DNA of 56,613 nt. Source: a bacterium (GTDB lineage Bacteria > SAR324 > NAC60-12). Below the pieces are notes generated by a model, which saw only the letters and a list, made by a program, of their open reading frames with translations, did not search any database and was not told where the DNA came from. The translations under genes and the position numbers were made by a program. The stretch covers positions 1-56,613 of the forward strand of contig CBDDTI010000523.1 of assembly GCA_965233585.1 (NCBI GenBank). Reading direction: 5' to 3'. How positions within the stretch are numbered: position 1 is the first letter of the stretch; the number at the start of each line of letters is the position of its first letter. Below, piece after piece: positions 1 through 56,613 of the stretch.

Positions 1-333
1 ATGGCGTTGGCGAAGTTGTTGCCGCTGTCGATGAAGGCCGCAGTGGTCAAGCTCCCCAGTCAAACCGGGACGTACACGCTGTAGTCTCGCACTTGACTGG
101 GTTGGAGGTTGATCTCCGCAACTTGAGTGCCGGGGTGGTCATCGCTTCAAAACAGGACAGAGCATGAATAAACACTTCCTTGAGCAGGATCGGTAAAAGG
201 TAGGGATTCATAATTTTTTTTTATTTTCAGGGGGGCGAGTCCGGTGCGAAAAACGACAGTAGGCCGGACCCGTTGGTCTCCTGTCATTGTCCTTGTGGGA
301 GTTTCAGCATTTGATAACGAGAGGCATGTTGTG
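1..333 (-). pseudogene. LTR retrotransposon gag-pol junction and aspartic protease fragment (same family as the 4199, 9464, 33635 and 55515 elements)
   Basis: Minus strand near 1-90 reads DYSVYVPV*LGSLTTAAFIDSGNNFANA, with a protease DSG motif and an in-frame stop. It is homologous to 52050-52140. Bases 235-290 match the family's gag-end stem/pseudoknot. Confidence 0.7.
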
Positions 334-760
334 AGTAAATGTCCCTACATCACTCTCAATTGAGCTTGTTACGCTCTAAAATCACCTTAAAACGTTCTCA
401 AAACACCTTAAAACAAGCTGAAACCGTCTTTCAACCATCTGTTTACCGATAAAAACCATCTTGATGCGCTCTCAAAACACCTTGATGGCATCTACATTAA
501 GGTTGTTACAACCTGAAACCGGCTTGTAATCGTTTGCAACTGGCTTGTTTTCGTCTGCAATCGGCTTGCAACAGGCTCGATCGAGCCTGCAATCGGCTTG
601 TTTTCGTCTGCAATCGGCTTGCAACAGGCTCAATCGAGCCTGCTACCGGCTTGTTTTTGTCTGCAATCGGCTTGCAACAGGCTCAATCGAGCCTGCAATC
701 GGCTTGTTTTCGTCTGCAATTGGCTTGCAACAGGCTCAATCGAGCCTGCAATCGGCTTGC
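334..760. repeat. Repeat element: AG-start leader followed by a 53-bp tandem array
   Basis: AGTAAATGTCCCTACATC at 334, a leader homologous to 10815-10930, then about 4 copies of GGCTTGTTTTCGTCTGCAATCGGCTTGCAACAGGCTCAATCGAGCCTGCAATC at 542-753. Confidence 0.85.
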
Positions 761-3700
761 GTCCACAACGAGGATGCCGACGTCAGAGAGTGAAATTCGT
801 CCCCATACTTGTTTCAAGCGGCGTGAAGGGTGATCTTCGGGCAGATCTGTTAGGCTTTGGCCTTGTTGGAAGGCGCAAATAATCTGCTTGTGTGCCGTGT
901 CTGTCTTACAGCATTCGACGATCCTTGCGAGCGTCGTTTTCTGGAGCTACTACACAAGCACTCAATGGCAAGGACGTGGATCCGTCCGTTGTTGATGCAG
1001 GAGTACGGGATAGTGCGTCCGCAATGATGTTGTCCTTTCCAGCCATCCATTTGACGCCAAACGGGCGGTCCAGGATCTTTTCGCGGAGCCTGGTGATTCT
1101 GGCGTTGTCAATTTGGGGCAAGTTCTTGGCGAAGATCCCGATGAGCGGTCTGTGATCCGTTACAACTTCGAATTTCTCAATCCCTTTGAGGAAGAAGTCG
1201 CACTTTTGAATCGCCCAAACAATTGCTGTCAGCTACAATTCGAGCGTGGAGTAATTTTTCTCTGCGGGTGAAAGTGATCGAGACCCGCATTGGATCACTG
1301 CAGTCTTGTCCTCTCGATGTTCCATGAGGACAAACCCTAATCTGTGCAGTCTGGAGGCATCAGTGATGAGGCAAGTACTCCAGGACGGGTTGAAGTAGTT
1401 TAAGGACAGTGTTGATAGCAGGTCAGTTTTGAGCTGGTCGAAGGCCGCCTGATGTTCGTCCATCCACAGGAACGCTATGTTCCTTCAGTAAGGCCTGTAG
1501 GACCCCTGTGTGTCTTGTGATCCCCGGATGATAAGTTGACAACTGGTTGATCATCCCGGGGAAGCTACGTAGTTCAGTGACTGTCATTGGGGCTGGGAAG
1601 TCTCTGATTCCCTGCAAGTACGTTGTGTTTGGGTGAAGTCCGTTGTGGTCCACGATTTGGCCTGCAAACTCGAAGGCCTCTCCGATTTCCAGCTTCTTCC
1701 GAGACAAGGTGAAGTTGTGGGACTTGCATCCTTCTAGTAGTTTGTTGATATCATCCTGCAGTGTTGGCAAGTCCGGTGCTTGGACGAGGATATCGTCAAC
1801 AAGCTTTCTGACGCCCTGTAGGCCCTCGACAATCTTGTCTGATCGTCAGCAGAACTCGTCACTCGAGCAGGAGAGGCCCACTGGTGCGCGTAGAAATCAA
1901 AATCTGCCTGAGGAAAGCAGAAACATCGTCAGTTTGGAGCTGTCCTCATCCAGGGGTACCTGGTGGTATCCCTGGGTTGCGTCGAGCTTTGCGAATGCTG
2001 TGGAGCTTGGGTCGATGCCTGACAGTATTTCCTGTGTTGACGGGAATGTGTGGATCGGGCGCCTGACGTACTAGTTCAGGCGGGTGTAGTTGATGACGAG
2101 GCGCAAGTCGCAGTTCTTCTTTGCGACGAAGAACCCCGGAGCGCACCCCTCCATAGGGTCGTCTTGTTGCGTGATTACTCCGCCGTCAAGCAGTTTTTTT
2201 ACGATCCGTTCTGCCTTCTCCCTCCAGTGCAGGGGAATTTGTCTTGCAGTGGATATGCGGAAGGGCATTTTCTCTCCAGGCGTCAGTTGAATTCTCATAG
2301 AAACGCAGCCGGTGTCCATGGAGCCCTTCAGCAGATCATCAGTGAGGACGTCTGGATTGTTCTTGATCAACGAGTCACGCATATCTGAGAATCGATTCTC
2401 AGAAACGATGAAGACGGGAGCTGGAAACTGCTTGGGAATTATGCCTAGATCCTTTAAGTCATCCCGTCCGATGTTGATCTCGTTGTTGATTGCGGGGGTA
2501 ATGAAGGCTCTTGTAGAAGTTGAACAATTGGATGTACTAAGGGTAATCGGTGCAGTTCCTTTCGTAGTCACTGAATCCCCGCACACATTGACGTACTTGG
2601 TGAGGGAAGGTTTGGTTGGTTGAACGTTGGTCTTTTTGGCCAGGTCTGCTGCTATCAGGGTGGCAGCGCTTCCGGTGTCTGGAAAAGTACGAAGTGTGAA
2701 CGATCCGTTTGAGTGTGAGACCTTGAGATTTAGCCTGTTTACCCATGAATCCTGAGGCTGGGCTTCCAGATCTGTTATTGCTCTGATAGGCTTGGGCTTT
2801 GCCTCGCTTTGCATTTTAGGTTTCCGCTGTAGGGGGGAGAGGCATACTTTGGCCAGGTGACCGGGCTTACCGCAGTGGTTACACAGAATCCCTTTCTTTT
2901 TGATGCCGCAGTTTCGGGTCAGGTGAGACGTATTTCCGCAACTTGCACATCGACCTGCCAGTTCAGAGGGAAGGCCGGAGCGTTTGCTTTCCTTCCCGGC
3001 GGGTTGCTTGACTGTGGCTACGGGTGCTGCCTTGGAACGGAGTGCATCCTTGGCCTTCTGTTGTAATTCGTATTGAGCGACGGTGTCCCTGATGGCTGTG
3101 GCATCCTTACGCTTCAGGTTGAAGATTTTGTTGCGTAGGCATTGGTCATTGCATGCGCTGATGAAGGGGAACGTTGTTAATTCTTCCTTGGACATGGCTT
3201 CGAGGTCGCCAATGTCGGCCAACTTTGTGAGGCGATGCAGCAAGTCCACCGTATTCTCGCCCTGTTCCCGCTCGACCTGGAAGAAGTCGACTAATCTATT
3301 GAAGATCGGAGATAGGGTCTGGAACTCGCCTTCGAGGATATTGAGGCAGCCGGCGGGACCGAAGAGCTGCATGCTCGGTGTGAGCTTCCTTTCCACGACT
3401 TCCTGGAGTTCCACATCAAAGACCCCAAACAAGTAACCCTGTAGCATTGCCACTGATTGCTGTTTGAGGTTGCTAGTGTCGTGGAACCTCCGGTAGGCAG
3501 CAACCCATAGTCTGAACTTGCTCGGAGTTTTTGCCTTTGTTAGCTCCTTTGGAAATAGGAGTTTGCAAGTGGTGACCTTGGGGACCGCGCCTGTGGAGGC
3601 CGTGGCCCCACTGTCGGCCGTAGGGGCGATGGGCGAGGACGTCGGCGTCGAATTCTGCTTGATATATTTGTTCAATTTCGCTAACGCTGTGAATTGATTG

Positions 3701-4198
3701 TCCTCGTACGGCCCAAGTGATTTGCTTGCTGTTTTACTTGCCGTGTCACTGCCGGCTGCCGTCTCGAGGTTGCTCCATCGGTCATGTAGCTTGACGCAGT
3801 TGCAATCTGTAAGCTTGTCGATCGCGGTGCATGCCCGGGTGACTGCGCTCTTGGCTGAGGGGATTCTCGCCAAGATTGCGGCCTTGTCACCCCAATTCAC
3901 CTCATCTGGTTTGTCCGCCATGTTTTGATGTAGGATTGTAGTGTAGATCAATGTAGTTTCGATGGTGCAGTAGGTGTGGCCAAAGTGCCACGGTTGCGGG
4001 AAACTCCCCTCTTCAGGCCCTTGGACGTTTTGGGTAGCGTCTTGTGCTTCCCGATGTAGTACCTGGGGCTGTAATTGGCCCAGGGCTAGTGCTTGAAGCA
4101 GCATAGGTCGTTAGACTTGACCAGGCATCCTTCCTCGCGTCTGATGTGATTTTCCGAAATCAAGTTCCAAAAACCGGTCGTGACGCCATGTTAGCTAG
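760..4198 (-). mobile_element. Degraded Ty3/Gypsy LTR retrotransposon (gag-PR-RT-RNaseH), truncated before integrase
   Basis: PBS-like TGGCGTCACGA at 4178-4188 next to a 10-bp LTR stub ending TAACA. Gag has two CCHC knuckles; protease FPDTGS; RT LDATQGYHQVPL and VDDILV; RNase H ITDAS, EKNYSTLEL, VVTDHRPL and IADALSR. Several stops and frameshifts. Confidence 0.9.
2071..3921 (-). CDS. gag-pol: Gypsy Gag-protease-RT N-terminal polyprotein (ends at a premature stop)
   Basis: ATG at 3921 (MADKPDEV); CASCGNTSHLTRNC and CNHCGKPGHLAKVC knuckles; DTG protease; RT start APGFFVAKKNCDLRLVINYTRLN, then TAG. Confidence 0.8.
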   Translation of the reverse strand: MADKPDEVNWGDKAAILARIPSAKSAVTRACTAIDKLTDCNCVKLHDRWSNLETAAGSDTASKTASKSLGPYEDNQFTALAKLNKYIKQNSTPTSSPIAPTADSGATASTGAVPKVTTCKLLFPKELTKAKTPSKFRLWVAAYRRFHDTSNLKQQSVAMLQGYLFGVFDVELQEVVERKLTPSMQLFGPAGCLNILEGEFQTLSPIFNRLVDFFQVEREQGENTVDLLHRLTKLADIGDLEAMSKEELTTFPFISACNDQCLRNKIFNLKRKDATAIRDTVAQYELQQKAKDALRSKAAPVATVKQPAGKESKRSGLPSELAGRCASCGNTSHLTRNCGIKKKGILCNHCGKPGHLAKVCLSPLQRKPKMQSEAKPKPIRAITDLEAQPQDSWVNRLNLKVSHSNGSFTLRTFPDTGSAATLIAADLAKKTNVQPTKPSLTKYVNVCGDSVTTKGTAPITLSTSNCSTSTRAFITPAINNEINIGRDDLKDLGIIPKQFPAPVFIVSENRFSDMRDSLIKNNPDVLTDDLLKGSMDTGCVSMRIQLTPGEKMPFRISTARQIPLHWREKAERIVKKLLDGGVITQQDDPMEGCAPGFFVAKKNCDLRLVINYTRLN

Positions 4199-4652
4199 TG
4201 AAGCGAAAAGCCCAAGGCTCCCTGAGATCTGATTCCAGATGTACCGTTCTACTTTCTTCCCATCTCTATTGTACATAACTCTCTCTTTCTGTGACTACGA
4301 TTGCACCCATTATACCGTATGTAATTAAATCAGTTGATTCATAGACAATGAATAGAGCAGACGTGTTTCAACCCTGACAGAAATCTCTTAGAATTCGTCT
4401 ACTCATTAGTGATTCGTTAGCATCTTCTTGAAGGATACGATTAGTTCGGAAACCTTCTCATTTGAGATCAGCTTGTCAAAGATCCTCTGGCTGTAGTCAA
4501 TCCTTTCAGGCACGAGCCGGAAAGGCCTGCCTCTTTCGACGTTTCGGGAATTTGTTCACATCGTCTTTTCTGACGATCCTCCTCATTCGGAAACTTCAAG
4601 GCCGGACTTGACTACACCACGGAACCGACCAGGAAAGGTCCGGTCCGGTTCA
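4199..4652 (+). repeat. 5' LTR of an env-family element (TGAA...TTCA)
   Basis: Starts TGAAGCGAAAAGCCCAAG, ends CCGGTCCGGTTCA, and is followed by PBS TGGTGGCAGCG at 4655-4665. Homologous to LTR 33635-34168. Confidence 0.85.
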
Positions 4653-6174
4653 ACTGGTGGCAGCGTTGTTCTCCTCCCTTTTGGGGGGGGGCGGAGTACA
4701 GGGTGTACCCCGTCACCGGACATGCCACTGCACGATCACTGCTACCAAAAGAATAAGTATCGTTCATTTCATTTTGTCCAACAATTTGCTTAGAATTTAG
4801 GTTTCGTTCCGTCCATTTTGTCCCAAAATTTTGTTGAATCGCTCGGTCTCATTCATTTCGTTTTAGTCAAATACCAGTTAGTCGCCTCCATGGCCTAACG
4901 GCCTAAGAGGAGGTAGAGGACCCGGCTCAGAATGATTCAGGAATGTCGCAATCAAGGTAATCATCATCATCATCCTCATCCTCATCATCGTCAGGTCGGA
5001 ATCGGCCTGATCAGCATTCATTCAGTCAGAAAATCGTAGTAGAAATAGTAGAAGAAAAGGTGTTTTGGGCTCCGAGCGGTAGAGGCCGGAGTCAGGTTCG
5101 CCAGCACCAAGGGGTCTGGGTTCCTCTACTGAAGAGACACCGGAGAGGATAATCTCAACGTGCTTGGGCTCTGAGTGGTAGAGGCCGGAGTCAGGTTTGC
5201 CAGTATCAAGAGGTATGGGTTCCTTTACTGAAAAGGCACAGGCCAGCGCGGGCAAGTCAGTGTGAGGGCCCCGGTGATGGGGTCGGGAACGCCAATGTCA
5301 AGGGGTTGGGTTCCTTACGGTAAGCACGCAATTCGGAGTACGTTGGGGCCTCGATACTGTGAAGGACGAGGTCAGGGTCCATCATATCCCACGATGGGTT
5401 GGATGCCTTTGCCTGTAGGTGCGAGGCTGGGGGTCCCCCGGGGACAAGGGGACAAAGACGAGCCTTCTGGATTCGCGAGTTTAGCGGCCTCTATCCCAAC
5501 GTGGACCCAGCAGTTGGTGATAAAAAAGGCTAGGGATGTGAGGATTCACATATGGGTGCAAATTGATAGCAGGAAAAGGGTTGTAAAAGTGTTAAATTCG
5601 CATCCTGTTGCAATAGCCACAGGAAAGGAGTCATAAAATGCAAAAATTCACACACTGCTGCAATTAGCAACGAGTAACATCTGCTGGATAATCCCTCTTG
5701 GGGGGTCCTGAGCTCGCGAACATCAGAGGAGACCGCTTCAACCACAGTCGATGACAGAGTTGTGTTGCCGGGAACGCGCTGGGGGTTATCAAATTTAGGA
5801 GATATAAAGTAATTAAAGAAACCATAAAAGGGGGGAAGTTCCTCCGCTTCCTGTTATCATCGCAGACACAGTTCCGCATTTACTTTGAAAGCGACAAAAC
5901 TGATATCAAATCATTCTGTTCTCAACCTCTACCTCGACAACTACACCTCGAAATCTTTTCACCACTTGGGAAGATTTGTGTTCACTCTTGATTCCAACTG
6001 TTAGAAATCCAGACTTTGAATTTTAAGCATCAGGTCTCAGGTAAGCCTTGGTCATTTTGGTTCAGCAGTAAGGCCACCACTGCATTTCATCGAAATTCCG
6101 ATAAGGAATAACAGGATTCACCGTTATTACCTTGCCAGGAAGTCTTGTTAACCTTTATCTCCTACCACTATAGT

Positions 6175-6543
6175 ATGGCTACCAATGACAACGTTTCCAC
6201 TGATGTTACTATGGAGTCCTTGGCCAATGGGATGCAAACCCTCTCCACAGGGATGCAATCTATCAGGGCCGAACTTACCGCGCTGCAGAATCGTGAGGGC
6301 ATACAAAACCTCTCGCTCGACGAACGAGGACGGGAGCGCCCGTATCGGCCTTTCCAAGGTGCCCCTGGACCCCATAACACGAAGGTCCAATACTTCTCGA
6401 ACCTTCCGGGGGAGAATTTTCTAGCCTGGCGATCGCAATTCCAAGTCATCGCCAACTACCATCGCTGGTCCGATAAAGAGGCAAAGCAACTCATGTATGT
6501 GTACATGAAGGGCACCGCCCTTGATTCGGTCATGGACATTCCC
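6175..6543 (+). pseudogene. gag: Truncated Gag N-terminus
   Basis: MATNDNVSTDVTMESL...YFSNLPGENFLAWRSQFQVIANYHRWSDKEAKQLMYVYMKGTALDSVMDI, closely similar to the gag at 53108-53519. Confidence 0.8.
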
Positions 6544-9463
6544 CAAGGATTGGTCGTATTGGAGGGGTGTTTGTCGAACATCCCTAGCAATATAACATCG
6601 GCCAGTGGTGTAGTCATTGCATTGTGACCGGATCTCTTCATCGCCACTGTCAAGAATCTCTCCAGGTTCATAGTCCCATTCCATTCCGTAGTAGAAGTGG
6701 TAGTGCCGGCTGGAGTGATTGAAACCGGAGGAGTCAGAGGCAATTCACTTCGCCTATCCGGTACAGTCCCTGCTGTAGCCCCCTCTGTAGTCATGGATGC
6801 ATCTGTCATGTTGACATCGGTAACATCCGTTATAGTGGGTGATGAGGTGAAGGGAATGGTTACAACTTGTTGTCCATCAGAGGAAATGGTGATTTGAAGA
6901 TTCGGCCTGTTTGTCGCAGCTGCCTTAGTCTTTAATGCCTTTCGGGCAATTTGAATAACACTAGACATCTTGCTACTGGTTTCTCAGTAACCGGTTCATC
7001 CTTGACAGGAGGTTGTAATTCCTGCCCAAGCTCGGCTTCCAGTTCGGCTACCCAATCTGAACCCTCATGATAAGGTTCGTCCTTGACACAAGCAGAAGGA
7101 GGCTCCTGGGGGGATTCCATCAAGGAAGCGACTGTGGTTGCCCTGTATGATCAAGGTCGATCACGAGGTCACCAGGAGGGGTGGTCAACACCTCTGGCTT
7201 TGGTTCTTGAGCAGAATGAGGAAATTCAGAGAGAAAGGATCCTCATTGTGGTCATCTCCCATCATCAGGATGTGTGAATCCATCATGGAAACTGTATTCT
7301 CTTTACTCTCGTTCTTGCAGAAAACATCTGCATCGCTGTCGTCCGACTGCTCCGAGTCTTGCTCCGAATCGGAACTGGACAAATCTTTGTCTATCTTTGC
7401 CAAGATTGACCGAAACAAACGCCTATTGGCCCTTGAATTCCCTGCAAAGGGTTTACTTTTTTTCGTTGGTGCACCGGGCCGTGCTTTGTGCTGAGCGCTG
7501 TTCTTTTTGGTGTCCCCAACCTTCAAGTATGGGTGCTGTATGAAACACTCCTTATTTGAATGATTGCTGACCTATGGACTGAACAGGTATCCTTGCGGAT
7601 AAATCCTTTTTTCCCCGTCGACATTTCCATGATGTCAGTGTCTTGTTCCTCCACTAAGGATTGGATATTGTTTTCTTTCCGCTTAGGGGATACTATCGGG
7701 TTAGCATGGTACACAGCAGCTTTGTAGATAGCGGATCTACTCCTGACGATTTGTTGATAAGGATATAATGCTGCTGTATGCGCCAGGACAACGGTGACTG
7801 CAGATCGGAATGTTGTGGGTAGCGGCGGTGAACTGAGACGAATCTTTAGAGGTTTGCTTAATAGACCTGAAATAAACTTTTGTTTTAGAAACGGTGAAGT
7901 GTCCACTTTTTCCAAGGGATAAGCTCTTTTGAAAAGGTGTTCTAACTGATAGGCATAATCCTGTATGGATACATCCTCTTTTTGAGTCAAGCTTTCAAAA
8001 AGGGAAGCCGAAACCTCCTAGTTTCCCGATGCGTTAAAGATCTGATCCATCTCTTTCAAGAGATTTTTCAAATTGGTCATATCGACCTGACCAGATAAAT
8101 GTTTGGTCATCTCTGCGTCTTTATCCTGCATCAAATACAGGGCCATTTCAAAAGCTTCTTGCTCTGTGGGCTTGAAAATGTTAACTCCGTTGAGGAATGT
8201 AGTTACACATGTGGGAAATGTGGAAAGGTTACTCCCATCAAAGGATTGATACTTTGCACCCTGTATTTTATCTTGTGCCGCGTCTTCAGCAGTAGGAGAA
8301 AATCGCACTATAAAGTGTCCAAATGTTTCGCCCATATTTTTTGCAACTGGAGCAGGATTAGTCGCTATACGGGCAACTGGTACTGCCTCTGCTGCAGGTG
8401 CAGTTGGTGCTGCTCTCATTTCTGCCGCCTTTAGGTGTGCGCAGAAGATGTGGTCCATAATCGGACGTAGCTGTAGAATGTTTTTCGAAGCATCAATTTT
8501 AGTGGCTTTAATGTCGGCAATGAGGCTAGTGATCTCACTTGCTGGTGGAGTAACTCGGAACTTTTCCTTAAGCTTTTCAATCTCTTGATTGATTGCGGCA
8601 TCGGAGCCACCAGAAGGATTAGCTGTTGCCATTTGGTGATAATGACAAATATAATAATAGATTTGGAACGTACCCCGGAGACAGTAGCTGCCACCACAAA
8701 TGTAAGGACAATATCAATCGGCCTGGATTCCCTGAAGATGGAATAAGTACCGGTTGGAGAAATAAATCGGTTAGATTATCCAATCAATACAAAAGGTGAC
8801 TTCTATTGTCTGTAGAAATCGAGTTCCTGTAACAGCGATTATTCGCACAAGCGAATAGTCTGAAAACTCAAAGAGTACTGACTATAAGAGTCAGTTATTT
8901 ATTAGAGGAAAAATACTGGGGTTATCTTAACAATGTATTTTCCTTAGCTGAGATAGATTGTGATATCATATAACATTCTATGGAAATGCATTAAAGAATA
9001 TCCATGATAAATATATATGTTGCAAGATGAACAAAGAAGGATATCACTAGATTCTTCAAGTTGGTCTTGAAGCTTGAATTCTTTATTGTCTCACTAACAC
9101 TATCACTTAATCTCTTGATGTGCAGGAAACGTACTGGGTACGTTCATTGAAAGGAGACTTCCTCGGTCCCTTCATAATAGTGTAGTTGGCTGAAGCCCAG
9201 CAAACCCCTTGTTTCCTTTGTTTCACTCAATATGATATTTGTGAACAAGTGTCTTCAAACAACTCTTTCAATGAATGCAGGAGAGGAATTGGATGTGCTA
9301 GATCGCAATTATGTACAAACAATGATGGAAATGGGAAGTTGGCCCCATAAATACTGTGCATTTGAGGGAAGTTAGCATCCACAACCTTACCCACCCTCAT
9401 TTATCTATGGTAAAACTTCCATTTCCATTTAAGCTCCACAATGAACCCCAGATTTGAAGATAG
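6544..9463 (-). mobile_element. Second LTR retroelement fragment (partial LTR 8701-9463, PBS, disrupted gag)
   Basis: Minus strand reads ...CCTTACA TTTG TGGTGGCAGC (PBS at 8687-8696). Gag-like ORFs 8018-8632 and 7523-8017 are separated by one in-frame TAG and contain LTQKEDVSIQDYAYQLEHLFKRAYP...FISGL. No pol recognised. Confidence 0.7.
7523..8632 (-). pseudogene. gag: Retrotransposon Gag-like, interrupted by a stop at 8018-8020
   Basis: Capsid-like motifs YQSFDGS and Q..D.SIQDYAYQLEHLF..AYP; a CxxH zinc-binding remnant near the end. Confidence 0.65.
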
Positions 9464-9706
9464 TGAACCGGGCCGGACTTTCCGGACGGTTATCTGGTGA
9501 TGTCGATCAAGACCAGAGCGGGTTTCCGAACAAGTTGTATCCTCAAGAAATAGACAGGAGCAAAGCGTTTGACGTCTGTTCTATTCTATGATCTGAAATT
9601 GACTGACTGTACATTAGGTGATGACGTAATGGCAGGAAAGAATAAAGAATGACAATGATGTAAAAGGAATGGAAATCACTGATGTCTTCCTGGGCTTTTC
9701 AGTTCA
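9464..9706 (-). repeat. 3' LTR (short variant) of an env-family element
   Basis: Minus strand starts TGAACTGAAAAGCCCAGG and ends CCGGCCCGGTTCA. Preceded on the minus strand by polypurine tract AAAAGAAGGGGGGGGGGG at about 9711-9729. Confidence 0.85.
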
Positions 9707-9948
9707 TCTGCCCCCCCCCCCTTCTTTTGAGTGAGGTTGCAATGGACCGAACTCAGACAAGGTTCCCCAATCATGAAATCAGCTGGTTCCTTCTCACACT
9801 GTTTTATCCTTTTCCTGTATCACTATTGTTTGTGCTAATCATACGGTATTTCTCCTTTATCACAATGGTGTCTCTGATCACTCACAAGGAGGAAGTGTCT
9901 CTGTCCCTACTATCACAACCATTGGAAGTCTTAGGATATTCTGCTCTA

Positions 9949-10762
9949 TCAACGGTTCCGCTTCATCACGTCTCCGATGGGGCCCTTCGGGAAGATGTCA
10001 CCGGGAGACCTCGAGGCGTCGGCAGGTTCATGTTGCGGTGGTCCGACGAGGTTGGCAGCGACTGACGGGTTGATGGGGATGGTTGAGGGCGTCCGGGCAT
10101 CGGCTGCGGGAGGTGTTGCTCCCGCTGGTGGATCGAGGAGGAGAGAGGTTCGTTTGGGGGCGATCCTCTCTGCGGATCCTTGAGTCCGAGCCAGGTATAG
10201 GGTCTCTTGCGGAGGTCCGACGGATGGTCTCCGGCAATCTGGGTCTGCATAAAGAGCCCACAGGTTGTTGCTGTACATGGAGGATGATTTGGCAGGGAGC
10301 GGCGGGTAGACGTTCGAAACAGCCTGGTTGCGTCGCGGAAGCGGAGGGCCTTCGATCTCATTGATGGCCAAATACTCATGAGGGGCATTATTCGAAGGGC
10401 CTCAAGTCGTCTCCGCAGTGGAAGGACGGGCGACCTGTTGTTTGAATTGCCTCCATTGCCGGTAGAACCTCATGGGGAAGACGTTCTGCGCGGGCCGAGT
10501 CCCCACAGGAGGTTAGGTCCAAAACCGTGTTCTTGGTACAAGACCCGCAGCGAGAACACCGTGGTGAGCATACATCGTCCTATGACATAAAGGTAATAGA
10601 GACCTATGAAGATACTAACCAGCTTTCCCCATTTTTCCAGCCAGCTCCACCAGCCGCCAAAGAGGAGATTTCGCCAGTCTGCAGTTGCAGCAATACTGTC
10701 GGGGAACAAGTCCAGCAGCCCGAGGACGTGGTCGTTTTCGGGTCATAAGTTGTGGACCTTGT
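9949..10762 (-). pseudogene. env: C-terminal fragment of the envelope glycoprotein (TM and cytoplasmic tail), frameshifted
   Basis: ADWRNLLFGGWWSWLEKWGKLVSIFIGLYYLYV...EHGFGPNLLWGLGP and FPKGPIG closely match the env at 41180-41890. Cut at about 10762. Confidence 0.9.
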
Positions 10763-11345
10763 AGAGAAATGTACCTACATCAGGCTCTTTCGAGCTTGAT
10801 GTAGGCACATTTCTTCTCAAAACACTCTCAAAACACCTTAAAACAGTCTAAAACGGGCTTTTAACCATCCGTTTACGCATGAAAACCATCTTAAAGCGCT
10901 CTCAAACCACCTTGATGGCATCTACATTGAGCCTGTTGCAGGCTCAATCGAGCCTGTTTTCGTCTGTAATCGGCCTGCAACCGGCTTGTTTTCGTCTGCA
11001 ATCGGCTTGCAACAGGCTCGATCTGTAATCGGCCTGCAACCGGCTTGTTTTCGTCTGCAATCGGCTTGCAACCGGCTCGATCGAGTTTTCGTCTGCAATC
11101 GGCTTGCAAGCCGATTACAGGCTCGATCGAGCCTGTTGCAAGCCGATTACAGGCTCAATCGAGCCTGTTGCAAGCCGATTACAGGCTCAATCGAGCCTGT
11201 TGCAAGCCGATTACAGGCTCAAGAGCCTGTTGCAAGCCGATTACAGGCTCAATCGAGCCTGTTGCAAGCCGATTACAGGCTCAATCGAGCCTGTTGCAAG
11301 CCGATTGCAGACGAAAACAAGCCGGTTACAGGCTTGTTGCAACAT
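10763..11345. repeat. AG-start hairpin plus fold-back tandem array; candidate Polinton left terminus or an independent element
   Basis: Starts AGAGAAATGTACCTACATC with a ~23-bp hairpin at about 10765-10813. Forward 53-bp-type units flip orientation at palindrome AATCGGCTTGCAAGCCGATT (about 11097-11116), followed by 32-bp units. Confidence 0.75.
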
Positions 11346-11612
11346 CTATTTTTCTCCATTGTCAAATTGTTCTCGATTTAAAAGCGCAAAGAAAGGTTCT
11401 AAGAATGAAAAATGTTTAAAAATTCCGTCCTTTTTGCTCCAAACCCGCTCAAATGTAATTTTTCAAACTCTAAATTTTAAAAAGAAGAATTTCCAAAGTT
11501 GTTTCTGATAAGACAAAAATTTGATCGCGCGTATCAAAGTTTTCATCCAATCCTGTTAAAAATTCAACTCACAGTCGTTTTCAACCGTTTCAATTATCAA
11601 GACATCTATTTT

Positions 11613-12197
11613 CTCATAGTTTTTTGATAAATGTGAGGGGTTAAATTTTTTAATTATAATTTATCTCTCACATTTATTTTAAAATTGTGAGTTTTTACTA
11701 CACTCAAGATAACTCCGAAGACCATCTTTATTTCTCATGCTTTTTTGACAAATGTGTGTAGGTCTAAATTTTTAAATTAAATTTGACCTGTCACATTTGG
11801 CATTAAAATTGTGAGCTATTACTCAACTCTAAAATCCGGACACTGCTTATCATCTCATGCTTTTTTTACTCTTGTACGGGTCTCATAATGTTTTATCATA
11901 TATGACACTCGCCACAAGAGTAATTAAATTGTGAGCAATTATTTAGCATAAACATCGTTAAATCACAGTCAACCTTCATCACATTTCATCATCAAGATCA
12001 ACGTCTTACACTTTTTTAACTTTTGTGCGCGATTTAAATCTTTAATTTTAATATTTGAATCCACATAAAAGTTACAAAATTGTGAGCAACTACTTCACTC
12101 CGAAAATGTTAACATCTAATCTTCATACTTTTTTGGCACTTGTTTAACTCCAAAATTTTTATTTATTTGGATTTGCTCAAGTACCATTAAATTGTGA
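11613..12197 (+). ncRNA. Array of five ~80-nt hairpins (candidate pri-miRNA cluster)
   Basis: Hairpins at 11613-11691, 11734-11815, 11854-11935, 12005-12086 and about 12123-12197. They share a basal CTCAT..TTTT / AAATTGTGAG stem, have different but complementary upper stems, and show G-U pairs on the plus strand. Confidence 0.55.
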
Positions 12198-12279
12198 TCA
12201 CCAACTCATCCAAATATTTGCCGAGCACGCTTTTATTTATTAGTTGGGTCTATGTTAAATGTTGTTTCAGTCGTGCAGC

Positions 12280-12663
12280 ATGTGTGGGCAAGTCAACAAC
12301 CAACCAACATCAGGATCGCCGCATAATTCTGACTGGGATTCTGGTCCTGACGAAGCCGGTATTTACAATACTTCAGATCCAACTCACATCGTGCATTGTA
12401 TGCGTCGCATTTCTGCTCATCTTCGCAGAATCAACGAGTCTTTGGAATCATTGGACAGTGAATTGGTAAACTACAGGACCTGTTTCAAAGACAAACTTCT
12501 TGGAAAACCTAATATTTCTGGCGACTCAGCCACCAGGTTGTGGTGGTATCGTGAAATCCAAAACGAACTAAAAGTGTTTCATTTTTATGCGTCTTTTTGC
12601 ATGAAATTGTTGTGCAAAGATTTTTGTTTGGAACAACACTCAGTTGATGGAGAAGAAGTATGA
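12280..12663 (+). CDS. Polinton hypothetical protein
   Basis: ATG at 12280 (MCGQVNN), 10 nt after a TTTCAG acceptor-like site; 127 codons; stop overlaps the next start (ATGA). Confidence 0.55.
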   Translation: MCGQVNNQPTSGSPHNSDWDSGPDEAGIYNTSDPTHIVHCMRRISAHLRRINESLESLDSELVNYRTCFKDKLLGKPNISGDSATRLWWYREIQNELKVFHFYASFCMKLLCKDFCLEQHSVDGEEV

Positions 12664-12983
12664 ACAACAACATTTGGTTAAAGATGAACCCAAATACACA
12701 TCAACGCTCAGAACCAAACCATCGTTTTGAAGAATTGGATCAATTTCATCAAGATTTGCCAAGATCTTCTAGCCTCAGCCGTTTTTACTCTGACCCTTGC
12801 ACTGATTTTTGTGCTGTGATTGGAATGATCTTTACTATGATTATCTCTATTTGTGCTTGTATATGGTTGATATCGGTATCAACTTGTAACGCTCTAAAAT
12901 CGCTTGCTTTAACAAATCGTACTTTAGAACTTTCTTTAGTAAATTTTACCAATAATTCATTGTTTTTAAATGATACGTTTTAA
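12660..12983 (+). CDS. Polinton small single-pass membrane protein
   Basis: Hydrophobic FCAVIGMIFTMIISICACIWLISV; C-terminal N-glycosylation sequons NRT, NFT, NNS and NDT; AATAAA right after the stop. Confidence 0.6.
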   Translation: MNNNIWLKMNPNTHQRSEPNHRFEELDQFHQDLPRSSSLSRFYSDPCTDFCAVIGMIFTMIISICACIWLISVSTCNALKSLALTNRTLELSLVNFTNNSLFLNDTF

Positions 12984-12994
12984 TAGAATAAAAT

Positions 12995-14746
12995 TTAAAT
13001 TGGGTTTTTAATTACAATATTTAAAATAACACTTTTTTCGTTGTCGAATTCAATTAAGTCTCCGTCCAATCTCCTCAATTCGATCTTCATGTTGTCTAAA
13101 TAATCAACATTGCATTTGATAAATTCTAAATGCTCAAAATGGATCGAGCAGTAGTCATTTTGTTTTGACTGTCCAATCGTGGGAATAATTCTAAGTATTG
13201 GGTAAAATTTGTCTCCGACAATAGAATGCTGAACAAAATTGGCATAACAAATCATAACACCAGGATACAGTTTGTAAATGTCTATCGGTTGTGGTGCTTG
13301 ATAAACTGAGTAATTTCTCACAGCAAAAAAATGGTAGTTGTTTTGATCACTAACTCTTTGTTTTTCTTCATTGGGGTAATCGTACATTCCTAAAATCGGA
13401 CAAAAGCTTTGTGGAAATCCAATTATAAAAATTTGATCAGTTTTAGCCGTAATTCTTAAATATCCATTAACGTTTTCAAAATATACTAGTTTCTTTAATT
13501 CTTCTGTCAATAAATCATTCATTGCCGTTGTTAAATCGTTAGAGTCACAAAAATAATTTTTTGGTATATTCAATTTGTGTTCTTCCTCTATGTTTCCATC
13601 CTTAACCAGTTTTATAATTATTGGTTCATTAGCGATTGATTCTGGAATGCTGCATATGCTGTCGGGAAAAGAAATATCCATCAGGGCAATTTTCGCGTTT
13701 GGATTTAAATGCAGTGGATGTTTTAAATGCACCCAAAAGCTACTATTTGTATTTTCGTAATCCAATTTGGCATCTACTTTCGAATCGATTCGCACGTGTC
13801 TCAATTCGTGATCCATGTTTTTTTCTTTCTCTCTCAAATGGTAATGAATTAGAGACGGTTGACCTTCGTTTAAGCTCAAAAGATTTCCAAAAGCATCTGT
13901 GAATTGAGAGTTTATCGTCTCAATATTGGTTTGCCGCACTTGATAATATCTGACCTTTTTTACATTATGGTAAAAATAATGACCCTCCATTTGCTTAGGT
14001 AAAGTTGTTGTAAACATAATTGTGGAATAATTATCACTGTTAGGAACGTCGGAAATAATATTTGATTTTACGTGAACTAAACCGGGTTTCAAAACGGAAG
14101 TCACTTTATTTGCTATGGTTTGAAACCTAAAATTTTTTTGTAACGGATAATACACATATTCGTTACCAAAATATTTAATTGATTTTTCTCCAGAAAAAAA
14201 CACTCTGTCTTTATAACATCTTAACTTTATAATTTTTATTAACTGTTGATGAATTAGTAAGTATCTATTATGATTGTAATTTTCATTTTCCGTCTCATTT
14301 TCGGTTTCTTTTTTAGGACCTTCTTCAATTATGTAGAATCTTTTAGTTTCACCGTCTGATTCGAGGTCACCAACAACCATTTTCATTCCTTCCTTGTAAA
14401 TAAATTGCATCAAATTTTGCATTAATCTATATACTGACAGATCTTCTTCATCTAAATCAGGCAAAACCCAAACAGATTTTGTCTGGTTTAAAATCTCGGT
14501 CTCTATCTCCTTTTCTGAAGAATTTATAGATGTTAATTCGTTTTTTAGCGTTATGACACCGATTTGACCTTTTGTCATGGTTAATTGGTTGTAATTATAA
14601 TGTAACCCCATAGATACTATTCCAATTTCCCATTCTCTATTTTTCAAATCTAAATTTTGCGGAAATAAATTGGTAAAGGAATTTAAAGTATTTTTGACGT
14701 CCGTATTGGAACCAGCGTTTGACACGCAATAAATGTTATAATCCAT
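12995..14746 (-). CDS. Minor capsid protein (penton, PX-like) with two tandem domains
   Basis: Two copies of the Polinton penton pattern: NTLNSFTNLFPQNLDL..EWEIGI and NTNSSFWVHLKHPLHL...KIALMDISFP. C-terminal ends IETINSQFTDAFGNLL and SIVGDKFYPILRIIP...LDNMKIELRRLDGDLI. Confidence 0.85.
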   Translation of the reverse strand: MDYNIYCVSNAGSNTDVKNTLNSFTNLFPQNLDLKNREWEIGIVSMGLHYNYNQLTMTKGQIGVITLKNELTSINSSEKEIETEILNQTKSVWVLPDLDEEDLSVYRLMQNLMQFIYKEGMKMVVGDLESDGETKRFYIIEEGPKKETENETENENYNHNRYLLIHQQLIKIIKLRCYKDRVFFSGEKSIKYFGNEYVYYPLQKNFRFQTIANKVTSVLKPGLVHVKSNIISDVPNSDNYSTIMFTTTLPKQMEGHYFYHNVKKVRYYQVRQTNIETINSQFTDAFGNLLSLNEGQPSLIHYHLREKEKNMDHELRHVRIDSKVDAKLDYENTNSSFWVHLKHPLHLNPNAKIALMDISFPDSICSIPESIANEPIIIKLVKDGNIEEEHKLNIPKNYFCDSNDLTTAMNDLLTEELKKLVYFENVNGYLRITAKTDQIFIIGFPQSFCPILGMYDYPNEEKQRVSDQNNYHFFAVRNYSVYQAPQPIDIYKLYPGVMICYANFVQHSIVGDKFYPILRIIPTIGQSKQNDYCSIHFEHLEFIKCNVDYLDNMKIELRRLDGDLIEFDNEKSVILNIVIKNPI

Positions 14747-14752
14747 TCCACG

Positions 14753-15835
14753 TTATTGTGACACATCAACTACATCTTTCTCATATGTCCAACTGGGGTT
14801 TTTATACCCTTTCCATTTCACCAAAACCATTTTTTCACCTGTTTTTTTATCTTTTTTTGTTCGTAAAATTTTTTCAATCATAAATAATTCTGGCTCATTC
14901 ACGGGAGTAAGTTCACTCTCATAAAAATTTCCTTCCAGAGTTTCATCCTGTTCTAAAGTTTCCAATTCATAAGTAGGTTTAGGCAAACGAGTAAAAATTG
15001 ATTTTATTTTAAAAATTTCTTCCTTAAATTGTTGTGTAAAACCTCTGTCAAATTTTCCCTTCATTATGCTAATGCGCACGGTTTGACCAATTTTGTATTT
15101 TGGTCTTTTTCTCTTAAACTTTGAATAATGCAATTCCTGTTTTCTTCTAATAAAATAAGTCCGACCGGGGAGCTCGGCTTCAGCGGGTGACATTCCAATC
15201 ATACGATGTTTACGATGGTTGTAGGTATGAACAAGAAAAGGTAATGCATCGATGTACCTATCTGTATTTTCGTGAGTCATGTATTTAAACATCAGATTTT
15301 TTAAAGTTCGGTTAAATCTTTCCACAAAAGGGGCGTGCACAAAATTGTTGCTGTGTAATAGAAGAATGTTATTGTTTTTGCAGTAGGCTTGAAACAATTT
15401 ATTCTTTATTTCTGCACCTTTATCAGCTAAAATTCTACGAGGAAACTTTTTTGCTCTTTTCATAATAGACTCGAATCCCTCCATAAAAGTTTTTGCTGTT
15501 TTATTTTTTAAGGGTTCTACAAACGCGAATCGTGTAAAAATATCAATAGCTGTTAAAAGGTATCTATTCCCGTCATTTTCTTCGATCAAATTTCCTAAAT
15601 CTATAAGATCAATTTGAAATTGATATCTCTTATGATAAGCAAATGTTGGATTTCTAGGTTTAGGTAATTTTGGTTGTTTATGAAGTGTGTAAGAATCAGT
15701 TCCCTTTAACCATTCTTCAATTGTCGTTAAAGGAATTTTTTTTCCATAATAATAATAAATCAACGCAGGAGATGCAAAAGCTATTGGTGAGCCTGGTCTT
15801 GCATATTCTTTTAAAAAAATCTCTTTTGTTGTCAT
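14753..15835 (-). CDS. int: Retroviral-type (rve, c-int) integrase with a C-terminal chromodomain-like region
   Basis: DDE motifs FQIDLID, ILADKGAE and VERFNRTLK; YTLHK motif; terminal FMIEKIL...VLVKWKGY..PSW. Confidence 0.95.
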   Translation of the reverse strand: MTTKEIFLKEYARPGSPIAFASPALIYYYYGKKIPLTTIEEWLKGTDSYTLHKQPKLPKPRNPTFAYHKRYQFQIDLIDLGNLIEENDGNRYLLTAIDIFTRFAFVEPLKNKTAKTFMEGFESIMKRAKKFPRRILADKGAEIKNKLFQAYCKNNNILLLHSNNFVHAPFVERFNRTLKNLMFKYMTHENTDRYIDALPFLVHTYNHRKHRMIGMSPAEAELPGRTYFIRRKQELHYSKFKRKRPKYKIGQTVRISIMKGKFDRGFTQQFKEEIFKIKSIFTRLPKPTYELETLEQDETLEGNFYESELTPVNEPELFMIEKILRTKKDKKTGEKMVLVKWKGYKNPSWTYEKDVVDVSQ

Positions 15836-15841
15836 TTCTTT

Positions 15842-16243
15842 TTAAAACAAGGGTTGTTTAGTTATTCTCCGTCTTTTTTTCCTAGATTTAGCAATTGACG
15901 GTGTTTTCCTCTTTCTGCTCGAATTTTGAGCTCGATATTCGTTGTTGGTATCTGCTTGTCTAGCAGCGTTAAGCAAAATACCGCGAGTAGCTGATTTTAA
16001 TCGTTGTTTAGCTTTTCTCCCGACCGGTTGACCCTCCAAAGCCTCTAATGCAGTTTCTACCGCCGCCTTTGTCGCCTCTTTTTTTAAAGCTTTACCTGCG
16101 GATCTTATCGGTGCGCTTCTAGCCACTTTTCCAATAGTTTTTACCGCTGATCTTGCTACCGGCATTAAACCGCGAAAAATTCCGGAAAAAAGTGATCCGA
16201 TTCCCGAGCCTCGTTGCCAACGTAAGCCGCTGTGGTAATTCAT
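15842..16243 (-). CDS. Basic virion core/membrane-active protein with a QRGSG-GSLF amphipathic motif
   Basis: QRGSGIGSLFSGIFRGLMPVARSAVKTIGK is typical of conserved small Polinton/adintovirus proteins; C-terminal NLS-like RKKRRR. Confidence 0.75.
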   Translation of the reverse strand: MNYHSGLRWQRGSGIGSLFSGIFRGLMPVARSAVKTIGKVARSAPIRSAGKALKKEATKAAVETALEALEGQPVGRKAKQRLKSATRGILLNAARQADTNNEYRAQNSSRKRKTPSIAKSRKKRRRITKQPLF

Positions 16244-16251
16244 ATATTTTC

Positions 16252-16971
16252 TTATTGCTCTAGACTTTTAAGACATCTGTATAAAGACATAACACTGACG
16301 CCTAAAATACGAGCCGTATTTTTGACGCTCGGATATAGTGCTCTTGTTTCTTTTAAAAAGGCATAAGCACATGCTGCTAATAAAGTCCTAGGAGCAAAAG
16401 AACTATTTTCATTTTTATTTAGTTTTTCTTTTATAGTTGTCATCTCTTGATAATTTAACTGTAGAGGCTGTAAAAAATATTCTGCCATATCTTTTGCTTT
16501 TATAGAATTTTCTGTTTTAATTGTGTTGGTCGAATCTTGTCTGTATAATTTTATCCATCGCCATACCGTTTTTGGGCTAATACCAATTTCCTGACACAAG
16601 TGACTTATTGGGCGGGGAATTTTTTCCTCTATTAAACTTTGATACAATGCCATAGCAATTAAGCCTTTTGGATTAATTTTAATTTTTCCATTTTTTTGAT
16701 AATGCCACGCTGCTATTTCTGACCACAAGTTAAAAATAGTGTTTGTAACATCATTATTTAAATGTAATTTATTACATAAATTTTTTAAAATATTTTTTTC
16801 CTTCTTTAAATGTTCGCTGTTTTGTTCAAATTCTTCATTTAAATTTTTTATTTTTTCCCATTTTGTTTCTAAATTTGGATCACAATATATTTTATCAATA
16901 ACTAAACCACACTCGGTGCACACTACGTCTCCTTGTCTGGTGTCTTCTATTATATATTGATGAATGCACAT
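16252..16971 (-). CDS. TFIIB: TFIIB-like transcription initiation factor
   Basis: N-terminal Zn ribbon CIH..IIEDTRQGDVVCTECGLVID; two cyclin-like repeats (LCNKLHL..., IPRPISHLCQEIGISPKTVWR, PRTLLAACAY...TARILGVSVMSLYRC). Confidence 0.9.
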   Translation of the reverse strand: MCIHQYIIEDTRQGDVVCTECGLVIDKIYCDPNLETKWEKIKNLNEEFEQNSEHLKKEKNILKNLCNKLHLNNDVTNTIFNLWSEIAAWHYQKNGKIKINPKGLIAMALYQSLIEEKIPRPISHLCQEIGISPKTVWRWIKLYRQDSTNTIKTENSIKAKDMAEYFLQPLQLNYQEMTTIKEKLNKNENSSFAPRTLLAACAYAFLKETRALYPSVKNTARILGVSVMSLYRCLKSLEQ

Positions 16972-17077
16972 TTTAATCCAATCTAATTTTTGAACATAAT
17001 TTCATTGTTTATTGTACGAAGTTCAAAATTTAACTGATTTTACAAATAATCCGACGTAATCTTTTATTATATTGAAT

Positions 17078-17620
17078 TTATTCAGTTTTATATTTTTTCA
17101 GCAATTCAGAAATAATTTTTATTCCTTGTGTAGCGTCTTTTTCGCAGGAAGCTCCAATTATTACTATTTTTCCAGACGAAAATATTAAAGCAGAACACTT
17201 TTTTAATGTTAAAAACATTCCAGGAAATTTCTCAGAGTCGTATCTCTTTTGGATAATTTCAAAATCTACATTTAATTTCAAATTGTTGTAAAATGTTAAT
17301 AAATTGATTTTTGATGACATATGACACAAACAAGTCATGTTTTCTATTTTAAACTTTTCAGTAATAAATTTACTACTTATAACAAGTTTTAATTCGTCTA
17401 ATGCTTTTGGTATATGCTCTGTGGAAGGGATTTTAGTAATATTTACGTGGAAATTTCGATTTTGCTTTGTTTTAGTAAACACAATAAAAGAATATTTTTT
17501 TTTAACAACAGTAAAATTATTATAATGTTTTAGTACATTATCGGTATTAAAAGAAATTTTGTCACTGTCGATGAGACGAATTTTGCAACTGATTTTAACA
17601 TTGCTGACCATCACTTCCAT
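17078..17620 (-). CDS. TBP: TATA-binding protein (TBP)-like
   Basis: ATG at 17620. C-terminal repeat KIENMTC...INL...YDSEKFPGMFL....SALIFSSGKIVIIGA matches the TBP repeat consensus; the N-terminal repeat (VSNVKISC...FIVF...VNITKI) is diverged. Confidence 0.88.
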   Translation of the reverse strand: MEVMVSNVKISCKIRLIDSDKISFNTDNVLKHYNNFTVVKKKYSFIVFTKTKQNRNFHVNITKIPSTEHIPKALDELKLVISSKFITEKFKIENMTCLCHMSSKINLLTFYNNLKLNVDFEIIQKRYDSEKFPGMFLTLKKCSALIFSSGKIVIIGASCEKDATQGIKIISELLKKYKTE

Positions 17621-17626
17621 CTTGGT

Positions 17627-18985
17627 ATGGGCTTGCCTGACAAAAGCGGAATTGCTGGATTGGCCGTGGAACAAAACGATGGCACAGAAAGTGGTTTAGC
17701 GCTTCACGCACCCTTAGAAGTGGAAACGGGTCTATTGGAAGGGGCTCACGTTATTTACAATAGCGTGGCTTCTATCACCAACACCGGTCCGGTAGAATTT
17801 CTTGTTCCTCGCGACAACGAGTGTTCTTTTATACTGAGTCAAACCAGACTCAGTGGGCATTTTGTAGTGACAAATGATGACGGCGGCTTTGTCACGGAGG
17901 CAAGTAAAACCGCGTTGGTAAATCATTTTGCTGCTTGTTTATTCAGTCAAGTAGAAGTGTATTTGAACGGTGTTCAAGTAGCTGATTTAAGTTCGGCGGT
18001 CACCTACCCCTGGAGAATGTTTTTACAATCATATTTAAGTTACAATATTGACGTAAAAGACACTTATCTGGCTGCCGAAGGATATTATCCCGAAACTATA
18101 GACGAAGTTACCACCACCAAAATTACCGAAGAAGTTTCCTCTAATTCTTTGAAAAAAAGAAAGAATTTGATTTTAAACGGGAAAAAAGTATTTTTTAACT
18201 CGCGTATAGCTGTTGATCTGTTTGACACTGATCGATTCTTACCACCAAATGTGGATATCAAGATAAAATTGGTTAGATCGGCTGAAACATTTGGTTTGCT
18301 TCAAGATCCTGCAGCAGCAAAACCTTTCAAAATTGTGTTAAAAGATGTCAAATTGCATATGAGAAAAGTGTTGCCTACGTTGATAATACGAGAAAGTTTC
18401 AAAAACAAACTTTTAAAAGAACCGTGCTACCTGCCTTTTAGCTCTACACGTTTAAGACATTACGTTATTCCTCAAGGCGTGTCGTCTTTTAACATCGCTA
18501 ATATTGCTAATGGAACATTACCCAAACAAGTGTTTTTTGTGATGGTTCACAATCAGGCTATGTCGCATGCTCCCGACAAAAATCCTTTTAATTTTCAACA
18601 CTTTAATCTTTCCTCGTTTAATTTAAAAAAGAACGGGCAATGCGTATTTCCCAAACCTTTTCAACCTAATATTGAGGAGGGGGACGTTGTTGATTTGTAT
18701 CGACATTTATACGACAGTATAGGCATTTCGCACGGCAATCAGTCCATTGGCTTGACGTATGATGCTTTTATAAATGGAAGATTTTTTCTGGCGGCCGACT
18801 TGACACCAGATCAATGTAATTCGTACCACACTCATCCAGAAAATTATGGAAATTTAGATTTAGAGTTGGCTTTTTCCCAAATCACTCCCCATCCAATATA
18901 CGTTCTGGCCTTATCTATTTTTAACTCCGGTATTAAAATAGATCAATTTCAACAAGTAAAAGGAACCATAAAAGGAACCAATTAA
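17627..18985 (+). CDS. Major capsid protein (double jelly-roll, PY/hexon-like)
   Basis: SITNTGPVEFLVP, CLFSQVEVYLNG, DLFDTDRFLPPNVDIKIKLVR, GTLPKQVFFVMV, KNPFNFQHFNL and ADLTPD are Polinton MCP motifs; 452 aa. Confidence 0.93.
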   Translation: MGLPDKSGIAGLAVEQNDGTESGLALHAPLEVETGLLEGAHVIYNSVASITNTGPVEFLVPRDNECSFILSQTRLSGHFVVTNDDGGFVTEASKTALVNHFAACLFSQVEVYLNGVQVADLSSAVTYPWRMFLQSYLSYNIDVKDTYLAAEGYYPETIDEVTTTKITEEVSSNSLKKRKNLILNGKKVFFNSRIAVDLFDTDRFLPPNVDIKIKLVRSAETFGLLQDPAAAKPFKIVLKDVKLHMRKVLPTLIIRESFKNKLLKEPCYLPFSSTRLRHYVIPQGVSSFNIANIANGTLPKQVFFVMVHNQAMSHAPDKNPFNFQHFNLSSFNLKKNGQCVFPKPFQPNIEEGDVVDLYRHLYDSIGISHGNQSIGLTYDAFINGRFFLAADLTPDQCNSYHTHPENYGNLDLELAFSQITPHPIYVLALSIFNSGIKIDQFQQVKGTIKGTN

Positions 18986-18988
18986 AAT

Positions 18989-19471
18989 ATGGAGGGTGGG
19001 TTATCAAATATCTTTTTAAACAATTACATTCGACCCAGATGTAAGAATTTCATCGGGGTATTTTCGGTCGACGACTTGCCATCTGATCCGCTTTCATTGC
19101 CTTGCTGTCTGATCGCTAACTTATCCAAAAGAAATCAAGAAGGATCTCATTTCGTAGCAATGTACATTAACAAGAAAAATCAACTCTATTATTTTGATTC
19201 TTTCGGTTTTTTACCACCGATATGGAACAAATGTTTGATGAAGTTTTTACGACCCTGGATAGAGAAAAACTCCTTCAAAATTATCTTATCTCACTCAATT
19301 CAGAGTTTCCGTTCTTTGTTTTGTGGATGGTACACGTGCGCATTTTGTTTATCTGTGGGCAACAATTTAATGACCCCTCAACAATTTGTTAAATTATTTG
19401 TAAAAAATCCCAAATCAGAAAACGATAAAATTGTAACTCACTTTATAAAAAAAATTGAAAATAAATGTTAA
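18989..19471 (+). CDS. Adenain-like cysteine protease
   Basis: GSHFVAMYI (His), YYFDSFG (Asp), IQSFRSLFCGWY (Gln/Cys). Confidence 0.95.
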   Translation: MEGGLSNIFLNNYIRPRCKNFIGVFSVDDLPSDPLSLPCCLIANLSKRNQEGSHFVAMYINKKNQLYYFDSFGFLPPIWNKCLMKFLRPWIEKNSFKIILSHSIQSFRSLFCGWYTCAFCLSVGNNLMTPQQFVKLFVKNPKSENDKIVTHFIKKIENKC

Positions 19472-19484
19472 TATATTTTTACTT

Positions 19485-20945
19485 TCATAACTTTGGATAT
19501 TTTCCTGAAAAAAGTTTTTTAACAGAATCTACTTTAGCTTCTGATTTAGACATTTTTCTTGTTTTTGATCTGGTTTTTGCAGGAGACACACCAGCTTCAA
19601 TAGGGTCCCTGTTTATTGGGCTTTTAGATTGTGACATTTTCATTGATTTTGATCTGATTTTGGTTTGTGCAGGAGTCATGTCAGCATCAGTGGAATTTCT
19701 TTTTGTTGCACCCTTTGATTTAGCTTTTCCGGCTGAAAATCGTATTTTAACAGGTGTGAGTGGAAATGAAGGAGAAGAGCTTCCAATTCCTCTTAATCTT
19801 CTTTTTCGAGGGGTAGAGGTCATTCCAAAAATTTTATTTTGATTTCTTACAGACAATTCTTTATAATGTTCTTTCATCATATGTTTGGCAAATTGTGGAA
19901 TGCCGACATATTGCTTCCCGCAATTGGGAAAGGGACAAACTATTTTGCCAGCTGCATTCTTTTCTTTCACTGCTTTTGCAATAGGTGTATTTCGCCAATT
20001 TAACACAACTGGAGATTTTATTGTGGAAAGTGCGTATGAGTAATCCATTTCATTTGAGCTGTTTCTTCTAGCGTAAGGGCTGGAAATCATTCCTTTAATG
20101 GTCTTTTTGTCTTTCAAAGCTATATCTTTAGGATGATCTTTTAGCAAATGTTTGCCCAATTGCCCTTCGTCAACATATTGCTTCCAACAATCAGGAACTG
20201 GACAAACTAATTTGCCTTTTGAATTTCTTTTCGTCATCGCTTCTAAAACAGGTGTTTCTCGCCATTCTTCTCGTTTGGTAGTAACAGGAGTTGAATAAGC
20301 TGATTCGTTCGGACTTTTTGTTTTTTCAGGACTAAGAGATTTTTCTGCAACAAATTCTCTTTCAATAATGGGGGTACTAGGTAAATTATTTTCTTCTTGT
20401 TGGGGAATTTCAGTGGGTGTTCTGTAAAGAGATACGTCCGTGAGATCCATATCGGAATCAATTCGAGCAGGTGTTAGTGCATTTGGTATTTCTTCTCGTT
20501 GCGTAATTTGGGTGGATGGTGATCTTAAAACCGGGTGGTAAGCGCGGTCAATACTGCTACCTTTTTGGGTAACTCGACCAGGAGACATTACATTCTGTAT
20601 TTCTTCTCGTTGAGGAATTTGAGTGGATGGTGATCTCGAAAGAGATTGGTAAGTACGACCCATGCTATCAGATTGGGCAATTGATGTGACATTCGGTAAT
20701 TTATCAGACCCAAAACGAAGTAATTTATCCCCAGTTTGGATTATTTTCTGTCTGTCTTGTAGATTTTTAAATTTAATGGCATTTTCAATATAGTTGGTTG
20801 TTTCCGGTTTTTCATTCATAGAAATAAGTTCTTTTTTTGATTCATCGTCTTCCGTATTTTTTATTAATGAATAATATAATCTTTTAGGTACTAAAAACAT
20901 GGAATACATTTCATCATGTGGTTTTATTTTTACTCCTGAGCTCAT
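19485..20945 (-). CDS. Ser/Thr-Pro-rich basic protein with two C2H2 zinc fingers
   Basis: CPVPDCWKQY...LGKHLLKDH and CPFPNCGKQY...FAKHMMKEH; N-terminal MFLVPKRLY; internal repeats; position between protease and ATPase. Confidence 0.8.
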   Translation of the reverse strand: MSSGVKIKPHDEMYSMFLVPKRLYYSLIKNTEDDESKKELISMNEKPETTNYIENAIKFKNLQDRQKIIQTGDKLLRFGSDKLPNVTSIAQSDSMGRTYQSLSRSPSTQIPQREEIQNVMSPGRVTQKGSSIDRAYHPVLRSPSTQITQREEIPNALTPARIDSDMDLTDVSLYRTPTEIPQQEENNLPSTPIIEREFVAEKSLSPEKTKSPNESAYSTPVTTKREEWRETPVLEAMTKRNSKGKLVCPVPDCWKQYVDEGQLGKHLLKDHPKDIALKDKKTIKGMISSPYARRNSSNEMDYSYALSTIKSPVVLNWRNTPIAKAVKEKNAAGKIVCPFPNCGKQYVGIPQFAKHMMKEHYKELSVRNQNKIFGMTSTPRKRRLRGIGSSSPSFPLTPVKIRFSAGKAKSKGATKRNSTDADMTPAQTKIRSKSMKMSQSKSPINRDPIEAGVSPAKTRSKTRKMSKSEAKVDSVKKLFSGKYPKL

Positions 20946-20947
20946 TT

Positions 20948-21322
20948 TTAACGACGACGTCGCGAACTCTTATTTGCAATAATTTGGGCCAAAAGAGGGA
21001 TGACGGTGCTGGCGATCGCTGATAAAACTCCTAAAATTCCGCCTTTTTGTAATATTTTTCTTTTTTTTGAAATGTCGGAAGAACGACGCGGCGGTGCAGC
21101 AAGACGTCTAAATTCTGACAAATGAGCTCTTATCTTTTTTTGAAGACGTGTTCGTACTTTGCCATGTATGGGCAAGTCACCGTTCAACACGTAATGTAAT
21201 ATACGACAAAGCAATTCAACTCCGCGATCGTCCAAATGACTTAAAAAATTGGCACAATCCTGATGTTTTAATTTTTTTATTACATAAAAAAGTGAACTAG
21301 CTTTTCCTAATGTTTTAGACAT
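20948..21322 (-). CDS. Conserved small Polinton basic protein with a Q-x-GG cleavage-like motif
   Basis: LCRILHYVLNGDLPI...RRLA...KKRKILQKGGILGVLSAIASTVIPLL. Confidence 0.75.
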   Translation of the reverse strand: MSKTLGKASSLFYVIKKLKHQDCANFLSHLDDRGVELLCRILHYVLNGDLPIHGKVRTRLQKKIRAHLSEFRRLAAPPRRSSDISKKRKILQKGGILGVLSAIASTVIPLLAQIIANKSSRRRR

Positions 21323-21370
21323 TTTGACAGTTGCAATTTTTTATTTTTCTTAAATAGATATGAAAATCCT

Positions 21371-22066
21371 TTAAACGGTAACGTAAGCTTTCATCAGTCC
21401 CTCGTACGGAAAAATGTTGCTTCGAATTCTGACTTTATCGTCTTGTTGTTGATGGAAATCTAGAAGGAGATATCCGTGACTTCGACCGTTAACAGCTTCC
21501 CTGTATGCTTTATTTAAAATTCCGACTCGTCCGGGGAAAATTTGTTTAGCCAAATGCGCAACCGCACTTCTGTCCCGAGGATTGTTAAAAAGAACCATAT
21601 ACTGAGTGTTTATGCTTAATGTCCGCAAATCACCTTTTTTATCAAATAAATTTTGACACAGAAAAACGGTGAAACAATTGTAGTGATGAGTCAAAACCGT
21701 AAAAAAATGTTTTAATATTTGTCCAACATCGTCTAAATAATCATCAAAAACAACTAATTTGGGCATTTTTCTTGGATATGATTCCAAAATATCTTTTAGT
21801 TCTTCAATCGAATTTGGAATACTTTTAAATTTACGAAATGTTGGAAAACGAGAGTTTGAACGTTTGTCTCGATTCATATCATCTTCCATGTATTCATAAG
21901 CTTTTTGTGGTTCTTTGTAGAACAACAACATTGTTTCTGGTGGAGTTGCAAAATATTCATGCCTACCAACCACTAAATGTTTAAGCCACGTTGTTTTTCC
22001 ACTCGATGTTGGGCCAACAATTAACATGTTGGAAGGAATACTGAACCTTAAATCAAAACCATCCAT
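21371..22066 (-). CDS. A32/FtsK-like genome packaging ATPase
   Basis: Walker A GPTSSGKT, Walker B LVVFDD, THHYNCFTVFLCQNLF, RTLSINTQYMVLFNNPRD and HGYLLLD. Confidence 0.95.
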   Translation of the reverse strand: MDGFDLRFSIPSNMLIVGPTSSGKTTWLKHLVVGRHEYFATPPETMLLFYKEPQKAYEYMEDDMNRDKRSNSRFPTFRKFKSIPNSIEELKDILESYPRKMPKLVVFDDYLDDVGQILKHFFTVLTHHYNCFTVFLCQNLFDKKGDLRTLSINTQYMVLFNNPRDRSAVAHLAKQIFPGRVGILNKAYREAVNGRSHGYLLLDFHQQQDDKVRIRSNIFPYEGLMKAYVTV

Positions 22067-22129
22067 TTTGCTAGTTTTTGAAAAATATTTAAAAATTTTT
22101 TCTTAAATAAAAGTAACAATATGTTTTAT

Positions 22130-25100
22130 TTATTTACAAATAGGGCATTTAGATGATTTGTTGTTGACAATAAGACAATTTCCTAGTGATAAAGTGTGAT
22201 ATCCGCAATTCAAAATGTGTCTTTTGGAATCCATTGCTGATAACGCAATCTTTCTTTGAAAACATGTCCGAATTTTATGATTCTTTGATCTTAAGTTTTT
22301 GAAAGATTTGTAAATTAGAACAGTCCGTTTCAGACATTTTTTGTAATCGTTATAGGTTAATTGCTTTTTTATGCTAGATTTTTTTAAACCTTTGCAAATT
22401 TTCTTTTCTTCTGTTTTGTTTTTGTCTGAAAAATCAGTAATTTTCATAGAATAACATTTTGGACGTAAGCCTATAAAGTGAGTAATAGCTGCTCTGCCTT
22501 TTAGTTCGTCTTTGAAATAAAAAAGCTGATTGGCTCTACTGTCATCGAAAAGAGGATGTTGTTTGGGGTACTTTGAAAAATCAAATATGTGCTCCAATTT
22601 TTTCATTTCCCTTTCCAAGTTGTTGCATCTTACTTTTAAAAGAAAAGAATCCGTGTCTGAGAAACATAAAGACACATTTTCTTCGCCAAAATGTTGTTGA
22701 ATCGTGTCATAATACGATCTGTACATAAACAACTTGGACAATTCCAAAATAGAAAATCCAACAGCTAAAGGCTTCCTGAGCTCTATTATTGCCGGCTTCT
22801 TGTTGACAGCCACCAAGTTTTCATTGATGATTTGAAAACTGTTGATGTGTTGACCAAGACTGGCTTTCCTTAAGCTCTGTTCATCACCACAAAGGACCAC
22901 TTCAGAGTAATTTCGAACATTTTCTGAAATGCAGAATAAGATTTATTTAATAAAGAAAATTGATTATGTGCGCAATCACCTCAGCTAACTAGCCGTCCCA
23001 TATCACATTTCATTTTCCTCTGTAATTAGCAATGTACTATAATTTACTTCAATTTGAAATCATTCCTTTTTTAAAGCCCGACATAAACGGACATCAAAAA
23101 TTCCAACAAAATAAACACTAAGTCAAAATGGATAAAAAAGATCAGGAAAAGAGCAAAGCTTTTTGGTTAAAAGTAATAGAATCAGCCCAGGAGGAGGCAA
23201 CTTCAAGTCCGACTTCTGGCAGTAGCTCTACCGGGGCTGCGGCTGGGGGAGCATGGTCATCTACTAAAACTGAGGGAGCATGGTCATCTTCTGGGGCTGC
23301 GGGTGGAGGATCATGGGCATCTTCCGAGCGTCCCGTGGCACCTGCTTGGCCATCACGGACTCCGTACAAGTCCGTCCCACAAAAATCAGGGTCGGAGTCG
23401 TGGAAGAGCGCATCTACTGCCGGGGTCGGGGGCGGAGGAGCATGGTCATCCACTAAAACCGGAGGAGCATGGTCATCTTCTGCGGCCTTGGGTGGGGAAT
23501 CATGGTCATCTTCCGAACGTCCCGTGGCACCTGCTTGGCCATCACGGACCCCGTACAAGTCCGTCCCACAAAAATCAGAGCGGGAGTCGTGGAAGAGCGC
23601 ATCTACTGTCGGAGCCGGGAGTGGGGGAGCATGGTCATCTACTAAAACTGGAGGAGCATGGTCATCTTCTGGGGCTGTGGGCGGAGGAGCATGGTCATCT
23701 GCTAAAAATGAGGGGGCATGGTCATCCACTAAAACTGCGGGAGCATGGTCATCTTCTGCGGCCTTGGGTGGGGGATCATGGGCATCTTCCGAACGTCCCG
23801 TGGCACCTGCTTGGCCATCACGGACCCCGTACAAGTCCGTCCCACAAAAATCAGGGTCGGAGTCGTGGAAGAGCGCATCTACTACCGGGGCTGGGGGCGG
23901 GGGAGCATGGTCATCCACTAAAACCGGAGGAGCATGGACATCTTCTGGGGCTGTGGGCGGAGGAGCATGGTCATCTGCTAAAACTGAGGGGGCATGGTCA
24001 TCTACTAAAACTGGAGGAGCATGGTCATCTTCTGCGGCTTTGGGTGGAGAATCATGGGCATCTTCCGAGCGACCCGTAGCACCTGCTTGGCCATCACGAA
24101 CCCCGTACAAATCCGTCCCACAAAGGTCGGAGTCAGAGTCACGAAAGCAGACCTCTCATCGCGTGTCATTTGATTTGTCTTCACAATCAACACAAAAATC
24201 TAAACCACAACCCTATACTCACGTGGAACCTTCACCAACACCAGAAGTGCGTCAAGTAACGGCATTTCCATCAGTGTGGTCTCCGTCTACAGCTCGAAAA
24301 GTTACAAAAAAAAATTAAAATTTAAATTTGATCATTTTTCTTTTTCTTTTTGATTACAAAATAAACACATCATTTTATAAAAATTGATTTTTCAAAAGTT
24401 TGCGTACTTGATTAATTCATTTTGCGAATTTTTAATTTAATATTGATTTAATATTATGAATATTTATGAGATAATTTGCTAATTAATATGTGAAGGTTTG
24501 GAGATTCATTTTCTAAAATTGACAAAACCATGCGGGAAAATTCAAAACAAATTTAGAGAAGGAAGAGGAGAAGGAGAAGGAAAAGGAAAATGGACAAGGT
24601 AAAGTTAGGAAGGATGAGGAGGGGGAAATACGAGGTGTTGAGGGCGAAATGGACGGAAGAGGAGGAGGAGGAGAAGTTCAAGCTGCTGCCGGACCCGCCA
24701 TTGAGCGAGACACCGCCGCGTCCACCACTGATGTGGGGCGGTGGCCGTTTTAGACGGCTTGCCAGAGGCTTGATCATGATGATCAGGACGGCCGCCGCCT
24801 CCGTCGCCGACTTTGTCGCCGGTCGTCCGGACGTCATCCCCACCGACGTCATCCCCGCCAACGTCATCCCCACCGACGTCAGCCCCGCCGACGTCATCCC
24901 CGCCGACGTCAGCCCCGCCAACGAAGCCGATGTTTCTGAAGATGACGATTTTGATGAGGCTAAGTGTGTGGTTGGTGCCGGCAGGACGTACTGCCGCAAC
25001 TGTCGCCGGTACCACCACGCACTTGTGCCTCAAAATTAAAGAAAAATACAAAAAATGACCCCAAATTCGTTTGAGTATTTAACAAATTCATTTTTTACAG

Positions 25101-28037
25101 AAAAATGGACTGCGTCAAATTACGCTTTTGCGTCTTTTACAATCTCAACATCATTAAATTATCTTATCTCAAAACTTACCAATAAATTTTCCAAAAGTAG
25201 AGTTGGCAAAAAGTTTAAAAAGCCGGAGTTCAAAGTCATTGCGAGCATTTGATCGCAGCTTTGTGACCTTTTCGATGAACTCCTTCAAAAAAGCTTTTTG
25301 TCGAAACTTCATGACTCTTCTTATCTTCAGCAACTTCATGCCCTTTTTCAAGTAGTACTGCAGGTTTTCCAGATGCACCACGTACTTTTTTCGGTCATAA
25401 AAAGTGCTCAACAATTTCTTGCTCCGGTATCTTTTGTTCCTATAATCTCGAGGACAGTGATGTTTCAGTAAACGGCGATTGTAAGGAGATAGATGTTTAA
25501 AAGAAACCGTGTCTGTATACGGAGCCAGCGGAAATTGATCGTGTGCCTGAAAATGATATCATGTAACTTGTCAAAACAATAAATAACGTATCACAACAAA
25601 GATCGGATTTACCTGGTGAAGATGAGAAGGATAATGCAAATCAACTTCGAACGCATATCCAGTATCGTCTTGCGAAGGAATGTTGATAATATCTTCGGCA
25701 GTCCATTTTTTAAATTCTGTTTTTGAAACCCATTGGAAATCAGAAACTGGTAATTTTAAAGTTTCCATACTCCCGTATAAGTTGTTGGCTGAAAAATTGT
25801 ACGGATCATAACAAAAATGATTTCATCAGATAATACAGTATAAAATTACCATCAATGTATAACAAGTGATCGCCGCTTTTTCTAGGATTGCTATTCCCTT
25901 TGGCATAACGCTGAGCGATAAAACTTTGCCCACCTCTGATACCCTTTGTAAAAAAACGCTCCATTTCAGGATCGGAATAGACATCTAATGATCCGAGGGG
26001 TTTGGAGGTTTCAGATTCGGATGTGAGCTTATTATCTGATTTAGCTTGTTCTGAATTTTGAAAGAACATAAGCATGACATCAAAACTCAAGCCAGGAATT
26101 CCTAATTTAGGTAGAACAAATTTAGTATTACGATACATCCAACAGTAAAGATTAAAGTTTACCTAGATAATAAACAGGATCCAATTGAAAATGTTCCATA
26201 ACCATTTTCCTGTACTGAAGAAATGCTTCACACAGCAAAACAACGTCTAAAGAACAATAGAGCATCATGTAATCCACCACATTCTTGCATTTGAACGATT
26301 TAAAGACTTCTTGAGCATGGGAATAATCCGCTTCCGTAATGTGTTCTTCGTTTAATTCAGAATAAAAAGAGTCTTTGGACGGAAGGTTTCGACTTTTCTT
26401 CATCTCTTGTAAAGATTGGAAATGTTCGTAACAAAAAACGCCTTTTCTTTTTAAAAGTTTTAAAGCTTTTGATTTTTGACGAACAGGAATTTTTTTATAT
26501 CTTTCCATTTGTTGTAAAATGGGAAAGGTAAAATTTGAGGTCTGATTCAAATCTTGAACAAGTGCATCTAGACTGCCAGAAATGTGCTCTAACGAATCTT
26601 GAATTTTAAATTTGCCCAATGTAAGAGTGCGAAACTTTTCACTGTTTTTTGCTAAGACTTTTACATTTTGCTTAAATTTGGAAACATTTAACTCTTCCAC
26701 GATTAAATGCAAATCGTATCTGAAACGCGTACATAATTTGTGTTAGTTTAATAAATAAACCCAATTAAGACTTCTTACCCTTGAGCGTTGTGGAAAAAAA
26801 TTGGTGTGTGAAAGGGGCCGGATCTCGTCAAGTTACACAGTGAATGAGCTGCGCCCATTATTTTCCCTGTCACGTGATCATGATCTAGAACTTTTCTGTA
26901 ATTTCTAGAGTACTTTTTGAATTGACCACCACAAATATGACAAACTTTTGCTTTTTGATACATTTGCCATTCTTGCGGACTAGATTGATTTTTAACAATA
27001 TGTCTGAATTTTTGTTTTCTTTCGTCAACAACTTTTTCATAGAAATGCATTCGATCCAAAAAATGTTTGGCTGCATCCTCTCCTACATATTCTTCTTGAA
27101 AAAATACCTCATCATTCGAATCCACAAAAAGCAAGCTATACCCCACTGGTCTATGCACGTTTATATCGTCACTGGTGGGAAAAGCACACAAACACTCAGT
27201 TTTTAAACAGAGTTGACATTTAGATCGTTCTTTGTTTCTTTGAAGTACACATTCAAAATCACAAAATCCAACAACAGGAGCATGAAATTTATGTTTATGA
27301 TTGGTAAAACTTATGGAGGAATTTTTACTTGGGTAGATAGCACGTTGTTTATCACAGCAAGTGTTTTCGTGTTTTTCTTTTTTAGATTTGGATCGAAAAT
27401 GAAGCAGACATTTTTCACAATAGATGTGCTTCTGTTGAGCTGCTTTTTTACCCGACAACAGTCCGGCCCGATTATTCAAAAAACCTTGGATTTTGGTAAT
27501 TTTAAAGAAATGGTGCTGTTGATTTAAATCCTTGATCTTTTTAAACTTGGAAGAAAAACCCAATTTGACATTAGAACTACAATTGACAATCTTTTTACAA
27601 GAAGATTTTTTCTTGCGTTGAATTGGTTTTGCAAGGCGAGAAAATGGAGATTCATTTTCAAGAGAGATTTCAGGATCATATTTTATCATTAACAAATTTA
27701 AAATGTTTTTGTTTCTGTTGTTGTTTTTATTAGTAAAAAAACCTAACTTTGAAACTTGACCTTCACTCTCATAAAAAACTGAAATTGAAATTGGTAAATG
27801 GGAGTTTCTATTTAAGAATTTTTTTAAATTACAAAATTGAAGAGGGAATTTGAAACCTCTTATATTAAACTTTTTAAGATACTTTATCGGCATTTGACGA
27901 AAATCAACAACGGAAACCGTTTCCTCAGGAAAAAGATGTCTAATGTACAGATAAAGAAAATTGAATTTATCGTAACGAGTTTTCCATTCCAAGCAATTAG
28001 ATCTCTTTAAATCACGTGGAATTTCTATAAAATCCAT
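22130..28037 (-). CDS. polB: Protein-primed DNA polymerase B, six exons (1134 aa when spliced)
   Basis: Exons 28037-26779, 26719-26163, 26101-25850, 25788-25613, 25546-25180 and 22923-22130 total 3405 nt in one open frame. GT-AG splicing rebuilds HNAQGYDLH, YYLGIPGLSFD, YIDANNLYG, HQAHDQFPLAP and KLFANSTFGKFIENVR. Also has DFEC (ExoI), DTDS and an EndoVII-like CHIC...DHDH...HSLCN insert. Confidence 0.92.
23128..24318 (+). CDS. Ser/Gly/Trp repeat protein nested antisense in pPolB intron 5
   Basis: 396 aa, ATG in AAAATG context; many GGAWSS units and four SERPVAPAWPSRTPYKSVPQ blocks; AATAAA at about 24360. Confidence 0.75.
   Translation: MDKKDQEKSKAFWLKVIESAQEEATSSPTSGSSSTGAAAGGAWSSTKTEGAWSSSGAAGGGSWASSERPVAPAWPSRTPYKSVPQKSGSESWKSASTAGVGGGGAWSSTKTGGAWSSSAALGGESWSSSERPVAPAWPSRTPYKSVPQKSERESWKSASTVGAGSGGAWSSTKTGGAWSSSGAVGGGAWSSAKNEGAWSSTKTAGAWSSSAALGGGSWASSERPVAPAWPSRTPYKSVPQKSGSESWKSASTTGAGGGGAWSSTKTGGAWTSSGAVGGGAWSSAKTEGAWSSTKTGGAWSSSAALGGESWASSERPVAPAWPSRTPYKSVPQRSESESRKQTSHRVSFDLSSQSTQKSKPQPYTHVEPSPTPEVRQVTAFPSVWSPSTARKVTKKN
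24590..25039 (+). CDS. Hypothetical protein nested in pPolB intron 5 (P-A/T-D-V repeats, Cys/His C-terminus)
   Basis: 149-aa GC-rich ORF with AT-rich flanks; 15-nt tandem repeat at 24825-24920; ends CRNCRRYHH. Confidence 0.55.
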   Translation: MDKVKLGRMRRGKYEVLRAKWTEEEEEEKFKLLPDPPLSETPPRPPLMWGGGRFRRLARGLIMMIRTAAASVADFVAGRPDVIPTDVIPANVIPTDVSPADVIPADVSPANEADVSEDDDFDEAKCVVGAGRTYCRNCRRYHHALVPQN

Positions 28038-28089
28038 TTCCAAAGTTTATTTGAAATTTTTTTGAATAAAACAAAATAAGTTTATTAAA

Positions 28090-28809
28090 TCAAATGCTAG
28101 TAATTTGAATATCGCTAAAAGATAAAGATTCAAATCTCCATCCAGAACCTCTCATTAACAAATCTTCTTCTCTATTTACTAAATTATGTAATAATTTTTG
28201 GACTTTGCCTTTTAACGAGCGGGATGAATCAAAAGACGTGAATTGAATGTAGCTGGTTCTTAGAGCAAAAACATCTCGATCATTGGACAATATTTGAGGC
28301 GACGACTGATCAGAAGGTTTATCAGAGGTATCATCAATATTGGTAGTATCTAGTTCAATGTCCTTCTTCTCTGCAGCGGAATTCAAATCAGGAATTTGAT
28401 ACGCCGCTGTCAAAATAAGGGCAACTTTAACCGTAAAAGTTTTACTTAGTTCGTGACAAATAACGTCAACTATTTCTTGTCTATTTTTTTTATTTGCAAC
28501 AAATCCTTGAAGCGTTTCTTTTGAAAAAATGTGTTTTCGATAAAATTTGATTTTTCCGTTAAGTGCGGATTTGTACAATGAATAATTTAAATTTTCTAAA
28601 TGAGAAGCGTCAATGTGTGAGACTAAATCTTTTCTTGATTTAAAGGAACTTACTTCGTTCTTACAAAATGGGCATTGAAACGACTGATTAAGTGGGGTCC
28701 GAGCTCGAGATTTTGTAGTTTCGCGATGACGGAATAAATGATGTTTGTCGCGAGAAGATTTTCTGTCAAATGATTTTTGGCATTCGGGACACACGTAAGA
28801 TTTCGGCAT
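28090..28809 (-). CDS. C2H2 zinc-finger protein ending in the GSGW motif normally found at the pPolB N-terminus
   Basis: CPECQKSF...DKHHLFRH and CPFC...LVSHIDASH; C-terminal EEDLLMRGSGWRFESL. Confidence 0.8.
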   Translation of the reverse strand: MPKSYVCPECQKSFDRKSSRDKHHLFRHRETTKSRARTPLNQSFQCPFCKNEVSSFKSRKDLVSHIDASHLENLNYSLYKSALNGKIKFYRKHIFSKETLQGFVANKKNRQEIVDVICHELSKTFTVKVALILTAAYQIPDLNSAAEKKDIELDTTNIDDTSDKPSDQSSPQILSNDRDVFALRTSYIQFTSFDSSRSLKGKVQKLLHNLVNREEDLLMRGSGWRFESLSFSDIQITSI

Positions 28810-28895
28810 TCTTACAAAATTCTGAAATCAAAATTTATTTTAACATTAATTTGAGACTACATTTTATAATATATACATTATGAACTCAAAAAATC

Positions 28896-29681
28896 TTAAG
28901 AAGACAACAACTCCCTACATCGTTGCAATTGAGTGTTTAATCTTTGGCATTCGTTTTGAAGCCAAAGATTTTGTCGCTCAAGTGATCGTATTTGACGTTG
29001 AATCAAAGACTCAGCATATCTTTCATTAATATCGAAAATTACTCTTCTTCTGTTGAATAAATGTTCGACACAAGTAGAATAGTGGTAGTCATCATCCGTC
29101 TCATCAAAATCCTCCTCCTCCTCAAATTCTTCCCCATCGCTGTTTATAAAAATAACGGAACTTGAACGAGAACCGTTTATGGTAGAGGCCGAAGTTTGAG
29201 TTGCTGGACGACGGTAAGGGTGAAAATATCTTCCACCCCTGCCAGCACCGCCTCCAACCTCCCGCCCAGCCCTTGGAGCAGAAGTAGATGGTTGAGGATT
29301 TCTTTGAATTGGTTGACCTCGACCAACACCACGCCCGACATTCGAAATATTTGAGGTGTTGCGGACAGACCCACCTCGTCCAACTCCGCGTCCAGCAAAA
29401 AGGGGGTTTGAGACGTTATTTGGTCTCGCTAACCTCTCACCTCGTCCAATCGGTACAACAGTTGGAGAGACTGATGTTAAATCATCAGAATTGATGGTTG
29501 ATGTCAAATCGTCAGAGTTATTAATAACGTTTGTAAGGTCCGATGTTGAATCATCGGCAGCGTTGTTGTTGTTGTTGATGTTAGAGTTTGATGTTGAATC
29601 ATCAGCAATACGTACTGTAACCCTTAACCCTTGTGAGTCATGGGTTACTTGACGAGATTCAGAATTGTTAAGACCAGGCAT
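28896..29681 (-). CDS. RG/RGG-rich, acidic protein with a C-terminal heptad coiled coil
   Basis: GRG repeats, FHPYRR, EEFEEEEDFDETDDD and IRSLERQNLWLQNECQRLNTQLQRCRELL; TATA-like TATAAAA on the minus strand at about 29771-29777. Confidence 0.75.
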   Translation of the reverse strand: MPGLNNSESRQVTHDSQGLRVTVRIADDSTSNSNINNNNNAADDSTSDLTNVINNSDDLTSTINSDDLTSVSPTVVPIGRGERLARPNNVSNPLFAGRGVGRGGSVRNTSNISNVGRGVGRGQPIQRNPQPSTSAPRAGREVGGGAGRGGRYFHPYRRPATQTSASTINGSRSSSVIFINSDGEEFEEEEDFDETDDDYHYSTCVEHLFNRRRVIFDINERYAESLIQRQIRSLERQNLWLQNECQRLNTQLQRCRELLSS

Positions 29682-29899
29682 TTTTACCTTGAGAATTGAC
29701 TTGGGGTAGAAGACTTTTCTTGGTAAATGAACGAAAATGGAATGACGGAATGGAAAATATAAATCCTGACTTTTATAGAAATTTAAGCGGTGAGGCGCTC
29801 ACTTTTAAACGGTTTCTAGACCAATCGCACAAGGAAATAACTGCACGAGAAAAATCCTGCCCAACACCCTGAACAATCAAATTTCTGACAGTAAATTTA

Positions 29900-30225
29900 T
29901 GGTCACTGATTGTCGATGCAACGTGCATCATTTAATCTCAGTTTAATACTTAAATCAATGAAAATTTTATGATCATGATATTTCAAGTTTTTTAAATTCC
30001 TTGGACACGTGCTTGGTTGACAATGCAATGTGCATCATCTAATCTTTGTTAAATACTTCAATCAACGGAAAATTTATGTTCATGTCATTTTGAGTTTTTA
30101 AAATTCCTTGAACACGTGCTTGGTTGACAATGCAATGTACATCATCTAATCTCCGTTAAATACTTCAATCAACGGAAAATTTATGTTCGTGTCATTTTGA
30201 GTTTTTAAATTTCTTGATCACAAGC
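29900..30225. repeat. About three copies of a 107-bp tandem repeat in a divergent intergenic region
   Basis: ACACGTGCTTGGTTGACAATGCAATG at 30005 and 30112, plus a degenerate copy from about 29900. Confidence 0.85.
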
Positions 30226-30432
30226 TTAGTTTCTTAATTGAAATTTTATTTCAATGATCGTATCGAACACTTGCCCTCACACATGGACGGTGTTGGGTCC
30301 TTTAGGGCGTCAACTAGCGCATGTTGGTGGTAGACATTAAACTTTAAAAAGGTTTAAAAGAATGGAATTTTTATTTTGAATGTCAGTATAAATTTGAGTT
30401 TAGAGTAAATAACCCGCATTTAAGAAAAGAAC

Positions 30433-31646
30433 ATGAAGGAATCACCAATAAAAAAGAGAAAATTAAATTCTCGCATCAAAGATGCCAAAGAGGACAATCA
30501 TAAGATTATTCAGGAGGAGAAAAAGAAGAAGACCAAAAAGGAGACAGAAAAAAATGATAAAAAGATTGGTAAGAAGAAACGTGAAACTAGGAACTCCAAG
30601 AAGAATTCAAATAAAAAACATCAATTAAGATCAGGTAATTTGAAATTTATATTTTTATTACGTGAACATTATTTGCTATTTTGATCAACATTTTAGAAAA
30701 GAAACAAAAAAAGAAAGAAAACATGTCAACATCGGAATCAGATGACATGTCTGAAGAAATTGAGGAATCGGAAGCGGAAGAGTTAACTTCCAACTCTGAT
30801 GATGCTTCAACTGAAGTAGAACAACCGAGCGATGAAAGTTCAGAAAATAATGACGATGATGATGATGATGATGATGTTGATGATGACAATGTAATTAGTA
30901 CGGATGAAGACCTTGACGAACAGACACAAGATGTTTTAGGAAAGAAAAGAAAAAATCCGATTAAGAAGATGCTGAAGTTAGAAAATGAAATTAACAACCA
31001 CGCGGTTTATGAAGGTGCGTCGTTGATGGCGTATCAAATTTTAATGAATGAAGAGGAGCAAAAAGTATTTTTTCGAAATTGGACAACTGAAAAAATGGCT
31101 GACACTAGAGACATTGATTTTGTGGAATGGCAAAAAGAACATTCTACAAGAGAAGCGTACTTTTTTGGGCCAGATAACGTAAGTTTTGATAATTAAATTT
31201 GGCTTGATTTTATTGCAGAAATAATAAAATTTTTATTCCAGTACATGTACATAAATCCGGCTACACTAAAGAAGTTTATTGAACTAATCAAGAACAAAAA
31301 GGTGGATGAAAAAAGTGTTAGCCTTCCAATAAAACCAATGTATAAGGTCGTATACCTTAATCCTCAAGTGACCGTAGGAATCACTGGTTTGAGGCATATT
31401 CAAAAAGCTGGAGGATTGTCGACCTGGCCGGTAATCTACATGAAAAAGGAACACGTAAGTAAAATTGATAGCAAAAATTGATCACTTTTAAACCGCATGC
31501 TTTTTCAGTATAATGAAAACAACCAACAATATTCGACAAAAATCATGAAAATCCAGGTACCTTTGAGAGGATTGGAAGAAATAACAAAGGCGTTCATGGA
31601 ATTGTGTTTCGGCATTAAAAAAAAACTACCCAAAATTCAACAATGA
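30433..31646 (+). CDS. Four-exon Lys-rich/acidic nuclear protein (344 aa), possible PC4-like C-terminus
   Basis: Exons 30433-30634, 30697-31178, 31242-31454 and 31509-31646; GT-AG introns of 62, 63 and 54 nt keep frame; TATAAA at about 30387. Confidence 0.8.
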
Positions 31647-31750
31647 AATGAGGTGGTTACTGTGTACATATGTATATTTTAAAATAAAAGAGATGCGCAT
31701 ACTCTAAATAATACCTTACCTACTAATACAATAAAATATAAAATAAAAAT

Positions 31751-33167
31751 TTAAAGCGAAGTGGGCGGATGCAAAACAGAAGAAGCAGATTTTGAAGACT
31801 CCTCTTGAGCGGTGGTGACGGAAAAAAGAGGGTTGGAAGAATCATTGAAAATTTGAGTTCGTCGTCTGTCAAACATAGAACGTGAATATAACGGAGTTGG
31901 GTCATCTTGAGCGGTGGTGACGGGAAAAAGAGGGTTGAAAGACTCATTGAAATATTGAGCCCGTCGTCTCTCGAGCGTAGTACGTGGATACAACGGAATT
32001 GGGCGAATCACTGGTTGAAAATGAGATTTCTAAAAATAATAAAGTAAATGTATGATTATAATGAATGATTTTGAAAATAAAAAAATATTTTTACCGCCAA
32101 ATCCGTCAAATATGATTCATCAGTATTCATTATTTTGTTGCATGTTTTTGGTCCTGAATTGACAATAGCTGGAGAAGAAGGAGCGTCCAAAACTTCAACA
32201 TTTGTTTCAGAAGTTGAATCTTGATCGGCTTTCTCACGACGAAGTGTTGACATTTCATAAAACTGAAAATAAATAGGAAAATTATAATTTTTGTAAAACA
32301 GAAATTTTAAAATAAAATACTTACTTCAGAATTGGGTTGATTGTGTTGAGTTAATTGGTTATTCAATCTCCAAAATTTAATTGTTAGGACCGTTACCAAA
32401 AGACATACGATCATAAGAATAACAATTACTAATAATTTAAATCCGTCTGCAAAATAGTAATATGAATATTAGAGAAAATAAATGTAAAACTGAAACAAAT
32501 GAGACTTACTGTCAAAGGTAAATTGTTCAAGCAAAAATTCACCAAATGTCATCTTTGGAATAGTGATTAAAGGCTTTGAAGTGGTGATGGTAGAGGTGAT
32601 TGTTGCGGATGGGTTTGTTGTGAATGTGGGGCTGGTGGTTGAGGTAGTAGGGGTGGTAGTTGAGGTAATTAATGTAGGTGAAGAGACAGTGGTTAATGGG
32701 GTGTTAGAGGTGATTGTTGCGGTTGTGGAACTAGTTGTTGATACAGTCGAAGTTGTTGAAGTTGTAGGCATGGACGTTGGTACAGTGGTAGTGACGCTGT
32801 TGGTGGTAGAGGTAATTGATGAAGTCGAAGAGAAGATGATTGGTAAGGTAGAAGAAACAGTAGTTGTGGATGTGGTGCTGCTAGACAATGAAGTAGAGGT
32901 AGTTGTAATAGTAATGGAGCTTGAAGTGGTAATTGTAGTGGTTGTAAACGGGGCGGCAGAAGTCGTAGTAATTGTGGTGGTGGTAGACACAGTAGTTGTG
33001 GAGGTGATGGTCGTCAATTGGTTGGTTACAGTTGAGTTGATAGTGGAATTAAAGAGGGGGTAAAATCCAGAAGACATTTTTAAAATATTTTCAAAAAAAG
33101 AAAGGTTTTGGGCAAAGGAATTTTGTGTCAAAAAAATGACACAAAAAAATAAAATAAAAAATTTCAT
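31751..33167 (-). CDS. Four-exon mucin-like type I membrane glycoprotein (408 aa)
   Basis: Exons 33167-32510, 32446-32325, 32262-32095 and 32029-31751; introns of 63, 62 and 65 nt. Signal peptide MKFFILFFCVIFL, Thr/Ser-rich ectodomain, TM LLVIVILMIVCLLVTVLTI and a cytoplasmic tail. Confidence 0.82.
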
Positions 33168-33634
33168 GACGGGTTTGGGTGTTGATGTCAATTAAACAAA
33201 ATTTTAATTTAGAATGAGGATTTCAAATTATGGAATTTGTGATTTTTATTTATATAATAAAAATTTCGGTCAAAACGCGCTCTTCTACATATTTATTATA
33301 AATAAGAAACGATTTTGACTGTTTATACTATGCATATAATATTGTACATTTAAATGCACATTGCGCGCAAAATCAATGAATTGTTTGCATTGACAGCATT
33401 GCATGAATTGAATGTAAAGGAACGAAAGACACGCGCTAAAAAAAAAAATAAGACATTGTACGTCAAATCAATGAATTGTTTGTTTTATTACGTAAAAAAG
33501 AATCATTGGTATTATTATTAACATTCACATAATATATTTGATAATGATATTCAAATAAAGCAAATAAACCAAGTGTCATACATAAAAAGCACAAACAACT
33601 CAATAGCCCAGGCGAAACATCATCTTCTACATAA

Positions 33635-34168
33635 TGAACCGAAAGCCCAAGACTGGGTGTTAGCCTGGACTGTCTACCTCGTGATAATTATCTCTTTGCT
33701 GCCTCTGTGTACTGTGCTCTATCTCTGTGTAAATGTTTGTTTCTCTCCTCCCCTTTTGCCGGTGGAGGAGTCTTTCACTTTCTCATGAATACTGTCATAT
33801 AGTGTAAATAAATGAGTTGATTCACGGACAGGAAACAGGAAAGACGTGTCTCAACAGAAGGAATTGACTTTCAGAATTCTTTCATAATTCTTACAATTAT
33901 CTTGTGATTGTTTGGTGATTGTTTTGTGACTAAATCCTCTTTCATCAGGGATACGATTCATTCGGAAACCTTTGATTGAGATCGAGTTACTCAAGGTGTA
34001 GCCGATTCCTCCGTGCTTAAGCACACTTAAGGCCACGGAGGACCGGCCTTCGCAGTAGGTCCCGGATTACATTCTCTTTGTCCTTTCAGCCAAGTTCACT
34101 CATCCGGAACCCATAAGGCCGGACTCGTCTACGCCCCAGAACCAACCGGAAAGGGCCGGTTCGGTTCA
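33635..34168 (+). repeat. 5' LTR (534 bp)
   Basis: TG...CA ends with a 9-bp inverted repeat; AATAAA inside; directly repeated at 42200. Confidence 0.95.
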
Positions 34169-34170
34169 TA

Positions 34171-34181
34171 TGGTGGCAGCG
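34171..34181 (+). promoter_or_regulatory. Primer binding site, tRNA-Leu type
   Basis: TGGTGGCAGCG, 2 nt after the LTR, is complementary to the tRNA-Leu 3' end CGCTGCCACCA; same PBS at 4655 and 55233-55243. Confidence 0.8.
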
Positions 34182-36426
34182 CTGTGCCCTTCTCTCTTTT
34201 TCCGGGGGGAGGTGTACAGGGCGTACCCCGTCACCGGAGAACGCCTCTGCACGCCCAGGCTACCAACCAAAAGACTAAGTATCGTTTGATGATCAGTCTT
34301 AATTCCGGTAATCCGTCCAATTTGTTCAAATTTCGTGTTTAAAATTCGTAATTGTTCCAAATGATCAAATCGTGATCCGAATAATCCGTTCCGTCGTTTC
34401 AATTCTAACCGAATCATCCATTCATTTTATTCCAAATTCCATTGCCATTAGGTACCATTTCGTCCTTTTTCGTATAAGTTTGTCCAGAATTAAATTGTTT
34501 AGTTGTTTCAGGTGCTCAAAAGTCACCTCCATGGCCTAACGGCCTAAGAGGAGGTAGAGGAACCGGTGCAGAATGATACAGGAATGTTGCAACAAGGCTC
34601 ATCATCATCATCATCATCAATCCCAATCCCATCATCATCCTTATCCCAATCCACCATCATCAGCGTCCCCATCATCATCATCAACCCAATCATCATCCTT
34701 CTCCCAACCACCATCATCATCCCCATCATCATCATCGTTACATCATCATCATCATCAACAGCAACATTCAGATAAGATTCAATTAAGGTTAAAGAATTAG
34801 TCAGGGTAGAAGGATTAGAAAGAATTAGTCAGAGTAGAGGGATTAGTAGGAATTAGTAGGACGCTGGGGCTCCGAGCCAACAAAGCCGGGGTCGGGTCAC
34901 CAATGCCAAGAGGTTTGGGGCTCCTTGCCGATTAGTAGAGCGTCTGGCAGGGTAACTTAAGGATGTTGGGCTCTGAGCAGGAGGCTAGAGCGCCGGAGAG
35001 CATCGCCCAGCGCGGGCATTAAGTGTGAGGGCCCTGGAAGAGGGTTGGGATCACCGATGTCATGAGGGTCGGGTTCCTTACGGTAAGCACGCAACTCTAG
35101 TGTGTTGGGGTCTCGAGGGAGCGAGATCAGGGTCCAGCTTCTCCCAGACAGGAGCTGGATGCCTTGCCTGTAGGCGCGAGGCTGTGGCAGGTCCCGGGAG
35201 GGGACGAAGTCAAGGACTCCATGAATTCCCCAGCTTGGCAGCCTCTGTCCAAGAGCAGATGGTGGCATCACATGTGGCCCGGAATTGCAGCCAGTTAGAG
35301 TAATAAAAGTGTGAATTTCGCATCCTGTCATAAAACCACAGGAAGGAGTTAATGTGCACAAATGTGTCCCACAATGGTAAAATTATGAGATTTGCATCCT
35401 GTTGTAAAATCACAGGGTAATGATTGTCATAAGGAAATTTCACACACAATTGCAACTGGCCACATTGTGACATCTGCTGGACAATTCCCTTTTGGGGGGA
35501 CTCCAAGCCCGGGAACATCGGGAGAGAAGCTTCACCACAGTCGTGAGAGAGTTGTTTTGACCAAACCAAACGCGCTGGGGAGTTATCAGTGTACTTCAGT
35601 GTACGTAGCAGAGGCTACCTGGGGAATTAGACTAGGGAATTAGCGGTTAACACACGTGGGGAATTATTGGCCATAACAGCCATGTGGCCAGGAAATTGTG
35701 ATATCAGAATTAACAAGGGGTGGAGAAATTCACAGGAGGATAAAATGTTAAAATAAGACAGTAAAGAAACCGCGGGAAATGGAATTCACATGACAATAAA
35801 ATTCAGTTAGTTCACATGGTAATCAAAAATCCTCAGTCAAGATAATGCCGGTCATAAAGTTGTCATGATAACGGAAATCCCATTGAGGTGGGAACTTTGA
35901 TTAATCACTCACATGTGAAAATTAGAAAGAAACCACATGGGAGGAAGTCCCATACCCCTTCTATTATCATCTGGACAGCAGTCCAACACCACCTTGGAGC
36001 ACAAACCTGGTATCAAATCATTCTGTATTCGACCTCTACCTCGACAGCACCTTCCAACAATTAAAAGTTGTCTTCCAAAATCTCTGACTGTGAAGTCAAA
36101 TTTCCAAAACTTGTGCAACTCAAATTGATTTCCCAACTTAGGAACTTTCATCAACACGGTAAGCCTTAACCTTAAACAAACTTAAGGGCATTGTCAAGTC
36201 AGAGAATCCAAGGCCCTTGTGTCTCATCTACCAGGGTAGGCCCTTCTGGGCTGCGGCTTGACCGCCGGTGAAGTCTTGGTCTTTTGGTTCAGCCTCAAGC
36301 CACGAACTTCAATTCGTACGAATCTCGTAGGGAATAAGGGAACCCTACCCTTATTAGTGGCCAGTCACCACGACCTGGCTTTGTAAACCAAAGATAATCT
36401 AACACTGTTCTTGTAATACTGTAGAA

Positions 36427-37139
36427 ATGCCGGGTACCGGGCGATCACGACGTCACCCCTACTTGGACGGGGCCCCCTACTTCTACATCGGGGAAAACTT
36501 CCGCGCCTGGAGGGCCCAGTTTGACGCTCTCCACGACATGAGCGGTGGCCTGACCGCACCGCCCGACGGTACGCCAACGCGTGCATGCAGGACTCCGCCC
36601 AAGATGCTATCCGGGATATCACCCTTGCCGGGCCTCGGAGTTGTGCCGAGATGTTGGATGCTTATGAGGAACGATTCCAACTCCTCGACGACCTGGTCCG
36701 GATCCGCATGCGGGAAGAAGGACTTCTCCGAGCACCCCGCCACCTACGTGGACCCGGCGGGAAGAGAAAAAGCCGCCTGAAACCCCGGGCGAAACGAGGA
36801 ATCATGACCCCGGTAGCTCGCCCACTTGCCCCGTGGGATACCGGCAATGGCGTTCGGAGGGAGACTGCCAGGGGATCGTGGGAGCCTTCCACCGCCGAAG
36901 AAGTCCAGAGAGAGATCATCCACTCCCGGGTACGCGCTCTACTGCGAGACCAACCCCAGCCTAGTGTTGAGGACTTGCAGATCTTCACTCGTATGCCGTC
37001 ACAATCCTCGTCGTCAGGGTCACCCCGGGTCCTCCCGCTCACCTCCTCTGCAGGGTCGTCCGCGAGTGACACACCACACCATCCCTGGGCCGGACCCAGC
37101 CACCGGAGCGACGAACCGGATTTTCAGTCAGGACAGTAG
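36427..37139 (+). pseudogene. gag: Mini-Gag (capsid N-terminal part only) with one frameshift near 36530
   Basis: YFYIGENFRAWRAQFDAL / RHERWPDRTARRYANACMQDSAQDAIRDI aligns with the family gag; no zinc knuckle; ends DFQSGQ* like the family's DFQKGQ*. Confidence 0.75.
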
Positions 37140-37181
37140 ATCTAAGGGTCCGTCCCTACTGTCCTTTCCCTCACCGGACCC
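37118..37181 (+). promoter_or_regulatory. Putative -1 ribosomal frameshift signal (G_GAT_TTT plus H-type pseudoknot)
   Basis: Slippery heptamer 37118-37124, 6-nt spacer, stem 1 GGACAGTAG/CTACTGTCC, stem 2 GGGTCCG/CGGACCC; the -1 frame is open to 41893. Confidence 0.7.
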
Positions 37182-37327
37182 GTCCCCCCGAGCGTAATTC
37201 CCCGAGGGAGATTACTGCTCAGAGAGCCCTGCCGACTTCCAATGATCGCCTTCCCTTACAGGACCGACCTAGCCTAACCCCCGCAAGAAGAACGGGTGGT
37301 CAAGTAGAGCCACCACCCGAGCCCCCG

Positions 37328-40300
37328 ATGGACCCAGAGTGTTGCCCATACGTGGACGTGAGTGTGGGGGTGAAGCTGTTTGACCATCGTGGGGGTTCGC
37401 AGAAGTCCCGGCTTCTCCACTTCGTGAAGTCGCGCGCGGACCATCATTGTGTCCCTGACCACGACCAATCGCTGCCGGCCGCTTCCAAACCCTGCCTTCG
37501 TCGGACGCCCAGGAGGACCTGGGAGGAGTCTCATGTCCGGGCATTGATCCAAGCGGCCCCGCTGACCCAAGTTCCTTCTCCAGGAGCCGTAAGAAGGCCT
37601 CAGCCTTTTGTTCCGCCTACCGCCCGGAATAGTCACTCCACCGGTCCCCGCATACAACACCTTAACATGATCCGGAAATTAAGGTCACCAGGGCCCCAAG
37701 ATTACCGGGCCCCTCGTCGTCGGAACTCCGCAGAAGAAGAGCTGGGAGACATCCCCTTGGAGCCCTCACGCGCTCCAACCTATTGGCTCCGGGTGGATCC
37801 TGGTCATTACGGCTGCTACCTGTACGGACGGAAGAGATTCATGGAGTGTGCGGGAACAATACGAAGATCTCGTCCACGCGAGAAAGAATTAGAGGCATCC
37901 GACAGTGCTTCCCCAGTCTCTACTCTCTCCCCCAGTGCCAGAGACGGAATCAATTCGAAGACCCTTCTGATCATGAATCCGATTCAGTGTGCCAGTATTA
38001 TAATTGTGACCTTGTGCCTCTGCCTGACACGTAGACCTGACCACAATACAACCGTGTCTGCCTGCAATCTGGCAGTAAATGATCATGAACTTAGAAGAAT
38101 ATTGACGTGCGGTTACCACCAGTGTAGTCTCGGCCCGAGCACTCCAGAAAGGAGCGCGCCTTGTCTTGTGCCCTGTTACCCCCGATATGAAATTCCTCTC
38201 GGGATTCGGGAAGTGAACCTTCTTCCCTTCCTGGGTGCCCCGGTGGTGTGCGCTGTTCCCTTTAGTGAAGTTGTTCCCTCTTGTGTAGAACTAGCAGATG
38301 TCTACTCCTCCCTTGTGTCCAGCCCGCCGTTCGCAGTTCTGGGGACCGAATTGGACATCTTTTGCCGAAGGGTGGATTCACCCCGCCGCACCGAGGTGAA
38401 GGGGAAGATCCCCGCTCCAGGAGCAAACCGACCAGGTGTAAGAGGGTCAAAGAAAGGGATCCCCACGAGAGGACTCAACTCGCTCCCCCCAACGATGTTA
38501 GGGAACCGGATGATTGCGGAGGACTTTCCCACGTCAGTAACGAAGCGGACCTCTCCTTCCATTGGCAGGGTCGACGCAGACGTCCACATCTCTCTCTGTG
38601 AATGTGACCGGGTGAGAAGAATCCCCGCTGGAGTAAGAAGGATAAATCAATCCTGGACAGCGGGGACGAAAAGAGTGGTCCCCTTTAGAAGATGGATTCA
38701 ACCATGTGTCGCTGGTGCAACCGGGTCGAAGGAAGTGACCCCCGTTGGGAGGGTAAACCGATCGTGTACTACTCCCGGTAACACCGAGTGTGAAGGAGAG
38801 TGCGAGGAGGCCAGCATCCTCGGTCTCCCCTTTAGGTTCGAGAGTCGCTGTCCGAAACGAGATGCCGTGAGAAGAGCCAGGGTGTCTTCAAACTTTCCAG
38901 GAACTGGGACGAGGAGAGGGCGCAACCGGTGCCCCGGGAGAGGAGTCTCTCCGCCTTCCTCAGGACTCGGGGCGTGGTCAGATCGCCACGGTGGGGATCG
39001 CGTCGCAAACTTCATACCCCCTTGCTGTGATTGGGGTCCTATTATTGTTGTAGCAGTTGAACAAAGTGATCTCGTAAGTCCCCTTCTGTATCATCGGTCT
39101 CATCTGTTCTTTCTTCTCCCAGATCTCACCGTGACCAATCTGTTGCGTTGGAAAGACATAGCCCTGCTTCATCGATCCACGTTAGGTTGGGAGAAACAAG
39201 CGCTAGGGACTCCACGAGGATCAGATACCGTTCCGATCTCGCCCGGGACGGTCATCAAAGCTACGACCTTACTCCAGTTCGCGTCTTCAGGTGCCCCACC
39301 GTTGTCCGCTCCCCTCACATCCTCACCCACGGGCGATATGGACGTTCGAGCCAGCTGTTTGGCCCTTCTCCTGGGATTAACCCTCACTGCGTCAACCAGC
39401 CACTTCCATCGGAGTGCCACCCTGGGGTCTTTGGTGGGACTCGTCCCTACTGTCTCCACCAACCGTTTCACCCTCCAGAATGGGTATGGCACTGTGGAAG
39501 CACGGTTTCACCTCACCGCGTACGACTGCTCTGACCCTTCAGAAGTGCAGGCGTACAGCAGTATCCCGGCCAGCCATTGCAGCACCCGGGCTACCCCCGT
39601 AAAGAAGGATCGACCCACGCGGTTCCAGCTCCTGCAAAAGGAAAGGAAAAGGTATATCAACGCCTATGTCTGCTCTCTTTATAGGACTGACATTCGGTAT
39701 AACTGCGGCGTGTATGGACACCCAGAACTGGACCCTATGCACTGGTCCTTCTTGATTCCGCAACGGGTGACGGTGGAACAGTGCCTGGAATGGCTCCGCA
39801 CTCGGACCTATCGGCCGGCGTATCATTCCACCATGATGCACGGGAAGGAGTTCACGCAGCCCGTCCTGATCGACGAACCCACTTATATCACCTACCTCGT
39901 GTACGGGCGAACTTTTCTTCAGGCTCCTGCCTTGCCCACTGACCTCGTGACGGACATCGCCTGCCAGGGAGAATGGTACGAATATCAGCCTGACAAGCCG
40001 CAGAACCACATCGTGGCCTTCTACGATGAACTACACCTTCAGACTGTGACCTTGGTTGTCGAGGAGGAGAAAGTCATCGACAAGGGTCGTCAGCTCTCTC
40101 TGCCTTGCCCCTGGAACGATGGACACTGCCATGCAGAAGGACTGACCTACCTGTGGAATGTCACCGGGCCTGAATACTGCCCCGTTGCAGTTGTCAAGGA
40201 GTTCTTGGGACACCGGCTGCACGCCAACGTGTCCCAGTCCGGCGATTCCTATGATTCACATCATGCGGAGGCCATCGTGAGTGCGGAGACTGAGGAGAAG

Positions 40301-41893
40301 ATCCGGATCCAACCGACTGGCCCCGTGAGTCAGTGCGGGCGAGTTGTGACGTCCACTAACATTGAGGACATGTTCCTCTTCCCGATCCTCGAAACTGATG
40401 ACAAGGGCCGTGTGCTGACGGACAACCGGGACCAGATCTTTGAACGCCGGATTCACCCAGGAGAAGTTGACCTCCGGAAGTATATCGCCAATCGGGATGA
40501 GTACCTGTATTATGACATCACTTCCCAGGCTGAGCGCGAATTCGATGCCATCCTCCACCACGACTGCTTGCGGCGCCAGGATGAAGCACGGAAGGCTCAT
40601 TTCTTTGAGCACGGGCTTCCAGGATACCAACCCTTCCTCCTACAGGATGGTGCCTTCTCCACCCGGTCAGGAGAAACGAATTACAGGTATCAATGTCTGC
40701 CCCGAACTGTGCACCCTGTCTCTGCTTCTAGGTGCTACAATAAGCTGCCTGTGGTTCTCCGGCTACCTCAACACCTTGCCGCTGGTGTCACGCTCAACTT
40801 CTCTGCCAGCCACACGTACTTCCTGGACCCAGACTCACGCTTGCTGTCCCCGATTGCCTCGGAGGTCCCCTGCTCTGCCCTTTTCCCGGCCATCTACCAG
40901 ACGCACCAAGGATGGATCGCTGTCACGCCGGACATCCACCAGGCCCCAGCGCCTAAGCCCCTGCCGGTCCAGCCGCCCCATCGGACAGAAGATGTGTTTC
41001 GTGAACCGGATTACAACGAAGGAGGCCTCTATCAATCTGACACCCTGGATGCCATGCAGGACTTCCTGTTGACGCCTCTCCTCCGTGAAGCAGTGACTTA
41101 CAAGCTGGCGCACCAGGTCCACAATCTTCGCCCGGAGCGCGAGTACGTCTTGGGGCCGCTGGATGTGTTCCCAGTAGATGCGGCTGCTGCGGCCGACTGG
41201 AGGAACCTTCTCTTCGGAGGCTGGTGGAGCTGGTTGGAGAAGTGGGGGAAAGTAGCCAGCATCTGCATTGGGGCCTACTACCTGTACGTCGCGGCTCGTT
41301 GGATTGTCACCACCCTTTTTTCTTTAAAGGTGCTATACGACGAGCATGGGTTTGGACCCAATCTTCTGTGGGGACTCGGACCAGGGCAAGATGTCTTCCC
41401 CATGCGGTTCTACCGCCGGTGGAGGCGTTTTAAACAACATCTCTCCTCAAATGGGAAAGGAGAGACTCCACGAGTCCCACCTCGACCACTTCCTCACGAA
41501 TACCTCATGATGGAGGAAGTCCGGGCCCCGACTCTGCCGCGGCGCAACCTTGGTCGGCCTGGGGTGTATCCTGACCTCCCGCACACCCCAACGGAGGCCG
41601 ACGCCGTGAAAAGACCATCTTCCGATCAATATGCGAAGCCCGGATGTGTGACAGAACGAGCACCCTGTCTGTCGGAATCAGATTCCGAGGTGTCACCTCC
41701 TCAGACCCCGCGGCCGAACCCTGTGGTCCCAGAAGTTCGGCTAGAACGTATGATACCTCCGGGAGCCGCTCCTGCGGCCGAAAGCGAGGGATTGGTCGGT
41801 CTTCCCAACCCCAGGAGGGAGGGTGCCTTCCGACCTGTGGAGAATACTTTCCCTCAAGGACCCATCGGCGCTGTGCTGCAGCCCCGTCCCTGA
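37328..41893 (+). CDS. env: Long ORF; C-terminal 851 aa (from ATG 39338) is a chuvirus-G/gB-like class III envelope glycoprotein
   Basis: Signal peptide MDVRASCLALLLGLTLTAS; LTAYDC...C...FQLLQ...C...R...YNCG..GH cysteine pattern of chuvirus-type glycoproteins; GGLY motif; C-terminal TM and Pro-rich tail. Confidence 0.85.
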   Translation: MDPECCPYVDVSVGVKLFDHRGGSQKSRLLHFVKSRADHHCVPDHDQSLPAASKPCLRRTPRRTWEESHVRALIQAAPLTQVPSPGAVRRPQPFVPPTARNSHSTGPRIQHLNMIRKLRSPGPQDYRAPRRRNSAEEELGDIPLEPSRAPTYWLRVDPGHYGCYLYGRKRFMECAGTIRRSRPREKELEASDSASPVSTLSPSARDGINSKTLLIMNPIQCASIIIVTLCLCLTRRPDHNTTVSACNLAVNDHELRRILTCGYHQCSLGPSTPERSAPCLVPCYPRYEIPLGIREVNLLPFLGAPVVCAVPFSEVVPSCVELADVYSSLVSSPPFAVLGTELDIFCRRVDSPRRTEVKGKIPAPGANRPGVRGSKKGIPTRGLNSLPPTMLGNRMIAEDFPTSVTKRTSPSIGRVDADVHISLCECDRVRRIPAGVRRINQSWTAGTKRVVPFRRWIQPCVAGATGSKEVTPVGRVNRSCTTPGNTECEGECEEASILGLPFRFESRCPKRDAVRRARVSSNFPGTGTRRGRNRCPGRGVSPPSSGLGAWSDRHGGDRVANFIPPCCDWGPIIVVAVEQSDLVSPLLYHRSHLFFLLPDLTVTNLLRWKDIALLHRSTLGWEKQALGTPRGSDTVPISPGTVIKATTLLQFASSGAPPLSAPLTSSPTGDMDVRASCLALLLGLTLTASTSHFHRSATLGSLVGLVPTVSTNRFTLQNGYGTVEARFHLTAYDCSDPSEVQAYSSIPASHCSTRATPVKKDRPTRFQLLQKERKRYINAYVCSLYRTDIRYNCGVYGHPELDPMHWSFLIPQRVTVEQCLEWLRTRTYRPAYHSTMMHGKEFTQPVLIDEPTYITYLVYGRTFLQAPALPTDLVTDIACQGEWYEYQPDKPQNHIVAFYDELHLQTVTLVVEEEKVIDKGRQLSLPCPWNDGHCHAEGLTYLWNVTGPEYCPVAVVKEFLGHRLHANVSQSGDSYDSHHAEAIVSAETEEKIRIQPTGPVSQCGRVVTSTNIEDMFLFPILETDDKGRVLTDNRDQIFERRIHPGEVDLRKYIANRDEYLYYDITSQAEREFDAILHHDCLRRQDEARKAHFFEHGLPGYQPFLLQDGAFSTRSGETNYRYQCLPRTVHPVSASRCYNKLPVVLRLPQHLAAGVTLNFSASHTYFLDPDSRLLSPIASEVPCSALFPAIYQTHQGWIAVTPDIHQAPAPKPLPVQPPHRTEDVFREPDYNEGGLYQSDTLDAMQDFLLTPLLREAVTYKLAHQVHNLRPEREYVLGPLDVFPVDAAAAADWRNLLFGGWWSWLEKWGKVASICIGAYYLYVAARWIVTTLFSLKVLYDEHGFGPNLLWGLGPGQDVFPMRFYRRWRRFKQHLSSNGKGETPRVPPRPLPHEYLMMEEVRAPTLPRRNLGRPGVYPDLPHTPTEADAVKRPSSDQYAKPGCVTERAPCLSESDSEVSPPQTPRPNPVVPEVRLERMIPPGAAPAAESEGLVGLPNPRREGAFRPVENTFPQGPIGAVLQPRP

Positions 41894-42199
41894 GAGCTGC
41901 TCCAGGACCGAAGGGAGCAAGAGGAGGAATTGTGGAGAAAAGATGAAAAGCCAGATGGCCCTCAGACTTTACCAATTCGAGAGCTACCTTCTCCTTGTCT
42001 CAGTGTGAAGAGACCATTCCGGGAAAACATTGTGTCAAGACCTGTAGTGATCCGAAGAAATGTAGAGTGAAAATTTTGCGAAAAAGGACGCTGAAATTGA
42101 TGTATTATGTTCTGGTGTCACGAGAAAGACCTCATCGGAAAATTTGACTGGGAAATGGTGTGAGTTCGTCCAGGTTGGCCTCACTCAAGGAGGGGCAAA

Positions 42200-42721
42200 T
42201 GAACCGAAAGCCCAAGACTGGGTGTTAGCCTGGACTGTCTACCTCGTGATAATTATCTCTTTGCTGCCTCTGTGTACTGTGCTCTATCTCTGTGTAAATG
42301 TTTGTTTCTCTCCTCCCCTTTTGCCGGTGGAGGAGTCTTTCACTTTCTCATGAATACTGTCATATAGTGTAAATAAATGAGTTGATTCACGGACAGGAAA
42401 CAGGAAAGACGTGTCTCAACAGAAGGAATTGACTTTCAGAATTCTTTCATAATTCTTACAATTATCTTGTGATTGTTTGGTGATTGTTTTGTGACTAAAT
42501 CCTCTTTCATCAGGGATACGATTCATTCGGAAACCTTTGATTGAGATCGAGTTACTCAAGGTGTAGCCGATTCCTCCGTGCTTAAGCACAACTTAAGGCC
42601 ACGGAGGACCGGCCTTCGCAGTAGGTCCCGGATTTCATTCTCTTTGTTCTTTCAGCCAAGTTCACTCATCCGGAACCCATAAGGCCGGACTCGTCTACGC
42701 CCCAGAACCAACCGGAAAGGG
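42200..42721 (+). repeat. 3' LTR missing its last 13 bp
   Basis: Near-identical to 33635-34155; lacks the terminal CCGGTTCGGTTCA. Confidence 0.95.
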
Positions 42722-42739
42722 GATAACCATTATGTTTTA

Positions 42740-43190
42740 TAAACATTAAAGATATGTTCATCAAAATAACCTACAAAAACTGGAAATAAGAAAGCTAACG
42801 TCAACAGAACTCTTAACATGTCAATTGGCCACTTTTTTCCAAATGTCAAAGCTAACGTAATCATTGAAAACTATTAATGTTTAGCAAACATTAAAGCTAA
42901 CGTCATCAAAGTAACCTACAAAAACTGGAATTAAGAAAGCTAATGTAAAAAGAACTTTCAAGAAGTCAATTAGCTACTTTTTTCAAATGTTGAAGCTAAC
43001 ATCAACAGAACTATTAAGAAGTCGATTGGCTACTTTTTTTCAAATGTCAAAGCTAACGTAATCATTGGCAATATTTTTGCAAATATCAATGCTAACGCAA
43101 TCACTGATAACTAACATGTTTATGGTACATCATATAACATTATATAACATCAATGTTTGGTAAACATCAATGCTAACATCATCAAGATAA
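42740..43190. repeat. Degenerate AT-rich tandem repeats (GCTAACGT/GCTAACAT core)
   Basis: AACCTACAAAAACTGGAA..AAGAAAGCTAA at about 42768 and 42913; repeated CAAATGTCAAAGCTAACGTAATCATTG. Confidence 0.7.
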
Positions 43191-43547
43191 TGGCACTACA
43201 CCACTTGTTACTGCGACAACCCACGTTACCTGTCTCGTAACTTGTAGTGTAATATTACATTATCTTGCTGTTTGCAAAATTTTGAAAAAAGATTGGTAAG
43301 ATAATGGCATTACACCACTTGTGTACTGTGGCGGAATGTTTCATTACAGTGATTGTTACCATGCAGCTGCACTGAACCCTATGTACAATGTAATAATTTA
43401 CTATGTAACTATGTAACTAATAATTTATTTCATAAATCCATCACCACAATGTCTCTGAAATATTGCAAACAATACTTCCAGGTCAGCAATGTCACTTTTC
43501 ATGTCACCTTTTTGAAACACAGCAATTCTTACAAATATAGTCAAAAT

Positions 43548-43750
43548 TTAATTATTAAACTTGTCCTCTTTTCTATTTGTACCACATGACTTAGAAGATC
43601 TTAAATGTCGGTTCAAGTTTTTAACTTCTGAGAATGTTTTCTTACAATAACTGCACACAGGATCATTGTTCAATTGCTGCTCTTCTACTTGGAGAACCTT
43701 AGAATGTCTACTTAATCCACTTTTTGACTTGAAGTTGAATCCTCTTTGGA
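43548..43750 (-). pseudogene. C2H2 zinc-finger fragment
   Basis: FKSKSGLSRH and CSYCKKTFSEVKNLNRHLRSSKSC; no clean start. Confidence 0.45.
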
Positions 43751-44255
43751 TTACTGCAGAAAGGTTGCAGATGACATGCATCATCATACAAAACATGGGT
43801 ATGTTGCATCGCGGGACTGACTTTGAAGTCTTGAAGTTTGAAGTTTGAAGTTTGACTTTGAAGACTGACTTTGAAGTCAAATCTCAGGCCTTATATAGGG
43901 AAAATTATCTACCCCAAAAGACCGGAGAAAGTTAATGACTTCGGTTTCAAGTCATACGAGTTGATTTACCCTGTTTCTTTTGCAAACAACGGATTTCATT
44001 GCACATGCATTCATGTCTAAGTAGGTCATAAATTTCTCAGGCAGTGGGTTAGGAGAACCTGACAGAGGGAAACAGCAGATGTTCCTTGCATCTGTCAGAA
44101 AGTTCAATCACCTCACAACCTGACATACATATATCCACCCCAACATGAACGCAACGTCCCAATTTTTCCGTCATATTGCATGTACGAGTCAGGGTGACTT
44201 TTGCACTTGCACGGTTATCGCAATACTTTATCCCCCTCTATTGTTACATTGACAG

Positions 44256-45590
44256 TTACTCGCAGCAGGCTTCGAGAGGAAAAATTTCATGGATACCCCT
44301 TCTCAATAAATCACGGCTGGTTTTTGTGCGAACAAAAACTGTGCGCACGAGACCATCTTTTCCGCGCATGATTTTATTGACTCGGGCTACGGGCCATTGA
44401 AATTGCTTTTTATTCTCGGTTTCGAGCAAAACCAAATCTCCAACCTTCAGATTGGGCTCTTTGGTACGCCAACGTTGGCATTCTTGCAACTGGGGCAAGT
44501 ATTGCTCCAACCAAAGCTCGCGGAATTTCATAACTAATTCCTTACAAGCCTCCCATCGAAGCCGAACCGAGGATTCCTGTCTCAAGTCCGTTTTGGCGAA
44601 GAAATCAGGCCAAAGCTTGATCCTCCTCCCCAGGCAGAGCATAGAGGGCGTAATGACCTCAAAAGTGTCCTCTGACGCTTGGATAAGAGGGCGATCATTA
44701 ACTTGGGCCTCGATTTCCTTAACCACTGTGAGGAGTTCAACGTAGGTCAGCAAAGAGTCCCCCAGGACCTTCCTGAGTGGGACCTTTATTGCCTTAACCA
44801 TACGCTCCCACACCCCTCCCCCTGCAGAATGATACTCCACAGAATAATGCCAATGAAAACGGAGCTGTTCGGAGAAATCTTTTATGATTTCATTATTTTT
44901 GTTGATTGTCTCGGCAATCTCCTTATCAGCTCTTTGAAAGTACTTGGCGTTATCACTGTACATATGCTGTGGGTGCCCTCGGGCACTGATCATCCGCTTG
45001 AGGGCCATCAAAAATCCTTCCGCTTCATCGGAAAGGACCATTTCCAAATGGACTGCCCTGGTGACAAAACAAGTGAATACCACCAGGTAACAGGGGTATG
45101 GGGTTGAACCCCGATACGTGGATTTAATATGGAACTTCGCCGTATAGTCCACACCTACCCTTGAAAAGGGCGGCTCAAAGTTGACACGATTGGCAGGCAG
45201 AGGGGCCATCATTTGTTGGCCTCTCCTTGCATTTGCCTTTTGGCATTCGAAACATTTCCTGAGGACCGATCGTATCAGCTGCCTACTCAAAAGAATCCAG
45301 AATTGTTGGCGAATGTGAAAATGGAGCCAATCGACTGGGGCATGTTTGTTCTCATCATGTACCTTTTTAATCAACGACAAAGTAAACGTGTGATTCTTTG
45401 GTAAAATGATGGGATACCTTTGCTCAGGTGAAATCTTAGATTCCACCACCCTGCCATGGACTCTCATAATTTCATCATCATCCAATTGTGGATTAAGAGG
45501 TAGAAGCCTAGATCCCCTTGGGATAGGTTCCCCCTTTTTAAGGCAGCAAGCTCCGAAGGAAATTCCTTTTCCTGCGATTGCTTGATCCAA
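44256..45590 (-). CDS. BEL/Pao integrase domain (fragment of the frameshifted pol)
   Basis: HHCC region H...H...CFEC; VGVDY, YSDNAKYF and GGVWERMVK; C-terminal WPVARV...GKDGLVR. Confidence 0.85.
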   Translation of the reverse strand: MDQAIAGKGISFGACCLKKGEPIPRGSRLLPLNPQLDDDEIMRVHGRVVESKISPEQRYPIILPKNHTFTLSLIKKVHDENKHAPVDWLHFHIRQQFWILLSRQLIRSVLRKCFECQKANARRGQQMMAPLPANRVNFEPPFSRVGVDYTAKFHIKSTYRGSTPYPCYLVVFTCFVTRAVHLEMVLSDEAEGFLMALKRMISARGHPQHMYSDNAKYFQRADKEIAETINKNNEIIKDFSEQLRFHWHYSVEYHSAGGGVWERMVKAIKVPLRKVLGDSLLTYVELLTVVKEIEAQVNDRPLIQASEDTFEVITPSMLCLGRRIKLWPDFFAKTDLRQESSVRLRWEACKELVMKFRELWLEQYLPQLQECQRWRTKEPNLKVGDLVLLETENKKQFQWPVARVNKIMRGKDGLVRTVFVRTKTSRDLLRRGIHEIFPLEACCE

Positions 45591-48500
45591 TACTTTCGAG
45601 CAAAATGGACATGACTGCTAGCTAGCAACTTGTCATAATGACCTCGGACTCGACCCTTGGTCTTGTCCCACCAAAACACAGCCACACTTTTCAGAATGGC
45701 AATGCGGCGAAGAAGTTCATCATGGTTGCCGTAACAATCCTCCAAATTGACAACTCTACGATTCGCCCCCCTCCCAATTCGTTTGACAAAGAAGGACCAG
45801 TTATAGACGTGCTGTTTTTTAACCTCCTGCAATTTATCAACTTTAGAAAAGTCGATTTTGGGAGGCGTCCATTCACTGTTGGGGATCGATAAAAATTTGG
45901 GTCCCTTTTTCCACAGAGTACGGGAGAGTTCATCCGGCGTGCAGCCACGGCTTGCAACATCTGCCGGGTTTGCCAATGTGCTAACGTAATTGAACTTGTA
46001 CCCAAGATCAATAATTTTTTGTACCCGATTCGAAACAAACGGCAATAATGCAGATGGGGGCTTTGTGAGCCACCACAACGCTGTTTCAGAATCAGAGTAG
46101 CAGAAAATTTTACCCTTAGCGACCCCAAGCTCTTTGTGAAGCATGTCTGCCGTTTGCGTGCAAAGCAACGACGCGACAAGCTCCAGTCTGGGTACCGTAA
46201 TGTCTCGCTTAGGGTTAATACGCGACTTGGCAAAAAGGAGATGCGTCTCAAATTTTCCGTTATCGCCAACAGGGGTGCGTGCATAAGCAGCAACCCTGTG
46301 ACCCATATTTGCAGCTGCATCTCCAAACATATGAAGCTCTGTATCTGCGGTAAAGGGCACGTGACGGGGAAACGTGACATTTTCCAAATCTGGAAGATGG
46401 GAAAGCCAACGTTGCCACGACTCGAGCATTTCACCCATTAATTTATCTTTCCACCCCAAATTCTCCTCAAAAGTTTGTTTGAGAATCTTCCGCGCCAAAA
46501 GAATAAAGGGAGAAATCAGACCTAACGGATCGAAAGGTCTGGCCAGCAAACTTGCAACTGCCGTTTTGGTGTCATCATTGAATTTCCCGATGGTAGAGTA
46601 CCGCTTGAAAATGAACAAATCGGTCCCCGGATCCCATTGGATACCCAAAGAGGACGTTTCGTTCGCTCTCCAGCAACGAGTCATCCTCATTTTCAGTGGC
46701 AGGTGCGCGTTCTTCCTCAGGGATTCTTTTCAGAAGCTCTGAGGAATTTGTCGCCCATTTGTGGATCTTAAAATGGGCTGTCCCTAATAATTTTGTTAAG
46801 CCCTTGTACATAGCAAAGGCTTCAGAATGAGTGAACTCGTCGGAAAGGACGACCGAATCGCCCCCAGTGGTGACATCATCGACGTAAGTGTCCCGAAGGA
46901 TGGTCTCACAGACTTTTTCCTCGAGGGATGAGAGGTTTCCTCGTCGTCTCCTATCGGCCACGAGTCTTTGGAAACATGAGATAGCCTGAAACGGCAGAGT
47001 CCGTTGCCCCAAATATCAGTGTCCGGAACTGATAAACCTGCGGGACAGCGTGAACGTCATCCGGATCATGCCAGAGAAAGCGGAGAAACGGGCGGTCATC
47101 GGGGTGCACTTGCACTTGTAAAAACATCTTTTTGCAATCCCCGATTAAAGCTACCTTCTGCCGCCGGAAGCGCAGCTCCACTGCAGCAATTTGTTGTTGC
47201 AATGGGGGCCCGGGCAATAAACAATCATTTAAAGATTTGCCCATGGCCGTTTTTGCCGAGGCGTCCATCACCACCCGGCATTTTGTCGAGACCCGACCCG
47301 GGTCATAAACCGCCCGATGTGGGAGGAAATACAAATCGACCCTAGATGAAATCATCATCTGTGCGAGGGTTTCCGACGTGACTAATTCAACCGTCGATTG
47401 GTCGATAAATTCCTGAATAACCGATTTGTAAGCGGCCTTTACATTTGGATCCTTGCGTAGACGCCTCATAAGGCCGTCTAACCTCGCTTTCGCTGCCGCA
47501 TAATTATTTACTAAATCGGGCTTTCCTCTCCACAACAACCGAGTTTGGAAACGTCCGGTTTCCTCATTAAATTTAAGATTTTTCTCCATACTTTCTACAG
47601 CTGCTATCTCATCCATCGTTAACTTCGATTCCGAATCATCCCTAGGGAAAGAGTCCAATTGCCATAATTTCTCAACCCGCTTGTTCAATTCTTCAACGGT
47701 CGTGGCCCGCGCCATAACCGTTTCCCCCACTTCTGAGGTCGACCCACATAAAACTTTACTGTATATGGTGTCGAGAAGAACAAGTGAATCAGACACGTGC
47801 GCAAAAATTCCCCTAACGATTTTCCAAAACACCGGCATACCCAAAAGGAGGTCGATTTTGCCTCCCTGTTTGGACAGCGGCTTGTTAAGGGGAATATTTT
47901 CCAACGCCCGCTGCGTTGGATTATCTAGATCGACGCCTGGTCGATTTCCATAATACGCGGCACCTCGAAACATTCAAACGGCAACCCCCCTCCTTTGTTC
48001 TTAATTCTACGCGCAATTTTCTACTTGGCTCCCGACTTTCCCCCTGTAGTGTGCCTACAGTAAGGGGAACATTTGATTCAACTATAACGGACTGGAATAC
48101 TTAATGAAGCGCTTACCGTTATAAATGATGCTGTAGAGCCGGTGTCAAGCAAGGCACGCAGGTGCAGGTCCCTTTTCTCCGTTTTAATGGGGACAACTAT
48201 TGTTGGTAATACTTGATAGGGGGACTGGTCTCTTTTCCAGGGCCATTCGGGGAACACTTATCAATTTTAACACTATTTGACTATATACAAAGTCGGATAT
48301 TGGCACTTGATGAGGGAAATTAGAAATGTCAAGATTTGTTTCTACACTACAGGCTGTGGTGGGTCCCCCCACCCCCTCTAATGGATCTGATGAGGACCCA
48401 CCAACCTCTCAGAGGTTTCCTCTTAGCCTGGTTGCTATGTCCATGGAGAAGTTTGTGGTGTCTTCCACTGCACCCCTCCATCTGTGCAACCCGGATGAGG

Positions 48501-51500
48501 ACAGGAGGAGGCATAATGCCCCATCCTGAGACAGTTGAGGCACAAAAGAGCCTCAACAGCCTTCAGATACACAGTATCTGGTTTCATCTGCTGTGGGCAG
48601 CTTCGCGCCGGGTGCTGATGCTGTCCACAGAAAAGGCAGGGCAGAAGGTCATAGCCATTCCCCTGCCTTGGCAAGGGATTCTGTCCACCTTGGAAATTCG
48701 ATGAGGGATTCTGTCCTGATCCCTCATTAAATTCGAAGTCGAAGGCCAGGGTCCAGCGGAGGGGGTTCCATACCTCTGTTCTTGTGGCGGTTTTCCCCTT
48801 CGACGATTTTACGGAGCTCCGCGTCCTCTTGCAGCGCCGCGTCCTGCATTTGCAGTAAGCTAAAGGTACCCAACCTCGTGCGACTCGAGGGCCCAACGAA
48901 CTTGTCAGCGCGCACTACATTTTTTTCGGGGGTTTTTGTGATGGTCTTACCCATTCTACGTCGCAATTGTCTGCTGGCTCCCAACTTTCCCCCCTGTAGT
49001 GTGCGTACAGAAGGGGCACGAGTTTGATTCCTTACTGTTATGCCGATCTGGTTTTTGTTCTGTAGAATTCCGGTGCAATCCCAGACGCAGGTGCAGGTCC
49101 CCTTTCTCCGTTTTAATGGTTGGACAACTATGGTTGGGAATAGCGTTGTAGACTGGTCTCTTTTCCAGGGCCATTTGGGGCCATCTATAGCCAGAACCTT
49201 ATCCCGATATACAAAGTCGGATATTGGCACTTGATGAGGGGAAATTAGTAAAGTCAAGATTTTTTCTATTGTACTTACAGGCTGTGGTGGGTCCCCCCAC
49301 CCCCTCTAATGGATCCGATGAGGACCCACCAACCTTCAGACAGTTCCTCTCAGCCAACTATGTCCATGAAGAAGCTTGTGGTGTCTTCCACTGCACCCCT
49401 TAACTGTGCAACCCGGATGAGGACAGGAGGAGGCATAATGCTCCCATCCTGAGTACACTGAGGCACAAAAGAGCCTCAACAGCCTTCAGGCCAGTATCTG
49501 TTTCATTTGCTTTGGGCAGAAATTGCGCAAAGGTGCTGATGCTGTCCACAGAAAAGCCAAGGCAGAATCATAGCCATGTCCCCAGTCTTGGCAAGGGGTT
49601 CTAGAACCCCAATTCGATGAGCATTATGTCCTGATAAAACTAACCTAATAGTTGGAAGTCGAAGGAGGTCCACGGTAAAAAAGGGGGTTCCATAGCTCCG
49701 TTCTTTGGAGGTTTTCCCCTTCCACGATTCCATCGGAGCTCCGCGTCCAAACTTGCAGTGCCGCGTGCTGACCGCAGGCCCCTCCCCCTACCTTGTGCAC
49801 TTGGTAACAGGAACATGTAGGCTTAGCACAGACTTCAGTCGTTGTATAGAGAGATCAAAACCACTGCGTCGCAATCCGTTGGTTTGGGTTTTTCCGACGT
49901 CGCTCCCTTCGAAGCACCCGAGTTGGATCCTCCTTTCAACGTCTGGTTTTTGTTCCTCCATATAAAAAAAGCAACCTCGAAGGTGGTGGCAAAATCAAAA
50001 AGTGACTGTACTTTTACACTACAGAACTTTAGTCCCGGTCTGACCTCTTCCCCTTCAGGAGCTCCTCCTGAGCCCACTCTCTACGGTAATCCCCCATCAT
50101 TTGGGGATAGAATTTGCCATACAAATCATTGACCACGTTTCTTGGGTTGAAGGCCGCACCATTTTCGAAATGCATAAGTTGCATCATGTAATTGGTGGCA
50201 AAACCCATGAAATCCACCAACTGTTTGTAATCGTTCCTCTTTAGGATCGGCCATGACCTTAGTCGATCCGTCAAGAGGCGAAGGGCAGCATCCGCATCAT
50301 CAAAAGCATCCTTCACATTGTCCTTCAGCGTTTCATAGCTGGTAGGACTGAAGGTGACTTGGTGAGTGAGGTACTCTGCGTTCCCCTTCAACGATTTTAG
50401 GAGCAGGTGCAGTTTCATGATCTGGGGGATTTTTGGATCTGGGGGATTTTTGGATTCTTATCCACCAGATAAATGAACATCTGCCACTATTTGGCAAACT
50501 CCAAAGAGTTCCCGTAGAATGGGGGAAGTTGGACATTTGGAAGGGCGCTGTATTGAGCAACGGCTTTTTCATCACCGTAAGCCGCTGGTGACGCTTCATC
50601 TGTTCGAAGGTTGAACCTCCCGGCTAAAGCGTCCAATTGATCTCCCGTTTTCTTTTTTGGGTTCGTCAGCTGGGAGATCATCTTCAATTTGTTGTCGGCT
50701 GACAAACCCGAAAGCGAGAGAATCTTCTTTACGTTCTCGCTTTGCAACCGCTCCTTCTTGTCTTGACCTACGGCAAGTGCGGCCTCCCGCTCTTGTCGCG
50801 CTCGGAGGAGCTCCTGCGCTCCATCCAGACGGCCTGTCGGGTTCCCAAGAGTAAGGGCTTGCACCCTTTCCTCAAGGGGTTCCGTACCCTCTTCTGCCGG
50901 AGTATGGAAAGCTCCGTTGCCAGACGATTCCGAAGGGTCTCCTCTGACCATTCCGGAAGCTCTCGACGTGATCAGATAGTCCACGTAGAGCACCGGGCAA
51001 CTGGCCTGTTGGTCTCTCAACTCCAAGAGGAACATGTCCATCACAGGAATTACATTCTCCTGGACAAACCGCTTCCTTTCTTGGAGTTCGTCTTGTAACG
51101 GTTGACCCGACAGATAACGCAGGACCAACGTAAGATCCAGCATTTCCATCCACATCTGGATGGCCACCGTCTTGAAATGGAGGAAAACATCCTCCCATCC
51201 GAGCACCCCGATTTGTAGGTTGTTCTGAGCCATCCTCAGCAACTCCAACCGGGTGCACAGTTGACCCCGCCTCGCTGTCAACATCCCTTTAAGGTCCTCC
51301 AACGGGAGGTCCTTAATATATTGATCTATTACCAACGGATCCACTAACTTATTGGCGTACTCTTCGAGCTCATCCATAAGGTAGTGCAAAATGGAAACCA
51401 CGGAAGTGTCCAGGGGGAAGTATTTGGAGAAATTGAACGTCTCCAAAATTTTACATAAAAGGCGTGCTTGATCTTCCCGTTGAAGATCTCCTTGCACGGG

Positions 51501-51624
51501 GACGGTGTTCAACAAAGCATCTGCTAAAGTTTTCCCTACCGTCCTCAATTTTTCCTCTTCCCGGGCATCTTCCTTAGGCCACAAAGCCTTCCTAGCATCA
51601 AAGGCCTTGGTCTTCGTTTCCTCA
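44256..51624 (-). mobile_element. Degraded BEL/Pao LTR retrotransposon (gag-PR-RT-RH-IN)
   Basis: Gag LPNVQLPPFYGN and CLNCLRMGHYASSC; protease RALLDTGS; RT YFLPHRAV, DCKKMFLQV and YVDD; RNase H HMFGDA, AKSR and PRLEL; frameshifts throughout. Confidence 0.92.
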
Positions 51625-52331
51625 TCAGGTGTGCTTCCGCAAGTGGACCGCTGGGAGTGTACTGTTGGCGCTGAACAGGGGCATCGGAAACATGTAAGGT
51701 GCAGACTCCTGGGGAGGGTCGAGGAGGTGGTAGTCGGGACGGACAACTAGGTTGGCAGGGGTGGCCACATTGGAACGTCTTTCCCGCAGACTTGCAAGAT
51801 GCCCTTCTAGTGGATCTGGTCGATGCCCATTTGGTCGAGGAAGTGACCGCAGATGTTGACTGGGTGTACTAGTCCCTGGAGCACTAGGGTGCGGATGCGA
51901 AACTTGGCCGGATGTTGCCGGTTGGAGGTTGATTCTGGGTGCCTCACTCAACACTTTCATCCTCTTACCTGCAGCGGCAGTTCCTACCAAGAGCTGAGGT
52001 GCCGGTTCCAGCTGGGAGATGGTGATGCCCAACGCGGTCATTTTCTGAGGCGAGATGACATTGGTGAAGGTGTTGCGGCTGTTGATGAAGTCCGCGGTGG
52101 TCAGGTTCCCCAATCTGACAGGAACGTAGGCGCTGTAATCCTGTGCCTAGATGGGTTGGAGATTGATCTCCGCGACTTGGGTCCGTTTGGTAGTCATAGC
52201 TACAACATAGGACAAGGTATGAGAGGACGGCCTTGGAAACAGATAAGACAAGATGTGACGGTTTAATATTATTGAATTTTCAGGTGGTCGGGTCAGGTGC
52301 GAAAAGGGGCAGTAGGGTCGGACCCTCTTGT

Positions 52332-53519
52332 CTACTGCCCTTCTGGAAAATCCAATTCATCTTCCAAAAGGTCCGGGGCTTGAAGCTCTTCATAAAGAGT
52401 GGCTACAGTCACCTCGTCTAGGGTGGCGAGATCGACATCCGCGAGAAGATCTTGGCTCTCAGGGGGTCCACCGGATCCGCGTCATCCACGATTGCAGCAA
52501 TCCTCCTCTTCTCATAACTCTCAGCGACAACCGGCAGTGTCTGGGTAGCCTCCACGAACTTTACCTATTTCTTGCAGGCGGCCGTGGAAGCGGTTTGGCT
52601 GGTCCTTCCACCGGCGGCAGCCTGCGGACGGTTGGTTCGTCGGCTCCCCTTATCTGCTCATTGTTTCAGGAAGTCCTTGAGCATGGTGGGGCATCACTCC
52701 TTGAAGTGGCCCTCCTCATCGCAGTAGTAGCACTTGGGACGGGAGGTGGGACTCTTCCCCGCGTCCGTACGTCAACCTTTCAGGGCTGCAATGAAACTGG
52801 TGTCACCCGGCACCGGGGCCTTAAGTCCGCCCCGGGCATGAGTCGCCAGGTCCACCAGGATGAAGGACGTCTCCTTGTTGGTGATATGTAACACCTTGGC
52901 ATATGTAGGAGGCTTTCTCCGGCAGACATAATTCTGGACTACCCAGTTGTTCAGGGCTGAGATGAATCTCTCGATGAGGAATACCTTATTTTGCATGTTT
53001 GCATCGGGGTACACCAGGTGATACAACACCCTCATGTGGGCATGTAGCTTTTGTATGGACTCATTCGGCAGTTGGACCACACATGCGAATTGGGCCCTCA
53101 GTCAGCCTCAGAGGGAGTCACTCTCCAGTAGGAATCGGTTCTGGTACTCGACAAGCACTTGTCCAACGGTGTCTGGTCCCATAAGATGGATGTCCATGAC
53201 AGGCTCCAAGGCTGTACCTTTCATGTAGGCGTAGACGAGTTGTTTGGCCTCTTCATCGGTCCATTGATGATAGTCGGTGATCACCTGGAATTGTGACCGC
53301 CCAGCCAAGAAATTTTTGCCAGGCAGATTGGCGAAATATTGAATCTTGGTGTTGTGAGGCTTAGAAGGAGGACGGTGGTAATGGGACATGTTCGTCCAAC
53401 GAGAGGTTCTGTAGACTCTCTTGGGTCTGCAGGGCTGCGAGGTCGGCCTTTAAATAATGAATCTCAGCAACCAGAGATTCCATGGTTACATCAGTGGACA
53501 GATTGTTCTTGGTGGGCAT
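52332..53519 (-). pseudogene. gag: Gag with frameshifts and stops
   Basis: MPTKNNLSTDVTMESL; YFANLPGKNFLAGRSQFQVI; QLPNESIQKLHAHMRVLYHLVYP; CCHC knuckle. Confidence 0.8.
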
Positions 53520-54615
53520 GATATTGGAAGGTGAACAAACTGTAAATGTGAAGATGAGTGTGAAAATGTACACGATGATGAAGAACCTACTTACCACGTA
53601 ATAATGGAGAGACCCCATTATTCCCTATTGGAATTTCAGTTTGAAATGCAGTGATGGCTTCACTGCTGAACCAAAAGACCAAGACTTACCGTTGTAGGGT
53701 TCTAAGTAATAAAGGCTCGATGGTGTGAATAAACAGAATCAGCAAATGAGACAAGTGGAGGGATGAGTGAATGTACAAGTCGAAGACAATGGGAAGGCTG
53801 AAGATAAGTTTGGGGTACTAGTTGTCGGAGCAGACGTCGAAAATGAAGTGATTGAAGTATCAGGGTTGTCGCTTCAAAGTAATGGGGATGTTTACCCAAT
53901 TGGTGTTTTGTTGTGATAAAGGAGAGGGGGAAGGCTTCGCATTCCCCAATCTTGTTTTCTCATTTATCACCAGTTTCCTCCGGATTGATTGCACATTCTC
54001 CAAGCGCCTAATGGTAATTTTATTACTTCTCTCCCTTTTATGTGACTGCTTTTCTGCATGGAATTGGTCATTAGCTCATGAATTCAAAACAACTCGCCCT
54101 TCTTAACCACAATTTTACGATCTGCTCATGAATTCAAAACAACTCGCACTTCTTAACGACAATTTTACGACATTTCTCCCCCTGCTGTTTGTTTTTTTGC
54201 CAGGGGAACGGGTCATTACCCCATGATCTCACAATGACCATTATTCCTCCCCTCGTTCATGATCTGATCACTCATCATAACTTAGGGGGACAAGAAGTTT
54301 TCCCCTTTTCCTATCAAATTTATACGCTCCTGCCGCATGGGAAACTTACGGTTACACTTCATTAGTTTCCCTCCCCTTGCCTTTAGAATTGTAAGGGGAC
54401 TGAGCGTCTCTTACCTGCGCCTCAGAGGACATCTCGTCCTAGTGTTCCCAACTTCTTTCCACTACTTACTCGGGGTGGTGGTTCTCTATTTCGAAGGTCG
54501 CCCTGGCCTCACAGGATTCGGACATCCTGGTGCGATGATGTATGAATGGTCTTTAACCCAAAAAGATGATGGCCTTCGGCCCAAGCGGAATGATTATGGG
54601 GGGTGATGGTCTTGG

Positions 54616-54866
54616 CACCTGCACATCTGGTGTTCGAAATTTTCGGTCAAGTACAAATATTTCAGTAAAGTATGAATTTTTTGATAAAGTATGAAAATCA
54701 TAAAGTATGAATATTTCGGTTAAGTACGAAATTTTCGTACTTTACCAAAAAATTCATACTTTATGATTTTCATACTTTACCAAAAAATTCGTACTTTACT
54801 GAAATATTCATACTTTACCGAAAATTTCGTACTTCACCAAAAATTCGTACACCAGATGAACAGGTG
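54616..54866. mobile_element. Palindromic MITE with CAC...GTG ends and a 5-bp TSD (Transib-like)
   Basis: CACCTGCACATCTGGTG ... CACCAGATGAACAGGTG; TSD CTTGG at 54611-54615 and 54867-54871; internal inverted ~19-bp AAGTA(T/C)GAA repeats. Confidence 0.85.
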
Positions 54867-55101
54867 CTTGGACCAAAATGATTTACTTTGAGGTTGACAT
54901 TCCTGAAATCACTAAGAGTCCATTCCTCTGCTTCCTCTGAGGCCATGGAGGGCTACTAGTACCGGTTTTTTAATAAGAATAAAAGTGATACTTCTCTTTA
55001 TTTTTTCCTTTCCAGCTTTTGGTTAGCAGTGGCAGTGCAGTGGCGTCTCCGGTGATGGGGTACTCCCTGCGCTCCGCCCCCACAAAAGGGACCCAACAAA
55101 C

Positions 55102-55140
55102 ATCAGAAGGTTGCGTGTTCGAATCACGTCGGGGTCACCA
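55102..55140 (+). pseudogene. 3' half of mature tRNA-Trp including CCA (reverse-transcribed primer copy)
   Basis: ATCAGAAGGTTGCGTGTTCGAATCACGTCGGGGTCACCA corresponds to positions 38-76 of eukaryotic tRNA-Trp; the 5' half is absent. Confidence 0.85.
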
Positions 55141-55245
55141 CTATTGAGGCTTGGCCTCAAACGAATATATTCTCTGGAAATTCACGATGTGGATTGAAGA
55201 GAATCCAAGACATTAATAATTAAAAGGAACAGCGCTGCCACCAGA

Positions 55246-55515
55246 TGAACCGGGCCGGCCTTGCCGGACGGTTACCTGGTGAGGTCGATCGAGATCAGCG
55301 AGAGTTTCTGAACAAGTCGTATCCTCTAAAATGATAGACGCTGTGAGAAAGAAAGAAAAACTTGGTCTGCTCTATTCTACGTCTCTAGCTCGACTGACTT
55401 TATACAGGATGAAATACACACACACAAAAAAATAAAAAGAGAGAAATGAATGTACAGTAGTGTAAGGTTGGAATTCCAAAGCATGAATAATGAATTGTCT
55501 TGGGCTTTCGGTTCA
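55246..55515 (-). repeat. 5' LTR (short variant) of the env family
   Basis: Minus strand starts TGAACCGAAAGCCCAAGA, ends CCGGCCCGGTTCA, then the PBS follows. Confidence 0.88.
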
Positions 55516-55771
55516 ACATATATATTTCAACAGGCCACTTTCAGGAAATGTTTGACCGTCAAGTTGGGTCTGGCAATTGTCCAGTGATGGAAAAGAAAGA
55601 CATCTGTAGATCAGAAAGGACTATTAAAACATCATAACCTGAGGTATCATCATCTTTTTTGTTAATATCCCGCTATATCAACATGAAAAGATTTATTCTT
55701 TTTGCATTTGTGTCTGCCCTAGGTAAGTCAAGTCAGAAAGTTTTTAAGCCATAGAAAAAAGAATCAACAAT

Positions 55772-55850
55772 GGATGTGTGGATAGCTCAGTGGTAGAGCA
55801 TCAGCTTCCTGCCCCCTGGACCAGTGTTCAACTCCCGGTCCAGGACTCCA
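55772..55850 (+). mobile_element. tRNA-derived SINE head
   Basis: A box TAGCTCAGTGG (55783) and B box GTTCAACTCCC (55826); no intact cloverleaf. Confidence 0.6.
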
Positions 55851-56317
55851 AGTAAGTAGAAGCTGATGCTTTTTTAAGCTAGACCACATCCTTGGGGGGA
55901 GGTTGGAAACTCCTGTAATTCTTGCAACTGAGAACACAACCTGCTGGTCAAGGGTAAGGTAAAGACATATCTGAGCCAGATAAGTGCTGTCATCGCTCTG
56001 ACAGCCATGAGCACCTTTGGAGCTAGCTCGAAGGAATATCCCAGCGATCAGTATAACAATAACAAAGAATCAACAATTTTGCAAAGTAGTTTTTCACACA
56101 CAGTCATGCTTATCATTATTAGTATCATTATTATATTATTATAGTCATGCTGTAAGCCAAGCTTACAAGGATTATTATTTGTTAGTGGCTGTAAATGGGA
56201 TTGAAGATGGGTCTAGTTCAATTGTAAGAAATGATATTGTTGAAGTTGTATGATATTTTACATGTTTCCAGGTTTTTATTGCCCTGTAAGTTGCTCCATA
56301 CAGCTGAAGAATAAATT

Positions 56318-56412
56318 AAGTTTTATTTCCCCAAAAAAGAGTTTTATTTCCCTCAAGGGAATAAAGCAAGTTTTATTTCCCTCAAGGAGTTAAAGTGAGT
56401 TTTATTTCCCTC
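56318..56412. repeat. Short tandem repeat (AGTTTTATTTCCC x4)
   Basis: Four copies spaced about 21-30 bp apart. Confidence 0.7.
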
Positions 56413-56613
56413 TCCCTTAAAAAATTAAGTTGATTGCTTGCTTTATTGACGGAAACGATGTAAGGAAAGCCCACGAATTTATTGTTTTATCGATCAAAAA
56501 AAATTGCTTCTCCTACTCTCCAAAATCACTTGCTTTGGCGGTCTAGCAGGTTTGCCTCGAAAAAAGTAGTCTACTCCCCCAAGATAGTCGCTTTTACGAT
56601 GGAAACAACGTCT

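Follow-up and report, generated by a model that had tools for sequence, protein, structure and literature searches.

Five tandem hairpins just inside the left end of a Polinton/Maverick-like element as candidate precursors of small RNAs

The window considered here, i.e., the whole 56,613-nt stretch of DNA that was analysed, contains what looks, judged by its sequence, like an endogenous and partly decayed Polinton/Maverick, and just inside the left end of this Polinton/Maverick-like element five hairpins of ~80 nt follow one another in tandem on the + strand. Five such hairpins on this strand had been described at this place in an earlier note on the same DNA, which was confirmed, and the stem halves quoted there are present. 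The features of the left end, with the minimum free energy (MFE) of each hairpin core on the + strand, are:

10767..11365, unstranded: left terminal repeat region, with arrays of 53-59-nt units followed by oppositely oriented 32-nt units
11613..11691, + strand: hairpin u1, with an 11-bp basal stem, a 2x2 U.U internal loop, a 16+5-bp upper stem and a 10-nt loop; core MFE -31.5 kcal/mol, 32 pairs, 5 G.U
11734..11815, + strand: hairpin u2, a close paralogue of u1, the upper stem being common to both; core MFE -25.2 kcal/mol, 32 pairs, 3 G.U
11854..11935, + strand: hairpin u3, with its own upper stem; core MFE -29.7 kcal/mol, 32 pairs, 3 G.U
12005..12086, + strand: hairpin u4, with its own upper stem and the basal 5' arm CTTAC; core MFE -24.9 kcal/mol, 34 pairs, 3 G.U
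12122..12198, + strand: hairpin u5, the weakest unit, with its own upper stem and a basal 3' arm ending in GTGAT; core MFE -19.7 kcal/mol, 25 pairs, 2 G.U, the minus strand folding about equally well
11692..12121, + strand: the four inter-hairpin spacers of 42, 38, 69 and 35 nt, G-poor, C-rich and partly alike
12280..12663, + strand: ORF1, the first gene downstream, conserved in sibling elements
12660..12983, + strand: ORF2, overlapping the stop of ORF1
12987..12992, + strand: AATAAA, four bases past the stop of ORF2 and the first on this strand after 9646

The terminal arrays form a large palindrome centred near 11103, and a second, diverged copy of the left half of this palindrome is found at 337-799, where it breaks off at the point that matches the palindrome centre; a search of the window for a terminal repeat on the right-hand side gave none. 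The hairpin cluster lies 250-830 bp inside the terminal arrays and is non-coding, with no stop-to-stop frame of more than 48 codons in the hairpin region. A tRNA scan gave no hits, and a scan for bacterial-type promoters was uninformative, with six found against 6.6 expected and no terminators. Relatives of ORF1, a frame of 134 codons as listed, are found in 23 database clusters at 64-97% identity, and because the eighth codon is a nearly invariant (second) methionine, the start of this gene is likely at 12280.

The earlier assignment of the element to the Polintons is in line with its hallmark proteins, namely a double-jelly-roll capsid, an A32/FtsK-type ATPase, an adenain-like protease (a weak match, E = 0.006), an rve integrase with a chromodomain further right, and a remnant of the protein-primed PolB. 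The latter is reduced to a single 129-codon frame at 25169-25558, which scores 26.2 bits against a cut-off of 25.8, hence this copy of the Polinton is partly decayed. A TFIIB-like zinc-ribbon/HTH protein, a TBP-like protein, zinc-finger proteins and an endonuclease-VII-like domain are encoded as well. A database search with the capsid gave 177 relatives, among them an 84-member cluster with 97% identity, and the named ones are distant and come from an annelid, a beetle and a wasp; its nearest atlas clusters carry the double-jelly-roll family on 15-24% of their members and are commonest in arthropods and echinoderms. The element is flanked by BEL/Pao and LTR retroelements, and among the atlas neighbours of the Pao protein arthropods are the commonest group. 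The BEL/Pao and LTR elements and the capsid relatives point to an animal as the host, probably an arthropod. Among prokaryotic genome contigs, the capsid profile gave 319 pattern matches, none of which was confirmed, and a degenerate hairpin pattern gave 11 single bacterial matches, which is about the number expected by chance; nine of these scored 18.8-26.2 bits (E up to 1) and the other two lower, compared to 78-87 bits for the true units.

Each hairpin opens with CTCAT, CTTAC or TTCAT, followed by an invariant run of at least six T, and closes with the invariant AAATTGTGA followed by G or T, so that both the 9-nt basal 3' arm AAATTGTGA and the T6 run are found in five of five units. The starts of the units are 121, 120, 151 and 117 nt apart, and a basal stem of 10-11 bp is common to all of them, as is a conserved small U-rich internal loop 11-13 nt above the basal junction. 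In u4, the wobble positions are swapped in the pairing between the basal 5' arm, CTTAC, and the invariant GTGAG. All units fold as single hairpins with 5' arms of 33-40 nt, loops of 4-11 nt (small in the MFE folds of u3, with 6 nt, and u4, with 4 nt) and 25-34 pairs, and across the five MFE structures the largest internal loop is 2x2 and the bulges comprise 1-2 nt. Folded as + strand RNA with short flanks, u1 to u5 reach -32.2, -25.7, -30.2, -26.0 and -19.7 kcal/mol, with z-scores from -8.7 to -4.9, and not one of 200 dinucleotide shuffles per unit was as stable as the native sequence. The upper-stem pairs quoted in the earlier note are perfectly complementary in four of the five units, and that of u5 contains one C.A opposition. 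When the 925-nt leader is folded as a whole, u1, u3, u4 and u5 stay intact and u2 keeps its upper stem; the spacers are mostly unpaired in the centroid of this fold, and the MFE structure pairs some spacer segments over long range. Together with the 60 nt after u5, the spacers (244 nt) contain 9% G and 25% C. As a separate observation, a crude census of hairpins over the whole window, which was too permissive, counted 195 loci on the + strand and 161 on the minus strand; among the + strand loci listed with a GC content below 0.35, -24 kcal/mol or lower was reached only in four of the five units and in a palindrome at 54.6 kb.

Comparison of the units with one another indicates that all five derive from tandem duplication, with a basal stem that has stayed almost invariant and upper stems that have diverged with compensating changes. 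The spacers can be partly aligned too, hence the whole unit of ~120 nt was duplicated in tandem. u1 and u2 are recent duplicates, and only this youngest pair is detected by Tandem Repeats Finder (period 123, 80% matches). As a control, the 5' half of each unit was joined to the 3' half of every other, and in 19 of these 20 off-diagonal chimeras the fold reached only -7.3 to -19.8 kcal/mol, compared to -19.7 to -31.5 kcal/mol for the native hairpins, which, together with the compensatory changes, upholds the earlier description of upper stems that differ and yet remain complementary. The sole stable chimera (-34.2 kcal/mol) combines the 5' half of u1 with the 3' half of u2, as these two still have a common upper stem; there are thus four distinct upper stems rather than five, and of the different seeds that had been proposed for the five units, four distinct stems stand, with u2 a close variant of u1.

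When the whole window was searched, with filters off, for matches to a covariance model of the five units, the units scored 78-87 bits on the + strand and their own reverse strands 20-45 bits, and the best unrelated match, with 22.6 bits, was a separate palindrome at 54.7 kb, so that neither a sixth hairpin nor a solo copy was found in the window by this search. A search of the window for the 10-mer AAATTGTGAG with up to one mismatch likewise gave no further unit, its matches being the five units and three one-mismatch chance matches. RNAalifold recovers 24 alignable pairs, seven of which carry double-sided changes. In the model-fitted alignment, 87.5% of 120 cells are paired and 12 cells in seven pairs are changed on both sides, values that are supportive rather than conclusive, given that the alignment was fitted to the structure and leans towards it, and that it consists of five paralogues of one locus, two of them near-duplicates. 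None of 500 column shuffles reached the observed paired fraction, cell count or covariation score, and when the partner is slid by 1-3 columns, pairing falls to 40-53%. Overall, the comparison indicates that the hairpin structure is under selection.

With regard to the strand on which this selection acts, the + strand MFE structures contain 16 G.U pairs compared to two A.C or C.A oppositions, i.e., positions that would be G.U on the minus strand, which agrees with the earlier observation that G-U wobbles favour a + strand RNA. When cells common by descent are removed, about 12 independent G.U events stand against two A.C events (hand count), and the binomial tails, likewise calculated by hand, are ~7e-4 for 16 of 18 and ~7e-3 for 12 of 14. 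The base composition of the region predicts no such bias (GxT 0.047, AxC 0.053). Under RNA parameters, the energies of all five cores add up to -131.0 kcal/mol for the + strand and -97.5 kcal/mol for the minus strand, which puts the + strand ahead by 33 kcal/mol, whereas the DNA parameters give -62.4 and -63.2 kcal/mol, respectively, with -8.5 to -16.4 kcal/mol for the individual DNA hairpins. The minus-strand hairpins have 3-9 fewer pairs per unit. The earlier note had asked for each unit to be folded on both strands; the + strand is favoured as RNA by four of the five units, and u5 is neutral, folding about equally well on either strand. Of the 56 G residues in the hairpins, 54 are paired, and the C-rich, G-poor spacers are the opposite of what a + strand mutational bias from C to T and from A to G would leave behind. 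The basal stem points the same way: its invariant 3' arm consists mostly of G and U, which have two possible partners each, and its 5' arm varies at four of seven positions, three of the variations being transitions that keep the pairing via wobble, and in u4 a C-G pair and a U.G pair have changed places between two positions. This pattern is the expectation under selection on a + strand RNA helix and has no rationale for duplex DNA or a cruciform. Taking all RNA-level readings together, the cluster quite probably functions as a structured RNA of the + strand.

How such an RNA could be transcribed is indicated by the signals around the cluster. The AATAAA at 12987-12992 is likely the poly(A) signal of a transcription unit that could extend over the hairpins and both ORFs. 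On the minus strand, six AATAAA lie within 11673-12241, and by our own estimate about two would be expected upstream on the + strand from composition, hence the absence of the hexamer there is no more than consistent with a single + strand unit that includes the hairpins and the two genes. On the + strand, the 8-mer TCACAGTC precedes both u1 and u4 by 35-37 nt, with four matches in total in the window compared to 1.3 expected, and may mark transcription starts or may represent remnants of the repeat unit. The TCAGT at 12266-12270, which we take to be an arthropod initiator-like motif, could provide a core promoter just before ORF1; if this promoter is real, the hairpins would lie outside the ORF1 mRNA and would need a start of their own upstream. 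An intronic location of the cluster, suggested earlier from a TTTCAG acceptor, found no support, the hexamer occurring 57 times in the window compared to 55 expected; the copy in question lies 10 nt before the conserved start of ORF1 and could just as well belong to the initiator-like TCAGT. A reading of the units as a promoter array was also rejected, as none of the 18 element ORFs inspected has the conserved motif in the 90 nt before it.

The reading that we put forward, tentatively and with somewhat less than even confidence, is that the cluster comprises polycistronic precursors of miRNA-type small RNAs, made from the + strand. The hairpins would lie in a non-coding leader, with the left terminal repeats on one side and the first + strand genes, ORF1-ORF2, on the other, and a host RNA polymerase II transcript would read through them. 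The Microprocessor (Drosha/Pasha) would count ~11-13 bp upwards from the conserved junction at the base of each hairpin, to the vicinity of the U-rich internal loop, and its cut would release pre-miRNAs of ~55-60 nt, from which Dicer would then generate ~22-nt duplexes out of the variable upper stems, yielding four distinct guide families. If ORF1-ORF2 are on the same transcript, cleavage would also switch both off in cis. Drosha cleaves ~11-13 nt above the basal junction, which is about where the U-rich internal loop sits, and some animal lineages do without the Microprocessor sequence motifs. In the available part of PMC6298569, the identifiers of a pri-miRNA are given as a stem of ~35 bp, a mismatched GHG, a basal UG, an apical UGUG and a downstream CNNC, and the sequence motifs are presented there as helpers described for human substrates, not as universal requirements. 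The earlier claim of a Drosha substrate geometry stands as far as the stem is concerned, since the 33-40-nt arms and the 10-11-bp lower stem fit the length of ~35 bp without large internal loops that is given in this part of PMC6298569; it does not extend to the vertebrate/human-defined sequence motifs, as a basal UG is present in none of the five units and an apical UGU or GUG in one. A CNNC follows within 12 nt downstream in four of five units, which is uninformative as the spacers contain 25% C.

Searched with Rfam 15 at gathering thresholds, the whole window gave no matches, and in relaxed mode the best match in the hairpin region reached 26.8 bits compared to cut-offs of 71-100, all matches being to generic miRNA-hairpin models. 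The lack of an Rfam family, the missing vertebrate motifs, the strand-neutral u5 and the small loops of u3 and u4 all count against the miRNA reading, and a site for a sequence-specific protein would also be compatible with the strict invariance of AAATTGTGA and of the T6 run. A further step, which is possible yet rather doubtful, is that this Polinton family carries its own small-RNA genes as a modular array, in which a fixed basal scaffold is combined with diversifying upper stems that supply new guides, and in which cleavage might toggle ORF1-ORF2. No report of a miRNA encoded by a Polinton, Maverick or adintovirus was found in the full-text literature outside subscription journals and supplements.

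Several known systems resemble the cluster in part. The miRNA cluster of bovine leukemia virus (BLV) likewise places about five hairpins within ~600 nt of an integrated virus. The ends of the BLV pre-miRNAs are set by initiation and termination of RNA polymerase III, as stated in the available part of PMC4378190. The BLV hairpins are of a ~55-nt shRNA type, whereas the stems of the Polinton are ~35 bp long and their lower stem makes them Drosha-type; moreover, a BLV-type origin from Pol III is unlikely, as all five units have the invariant T6-T7 run within the 5' arm, where it would stop Pol III before the hairpin is complete. A T5 run follows u1 only. Further parallels are the miRNA clusters of nuclear dsDNA viruses such as the herpesviruses, which use the canonical Drosha/Dicer route (PMC3534370, PMC4378190); the likeness lies in the several tandem hairpins of ~80 nt on one strand of a non-coding stretch beside genes, with a stem length fitting the Microprocessor. 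The candidate Polinton hairpins differ from such viral clusters in that they are paralogues with an invariant basal stem and diversified upper stems and have no Rfam match. Duplication of whole repeat units with their flanks, each containing one hairpin, is also seen in the tandem arrays of mir-430 and C19MC; however, it is usually the mature or seed region that is conserved in these, whereas the Polinton cluster has kept its basal scaffold constant and has diverged in what would be the mature region.

The strongest rival of the miRNA reading is a structured, protein-binding leader RNA without small-RNA output. The hairpins would then be + strand RNA structures that are not small-RNA precursors, acting as cis elements in the ORF1-ORF2 leader or as a separate ncRNA, and a protein bound via the invariant basal stem would influence stability, export or translation, or the RNA would serve as a decoy for dsRNA sensors in the manner of a VA RNA. 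All the RNA-level evidence applies equally to this alternative, the invariance of the 9-nt 3' arm and of the T6 run in five of five units suggests sequence-specific recognition, the vertebrate Microprocessor motifs are absent, and the hairpins lie upstream of, and on the same strand as, the conserved gene ORF1. We nevertheless regard it as unlikely, since protein-binding hairpins usually conserve loops and bulges, whereas here the loops and upper stems vary most, since five stable hairpins with 33-40-nt arms in a 5' leader would block scanning ribosomes, and since the length of ~35 bp would have no obvious reason. The VA RNAs are ~160-nt Pol III transcripts of the adenoviruses, which are relatives of the Polintons; they are non-coding elements like the Polinton hairpins, which show no match to the VA family or any other family in Rfam. 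Another RNA-level alternative, to which we assign very little probability, is that the hairpins are substrates of the siRNA pathway (hairpin RNAs of the Dicer-2 type) that silence the element or its competitors, on behalf of the host or of the element. Stable, near-perfect stems in a multi-copy transposon, and the Dicer-2 siRNA pathway that arthropods possess, would suit this, but known hairpin-RNA genes are far longer than ~35-bp stems and a conserved basal junction is unnecessary for Dicer-2. In addition, the window outside the cluster contains nothing that extensively matches or complements any of the arms, the best being 17 of 19 bases in an A/T loop, and since no arm matches beyond A/T-rich loops, siRNAs against the element or its neighbours are unsupported.

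Alternatively, the units could act as DNA, forming hairpins in displaced single strands, cruciforms or iterated protein sites for replication, packaging or recombination. The position close inside the terminal repeat arrays is suggestive of this, as are the direct orientation of the fivefold invariant motif, the equal folding of both strands under DNA parameters and the HTH and zinc-finger proteins and endonuclease-VII-like domain encoded by the element; protein-primed replication from the left end would, furthermore, displace the + strand, and adenoviruses have packaging repeats just inside the left terminal repeat, although these are short DNA motifs without compensated stems. A DNA role nevertheless seems improbable, because it offers no reason for the 16:2 bias of G.U pairs or for the RNA advantage of the + strand of 33 kcal/mol. 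The energies of the DNA hairpins are modest, cruciforms need both strands folded and the minus strand loses 3-9 pairs per unit, and the sites of one protein would need no unit-specific, compensated upper stems; the motif occurs nowhere else in the element, including the 18 upstream regions inspected, and the spacings of 121, 120, 151 and 117 bp are not helically phased. The baculovirus hr elements, which the earlier note had offered as the alternative, share with the cluster tandem, AT-rich imperfect palindromes in non-coding DNA of an arthropod dsDNA virus. Taking hr palindromes to be enhancers or origins with one common sequence at several genome loci, this likeness is disfavoured by the unit-specific compensated cores, the G.U bias, the asymmetry in RNA energy and the single locus in the window. 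Still less probable, and in our view quite unlikely, is a neutral tandem foldback (MITE-like) repeat without function, with a palindromy that is inherited or kept by templated repair at the DNA level. It would fit the repetition of the whole ~120-nt unit including spacers, the partial decay of this Polinton copy, in which only a PolB remnant is left, and the ease with which AT-rich DNA forms hairpins; however, had u3, u4 and u5 diverged neutrally to the depth observed, the pairing would have been lost, whereas each unit retains 25-34 pairs and each arm fits only its own partner. Templated homogenisation of the arms would, moreover, give perfect palindromes without an excess of G.U, and the search with the covariance model gave no solo copies in the rest of the window.

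Most of the miRNAs known to be encoded by viruses come from herpesviruses, polyomaviruses, a few retroviruses and some insect DNA viruses. The Polintons, which are abundant in animal genomes, are thought to lie near the root of several groups of eukaryotic dsDNA viruses. If the miRNA reading is true, the cluster would contain the first miRNA-type genes of the Polinton/adintovirus lineage, within the known class of virus-encoded miRNA clusters. The element could then manipulate transcripts of the host or of rivals from an integrated and mostly silent state, and Polintons would spread ready-made miRNA genes around the genomes of their hosts. The locus itself provides a clean natural example of a hairpin scaffold that stays constant as its payload changes.

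The five paralogous hairpins (u1-u5, plus strand) are preceded by terminal repeats and followed by genes of the partly decayed Polinton that carries them, and retroelements lie both upstream and further downstream.

Features around the five hairpins
10767-11365, terminal region of tandem arrays, 53-59-nt units followed by 32-nt units in reverse orientation
~11344-11361, ACATCTATTTT-CTC-like stretch, resembling the flank and basal arms of the hairpin unit
~11556-11573, TTAAAAATT-CAACTCAC stretch, with the same resemblance
16252-16971 and 17078-17674, minus strand, adjoining TFIIB-like and TBP-like genes, respectively
24300-28046, minus strand, PolB-remnant and endonuclease-VII-like region
33633-42497, LTR retroelement with two direct repeats of 300 nt each, 100% identical
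44256-47973, minus strand, BEL/Pao retrotransposon genes (Peptidase_A17, integrase H2C2, DUF5641)
54632-54832, AT-rich palindrome, its arms 100 nt long, separated by 1 nt and complementary at 91%

From the terminal arrays to u1, a stretch of 250 nt (11343-11612) includes pieces similar to the flank and basal arms of the ~120-nt duplicated unit, and these pieces may be decayed additional units; the covariance model built on u1-u5 gave them no score when run over the whole window. The 8-mer TCACAGTC is found on the plus strand at 11569-11576 and 11963-11970, 35-37 nt upstream of u1 and u4, and these are two of its four matches in the window, as against 1.3 expected. It may be a transcription-start mark or else a leftover of the repeat unit.

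Taken together, the arrays of the terminal region make up a palindrome of ~400 bp with its centre near 11103, and its left half has a second copy, 76% identical, 10.4 kb upstream (337-799). This copy ends at the point equivalent to the palindrome centre, and the sequence beyond the break is unrelated and in part retroelement-like. At its outer edge, the terminal region also has a separate short, near-perfect palindrome (10767-10812), which on both strands folds as a hairpin with energies from -39 to -42 kcal/mol (90-nt windows).

Among the element's genes, the TFIIB-like one encodes a protein with a zinc ribbon and HTH. Database relatives of the TBP-like protein number 41; the best 32 of these are unnamed, ~120-200 aa long and 40-98% identical to it, with cellular-looking relatives only among the distant matches. 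It seems unusual for a Polinton to encode such a pair. Protein-primed PolB is recognisable in one frame only (129 codons, 25169-25558), the neighbouring frames being short and having no recognised match, and a 422-codon ORF (26775-28043) carries the endonuclease-VII-like domain. GC-rich tandem repeats with units of 276 nt and 15 nt occupy 23.2-24.9 kb.

The LTR retroelement is a young insertion, as its direct repeats are identical, and a fusion glycoprotein domain of the Monjiviricetes type (E = 2.7e-43) is encoded within its 1521-codon ORF; a degraded related copy lies at ~4.5-5.9 kb. For the BEL/Pao genes, arthropods are commonest in the nearest atlas clusters, the protein-cluster neighbours used for host inference. 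The AT-rich palindrome is made up of 19-nt and 35-nt repeats; besides the u hairpins, it is the sole low-GC hairpin of very high stability among the plus-strand loci listed in a hairpin census of the whole window.

Follow-up and report, generated by a model that had tools for sequence, protein, structure and literature searches.

A TBP-like and a TFIIB-like gene side by side in an endogenous adintovirus/Polinton-type element in which no RNA polymerase domain was found

The window analysed here is a stretch of 56,613 nucleotides. Within it a low-GC block (11350..33800), with about 26-38% GC compared to about 50% in the flanks, was taken as the element; its edges were drawn from base composition only. 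The element is around 22 kb long, virus-like and integrated in an animal-type genome. Reading along the minus strand, the block carries a gene for a 583-aa protein (12995..14746) that matched no Pfam family and gave 0 PDB sequence matches at E<=5, an integrase gene (14753..15835), a gene for a 133-aa basic protein with no family match (15842..16243), the TFIIB-like gene (239 aa, 16252..16971) and the TBP-like gene (180 aa, 17078..17620). On the plus strand these are followed by a capsid-like gene of 452 aa (17627..18985) and a weak match to adenain-like cysteine proteases (18989..19471; Pfam Peptidase_C5, 16.6 bits, cut-off 21.3, E 0.0064). Beyond them, again on the minus strand, are weak matches to an A32/FtsK-like packaging ATPase (21371..22066; Pox_A32 19.3 bits with a cut-off of 22.8, FtsK_SpoIIIE 16.4 bits) and the remains of a protein-primed PolB gene (22130..28046).

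The integrase consists of an rve core (PF00665), which scored 37.7 bits and so lies above the cut-off of 32.6, and a C-terminal chromo-like domain, which at 24.1 bits falls under the Pfam cut-off of 25.1. PolB type-2 (PF03175) was matched at 26.2 bits (cut-off 25.8) on a single piece of the polymerase gene (25172-25558), and further polymerase motifs were recognised by eye from what we take to be the PolB motifs. The capsid-like gene has 177 homologues and no Pfam or PDB sequence match (0 at E<=5); its distant relatives bear the NCBI name “uncharacterized protein F54H12.2-like”, its named homologues are “F54H12.2-like” or hypothetical, and “F54H12.2” is not mentioned in the literature searched. 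The protein-primed PolB, the rve integrase and the capsid-like gene, together with the putative adenain-like protease and packaging ATPase, are of the kind seen in adintoviruses and Polintons (Mavericks). The element is an endogenous virus of this type, and the Polinton setting of the original prediction is borne out by these matches, the protease and ATPase ones being weak.

The PolB gene lies in at least six frame pieces, as judged from stop-to-stop ORFs, and is interrupted by a GC-rich repetitive insert of about 2.2 kb (22943-25168). Inverted-repeat searches returned local satellite arrays and low-complexity pairs only; they found no terminal inverted repeats, and no inverted pair brackets the low-GC block. 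Since PolB is in pieces and terminal inverted repeats were not found, the copy in the window is a decaying endogenous one, and because its polymerase gene is broken the element itself is probably dead. It had been claimed that the element has no RNA polymerase gene. This agrees with the Pfam scan, which found no RNA polymerase domain in the ORFs of the low-GC block that were covered, namely those of at least 120 aa apart from an overlapping ORF (19465-19842, +) and the ORFs of the GC-rich insert.

Both putative transcription factor genes are intact and adjacent at exactly the predicted coordinates, the TFIIB-like frame being open from ATG to stop and the TBP-like frame open from its ATG. A 198-aa form of TBP beginning at a TTG codon was rejected as an artefact; relatives begin at the methionine of the 180-aa form. 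Truncation of the window TFIIB was also considered and rejected: an N-terminal extension of 9-12 residues is predicted in 6 of the 15 aligned relatives, there is no open frame for it here, and it is absent from the six most distant relatives, which start at the same methionine as the window protein. The pair had been placed between the integrase block and the capsid gene. This placement is correct, but the 133-aa gene lies between TFIIB and the integrase, so that the minus strand reads TBP, TFIIB, 133-aa gene and integrase, separated by 106, 8 and 6 bp. The first of these gaps, an AT-rich spacer running from the TBP stop to the TFIIB start (16972..17077, minus strand, read directly from the sequence), is the sole sizeable intergenic one of this gene block. 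TBP and the capsid-like gene are divergent, with 6 bp between their start codons. The possibility that these are host genes merely lying beside the element was rejected; they share its low GC content, they are sited between the integrase and capsid genes, and the capsid gene appears to accompany them elsewhere.

The TBP-like protein was matched by Pfam TBP (PF00352) at 60.7 bits (cut-off 22.9, E 1.3e-16) in its C-terminal repeat only, and the match of the family profile is likewise confined to positions 88-180. The protein can be divided into a canonical C-terminal repeat, approximately residues 87-180, and a diverged N-terminal repeat, residues 1-86, as had been proposed. Profile matches to TBP were not seen in both halves: neither Pfam nor the family profile matched the N repeat, and hhalign detected no sequence likeness between the two repeats (probability 0.3, 4 columns). 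The AlphaFold2 model has a pLDDT of 91.1 and a pTM of 0.81. When compared to the PDB with Foldseek it gave 46 matches at E<=1e-3, of which ranks 1-44 as listed are TBP or TBP fusion chains. Because Foldseek aligns the model with TBP chains over 191-202 columns (TM 0.59-0.72, probability 1.00), the whole protein is predicted to be a two-repeat saddle, the N repeat being recognised through the model alone. By sequence, the protein's matches to archaeal TBPs (E 1.9e-13 to 8.8e-13) are stronger than those to eukaryotic TBPs (1.7e-9 or weaker).

The window TBP was aligned with 24 relatives, consisting of 23 of its 24 full-length family matches and the outlier P0036. In this alignment F36, F48, F132 and F147 are invariant. 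In the model two of them lie where strands 36-40 and 134-139 begin and two where strands 44-48 and 143-147 end, so that each repeat has one phenylalanine where S2 starts and another where S3 finishes; these positions are presumably those of the DNA-kinking phenylalanines of TBP, two per repeat. In alignments with archaeal TBPs, F132 and F147 fall on the FPG and F-S-S-G-K motifs. Phenylalanine residues are described as crucial for the binding and unwinding of double-stranded DNA by TBP in the available text of PMC12209930. Invariant positions in the family number 21 of 86 in the N repeat and 18 of 94 in the C repeat. The N repeat, no less conserved within the family than the C repeat, is therefore constrained rather than decaying.

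The TFIIB-like protein is laid out as a Cys3His zinc ribbon, a variable stretch of 34 residues and two cyclin-like repeats, each ending in a helix-turn-helix. The ribbon is matched by Pfam Zn_Ribbon_TF (PF08271) over residues 2-35 at 33.0 bits (cut-off 29, E 4.3e-8). The Pfam TFIIB repeat (PF00382) scored 18.5 bits, under its cut-off of 23.6, a cut-off that is reached by 6 of the 32 more distant TFIIB-like family members scanned. The best PDB sequence match of the protein is human TFIIB (E 2.1e-6), and the family profile matches human TFIIB with an E of 7.1e-7; the core is colinear, profile positions 62-244 corresponding to human residues 112-289, the core stretch alone giving a weak match of 13 bits. 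The AlphaFold2 model is of moderate confidence (pLDDT 72.1, pTM 0.42). Foldseek nevertheless returned 41 PDB matches at E<=1e-3, headed by TFIIB as it occurs in Pol II initiation complexes (chain 7zwd_M, 5.0e-8) and by the TFIIB core 1c9b_A (186 columns, E 9.9e-7); Brf1/Brf2 and archaeal TFB came after TFIIB, and cyclins last. Two cyclin-like repeats are thus present as judged from the model, being below cut-off by sequence alone, and the proposed combination of a zinc ribbon with two cyclin folds is supported by the Pfam ribbon, the PDB profile match and the TFIIB core found by Foldseek. Models and profile matches taken together place both proteins in the expected folds, and they are almost certainly a TBP, complete though diverged, and a short factor of the TFIIB type.

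Conservation within the TFIIB family was read from an alignment of 16 sequences, made up of the window protein and 15 of its 42 matches. The zinc ligands C2, H4, C18 and C21 are invariant in all 16. Invariant positions make up 12 of the 26 in the ribbon, and 14 of 25 and 14 of 21 in the two helix-turn-helix stretches, compared to only 1 of the 34 between the ribbon and the first cyclin repeat (residues 27-60), where length also varies. Residues 26-51 have a pLDDT below 50 in the model. In cellular TFIIB the B-reader and B-linker lie between ribbon and core, and serve start-site selection and DNA opening. This B-reader/B-linker region is not conserved in the TFIIB-like family. The ribbon hairpin is about 55% identical to human TFIIB by hand count, against 17-20% for the whole model, which would fit docking on a conserved host surface.

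Full-length relatives of both TBP and TFIIB extend down to 44-45% identity with long invariant stretches. TBP family matches of 100-139 aa account for 11 of 35, and outside the family the nearest TBP match, P0036, has just 26% identity. The family of short TFIIB-like proteins (200-290 aa) is large, with 458 representatives at E<=1e-3. When the match tables of the different genes were compared, longest contigs of equal size recurred in the TBP and TFIIB tables (6759, 8156, 8217, 10894), in the capsid and TBP tables (1526, 6860, 8156, 11868) and in the capsid and TFIIB tables (5966, 8156, 11734, 21519). The recurrence of identical contig sizes in separate tables indicates that related elements carry TBP, TFIIB and the capsid gene jointly. 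It also indicates that the pair recurs across a lineage of such elements, rather than being unique to the window copy.

A candidate for a shared upstream word was also found. Among 24331 distinct 8-mers, TAAGAAAA is the only one located upstream of four genes. Its four occurrences, at 21345-21352 (-), 16247-16254 (-), 22098-22105 (-) and 30421-30428 (+), are each 11-39 nt upstream of a gene start and on the strand of that gene; the one at 16247-16254 (-) precedes the 133-aa gene and overlaps the TFIIB stop codon. In this one element the putative word stands before 4 of the 18 gene starts.

The element carries intact TBP and TFIIB genes but no RNA polymerase gene was found in it, and the best reading, as had been proposed and with about one chance in two by our estimate, is that the pair steers host Pol II to the element's own genes. 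In this mechanism the viral TBP would bend a promoter element within the element's own DNA. The viral TFIIB would then dock on the TBP-DNA complex and read the flanking DNA via its two conserved helix-turn-helix segments, and host RNA polymerase II would be recruited by its zinc ribbon, where the resemblance to animal TFIIB is greatest. As a result, genes of the element, perhaps the late or virion ones, could be transcribed without host TFIID or TFIIB. The residues that a DNA-bound TBP/TFIIB pair would need, namely the four phenylalanines, the zinc ligands and both helix-turn-helix stretches, are invariant. TBP/TFIIB pairs accompany all multisubunit RNA polymerase systems, according to the available text of PMC12917281.

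A number of observations count against this mechanism. The B-reader/B-linker region has a single invariant position in 34 and a model pLDDT under 50, the match to the Pfam TFIIB repeat does not reach its cut-off, and the TFIIB model is of only moderate confidence. The gap of 6 bp between the TBP and capsid starts is not ordinary promoter space. The window PolB is broken, linkage in other elements rests on contig sizes, and TAAGAAAA is found at 4/18 starts of one element. Furthermore, the position aligned to R169 of human TFIIB, which we take to be the partner of the TBP stirrup, is an invariant isoleucine, although the alignment is weak here, and the matching acidic stirrup position in the TBP-like family varies (D, N, R or S). 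With isoleucine at the one position and variation at the other, the pair may have rewired or lost the canonical TBP-TFIIB contact.

The unconserved, poorly modelled B-reader/B-linker region could also be expected of a pair that binds host promoters, TBP/TFIIB partners or Pol II unproductively, damping or re-programming host transcription without driving the element's genes; from established TFIIB biology, a TFIIB that docked on Pol II and was unable to open DNA would inhibit. The N repeat of cellular TBP meets TFIIA, and its complete remodelling here would also suit a decoy. Such a role is nonetheless unlikely in our judgement: co-conserved DNA-reading proteins with four invariant phenylalanines and two invariant helix-turn-helix stretches exceed what a decoy needs, the family of short TFIIB-like proteins is large (458 representatives), and giant viruses have annotated TFIIBs of about this length, which are assumed to be working factors there. 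The Foldseek matches to Brf1/Brf2 chains of Pol III complexes (6f42_V, 1.4e-6; 4roc_A, 3.1e-4), together with a BFVD match annotated “TFIIIB subunit Brf1/TFIIB”, raise the question of whether a Brf-like protein and TBP might instead recruit Pol III (or Pol I), for example for small element RNAs. We consider this distinctly improbable, as TFIIB chains outscore Brf chains throughout, the ribbon finds its best sequence match in TFIIB, and Brf factors carry a long C-terminal extension for which 239 aa is too short.

The remaining alternatives concern the position and the state of the element. The pair lies a short way upstream of the integrase and shares its strand, with the gaps of 106, 8 and 6 bp given above, and the chromo-like domain of the integrase (24.1 bits) is another chromatin-reading part; the pair could thus bind promoter-type DNA or initiation complexes and guide insertion of the element. 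Ty3 integrase uses TFIIIB-bound tRNA genes, and the Ty3-TFIIIB structure 7q5b is among the TFIIB Foldseek matches, as its Brf1 chain. Gene order is, however, the sole tie of the pair to the integrase, and with one insertion and neither target-site duplication nor element ends definable, we regard targeting as less probable again than recruitment of Pol III. The broken PolB of the window copy and the many fragmentary relatives (11 of 35 TBP matches at 100-139 aa) would be compatible with passenger genes, either host-derived copies that do nothing for the element or genes that have already become pseudogenes in a dead copy. This seems to us the least probable of all, in view of two intact frames whose full-length relatives retain long invariant stretches down to 44-45% identity, a nearest non-family TBP that is only 26% identical (P0036), and archaeal scores that exceed eukaryotic ones, which would not be expected of a recent copy from the host.

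Virus-encoded TBP and short TFIIB-like proteins are likewise found in the Nucleocytoviricota (giant viruses, iridoviruses, ascoviruses and asfarviruses). When the TFIIB model was compared to BFVD, 16 of the 17 named matches at E<=1e-3 were from this group, no BFVD match of any kind exceeded 20% identity, and the Atlas clusters nearest the TBP-like protein contain viral TBPs of 173-193 aa, most commonly from Nucleocytoviricota. Most Nucleocytoviricota of this kind encode their own multisubunit RNA polymerase, whereas none was found in the 22-kb element. In its logic the steering of host Pol II proposed here resembles the late-gene complexes of beta- and gamma-herpesviruses, in which a viral TBP mimic recognises a non-canonical promoter element and recruits host Pol II to late genes; there too a nuclear DNA virus without an RNA polymerase supplies a TBP-like protein. 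The herpesvirus mimics are, however, large and not standard two-repeat TBPs, they have no sequence relation to the pair described here, and we know of no TFIIB-like partner for them.

Two further viral systems bear comparison. Nimavirus (white spot syndrome virus), a large DNA virus infecting animals, and its endogenous relatives carry a TBP homologue, which in the tree of PMC4506587 branches near giant-virus TBPs with weak support; that protein is 891 aa long as opposed to 180 aa here, and the available text of the paper mentions no TFIIB partner, nor does the term “RNA polymerase” appear in it. The poxvirus factor VITF-3 is an atypical TBP/TFIIB-like heterodimer in promoter recognition, and so resembles the present case as a virus-encoded TBP-like and TFIIB-like pair acting together (PMC12917281, available text); a chain of the poxvirus pre-initiation complex, 7amv_K, is a weak Foldseek match to the TBP model (E 1.4e-3). 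VITF-3 is highly atypical and serves the poxviral RNA polymerase in the cytoplasm, whereas the pair described here is far closer to canonical TBP and TFIIB.

Prior annotation of such a pair would reduce its novelty. The adintovirus paper by Starrett et al. 2021 (PMC8502044) labels a gene “TBP” in the legend to its Fig. 5, so novelty is somewhat lower. TFIIB does not occur in the available text of that paper, its preprint or one supplement file, and the linked TBP/TFIIB pair is not described there as far as that text extends. Neither a Polinton-encoded TFIIB nor a TBP/TFIIB pair was found in the Polinton/adintovirus literature searched, where gene lists end at replication, integration and virion genes; GenBank annotations may hold such labels. 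Of the Polinton, Maverick and adintovirus literature that names TFIIB, the matches listed have giant-virus subjects by title. All 9 mentions of TFIIB in the available text of 10.1101/2022.05.25.493380 concern giant-virus core genes, and term look-ups gave no occurrence of TBP, TATA or TFIIB in 10.1101/2024.03.25.586562, 10.1101/2023.10.06.561300, 10.64898/2026.06.19.733378 or PMC10120064.

A much wider reading, which we put forward only tentatively and think unlikely as a whole, is that an entire lineage of animal Polinton-type elements of about 20 kb uses a private TBP and a reader-less TFIIB to read a non-TATA word (candidate TAAGAAAA) for host Pol II, and that the pair is kin to the TBP and TFIIB of giant viruses. 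If this were true, virus-owned initiation factors would have arisen in Polinton-like ancestors before giant viruses gained an RNA polymerase.

To our knowledge the transcription of Polintons and adintoviruses is almost unstudied. With a conserved, linked TBP/TFIIB pair and no polymerase, a 22-kb element would rank among the smallest known viral systems that bring their own core promoter recognition, and this raises the question of whether two factors alone are enough to re-aim host Pol II. It likewise raises the question of whether virus-owned initiation factors preceded virus-owned polymerases in the Polinton to giant-virus scenario. A short TFIIB without a conserved reader and linker would, in addition, be a natural experiment on what TFIIB can do without.

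The low-GC block at ~11350-33800 of the window (~26-38% GC against ~50% in the flanks) is an adintovirus/Polinton-type element whose minus strand carries five closely packed genes: TBP-like (17078-17620), TFIIB-like (16252-16971, after a 106-bp spacer), a gene for a 133-aa basic protein (8 bp further on), integrase (6 bp beyond that) and a 583-aa gene (after another 6 bp). On the plus strand a 452-aa capsid-like gene (17627-18985) diverges from the TBP-like gene and is followed by a gene for a putative adenain-like protease. The genes beyond it encode two C2H2 zinc-finger proteins, a 124-aa protein, a putative A32-like ATPase and a protein-primed DNA polymerase (PolB). The original prediction placed the pair between the integrase block and the major capsid gene; the TBP-like gene is indeed next to the capsid-like gene, with the TFIIB-like gene on the integrase side, but the 133-aa gene intervenes before the integrase. 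The two divergent start codons are only 6 bp apart (17620-17627), so any promoters have to sit within coding sequence, unless transcripts begin at a distance and are spliced. As predicted, no RNA polymerase domain was found among the element ORFs scanned against Pfam.

The PolB gene (22130-28046, -) is broken into at least six frame pieces, one of which exceeds the Pfam cut-off for organellar/viral PolB (26.2 vs 25.8 bits), and is split by ~2.2 kb of GC-rich repetitive DNA. No terminal inverted repeats were found around the block in an inverted-repeat search of the window, and the flanks contain fragments of BEL/Pao retroelements together with a long ORF bearing a domain of the viral fusion-glycoprotein type. 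Taken together, these features indicate that the element is an integrated, decaying copy within an animal-type genome. The PolB insert (22943-25168) reaches 61% GC, has open frames on both strands and includes a 396-aa ORF (23128-24318, +) built of Gly/Ser/Trp-rich repeats. Near the right edge a 232-aa ORF (32469-33167, -), with a hydrophobic leader-like start and an otherwise Ser/Thr-rich, mucin-like sequence, accounts for the strong GC skew at 32400-33200.

The flanking glycoprotein ORF (37328-41893, +; 57% GC surroundings) is uninterrupted over 1521 aa; residues 728-1347 match a Monjiviricetes-type fusion glycoprotein (E 2.7e-43), and the first 727 residues match no Pfam family. The BEL/Pao peptidase and integrase pieces (44256-46690) lie nearby on the opposite strand. 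Arrays of a ~53-nt unit at 534-760 and 10952-11334, the latter adjoining the left edge of the element, are inverted, ~10.4 kb apart and up to 94% complementary in their arms; they may mark the termini of a second large transposon, with the virus having inserted into it or next to it. A near-perfect palindrome at 54632-54832 has 100-nt arms, 91% complementary, separated by 1 nt.

The identities proposed for both proteins, and the divergence of the TBP N repeat, were borne out, including by the AlphaFold check that had been suggested. Pfam TBP matches the 180-aa TBP-like protein at 60.7 bits over its C-terminal half only, and the family profile likewise detects PDB TBPs through the C repeat alone (E 1.3e-34 for archaeal to ~1e-22 for eukaryal). 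The AlphaFold2 model, built with 24 relatives in the input alignment, is confident (pLDDT 91.1, pTM 0.81), and in Foldseek all 180 residues align to TBP cores (46 PDB matches at E<=1e-3, TM up to 0.72). Profile-profile alignment found no sequence likeness between the halves; in the family alignment the N half is nevertheless at least as strongly conserved as the C half (21/86 and 18/94 invariant positions). F36, F48, F132 and F147, at the start of S2 and end of S3 of each modelled repeat, are invariant; these are the positions that the DNA-kinking residues occupy in TBP. The C-terminal stirrup retains x-P-E-K-F-P-G, with its first acidic position variable.

In the 239-aa TFIIB-like protein Pfam detects the zinc ribbon above its cut-off (33.0 vs 29 bits), and the cyclin repeat scores below its own (18.5 vs 23.6 bits). 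The top PDB sequence match is human TFIIB (E 2.1e-6), against which the family profile aligns ribbon and core in the correct order. Its model reaches moderate confidence (pLDDT 72.1). The best Foldseek matches are TFIIB chains from Pol II initiation complexes, followed by Brf and TFB and finally by cyclins; those in a viral structure library are giant-virus TFIIBs and a single archaeal-virus TFB, none above 20% identity. Ribbon residues C2, H4, C18 and C21 never vary, nor do most positions in the two helix-turn-helix stretches closing the cyclin repeats. The 34 residues at the place expected for TFIIB's B-reader and B-linker are variable and poorly modelled. At E<=1e-3 a full-library profile search gave 458 cluster representatives, most of them 200-290 aa long and matching end to end; 17 of the 32 scanned carry a TFIIB ribbon (E<=1e-3) and 6 pass the TFIIB-repeat cut-off, which bridges the protein to bona fide TFIIB repeats. 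The ribbon scores best against human TFIIB by both sequence and profile, whereas the TBP-like protein, searched as a single sequence, has better scores with five archaeal TBP entries (E 1.9e-13 to 8.8e-13) than with any eukaryotic one (1.7e-9 or weaker); the two genes may differ in origin.

Relatives are numerous, with 35 TBP-like family matches (44-98% identity; a further outlier stands at 26%), 42 TFIIB-like (44-92%) and 177 capsid-like; none of the TBP-like or TFIIB-like matches bears a name. The closest clusters hold 40-84 member sequences, which makes this a multi-copy, fairly young family. Linkage of the pair elsewhere, which the original prediction had raised, was judged from identical longest contig sizes (in bases) in clusters of different genes: TBP and TFIIB share 6759, 8156, 8217 and 10894, capsid and TBP 1526, 6860, 8156 and 11868, and capsid and TFIIB 5966, 8156, 11734 and 21519. 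Such recurrence suggests, but only indirectly, that the three genes occur together in related elements, including the 8156-base contig, whose proteins share just 53%, 52% and 73% identity with those of the element.

Four copies of the 8-nt word TAAGAAAA lie in the element (16247-16254, 21345-21352 and 22098-22105, all -, and 30421-30428, +), each preceding a gene start by 11-39 nt on that gene's strand; the genes are the 133-aa, 124-aa and ATPase genes and an 83-aa ORF. Among 24331 distinct 8-mers it alone precedes four genes, and the extended form ATTTAAGAAAA, containing TAAG, the core of baculovirus late promoters, is exact at three of the four. With four sites in one element, it is a candidate promoter lead only.

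Giant viruses commonly encode homologues of TBP and TFIIB, and in herpesviruses host Pol II is recruited by a TBP mimic. A nimavirus TBP is on record (PMC4506587), as is an atypical TBP/TFIIB-like pair in poxviruses (PMC12917281). For Polinton-type viruses the sole TBP mention found is the legend of Fig. 5 in the adintovirus paper (PMC8502044); TFIIB is absent from the text of that paper, its preprint and one supplement file, and, save in giant-virus contexts, from the Polinton-related literature searched (figures, bioRxiv supplements and GenBank annotations lay outside both searches).

Less probable readings are that the pair serves as decoy or shut-off factors, is directed to Pol III, targets integration or consists of passenger genes. 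In TFIIB the ribbon docks on Pol II, and it is this portion of the TFIIB-like protein that is closest to animal TFIIB; the pair is also predicted, from alignment and model, to retain the features needed for sitting on DNA. These points, with the lack of a polymerase domain in the scanned ORFs, favour recruitment of host Pol II over the rivals. A fully canonical mechanism is disfavoured by the unconserved reader/linker stretch, by the apparent loss of the canonical TBP-TFIIB salt-bridge positions and by the want of promoter space between the divergent TBP-like and capsid-like genes. Recruitment of host Pol II, in which the pair would act as private promoter recognition and bring the enzyme to the element's promoters, is the best reading at roughly even odds. 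The pair itself is real and conserved, and is carried by a small virus with no RNA polymerase domain among its scanned ORFs.

Follow-up and report, generated by a model that had tools for sequence, protein, structure and literature searches.

We find that positions 22130-28037 of the window (the whole 56,613-nt stretch of DNA analyzed here) very probably encode a protein-primed family-B DNA polymerase (pPolB) of a Maverick/Polinton-like virus-transposon, cut by five U2-type GT-AG introns. Mavericks/Polintons are generally taken to lack introns, and searches for them make the same assumption; thus shared introns in pPolB matter. The gene lies on the minus strand and has six exons of 3405 nt in total (1259 + 557 + 252 + 176 + 367 + 794), equal to 1134 codons and a stop.

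26779..28037, minus strand: pPolB exon 1; ATG at 28037, 419 full codons plus 2 nt, contains ExoI
26720..26778, minus strand: intron 1; 59 nt, phase 2, GTAAGA...CTAAC...TTTCAG, cuts ExoII
26163..26719, minus strand: exon 2; 557 nt, contains ExoIII
26102..26162, minus strand: intron 2; 61 nt, phase 1, GTAAAC...AATTAG
25850..26101, minus strand: exon 3; 252 nt
25789..25849, minus strand: intron 3; 61 nt, phase 1, GTAATT...TTTCAG, cuts polymerase motif A
25613..25788, minus strand: exon 4; 176 nt
25547..25612, minus strand: intron 4; 66 nt, phase 0, GTAAAT...TTTCAG
25180..25546, minus strand: exon 5; 367 nt, polymerase motif B at its end
22924..25179, minus strand: intron 5; 2256 nt, phase 1, GTAAGT...TTTCAG
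22130..22923, minus strand: exon 6; 794 nt including the stop, motif C (DTDS) and KxY

Each exon is open in the frame given by the cumulative length, with no stop or frameshift across the 3405 nt. Every intron contains an in-frame stop and closes the upstream frame, and the stop-to-stop ORFs terminate within the introns. The phases of introns 1 to 5 are 2, 1, 1, 0 and 1. All five introns read GTAA...YAG, with 5' ends of GTAAG (two), GTAAA (two) and GTAAT (one) and 3' ends of TTTCAG (four) and AATTAG (one), and the last base of all five exons that precede an intron is G. The strongest 5' site, GTAAGT, flanks the 2256-nt intron 5 together with a TTTCAG 3' site. Recomputation reproduced exactly the six exons, five GT-AG gaps and 1134-aa frame of a preliminary description of this DNA. 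The CTAAC branch-like motif that it noted is present in intron 1, and its joins HNAQ.YD, YID.NNLYG and FGKFI.NVR are correct; the first lies within ExoII, the second within motif A and the third immediately past motif B.

The assignment to protein-primed family-B polymerases is supported: Pfam DNA_pol_B_2 (PF03175) is matched both by exon 5 (E = 6e-06, at the 25.8-bit cutoff) and by full-length homologs (1e-19 to 1e-22). Exon 1 aligns to the N-terminal halves of full-length homologs with the ExoI D.E conserved, and alignment with homologs places ExoI, ExoII, ExoIII, motifs A, B and C, and KxY in the exons of the window. Exon 6 had 6988 protein matches at E <= 1e-3 in the representative library; exon 1 had only two matches among longer proteins. 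A PDB sequence search with the full-length homolog P0092 returned zinc-finger chains only and no polymerase. Two further features lie within and upstream of exon 1.

26817..26984, minus strand: Endonuclease VII/HNH-type domain, residues 352-407, in exon 1 between ExoI and ExoII
28093..28827, minus strand: upstream C2H2 zinc-finger ORF with Pfam zinc-finger matches, in a separate frame from pPolB

The Endonuclease VII/HNH-type domain (PF02945; E = 8.8e-06; score 26 bits, cutoff 23.6) is also found in homologs P0008, P0107, P0001, P0002 and P0146. By blastp, the zinc-finger ORF matches the N-termini of P0013 (residues 2-197, E = 5e-10), P0008, P0092 and P0096; some homologs carry this part fused to the polymerase, but in this copy it lies in a separate frame, with a stop codon, 44 nt and a shift of frame between it and the exon 1 ATG. 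The zinc-finger ORF cannot be joined to exon 1 by a GT-AG intron, because the stop precedes any GT.

Removal of the five introns restores colinearity with homologs to the residue. We compared the six exon peptides by blastp with 152 proteins (150 from the representative search and two further), using homologs aligned to within three residues of both exon ends, for which one subject residue is expected across a split-codon join and none across a phase-0 join. Exact joins were observed in 60 of 61, 18 of 19, 43 of 44, 67 of 72 and 87 of 88 homologs for introns 1 to 5, respectively (275 of 284 homolog-junction tests overall). The preliminary description had named large alignment gaps at the joins as one result that would speak against splicing, and the joins proved exact in these tests. 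When the window protein, with an X placed at each break, was aligned in full with 53 homologs, each 1040 residues or longer, the four split-codon X columns were filled in 53 of 53, and an extra X at the phase-0 join was filled in none. Note that the pattern GTAA-N45-60-TTTCAG is no evidence alone, because its count in this AT-rich window is not significant (5 observed versus 2.86 expected, with five or more in 14 of 100 shuffles). The exact placement of the sites at the frame breaks, and the residue-exact colinearity that follows once they are removed, go far beyond chance.

The same breaks recur among relatives. Splice sites of relatives were read from the translated read-through of ORF fragments, not from nucleotides, and because protein databases contain open frames only, this sample is biased toward intact exons. 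Fragments of related copies (54-99% identity) end at the same exon ends and then enter GTAA-type nonhomologous sequence. Exon 2 has 77 related clusters (42-98% identity; several with 18-36 member sequences) and exon 5 has 43 (69-99% identity), most of them exon-sized. At intron 1, 12 of the 14 informative relatives end in ..FR, ..YR or ..NR (equivalent to YCAG|A) before exon 2, one ends in ..PL, and one (P0227) is without the intron. At intron 2, the split-codon G followed by nonhomologous AT-rich residues is carried by 63 of 66, and in 56 of these 63 the second residue is K or N (equivalent to GTAAN). All five informative relatives read GK, GN or GM after LLY(I/V)D at intron 3. Evidence of intron 4 was found in 16 of 23 relatives: the upstream residues of 11 end in Q (CAG; 10) or R (1), and five retain the intron in frame as 19-22 codons. 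At intron 5, 28 of 30 enter intron-like sequence, with K or N in 25 of the 28. Positions are shared down to ~55-60% protein identity, and we therefore consider the introns old.

Individual introns can also be missing with precision, and such variants exist at introns 1, 2, 4 and 5. Intron 2 is exactly absent from three of 66 relatives (P0206, P0217 and P0223), which run directly into exon 3, and seven of the 23 clusters informative for intron 4 read straight through. P0250 reads ..YPKKYHKRD, which is the predicted spliced product of P0240, a relative that keeps intron 4 in frame. Two of the 30 relatives informative for intron 5 run straight through; exact absence is seen in P0255 and in P0270/P0003, which read FGKFIENVR. 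Presence and absence form a mosaic: P0217 (longest contig 18,067 nt) lacks intron 2 and has intron 3, and P0237 (18,067 nt) has intron 5; P0222 (longest contig 8,998 nt) has intron 2, and P0250 (8,998 nt) lacks intron 4 and has intron 5. If equal lengths of 18,067 or 8,998 nt denote the same contig, these mosaic fragments are genomic copies and not complementary DNA (cDNA). Intron-less variants on short contigs may represent either genomic intron loss or assembled transcripts. The comparison of sibling copies proposed in the preliminary description thus finds positions shared at all five introns.

The polymerase gene sits among other Maverick/Polinton-like genes, in agreement with the Polinton context first proposed for it.

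14753..15841, minus strand: integrase, rve core plus chromodomain, single ORF (Pfam rve 2.6e-09, Chromo 3.5e-05)
21371..22102, minus strand: packaging-ATPase candidate, single ORF (Pox_A32 9e-04, FtsK_SpoIIIE 6e-03, both below curated cutoffs)
18986..19471, plus strand: adenovirus-type cysteine protease candidate (Peptidase_C5, E = 0.0064, below cutoff)
17627..18985, plus strand: major capsid protein candidate (nearest Atlas clusters, feature score 0.98)
32056..33167, minus strand: second intron-bearing candidate gene, with candidate GT-AG introns at 32447-32509 (63 nt) and 32263-32324 (62 nt)

The integrase is on the same strand as pPolB, ~6.3 kb from its stop at 22130, and the ATPase candidate begins 28 nt downstream of that stop. 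For the capsid candidate, PF21738 DJR-like_dom occurs in 24% and 15% of the members of the nearest clusters, which is a lead and not an alignment. No penton protein was identified in the element. Base composition is the same in pPolB as in the element's other genes, with GC by codon position of 0.40/0.30/0.27 for pPolB, 0.43/0.32/0.27 for the ATPase and 0.39/0.32/0.25 for the integrase. The element also carries TBP-like and TFIIB-like genes, and its host setting is an animal-type genome.

We initially considered that all introns of the element might be confined to pPolB, and dropped this idea given the two candidate introns in the gene at 32056..33167. These read GTAAGT...TTTGCAG and GTAAGT...TTTTCAG, with frames open on both sides, and their removal eliminates one in-frame stop. 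In the predicted product, a start resembling a signal peptide is accompanied by a region rich in Thr and Ser, a stretch that looks like a membrane span, and a tail; no homology support was found for this gene.

Intron 5 differs from the rest in being ~35 times longer than the other pPolB introns. In relatives P0237, P0243, P0249, P0258 and P0248, the open frame continues past exon 5 for ~21-35 codons and reaches exon 6 in a different frame. Intron 5 of these relatives is therefore short (~65-105 nt), and the 2256-nt version in the window appears to reflect a secondary GC-rich insertion of ~2 kb.

23122..25039, no strand assigned: GC-rich stretch (~47-54%, from the GC profile) in intron 5, probable secondary insertion
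23128-24318, plus strand: larger intron-5 ORF, 396 codons, 276-nt tandem repeats
24590-25039, plus strand: smaller intron-5 ORF, 149 codons

The two plus-strand ORFs that had been described as nested genes are indeed present; as genes they are putative. The stretch is built of repeats with periods of 276, 189, 87, 27, 30 and 15 nt, with open frames on both strands (three of the six). Neither ORF has a Pfam match, and the smaller has no Atlas match. Substitutions among the three 276-nt repeat copies show a weak excess by codon position (38/26/24), a test that cannot separate the strands because the antisense frame has the same third position. Tandem-repeat ORFs that are open in several frames and match no family do not demonstrate coding.

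These features bear on whether this particular copy still works. There is about an even chance that the family truly has these introns while the copy in the window is a dead relic, with its polymerase mRNA and the element as a whole nonfunctional. Consistent with this, intron 5 far exceeds the length seen in relatives, and the low-GC element contains a nested LTR retrotransposon whose LTRs (33633-34155 and 42198-42721) are 99.4% identical and are the only long repeat pair found. Transposable element fragments lie on both flanks, and no terminal inverted repeats were detected by a repeat scan of 9-36 kb or by blastn of the left edge (~11.3 kb) against 29.8-35.5 kb, 42.5-45 kb and the rest of the window. 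Against it, none of the six exons is interrupted and no catalytic motif is lost, the long intron is bounded by GTAAGT and TTTCAG, each of the other core genes is one long ORF, and length by itself does not make an intron unspliceable. The element ends have probably been cut by other transposons, in which case the missing terminal inverted repeats concern this copy only. The earlier statement that the gene appears intact therefore stands for its open exons and catalytic motifs, and is weakened by the ~2-kb insertion in intron 5, the missing terminal repeats, the nested retrotransposon and the zinc-finger ORF in its separate frame.

It is very unlikely that pPolB is a host-domesticated gene derived from a polymerase, with introns gained after exaptation. 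An intron-rich structure is typical of host genes, and Maverick core genes are described as intronless in the available portions of two surveys (PMC8097293; bioRxiv 10.1101/2022.07.12.499685). However, pPolB lies between the ATPase gene and other Maverick-like ORFs of the same composition, its family is highly multi-copy and diverse (the 77 clusters are for exon 2 alone), and intron presence is a mosaic among copies. We give similarly little weight to recent insertion of intron-generating transposons (introners). These are known, from the accessible text of one report, to populate Polinton-like proviruses of dinoflagellates (PMC11957031), and the four short introns here are uniform in size (59-66 nt). 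These four nevertheless have nothing in common beyond splice sites and AT-richness (59% mean column identity, no common core), their positions are common to distant relatives, and a blastn comparison (word 11, E <= 1e-5) with the element (11.3-34.5 kb) as query and the whole window as target gave no short-intron match. The idea of a decayed pseudogene whose five gaps are chance indels resembling introns, suggested by the fragmented stop-to-stop ORF map and by a GTAA...TTTCAG pattern that is not rare in the window, is extremely improbable given the residue-exact joins, the uninterrupted exons and the same breaks in dozens of diverged relatives; the pseudogene appearance of the ORF track is misleading, as the preliminary description had argued. 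Group I or II self-splicing introns were also rejected: the short introns are 59-66 nt, and an Rfam scan of 22000-28900 (E <= 1) found none, its sole match being a sub-threshold microRNA (22 bits versus a gathering score of 93).

The preferred reading is thus a Maverick/Polinton-like polymerase gene with spliceosomal introns. The element would be transcribed in the host nucleus, and the host spliceosome would remove the five pPolB introns, leaving an mRNA that encodes a polymerase of 1134 residues carrying an Endonuclease VII/HNH insertion. Transcription, in vivo splicing, enzyme activity and function of this copy are predictions from its sequence. Since the element is copied as DNA, its introns would be inherited with it and would be a stable trait of the whole multi-copy lineage, with single introns occasionally lost or gained precisely. 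Four would have stayed at the family's usual size; intron 5 would originally have been short, reaching 2256 nt only after an insertion rich in GC and repeats.

How unusual is this arrangement? In the available parts of the literature, core Maverick genes are intronless or single-ORF in vertebrates (PMC8097293) and nematodes (bioRxiv 10.1101/2022.07.12.499685), as are Polinton-like genes in protists (PMC10120064, PMC8547959). This matches the earlier assertion that pPolB is normally one uninterrupted ORF, and earlier reports of introns may exist. The gene in the window resembles those polymerases in its DNA_pol_B_2 match, ExoI-III, motifs A-C and KxY, and the element resembles Mavericks/Polintons in its rve integrase and possibly in its ATPase, adenovirus-type protease and capsid candidates. 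It differs in keeping five spliceosomal-type introns across a lineage. An HNH insertion is given as a hallmark of the pPolB2 class of nematode and oomycete Polintons in the portion of PMC10748475 available to us, and the HNH-superfamily domain (Endonuclease_7) in the exonuclease half of our polymerase is similar, a likeness by description only.

Spliceosomal-type introns within integrated elements that keep replication and capsid genes are shared with Maverick-Polinton-like proviruses of dinoflagellates, where, according to the accessible sections of the reports, introners are copies of identifiable transposon families and mostly young (PMC11957031 / PMC12166617). In contrast, the introns here are mutually unrelated and sit at long-shared positions. 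Nematode Mavericks, otherwise AT-rich, carry cargo of 2-5 kb, with high GC, low conservation and non-core genes, some of them recognizable and intron-bearing; this cargo is flanked by the left terminal repeat on one side and the integrase on the other, as reported in the available part of the preprint (bioRxiv 10.1101/2022.07.12.499685). The ~2-kb GC-rich stretch at 23.1-25.0 kb is comparable in composition to the cargo in that text; unlike the cargo, it lies inside a polymerase intron, and its ORFs are repeat-made and putative.

Among nuclear DNA viruses, adenovirus provides a protein-primed family-B polymerase (E2B) that is expressed via host splicing. There, the coding body is left essentially whole and splicing attaches leader exons to it, whereas the coding body described here is cut five times, three of them in or adjoining catalytic motifs.

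Several Maverick discovery pipelines rely on single ORFs, either from prokaryotic gene callers or by accepting pPolB of at least 900 codons. In the available text of PMC10748475, a pPolB ORF had to span at least 900 codons and a tBLASTn match at least 650 residues, thresholds by which a split gene like the present pPolB would be filtered out. A diverse multi-copy lineage with a five-times-split polymerase would thus be under-counted, or scored as decayed, by ORF-based pipelines. Gain and loss of introns on a mobile element that copies itself as DNA can also be studied cleanly in this lineage. Furthermore, the core replication gene of such an element could depend on the host spliceosome, as the predicted splicing suggests, which bears on where and how it is expressed.

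We tentatively raise a broader reading, which we consider rather doubtful at present: that an animal Maverick lineage has made host splicing part of its own expression, with selection keeping introns in the polymerase and at least one accessory gene. Possible reasons for keeping them are that the transcript resembles host mRNA and so evades surveillance of intronless or unspliced foreign transcripts, or alternatively that polymerase dosage is set through intron retention. If this reading were true, one intron would be a safe landing site for GC-rich cargo, and the intron-less mosaic would reflect repeated recombination with reverse-transcribed spliced mRNA, itself an indirect proof that the junctions are used. 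The TBP-like and TFIIB-like genes of the element would then belong to the same nuclear, Pol II-based program.

The protein-primed family-B DNA polymerase gene (pPolB) of this element is divided into six exons. From 28037 to 22130, the minus strand carries six consecutive stop-to-stop open reading frames (ORFs), with the frame changing between them. Divided at the boundaries proposed in the preliminary description, the exons measure 1259, 557, 252, 176, 367 and 794 nt, which total 3405 nt (1134 codons plus a stop), and each is open in the frame given by the cumulative length. The five introns (59, 61, 61, 66 and 2256 nt; phases 2, 1, 1, 0 and 1) begin with GTAAGA, GTAAAC, GTAATT, GTAAAT and GTAAGT, respectively, and end in TTTCAG (four of five) or AATTAG (one of five). 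The final base before the intron is G in all five intron-preceding exons, and the GC content of the short introns is 25 to 29%. Because every intron (5/5) has a stop in the upstream frame, a read-through protein is impossible. Lengths, phases, GT-AG ends and stops all agree with the coordinates first proposed, and the single 1134-residue frame claimed after intron removal is borne out.

The gene encodes ExoI (D.E), ExoII (N..YD), ExoIII, motif A (D.NNLYG), motif B (K...NS..GK), motif C (DTDS) and KxY. ExoII is cut by intron 1 and motif A by intron 3, and both are complete after joining, as had been proposed; motif B is followed directly by intron 5. Note that three of the five introns fall within, or directly beside, the most conserved catalytic motifs (ExoII, 26720-26778; motif A, 25789-25849; the residue after motif B, 25179/25180). 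Comparison with polymerase profiles supports the assignment: exon 5 matches Pfam DNA_pol_B_2, as do full-length pPolB homologs at 1e-19 to 1e-22. Exon 1 also holds an Endonuclease VII/HNH-type domain (Pfam) between ExoI and ExoII, which several homologs share.

The splice-site motif by itself is not above chance; its placement is what carries weight. The pattern GTAA-N45-60-TTTCAG has five occurrences in the window, where 2.86 would be expected, and 14 of 100 shuffles contain at least as many. A search of exon 6 against 1.84 billion representative proteins gave 6988 matches at E ≤ 1e-3, of which 372 reached E ≤ 1e-30, with many full-length proteins of 1050 to 1470 residues among the 150 matches listed. 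When the six exon peptides were compared by blastp with 152 proteins (these 150 and two others), they aligned in order on the same homologs. We counted subject residues across each join in homologs whose alignments ended no more than three residues from either exon end, expecting one residue at a split codon and none at a phase-0 join. This was observed for introns 1 to 5 in 60/61, 18/19, 43/44, 67/72 and 87/88 homologs, respectively. In an alignment of the window pPolB, with an X written at each break, and 53 homologs of at least 1040 residues, the four split-codon columns were filled in 53/53 homologs and the surplus X at the phase-0 join in 0/53. The predicted spliced product has no large alignment gaps at its joins.

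Intron sharing among relatives, as read from their translated sequences, provides the strongest evidence that the introns are real. The relatives come from a 90%-clustered protein collection (such databases contain only open frames), and their splice sites were read via translated read-through. Exon 2 has relatives in 77 clusters (42 to 98% identity) and exon 5 in 43 (69 to 99%), most of them about one exon in size. Beyond the 3′ end of exon 2, the split-codon G is followed by AT-rich residues of unrelated sequence, up to a stop, in 63 of 66 informative fragments, and the residue after this G is K or N (GTAAN) in 56 of the 63. The same G with unrelated residues follows exon 5 in 28/30 fragments (K or N next in 25/28) and exon 3 in 5/5 informative fragments. 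On the 5′ side, exon 2 is preceded by ..FR, ..YR or ..NR (translated YCAG|A) in 12/14 fragments, and Q (CAG) is final before exon 5 in 10/11. In five more clusters, exon-4 and exon-5 sequence are linked by a 19- to 22-codon intron 4 that stays in frame. Single introns are also exactly absent: intron 2 in three relatives (..YY.GIPGLSFD), intron 4 in seven, intron 5 in two (FGKFIENVR) and intron 1 in one distant relative. One relative, P0250 (..YPKKYHKRD..), is identical to the predicted spliced product of another, P0240, whose intron stays in frame. Fragments sharing an 18,067-nt longest contig lack intron 2 and have introns 3 and 5, and those sharing an 8,998-nt longest contig lack intron 4 and have introns 2 and 5; if equal lengths denote one contig, these mosaics are genomic copies. 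Intron positions are conserved in sibling copies, and kept ends, diverged interiors and precise losses are how spliceosomal introns normally behave.

Group I or II introns find no Rfam match, and the four short pPolB introns lack the common core that introner copies would have. Random decay is excluded by the open exons, the exact joins and the recurrence of the breaks in relatives. We demonstrate the anatomy of the gene, its exact joins, its intact motifs and the lineage-wide sharing of its introns. The element would be transcribed in the nucleus, the host spliceosome would excise the introns, translation would yield an active polymerase, and the introns would be inherited as the element replicates as DNA. 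More speculatively, the introns may be under selection, for example, by evading surveillance of intronless transcripts or by dosage control via retention, and intron-less variants may derive from reverse-transcribed spliced RNA.

That pPolB is normally uninterrupted agrees with published accounts, which describe intronless core genes, or elements without introns, for vertebrate Mavericks (PMC8097293), a nematode Maverick (bioRxiv 10.1101/2022.07.12.499685), and protist endogenous Polinton-like viruses and virophages (PMC10120064, PMC8547959, PMC9356565). A nematode pPolB survey used an ORF threshold of at least 900 codons (PMC10748475), and dinoflagellates have Polinton-like proviruses bearing introners (PMC11957031). 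Our literature search (Kapitonov & Jurka 2006, Pritham 2007, Krupovic & Koonin 2015 and supplements being outside its scope) found no paper reporting that the polymerase of an animal Maverick has conserved spliceosomal introns.

Open frames beside and within pPolB
28093-28827, minus strand: upstream C2H2 zinc-finger ORF, with homology to the N-terminal part of certain full-length pPolB homologs
23128-24318, plus strand: larger intron-5 ORF, an open frame in tandem repeats
24590-25039, plus strand: smaller intron-5 ORF, an open frame in tandem repeats

The zinc-finger ORF matches the N-terminus of the homolog P0013 at 5e-10; P0008, P0092 and P0096 match as well. Between this ORF and the exon-1 ATG lie a stop and 44 nt, the frame also differs, and no GT-AG bridge to exon 1 is possible. 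Many homologs of 1056 to 1154 residues lack this extension, and the 1134-residue product therefore fits the size range of the family.

In five relatives (P0237, P0243, P0249, P0258 and P0248), exon 5 runs through ~21 to 35 codons into frame-shifted exon-6 sequence, so their intron 5 is short (~65 to 105 nt). The 2256-nt intron of the window includes a stretch of 47 to 54% GC, against ~33% for the element, made of tandem repeats (periods 276, 189, 87, 27, 30 and 15 nt). The two nested genes initially described here exist as ORFs, both with an AAAATGGAYAA start context, but several observations speak against gene status. They are built of repeats that keep frames open on both strands, neither has a Pfam match, the smaller has no Atlas neighbor, and a codon-position test on the repeats was weak (38/26/24). 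We call the stretch a putative secondary insertion whose ORFs are at most candidate genes. It may parallel the GC-rich cargo regions of 2 to 5 kb described in nematode Mavericks (bioRxiv 10.1101/2022.07.12.499685). Near the ORF starts and ends (23106-23135, 24356-24368, 24584-24607 and 25099-25122), there are two copies of ACAAAATAAACAC and three of AAAATGGAY, the last of which heads an ORF of only 26 codons; such repetition suggests duplicated units.

pPolB belongs to a block of low GC content (~31 to 41%) that spans ~11.3 to 33.6 kb and resumes at 42.7 to 44 kb. This block encodes an rve integrase with a chromodomain, candidates for an A32/FtsK-like ATPase and an adenovirus-type protease, and a capsid candidate (double jelly-roll domain in 15 to 24% of the members of its nearest Atlas clusters), which is a Maverick/Polinton gene set. 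Its recognizable core genes are single long ORFs, and their codon-position composition is matched by that of pPolB.

Further features of the element
12995-14752, minus strand: 585-codon ORF, no Pfam match; largest element ORF without an assigned family
16252-17001, minus strand: TFIIB-like ORF (Zn_Ribbon_TF 3e-08, TFIIB repeat 2e-03)
17078-17695, minus strand: TBP-like ORF (TBP 1.7e-16, one repeat, residues 114-202)
19485-20969, minus strand: ORF with weak C2H2 and coiled-coil matches only
28896-29798, minus strand: ORF, no Pfam match
32056-33167, minus strand: candidate three-exon gene from frame fit, mucin-like (signal-peptide-like start, Thr/Ser-rich, membrane-span-like)

The frame of the mucin-like candidate is restored only by excising two GTAAGT...YAG stretches of 63 nt (32447-32509) and 62 nt (32263-32324); these share size and site type with the four short pPolB introns (59 to 66 nt), in a model drawn from frames alone, without homology. 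The TFIIB-like and TBP-like ORFs are neighbors, with the integrase side on one flank and the capsid candidate on the other. A literature search combining Polinton, TATA-binding protein and TFIIB found no paper, and it would be unusual for a Polinton to encode its own pair of initiation factors.

The gene had been described as intact, which is true of its clean exons; the copy, however, has its zinc-finger part in a separate frame and is interrupted by a nested LTR retrotransposon (LTRs 33633-34155 and 42198-42721, 524 nt, 99.4% identical), and repeat and sequence-match searches of the window found no terminal inverted repeats. The 1607-codon ORF of this retrotransposon (37070-41893) has a viral fusion glycoprotein domain of the Monjiviricetes type (E 3e-43). 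Both flanks of the element are transposon-rich.

Retrotransposon pieces in the right flank
44256-46729, minus strand: Bel/Pao pieces (Peptidase_A17 5e-36, DUF5641 6e-23, Integrase_H2C2)

These pieces sit just outside the low-GC block, on its right side, and suggest an animal host. At the other end, related GC-rich arrays of ~32-nt units (329-760 and 10759-11334; 77 to 80% identity, direct and inverted) flank the first 11 kb and adjoin the low-GC element on its left.

Follow-up and report, generated by a model that had tools for sequence, protein, structure and literature searches.

Introduction

What keeps 740 codons free of stops when they encode no recognizable domain and lead directly into an envelope gene? 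This question is raised by an LTR element at 33635-42721 (+) of the window, i.e. the whole stretch of 56,613 nucleotides analysed here. In this element, a predicted -1 frameshift signal at the end of gag opens into the 740 codons, here called X, and X continues in frame into env. An earlier note on this DNA had offered two explanations, namely an eroded pol frame kept open to deliver env by frameshifting, or a new protein. We compared the element with its copies in the window and with database proteins (P0006 to P0062), and the rival explanations are weighed below together with the evidence that bears on them.

Results

Anatomy of the element and related copies

The features are summarized in Table 1. 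The LTRs form a direct repeat of 524 nt with 99.4% identity (33633-34155 / 42198-42721), and the end of the 5' LTR with the candidate primer-binding site shares 83% identity with a minus-strand relative at 55273-55223. The longest plus-strand ORF in the leader has at most 104 codons; the leader is 74-90% identical in nucleotides to 4582-5939, and tblastx aligns the two in every frame. The gag remnant, for which no Pfam match was found, switches frame after its capsid-like motif, and the second frame terminates at TAG 37137-37139. Comparison with the relative at 6112-6627, which has an intact-looking gag start (GENFLAWRSQFQVIANYHRW), places the break near 36538-36545. The zero frame into the slip site is open for 204 codons only, and it is preceded by the 2.4-kb leader and by upstream sequence without a coherent frame. 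The window copy may therefore be unable to express X-env from genomic RNA at all.

Table 1. Features of the LTR element and of related sequences in the window
Feature	Position	Strand	Remarks
5' LTR	33635..34168	+	TG...CA ends; terminal inverted repeat TGAACCGAA / TTCGGTTCA
Candidate primer-binding site	34171..34188	+	Starts TGG, 2 nt past the 5' LTR
Long leader without coherent reading frame	34189..36402	+	(CAT)n-like low complexity near 34550-34800
gag remnant	36403..37139	+	Capsid-like motif GENFRAWRAQFDAL in one frame
Slippery heptamer G_GAT_TTT	37118..37124	+	gag-frame codons GAT TTT
Predicted H-type pseudoknot	37131..37181	+	Two stems
X, 740 stop-free codons in the -1 frame	37118..39337	+	No family, no predicted fold
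env Met and signal peptide (MDVRASCLALLLGLTLTAS)	39338..39394	+	Aligned with relatives
env, class III chuvirus-type fusion glycoprotein	39338..41893	+	851 codons and stop
Purine-rich tract	42187..42199	+	Directly before the 3' LTR (sequence inspection)
3' LTR	42200..42721	+	Without the final 13 nt present in the 5' LTR
Degraded copy: gag end, GGATTTT, pseudoknot, protease	51702..52385	-	Pseudoknot 52352-52273
Third copy: pseudoknot region 226-290, then protease with FIDSGNN	1..290	-	Extends past the window edge
Related env fragment: membrane-proximal part and tail	10294..10763	-	Matches 41111-41581
Fourth copy: LTR end, leader, gag start	4508..6627	+	Sequence comparison

The earlier note had described the 740 codons as lacking catalytic pol motifs. 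This holds: protease (PR), RT, RNaseH and integrase (IN) were absent from 37118-39337 in all frames as judged by Pfam and tblastn. Set beside an autonomous Ty3/gypsy (Metaviridae-like) element, the window copy has LTRs, a candidate primer-binding site and a frame-broken gag, and pol is missing. By its sequence organization, it is a non-autonomous, pol-deleted derivative of a Ty3/gypsy-type, env-carrying LTR family.

Autonomous relatives were found in P0040, P0041 and P0042 (2518-2555 aa, on contigs of 10.3-11.0 kb). Each carries RVT_1, RT_RNaseH, Integrase_H2C2 and rve, in that order, together with PF24664 in one protein, so that PR-RT-RNaseH-IN, a hypervariable linker, the signal peptide and env form a single ORF. 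Their N-terminus, ...CP(L/V)T(H/N)RTRPPE, corresponds to the peptide encoded across the pseudoknot in the window copy (VRPYCPFPHRTRPPE). Shorter in-frame arrangements also occur, consisting of PR, linker and env (P0039), the IN C-terminus, linker and env (P0038, P0061), or X and env (P0034-37). The degraded copy in the window matches P0040 with 55-65% identity (tblastn); its protease reads FINSRN where the DSG motif should stand, and it is interrupted by an in-frame stop. The related env fragment shares 71% nucleotide and 70% amino-acid identity with its counterpart in the element.

Predicted frameshift signal at the end of gag

The heptamer, the 6-nt spacer (CAGTCA) and the pseudoknot that the earlier note had reported at the gag end were all located by sequence at 37118-37181. 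Stem 1 (9 bp) pairs GGACAGTAG (37131-37139) with CTACTGTCC (37156-37164) and contains the gag stop; stem 2 (7 bp) pairs GGGTCCG (37146-37152) with CGGACCC (37175-37181). The zero-frame stop follows within 13 nt of the slip site, and upstream of this site the -1 frame is open for just 16 codons. The heptamer matches the YYY_Z part of the X_XXY_YYZ consensus (TTT_T) and deviates in the XXX part (GGA). G_GAU_UUU is included as a -1 slip site of umbraviruses, insect flaviviruses and toti-like viruses in excerpts of the published literature.

Stem 1 was also recovered in minimum-free-energy folds; the corresponding z-scores (-0.68, -0.76 and -0.63) were not significant and come from a program unable to score pseudoknots. 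The region matched no Rfam family. Over three DNA copies, 46 of 48 cells of the pseudoknot pairing were filled (slid controls paired at 29-52%) and two pairs were altered on both sides, a covariation that is not significant with three sequences, as 53 of 500 shuffles equalled it. The same structure had been claimed for two further copies in the window, and both claims stood in part. At 52273-52352, GGATTTT and a double change from A-U to G-C in stem 1 are present, but the aligned spacer measures 4 nt and the copy lies on the minus strand. At ~226-290, also on the minus strand, the pseudoknot region aligns, but the slip site is missing (15-column gap) and stem 1 contains one mismatch. GGATTTT is thus present in two of the three DNA copies.

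Among the database relatives, G-F-S is retained in the -1 frame of P0016, P0021 and P0033. The peptide across the frameshift signal is the best-conserved part of X, with 89% identity to P0033 and 80% to P0021 over 27-30 aa, compared to 24-37% for X overall. On this evidence, the predicted frameshift signal is retained in the pol-less lineage.

Envelope glycoprotein

The env region is intact, constitutes the 3' half of the element and is 98% identical to P0034. PF24664 (Monjiviricetes_fusion) matched ORF residues 814-1433 with an E-value of 3e-43 (148.1 bits, cut-off 27), spanning profile positions 21-588 of 653. Hydropathy revealed a hydrophobic N-terminus and a transmembrane segment at ~41252-41308 (ORF residues 1395-1413). 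The AlphaFold2 model (19 sequences) had a mean pLDDT of 43.4; a value of at least 70 was reached by 123 residues, and secondary-structure elements were numerous. In the fold search with this model, all eight PDB matches at E<=1e-3 were class III fusogens (gB, GP64, Dhori thogotovirus Gp), at TM-scores of only 0.09-0.19.

In 16 of 19 X-env-type sequences, the signal peptide begins precisely with a Met. P0059 and P0062 lack this residue, as do all four aligned pol-env-type sequences, and in the latter an env start at this position is therefore impossible. For the X-env types, this Met hints at independent initiation of env. Translation of Env might accordingly start at the AUG at 39338, on an mRNA that is either spliced or subgenomic; retroviruses work in this way, and Cer1 produces CERV by splicing. 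The continuity with X would then be inherited from a pol-env ancestor and not be in use. P0048, in which a stand-alone env ORF opens with its own Met and signal peptide, and the frame-broken gag of the window copy would fit such a mode of expression. The sequences without the Met speak against it, and so does the frameshift-signal peptide, which pol-less copies preserve better than the rest of X. Together with the retention of the open frame described below, they make the use of an own AUG unlikely in our judgement.

Retention of the open frame

The -1 frame was reproduced as stop-free over the 1591 codons from 37118 to 41893, as had been claimed; from stop to stop, it is open over 1607 codons (37070-41893). 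Within 37118-39337, the X frame contains no stops, compared to 40, 25, 22, 23 and 24 in the other five frames, and 2000 first-order Markov simulations gave 25.5 stops on average and never fewer than 11. At E<=1e-3, X was matched by 31 representatives, the identities ranging from 24 to 83%. Open stretches homologous to X were found in P0006, P0007, P0011 and P0013, where 510-587 residues align at 35-46% identity. Free drift simulated to a nucleotide distance of 0.25-0.35 introduced 13-17 stops per 740 codons, and none of 200 runs remained stop-free. If X were a mere intron or leader upstream of a separately initiated env, it should have decayed, but it is open in copies that share 25-45% identity in X, the identity of their env being 69-94%.

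The earlier note had proposed ORF retention across copies as a test. Among ten env-complete ORFs found via env alone, six have an in-frame upstream extension of at least 160 aa and one of 77 aa, which mostly favours retention, but three (P0044, P0047 and P0048) have none. The chance of an extension of at least 160 aa is ~0.004 per ORF (arithmetic from the stop rate). In the other direction, seven of ten X relatives extending to X residue 700 reach env in frame; P0010, P0017 and P0030 have frameshifted tails ahead of env. The protein sets consist of predicted ORFs only, so that broken copies are under-represented in these counts. Within these sets, the X frame is retained open across diverged lineages.

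This retention also bears on whether the open frame means anything to the element. The window copy could be a young dead copy of an open source, or a host-domesticated env with a long leader ORF. Little time for decay would have passed since the near-identical LTRs arose, and solo or domesticated chuvirus-type glycoproteins have been proposed in mosquitoes (excerpts of PMC7642597). We nevertheless consider this explanation very improbable, given that the frame is retained in many diverged lineages and not in the window copy alone, that the clusters contain 9-31 member sequences, and that LTRs, a candidate primer-binding site and a gag remnant are present.

Sequence, fold and replacement pattern of X

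X and its thirds matched no Pfam family up to E=10 except TP1 at chance level (E 0.27), and no PDB or Atlas match was obtained. The AlphaFold2 model of X (33 sequences) had a mean pLDDT of 39.4, with no residue at 70 or above and neither helix nor strand. The Atlas recognition score of 807 was within the range of shuffled sequences, i.e. language-model recognition was low. GC contents at codon positions 1/2/3 were.59/.56/.55 for X and.63/.45/.65 for env; X thus has almost no codon-position signal.

Conservation of env exceeds that of X in each of the 15 proteins that carry the two. Examples of X/env identity are 83/98, 40/94, 34/92, 38/87 and 25/77%, a divergence of X up to ~10x that of env within the same proteins. 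Mismatched residues in X (n=4971) had a mean BLOSUM62 score of -0.93, and 18.4% of them scored positive. When neutral drift that avoids stops was simulated and aligned by the same procedure, the values were -0.86 to -0.92 and 19.5-20.4%; the env control (n=2337) gave -0.08 and 34.7%. The replacements in X therefore look like neutral codon drift minus stops, and those in env like a selected protein.

The idea that the insert is a new protein is not favoured by these results. A genuine lineage-specific protein, e.g. an accessory or matrix-like protein that is disordered or rich in Cys and is synthesized as a Gag-X or X-Env precursor, would keep its frame open because it is needed, and the retention across diverged copies agrees with this. 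So do the conservation of Trp (0.63) and Cys (0.59) above the neutral simulations (0.36-0.47), a 19-mer at ORF residues 299-317 whose hydrophobicity persists in relatives, and P0016, in which the gag frame is fused to X without a frameshift. Against it stand the neutral-like replacements in X next to a clearly selected env, the lack of predicted secondary structure and of Pfam, PDB and Atlas matches, the divergence relative to env, and the fact that no stop of its own ends X before env in the seven relatives that continue into env. We regard a protein function of X as improbable.

Relation of X to pol

X sits in the place of pol, and its first ~27 codons, encoding the frameshift-signal peptide, are shared with the pol ORF of relatives. 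By eye, PYVDVSVG...FD..GGS in X also weakly resembles AYVPVKIG...IDSG in the protease of relatives. X might consequently be pol eroded past recognition with the frame kept open, a proposal that concerns its origin and not its present function. Beyond the first ~27 codons, however, six-frame tblastn, an X profile and hhalign found nothing shared with PR, RT, RNaseH or IN. When P0038-42 were searched against 37000-39400 by tblastn in six frames, no E-value below 0.03 was obtained past the initial 15 aa. Searching pol-env proteins with the X profile gave E-values of 0.05-8, and hhalign of four X segments against pol gave 0.4-0.8 with probabilities below 1%. The GPY/F-like trace that the earlier note had reported did not withstand comparison either: the G-P of WGPIIVV is replaced by S-P, N-R or N-L in X relatives, and no alignment of the segment to integrase was obtained. 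In the relatives, the real GPW module is located elsewhere (KLAIPLTGPW in P0040), and X has no counterpart to it.

A simpler origin is a deletion from PR to IN that left ~95 aa of the pre-PR stretch and ~420 aa of the linker, both hypervariable in autonomous members. Among these members, RT-RNaseH is 94-95% identical, IN 92-94% and env 89-90%, compared to 45-55% for the pre-PR stretch and 63-67% for the IN-env linker; mismatches in these two stretches scored -0.5 to -0.9. hhalign of X against the linkers gave E-values of 0.33-0.47. X may be the leftover pre-PR stretch and linker, which is simpler than eroded pol and unproven, and we consider an erosion of pol decidedly unlikely.

Discussion

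The explanation that we prefer, and to which we give slightly better than an even chance, is that of a pol-deleted env element in which X is translated, unconstrained and unfolded, and selected only for openness so that frameshifted ribosomes reach env. In this retroelement family, env would be the last module of the -1 frame and not a separate gene. Ribosomes would enter this frame at the G_GAU_UUU slip site and pseudoknot at the gag end. In the window copy, the region from PR to IN would have been lost, and X would bridge the frameshift site and the signal peptide. X would be translated, yet without a constrained amino-acid sequence or fold, and selection would act only against stops and frame changes, because a break would sever env from the only ribosomes reaching it. 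The emerging signal peptide would direct the chain to the ER, and Env would be set free by signal peptidase. The proposal of the earlier note that the frame is kept open to deliver env is supported by the single pol-env ORFs, the deletion derivatives and the openness of X in diverged copies.

Gag and Pol would presumably be provided by a helper. A comparable dependence is found in the spleen focus-forming virus, which is pol-deleted, keeps an env-derived gene and receives Gag and Pol from its helper. A broader scheme is possible, and on balance doubtful: Env might exist only as the tail of a frameshift-fed polyprotein with an internal signal peptide, pol-less env carriers keeping just the openness of a 2.2-kb stretch. 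Carriers and gag-pol helpers, which would have the primer-binding region and the frameshift signal in common, would make up a system of two parts, in which the carriers either provide Env in trans or ride on helper particles. Pol-less env-bearing elements are possible partners or parasites of autonomous relatives, which is relevant to how retrotransposons turn infectious and to the persistence of env genes in genomes.

In viral polyproteins, hypervariable disordered regions must stay open and otherwise drift fast. X differs from these in its length of 740 codons and in that no amino-acid constraint was detected by the replacement test. If our reading is true, nature would offer in X a clear example of a long frame selected for openness alone, with consequences for ORF length and conservation as evidence for a protein. 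It would also mean that a captured viral env is expressed without splicing, at the end of a frameshifted polyprotein, in a gypsy-type lineage. For annotation, a warning would be appropriate, as such ORFs will be called as 'proteins' of 1,300-1,600 residues, half of which would be spacer.

Comparison with known systems

Single Gag-Pol-Env ORFs are already known. According to excerpts of published descriptions, Atlas virus and nematode belpaoviruses (Cer13 group) encode one Gag-Pol-Env polyprotein whose last part is a fusion glycoprotein captured from a virus. As in Atlas virus, env lies in the reading frame of pol in P0040-42; in the window copy, X replaces pol and is in frame with env. Atlas virus, however, is described there as belonging to the BEL/Pao type; its env is a class II Gn-Gc of the phlebovirus kind, and gag shares the frame as well. 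The family in the window, by contrast, has Ty3/gypsy-type Pfam domains and a class III env (PF24664), its pol-env frame being entered by a predicted -1 shift at the gag stop. These excerpts describe no pol-less derivative with a stop-free spacer.

Captured class III fusogens of Jingchuvirales- or gB-like type are likewise reported for errantivirus-like Ty3/gypsy elements and the mosquito BEL/Pao element 'Anakin'. In the published portions considered, a chuvirus-type glycoprotein adjoins gypsy POL in several arthropod orders (PMC13524379), and defective or non-autonomous mosquito copies with such a glycoprotein are reported (PMC7642597). Both sources treat GAG, POL and ENV as separate ORFs in these passages; the terms frameshift, fused, single ORF, in-frame and splic- are absent from the main text of PMC13524379. 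In contrast, the relatives of the window element share one pol-env ORF, and the pol-less copy keeps a 740-codon bridge.

Excerpts on Cer1 of C. elegans (PMC10309623) describe CERV as a 3' ORF at the place of env and in the polyprotein frame, yet made from a spliced five-exon mRNA. CERV differs from the present case in not being an envelope protein, but its splicing despite the shared frame favours the own-AUG explanation to the extent that in-frame continuity alone is no proof of read-through expression.

Finally, the -1 signals between gag and pol of retroviruses and retrotransposons likewise combine a heptamer with a 6-nt spacer, after which a stem or pseudoknot follows. The predicted signal in the window differs from these in its destination, as the shifted frame leads to a spacer and an envelope protein instead of a polymerase.

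Layout of the LTR element

The LTR element under study (33635–42721) has a GC content of 0.56–0.58 across 36–42 kb, with AT-rich flanks (GC 0.34–0.37). Its features and those of its surroundings are summarized in the table. The last 13 nt are missing from the 3' LTR, the end of which coincides exactly with the beginning of a tandem array at 42.7–43.1 kb. Between the frameshift site and the env signal peptide lie 740 stop-free codons of the -1 frame, hereafter X. A Pfam search placed residues 814–1433 of the single ORF in PF24664 (Monjiviricetes fusion glycoprotein; E 3e-43).

Coordinates of the features described, in the numbering of the window
Feature	Position	Strand	Details
5' LTR	33635-34168	+	ends inspected in sequence; terminal inverted repeat
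Direct repeats (LTRs)	33633-34155 / 42198-42721	+	99.4% identity, 524 nt
Candidate primer-binding site	from 34171	+	begins TGG
Leader		+	2.2 kb, upstream of gag remnant; without coherent reading frame
gag remnant	~36403-37139	+	frame change near 36538-36545, relative to gag start of related copy (6112-6627, +)
ORF	37070-41893	+	1607 codons, single open frame
Putative slip site G_GAT_TTT	37118-37124	+	6 nt, then stem 1
Stem 1		+	predicted pairing, GGACAGTAG / CTACTGTCC; gag stop inside stem
Stem 2	37146-37152 / 37175-37181	+	predicted pairing, loop segment GGGTCCG with CGGACCC
X	37118-39337	+	740 codons
env	39338-41893	+	chuvirus-type fusion glycoprotein gene, predicted class III
Purine-rich tract		+	ahead of 3' LTR; ends inspected in sequence
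Frameshift signal, related copy	52352-52273	-	heptamer, both stems and an A-U to G-C double change present
Frameshift signal, related copy	290-226	-	stems kept (one mismatch, one G-U pair); heptamer lost
LTR end and candidate primer-binding site	34140-34191 vs 55273-55223	+ vs -	83%
~95-nt stretch upstream of gag	36266-36360 vs 53691-53594	+ vs -	76%
BEL/Pao-type ORFs, separate element	44256-47973	-	Peptidase_A17, Integrase_H2C2, DUF5641
Retroelement frame	2071-4110	-	679 codons, open
rve and Chromo (integrase core, chromodomain)	12995-15841	-	adjoining a 585-codon ORF without Pfam match
ORF	19485-20969	-	494 codons; weak C2H2 zinc-finger and FOXP coiled-coil matches
ORF	26775-28046	-	423 codons; Endonuclease_7 domain, E 9e-6
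Inverted repeat	54632-54832		arms of 100 nt, 91% complementary, single base between
Tandem array	23248-24264		unit 276 nt
Tandem array	482-799 with 10816-11365		unit ~53 nt
Tandem array	29907-30227		unit 107 nt
Tandem array	42722-43106		unit ~145 nt

The AlphaFold2 model of env was partly confident (19-sequence alignment, 123 confident residues, many secondary-structure elements). Its matches in the PDB were class III fusogens only, namely HSV gB, baculovirus GP64, and Dhori virus Gp, with E-values of 1.6e-5 to 9e-4, yet low TM-scores (0.09–0.19). No tRNA genes were found in the window. Rfam gave two sub-threshold sR2 snoRNA-like matches in the leader, taken as chance, and nothing else. A scan of the LTR for bacterial promoters and terminators was set aside as inapplicable to a eukaryotic element.

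X is open without a protein signal

X contains no stop, while its other five frames hold 22–40 each and none is nearly open; in 2000 Markov simulations the number of stops averaged 25.5 and never fell below 11. Searched against Pfam to E=10, X returned only one chance-level match, and a PDB sequence search none. The ESM Atlas offered no usable neighbour, and the recognition score (807) fell within the range of shuffled sequences. AlphaFold2 (33-sequence alignment) yielded a mean pLDDT of 39.4 with zero helices or strands, a confidence too low for a fold search. GC at the three codon positions was flat in X (.59/.56/.55) compared to env (.63/.45/.65). Pfam recognised nothing in 11 ORFs (69–154 aa) on the other frames and strands of X, tblastx against the remaining window detected no similarity outside the frameshift region, and DNA-level tandem repeats were absent from X. 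Apart from its openness, X does not look like a protein.

Relatives and pol-env architecture

A phmmer search with X through 1.84 billion representatives (E ≤ 1e-3) retrieved 31 proteins of 24–83% identity, in which Pfam found no domain besides the env N-terminus. Searches with the env part led to three kinds of protein. The autonomous members P0040–42 (2518–2555 aa) carry in one ORF PR (DSG), RVT_1, RT_RNaseH, Integrase_H2C2, rve, a Pro/Ser/Thr-rich linker of ~420–470 aa, the signal peptide, and PF24664. P0039 has lost RT to IN yet keeps PR, linker, and env in frame; P0038 and P0061 retain the IN C-terminus (GPW) ahead of linker and env, and P0034–37 have X followed by env. From these architectures, the family is gypsy-type as judged by its Pfam domains, and its usual layout is a single pol-env frame, with env staying in frame in deletion derivatives.

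By tblastn with P0040, the protease of the two minus-strand copies (55–70% identity), and with it the gag-frameshift-protease part at 51.7–53.5 kb, belongs to the same gypsy-type family; nothing was found in X. A BEL/Pao reading of the whole 44–55 kb minus-strand copy, drawn from its Peptidase_A17 and DUF5641 ORFs, was rejected. The BEL/Pao ORFs sit, nested or adjacent, between the gypsy-type copy (51.7–55.3 kb) and the element studied.

The earlier note had considered X an eroded pol, a reading that the comparisons do not support. Past the first ~27 codons no alignment to PR, RT, RNaseH, or IN was obtained in any frame, and the GPY/F-like trace cited for this reading lost its weight, as the G-P is not conserved among X relatives. 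Comparisons of X with pol, protease, and the IN-env linker (tblastn, hmmsearch, hhalign) produced no significant match, hhalign reaching E 0.33–0.47 with the linkers. Two short linker motifs, a likeness of TWLTADG to YWLRVDPG and a VV...VSP stretch (E 0.3–1, non-collinear), were dropped as evidence. A simpler origin of X would be a loss of PR to IN that left two already hypervariable segments.

Putative frameshift signal

At the slip site the gag frame reads CCG GAT TTT CAG TCA GGA CAG TAG. The earlier note had placed the same structure in two other copies. Both stems recur in each, with the double change in one, but the heptamer has gone from the other. In the three-sequence alignment 46/48 cells were paired, compared to 29–52% for slid partners. 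The structure is statistically unproven from the DNA because 53/500 shuffles equalled the observed pairing and the predicted fold energies were ordinary (z ~ -0.7); a pseudoknot is nevertheless plausible and conserved. In P0016, P0021, and P0033 no other portion of the -1 frame is as well conserved as the knot-spanning peptide (TVD.RVRPYCPFPHRTRPPE), and a shorter form of it stands at the start of the pol ORFs of P0040–42, within an otherwise hypervariable stretch. This conservation provides independent support for the frameshift signal at the protein level.

In P0016, gag runs into X with no frameshift in between, the join lying upstream of the slip site. P0014 exits and re-enters the env frame over ~45 residues. 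Both resemble naturally arisen variants of family copies in which the frame has changed.

Retention of the frame and selection on X

To reduce selection by the X query, retention was assessed in proteins found via env alone (n=10, each with 468 or more residues of env, the N-terminus included). An in-frame extension of 162–556 aa upstream of env was present in six (P0034–39) and one of 77 aa in P0043; the chance of at least 160 codons, computed from the simulated stop rate, is ~0.004 per ORF. The remaining three (P0044, P0047, and P0048) had none; P0048 opens with a Met and signal peptide of its own. Among ten X relatives reaching X residue 700, seven run into env and three do not, and frameshifted tails occur in P0010, P0017, and P0030. 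Open X-homologous stretches extend over 510–587 aligned residues at 35–46% identity; under free drift to a similar nucleotide distance (0.25–0.35), 13–17 stops arose per 740 codons and 0/200 runs stayed stop-free. The protein sets comprise predicted ORFs only, so that broken copies are under-counted; even so, these comparisons point clearly to retention of the open frame in diverged lineages.

The amino acid sequence of X showed little constraint. In each of the 15 proteins that include X as well as env, conservation is higher in env (for example, X/env identities of 83/98, 40/94, 34/92, and 25/77%), and P0001 and P0034 align over 1344 residues with 0 gaps. Mismatches in X had a mean BLOSUM62 score of -0.93 with 18.4% positive (n=4971), compared to -0.86 to -0.92 and 19.5–20.4% (n ~9,700–9,900 each) in neutral simulations with stops rejected and indels included, realigned in the same way, and -0.08 and 34.7% in env (n=2337). 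The sole sign of constraint was the retention of Trp (0.63) and Cys (0.59) above the simulated 0.36–0.47, figures that stem from 8 and 28 query positions and from related sequences. Among the autonomous members, identity is 45–67% in the pre-PR stretch and the IN-env linker, where mismatches score -0.5 to -0.9, and 89–95% in RT, IN, and env, where the scores are positive; the former two segments appear to drift just as X does.

Given the retention in diverged copies and the neutral-like replacements, the best account of X is a translated conduit to the signal peptide and env, in line with the first of the two alternatives in the earlier note, a frame kept open to deliver env by frameshifting. 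Ribosomes would shift at the gag stop, read through X, and arrive at the signal peptide and env. Since shifted ribosomes would have to traverse X to reach env, selection would purge only stops and frame changes.

A second route to Env, initiation at the env AUG of a shorter RNA, would also fit. The first signal-peptide residue is Met in 16/19 X-env-type sequences vs 0/4 of the pol-env type, and Cer1 expresses through splicing a 3' ORF that lies in frame with its polyprotein (PMC10309623). These two points and the broken gag weaken the conduit reading, which we still prefer. In the particular insertion studied X-env may be silent, because gag is frame-broken and the zero frame ahead of the slip site spans just 204 codons behind a long leader.

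Other features in the window

Outside the frameshift signal, nucleotide similarity of the pol-less element to the gypsy-type copy on the minus strand is confined to two places, the LTR end (candidate primer-binding site included) and the stretch upstream of gag. This pattern would be expected if a helper shared only cis-acting sites. At 51625–52146 (-) the minus-strand copy has the protease motif FINSRN, compared to (Y/F)IDSGN in relatives, with an in-frame TAG ahead; the changes are of the G-to-A or C-to-T kind, suggesting decay by transitions. The inverted repeat falls in the leader or LTR region of this copy.

By eye, the 679-codon frame of another retroelement contains a pair of CCHC zinc knuckles as well as a DTG protease motif and a reverse transcriptase start; Pfam assigned it no family at E ≤ 1e-3. 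The rve and Chromo region is probably a chromovirus-type gypsy element, and the 494- and 423-codon ORFs may belong to the host or to other mobile elements. The 53-nt array at 0.5 kb recurs at 10.9–11.4 kb in direct and inverted orientation.

Comparison with known systems

Single Gag-Pol-Env polyproteins have been described in Atlas virus and its nematode relatives, which are of the BEL/Pao type with a phlebovirus-like env (PMC9094657); Atlas virus and Cer1 are precedents for in-frame 3' ORFs. Chuvirus-type glycoproteins are described in arthropod BEL/Pao elements ('Anakin'; PMC7642597) and beside gypsy POL in arthropods (PMC13524379), and for several RNA viruses G_GAU_UUU is listed as a -1 slip site. 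In literature on pol-env fusion ORFs and pol-less env-bearing elements we found no stop-free spacer in a pol-less element, which does not prove its absence from print. What appears new here is a gypsy-type lineage whose pol-env frame is entered by a putative -1 shift, together with pol-less derivatives in which a 740-codon bridge is kept open without detectable sequence selection.
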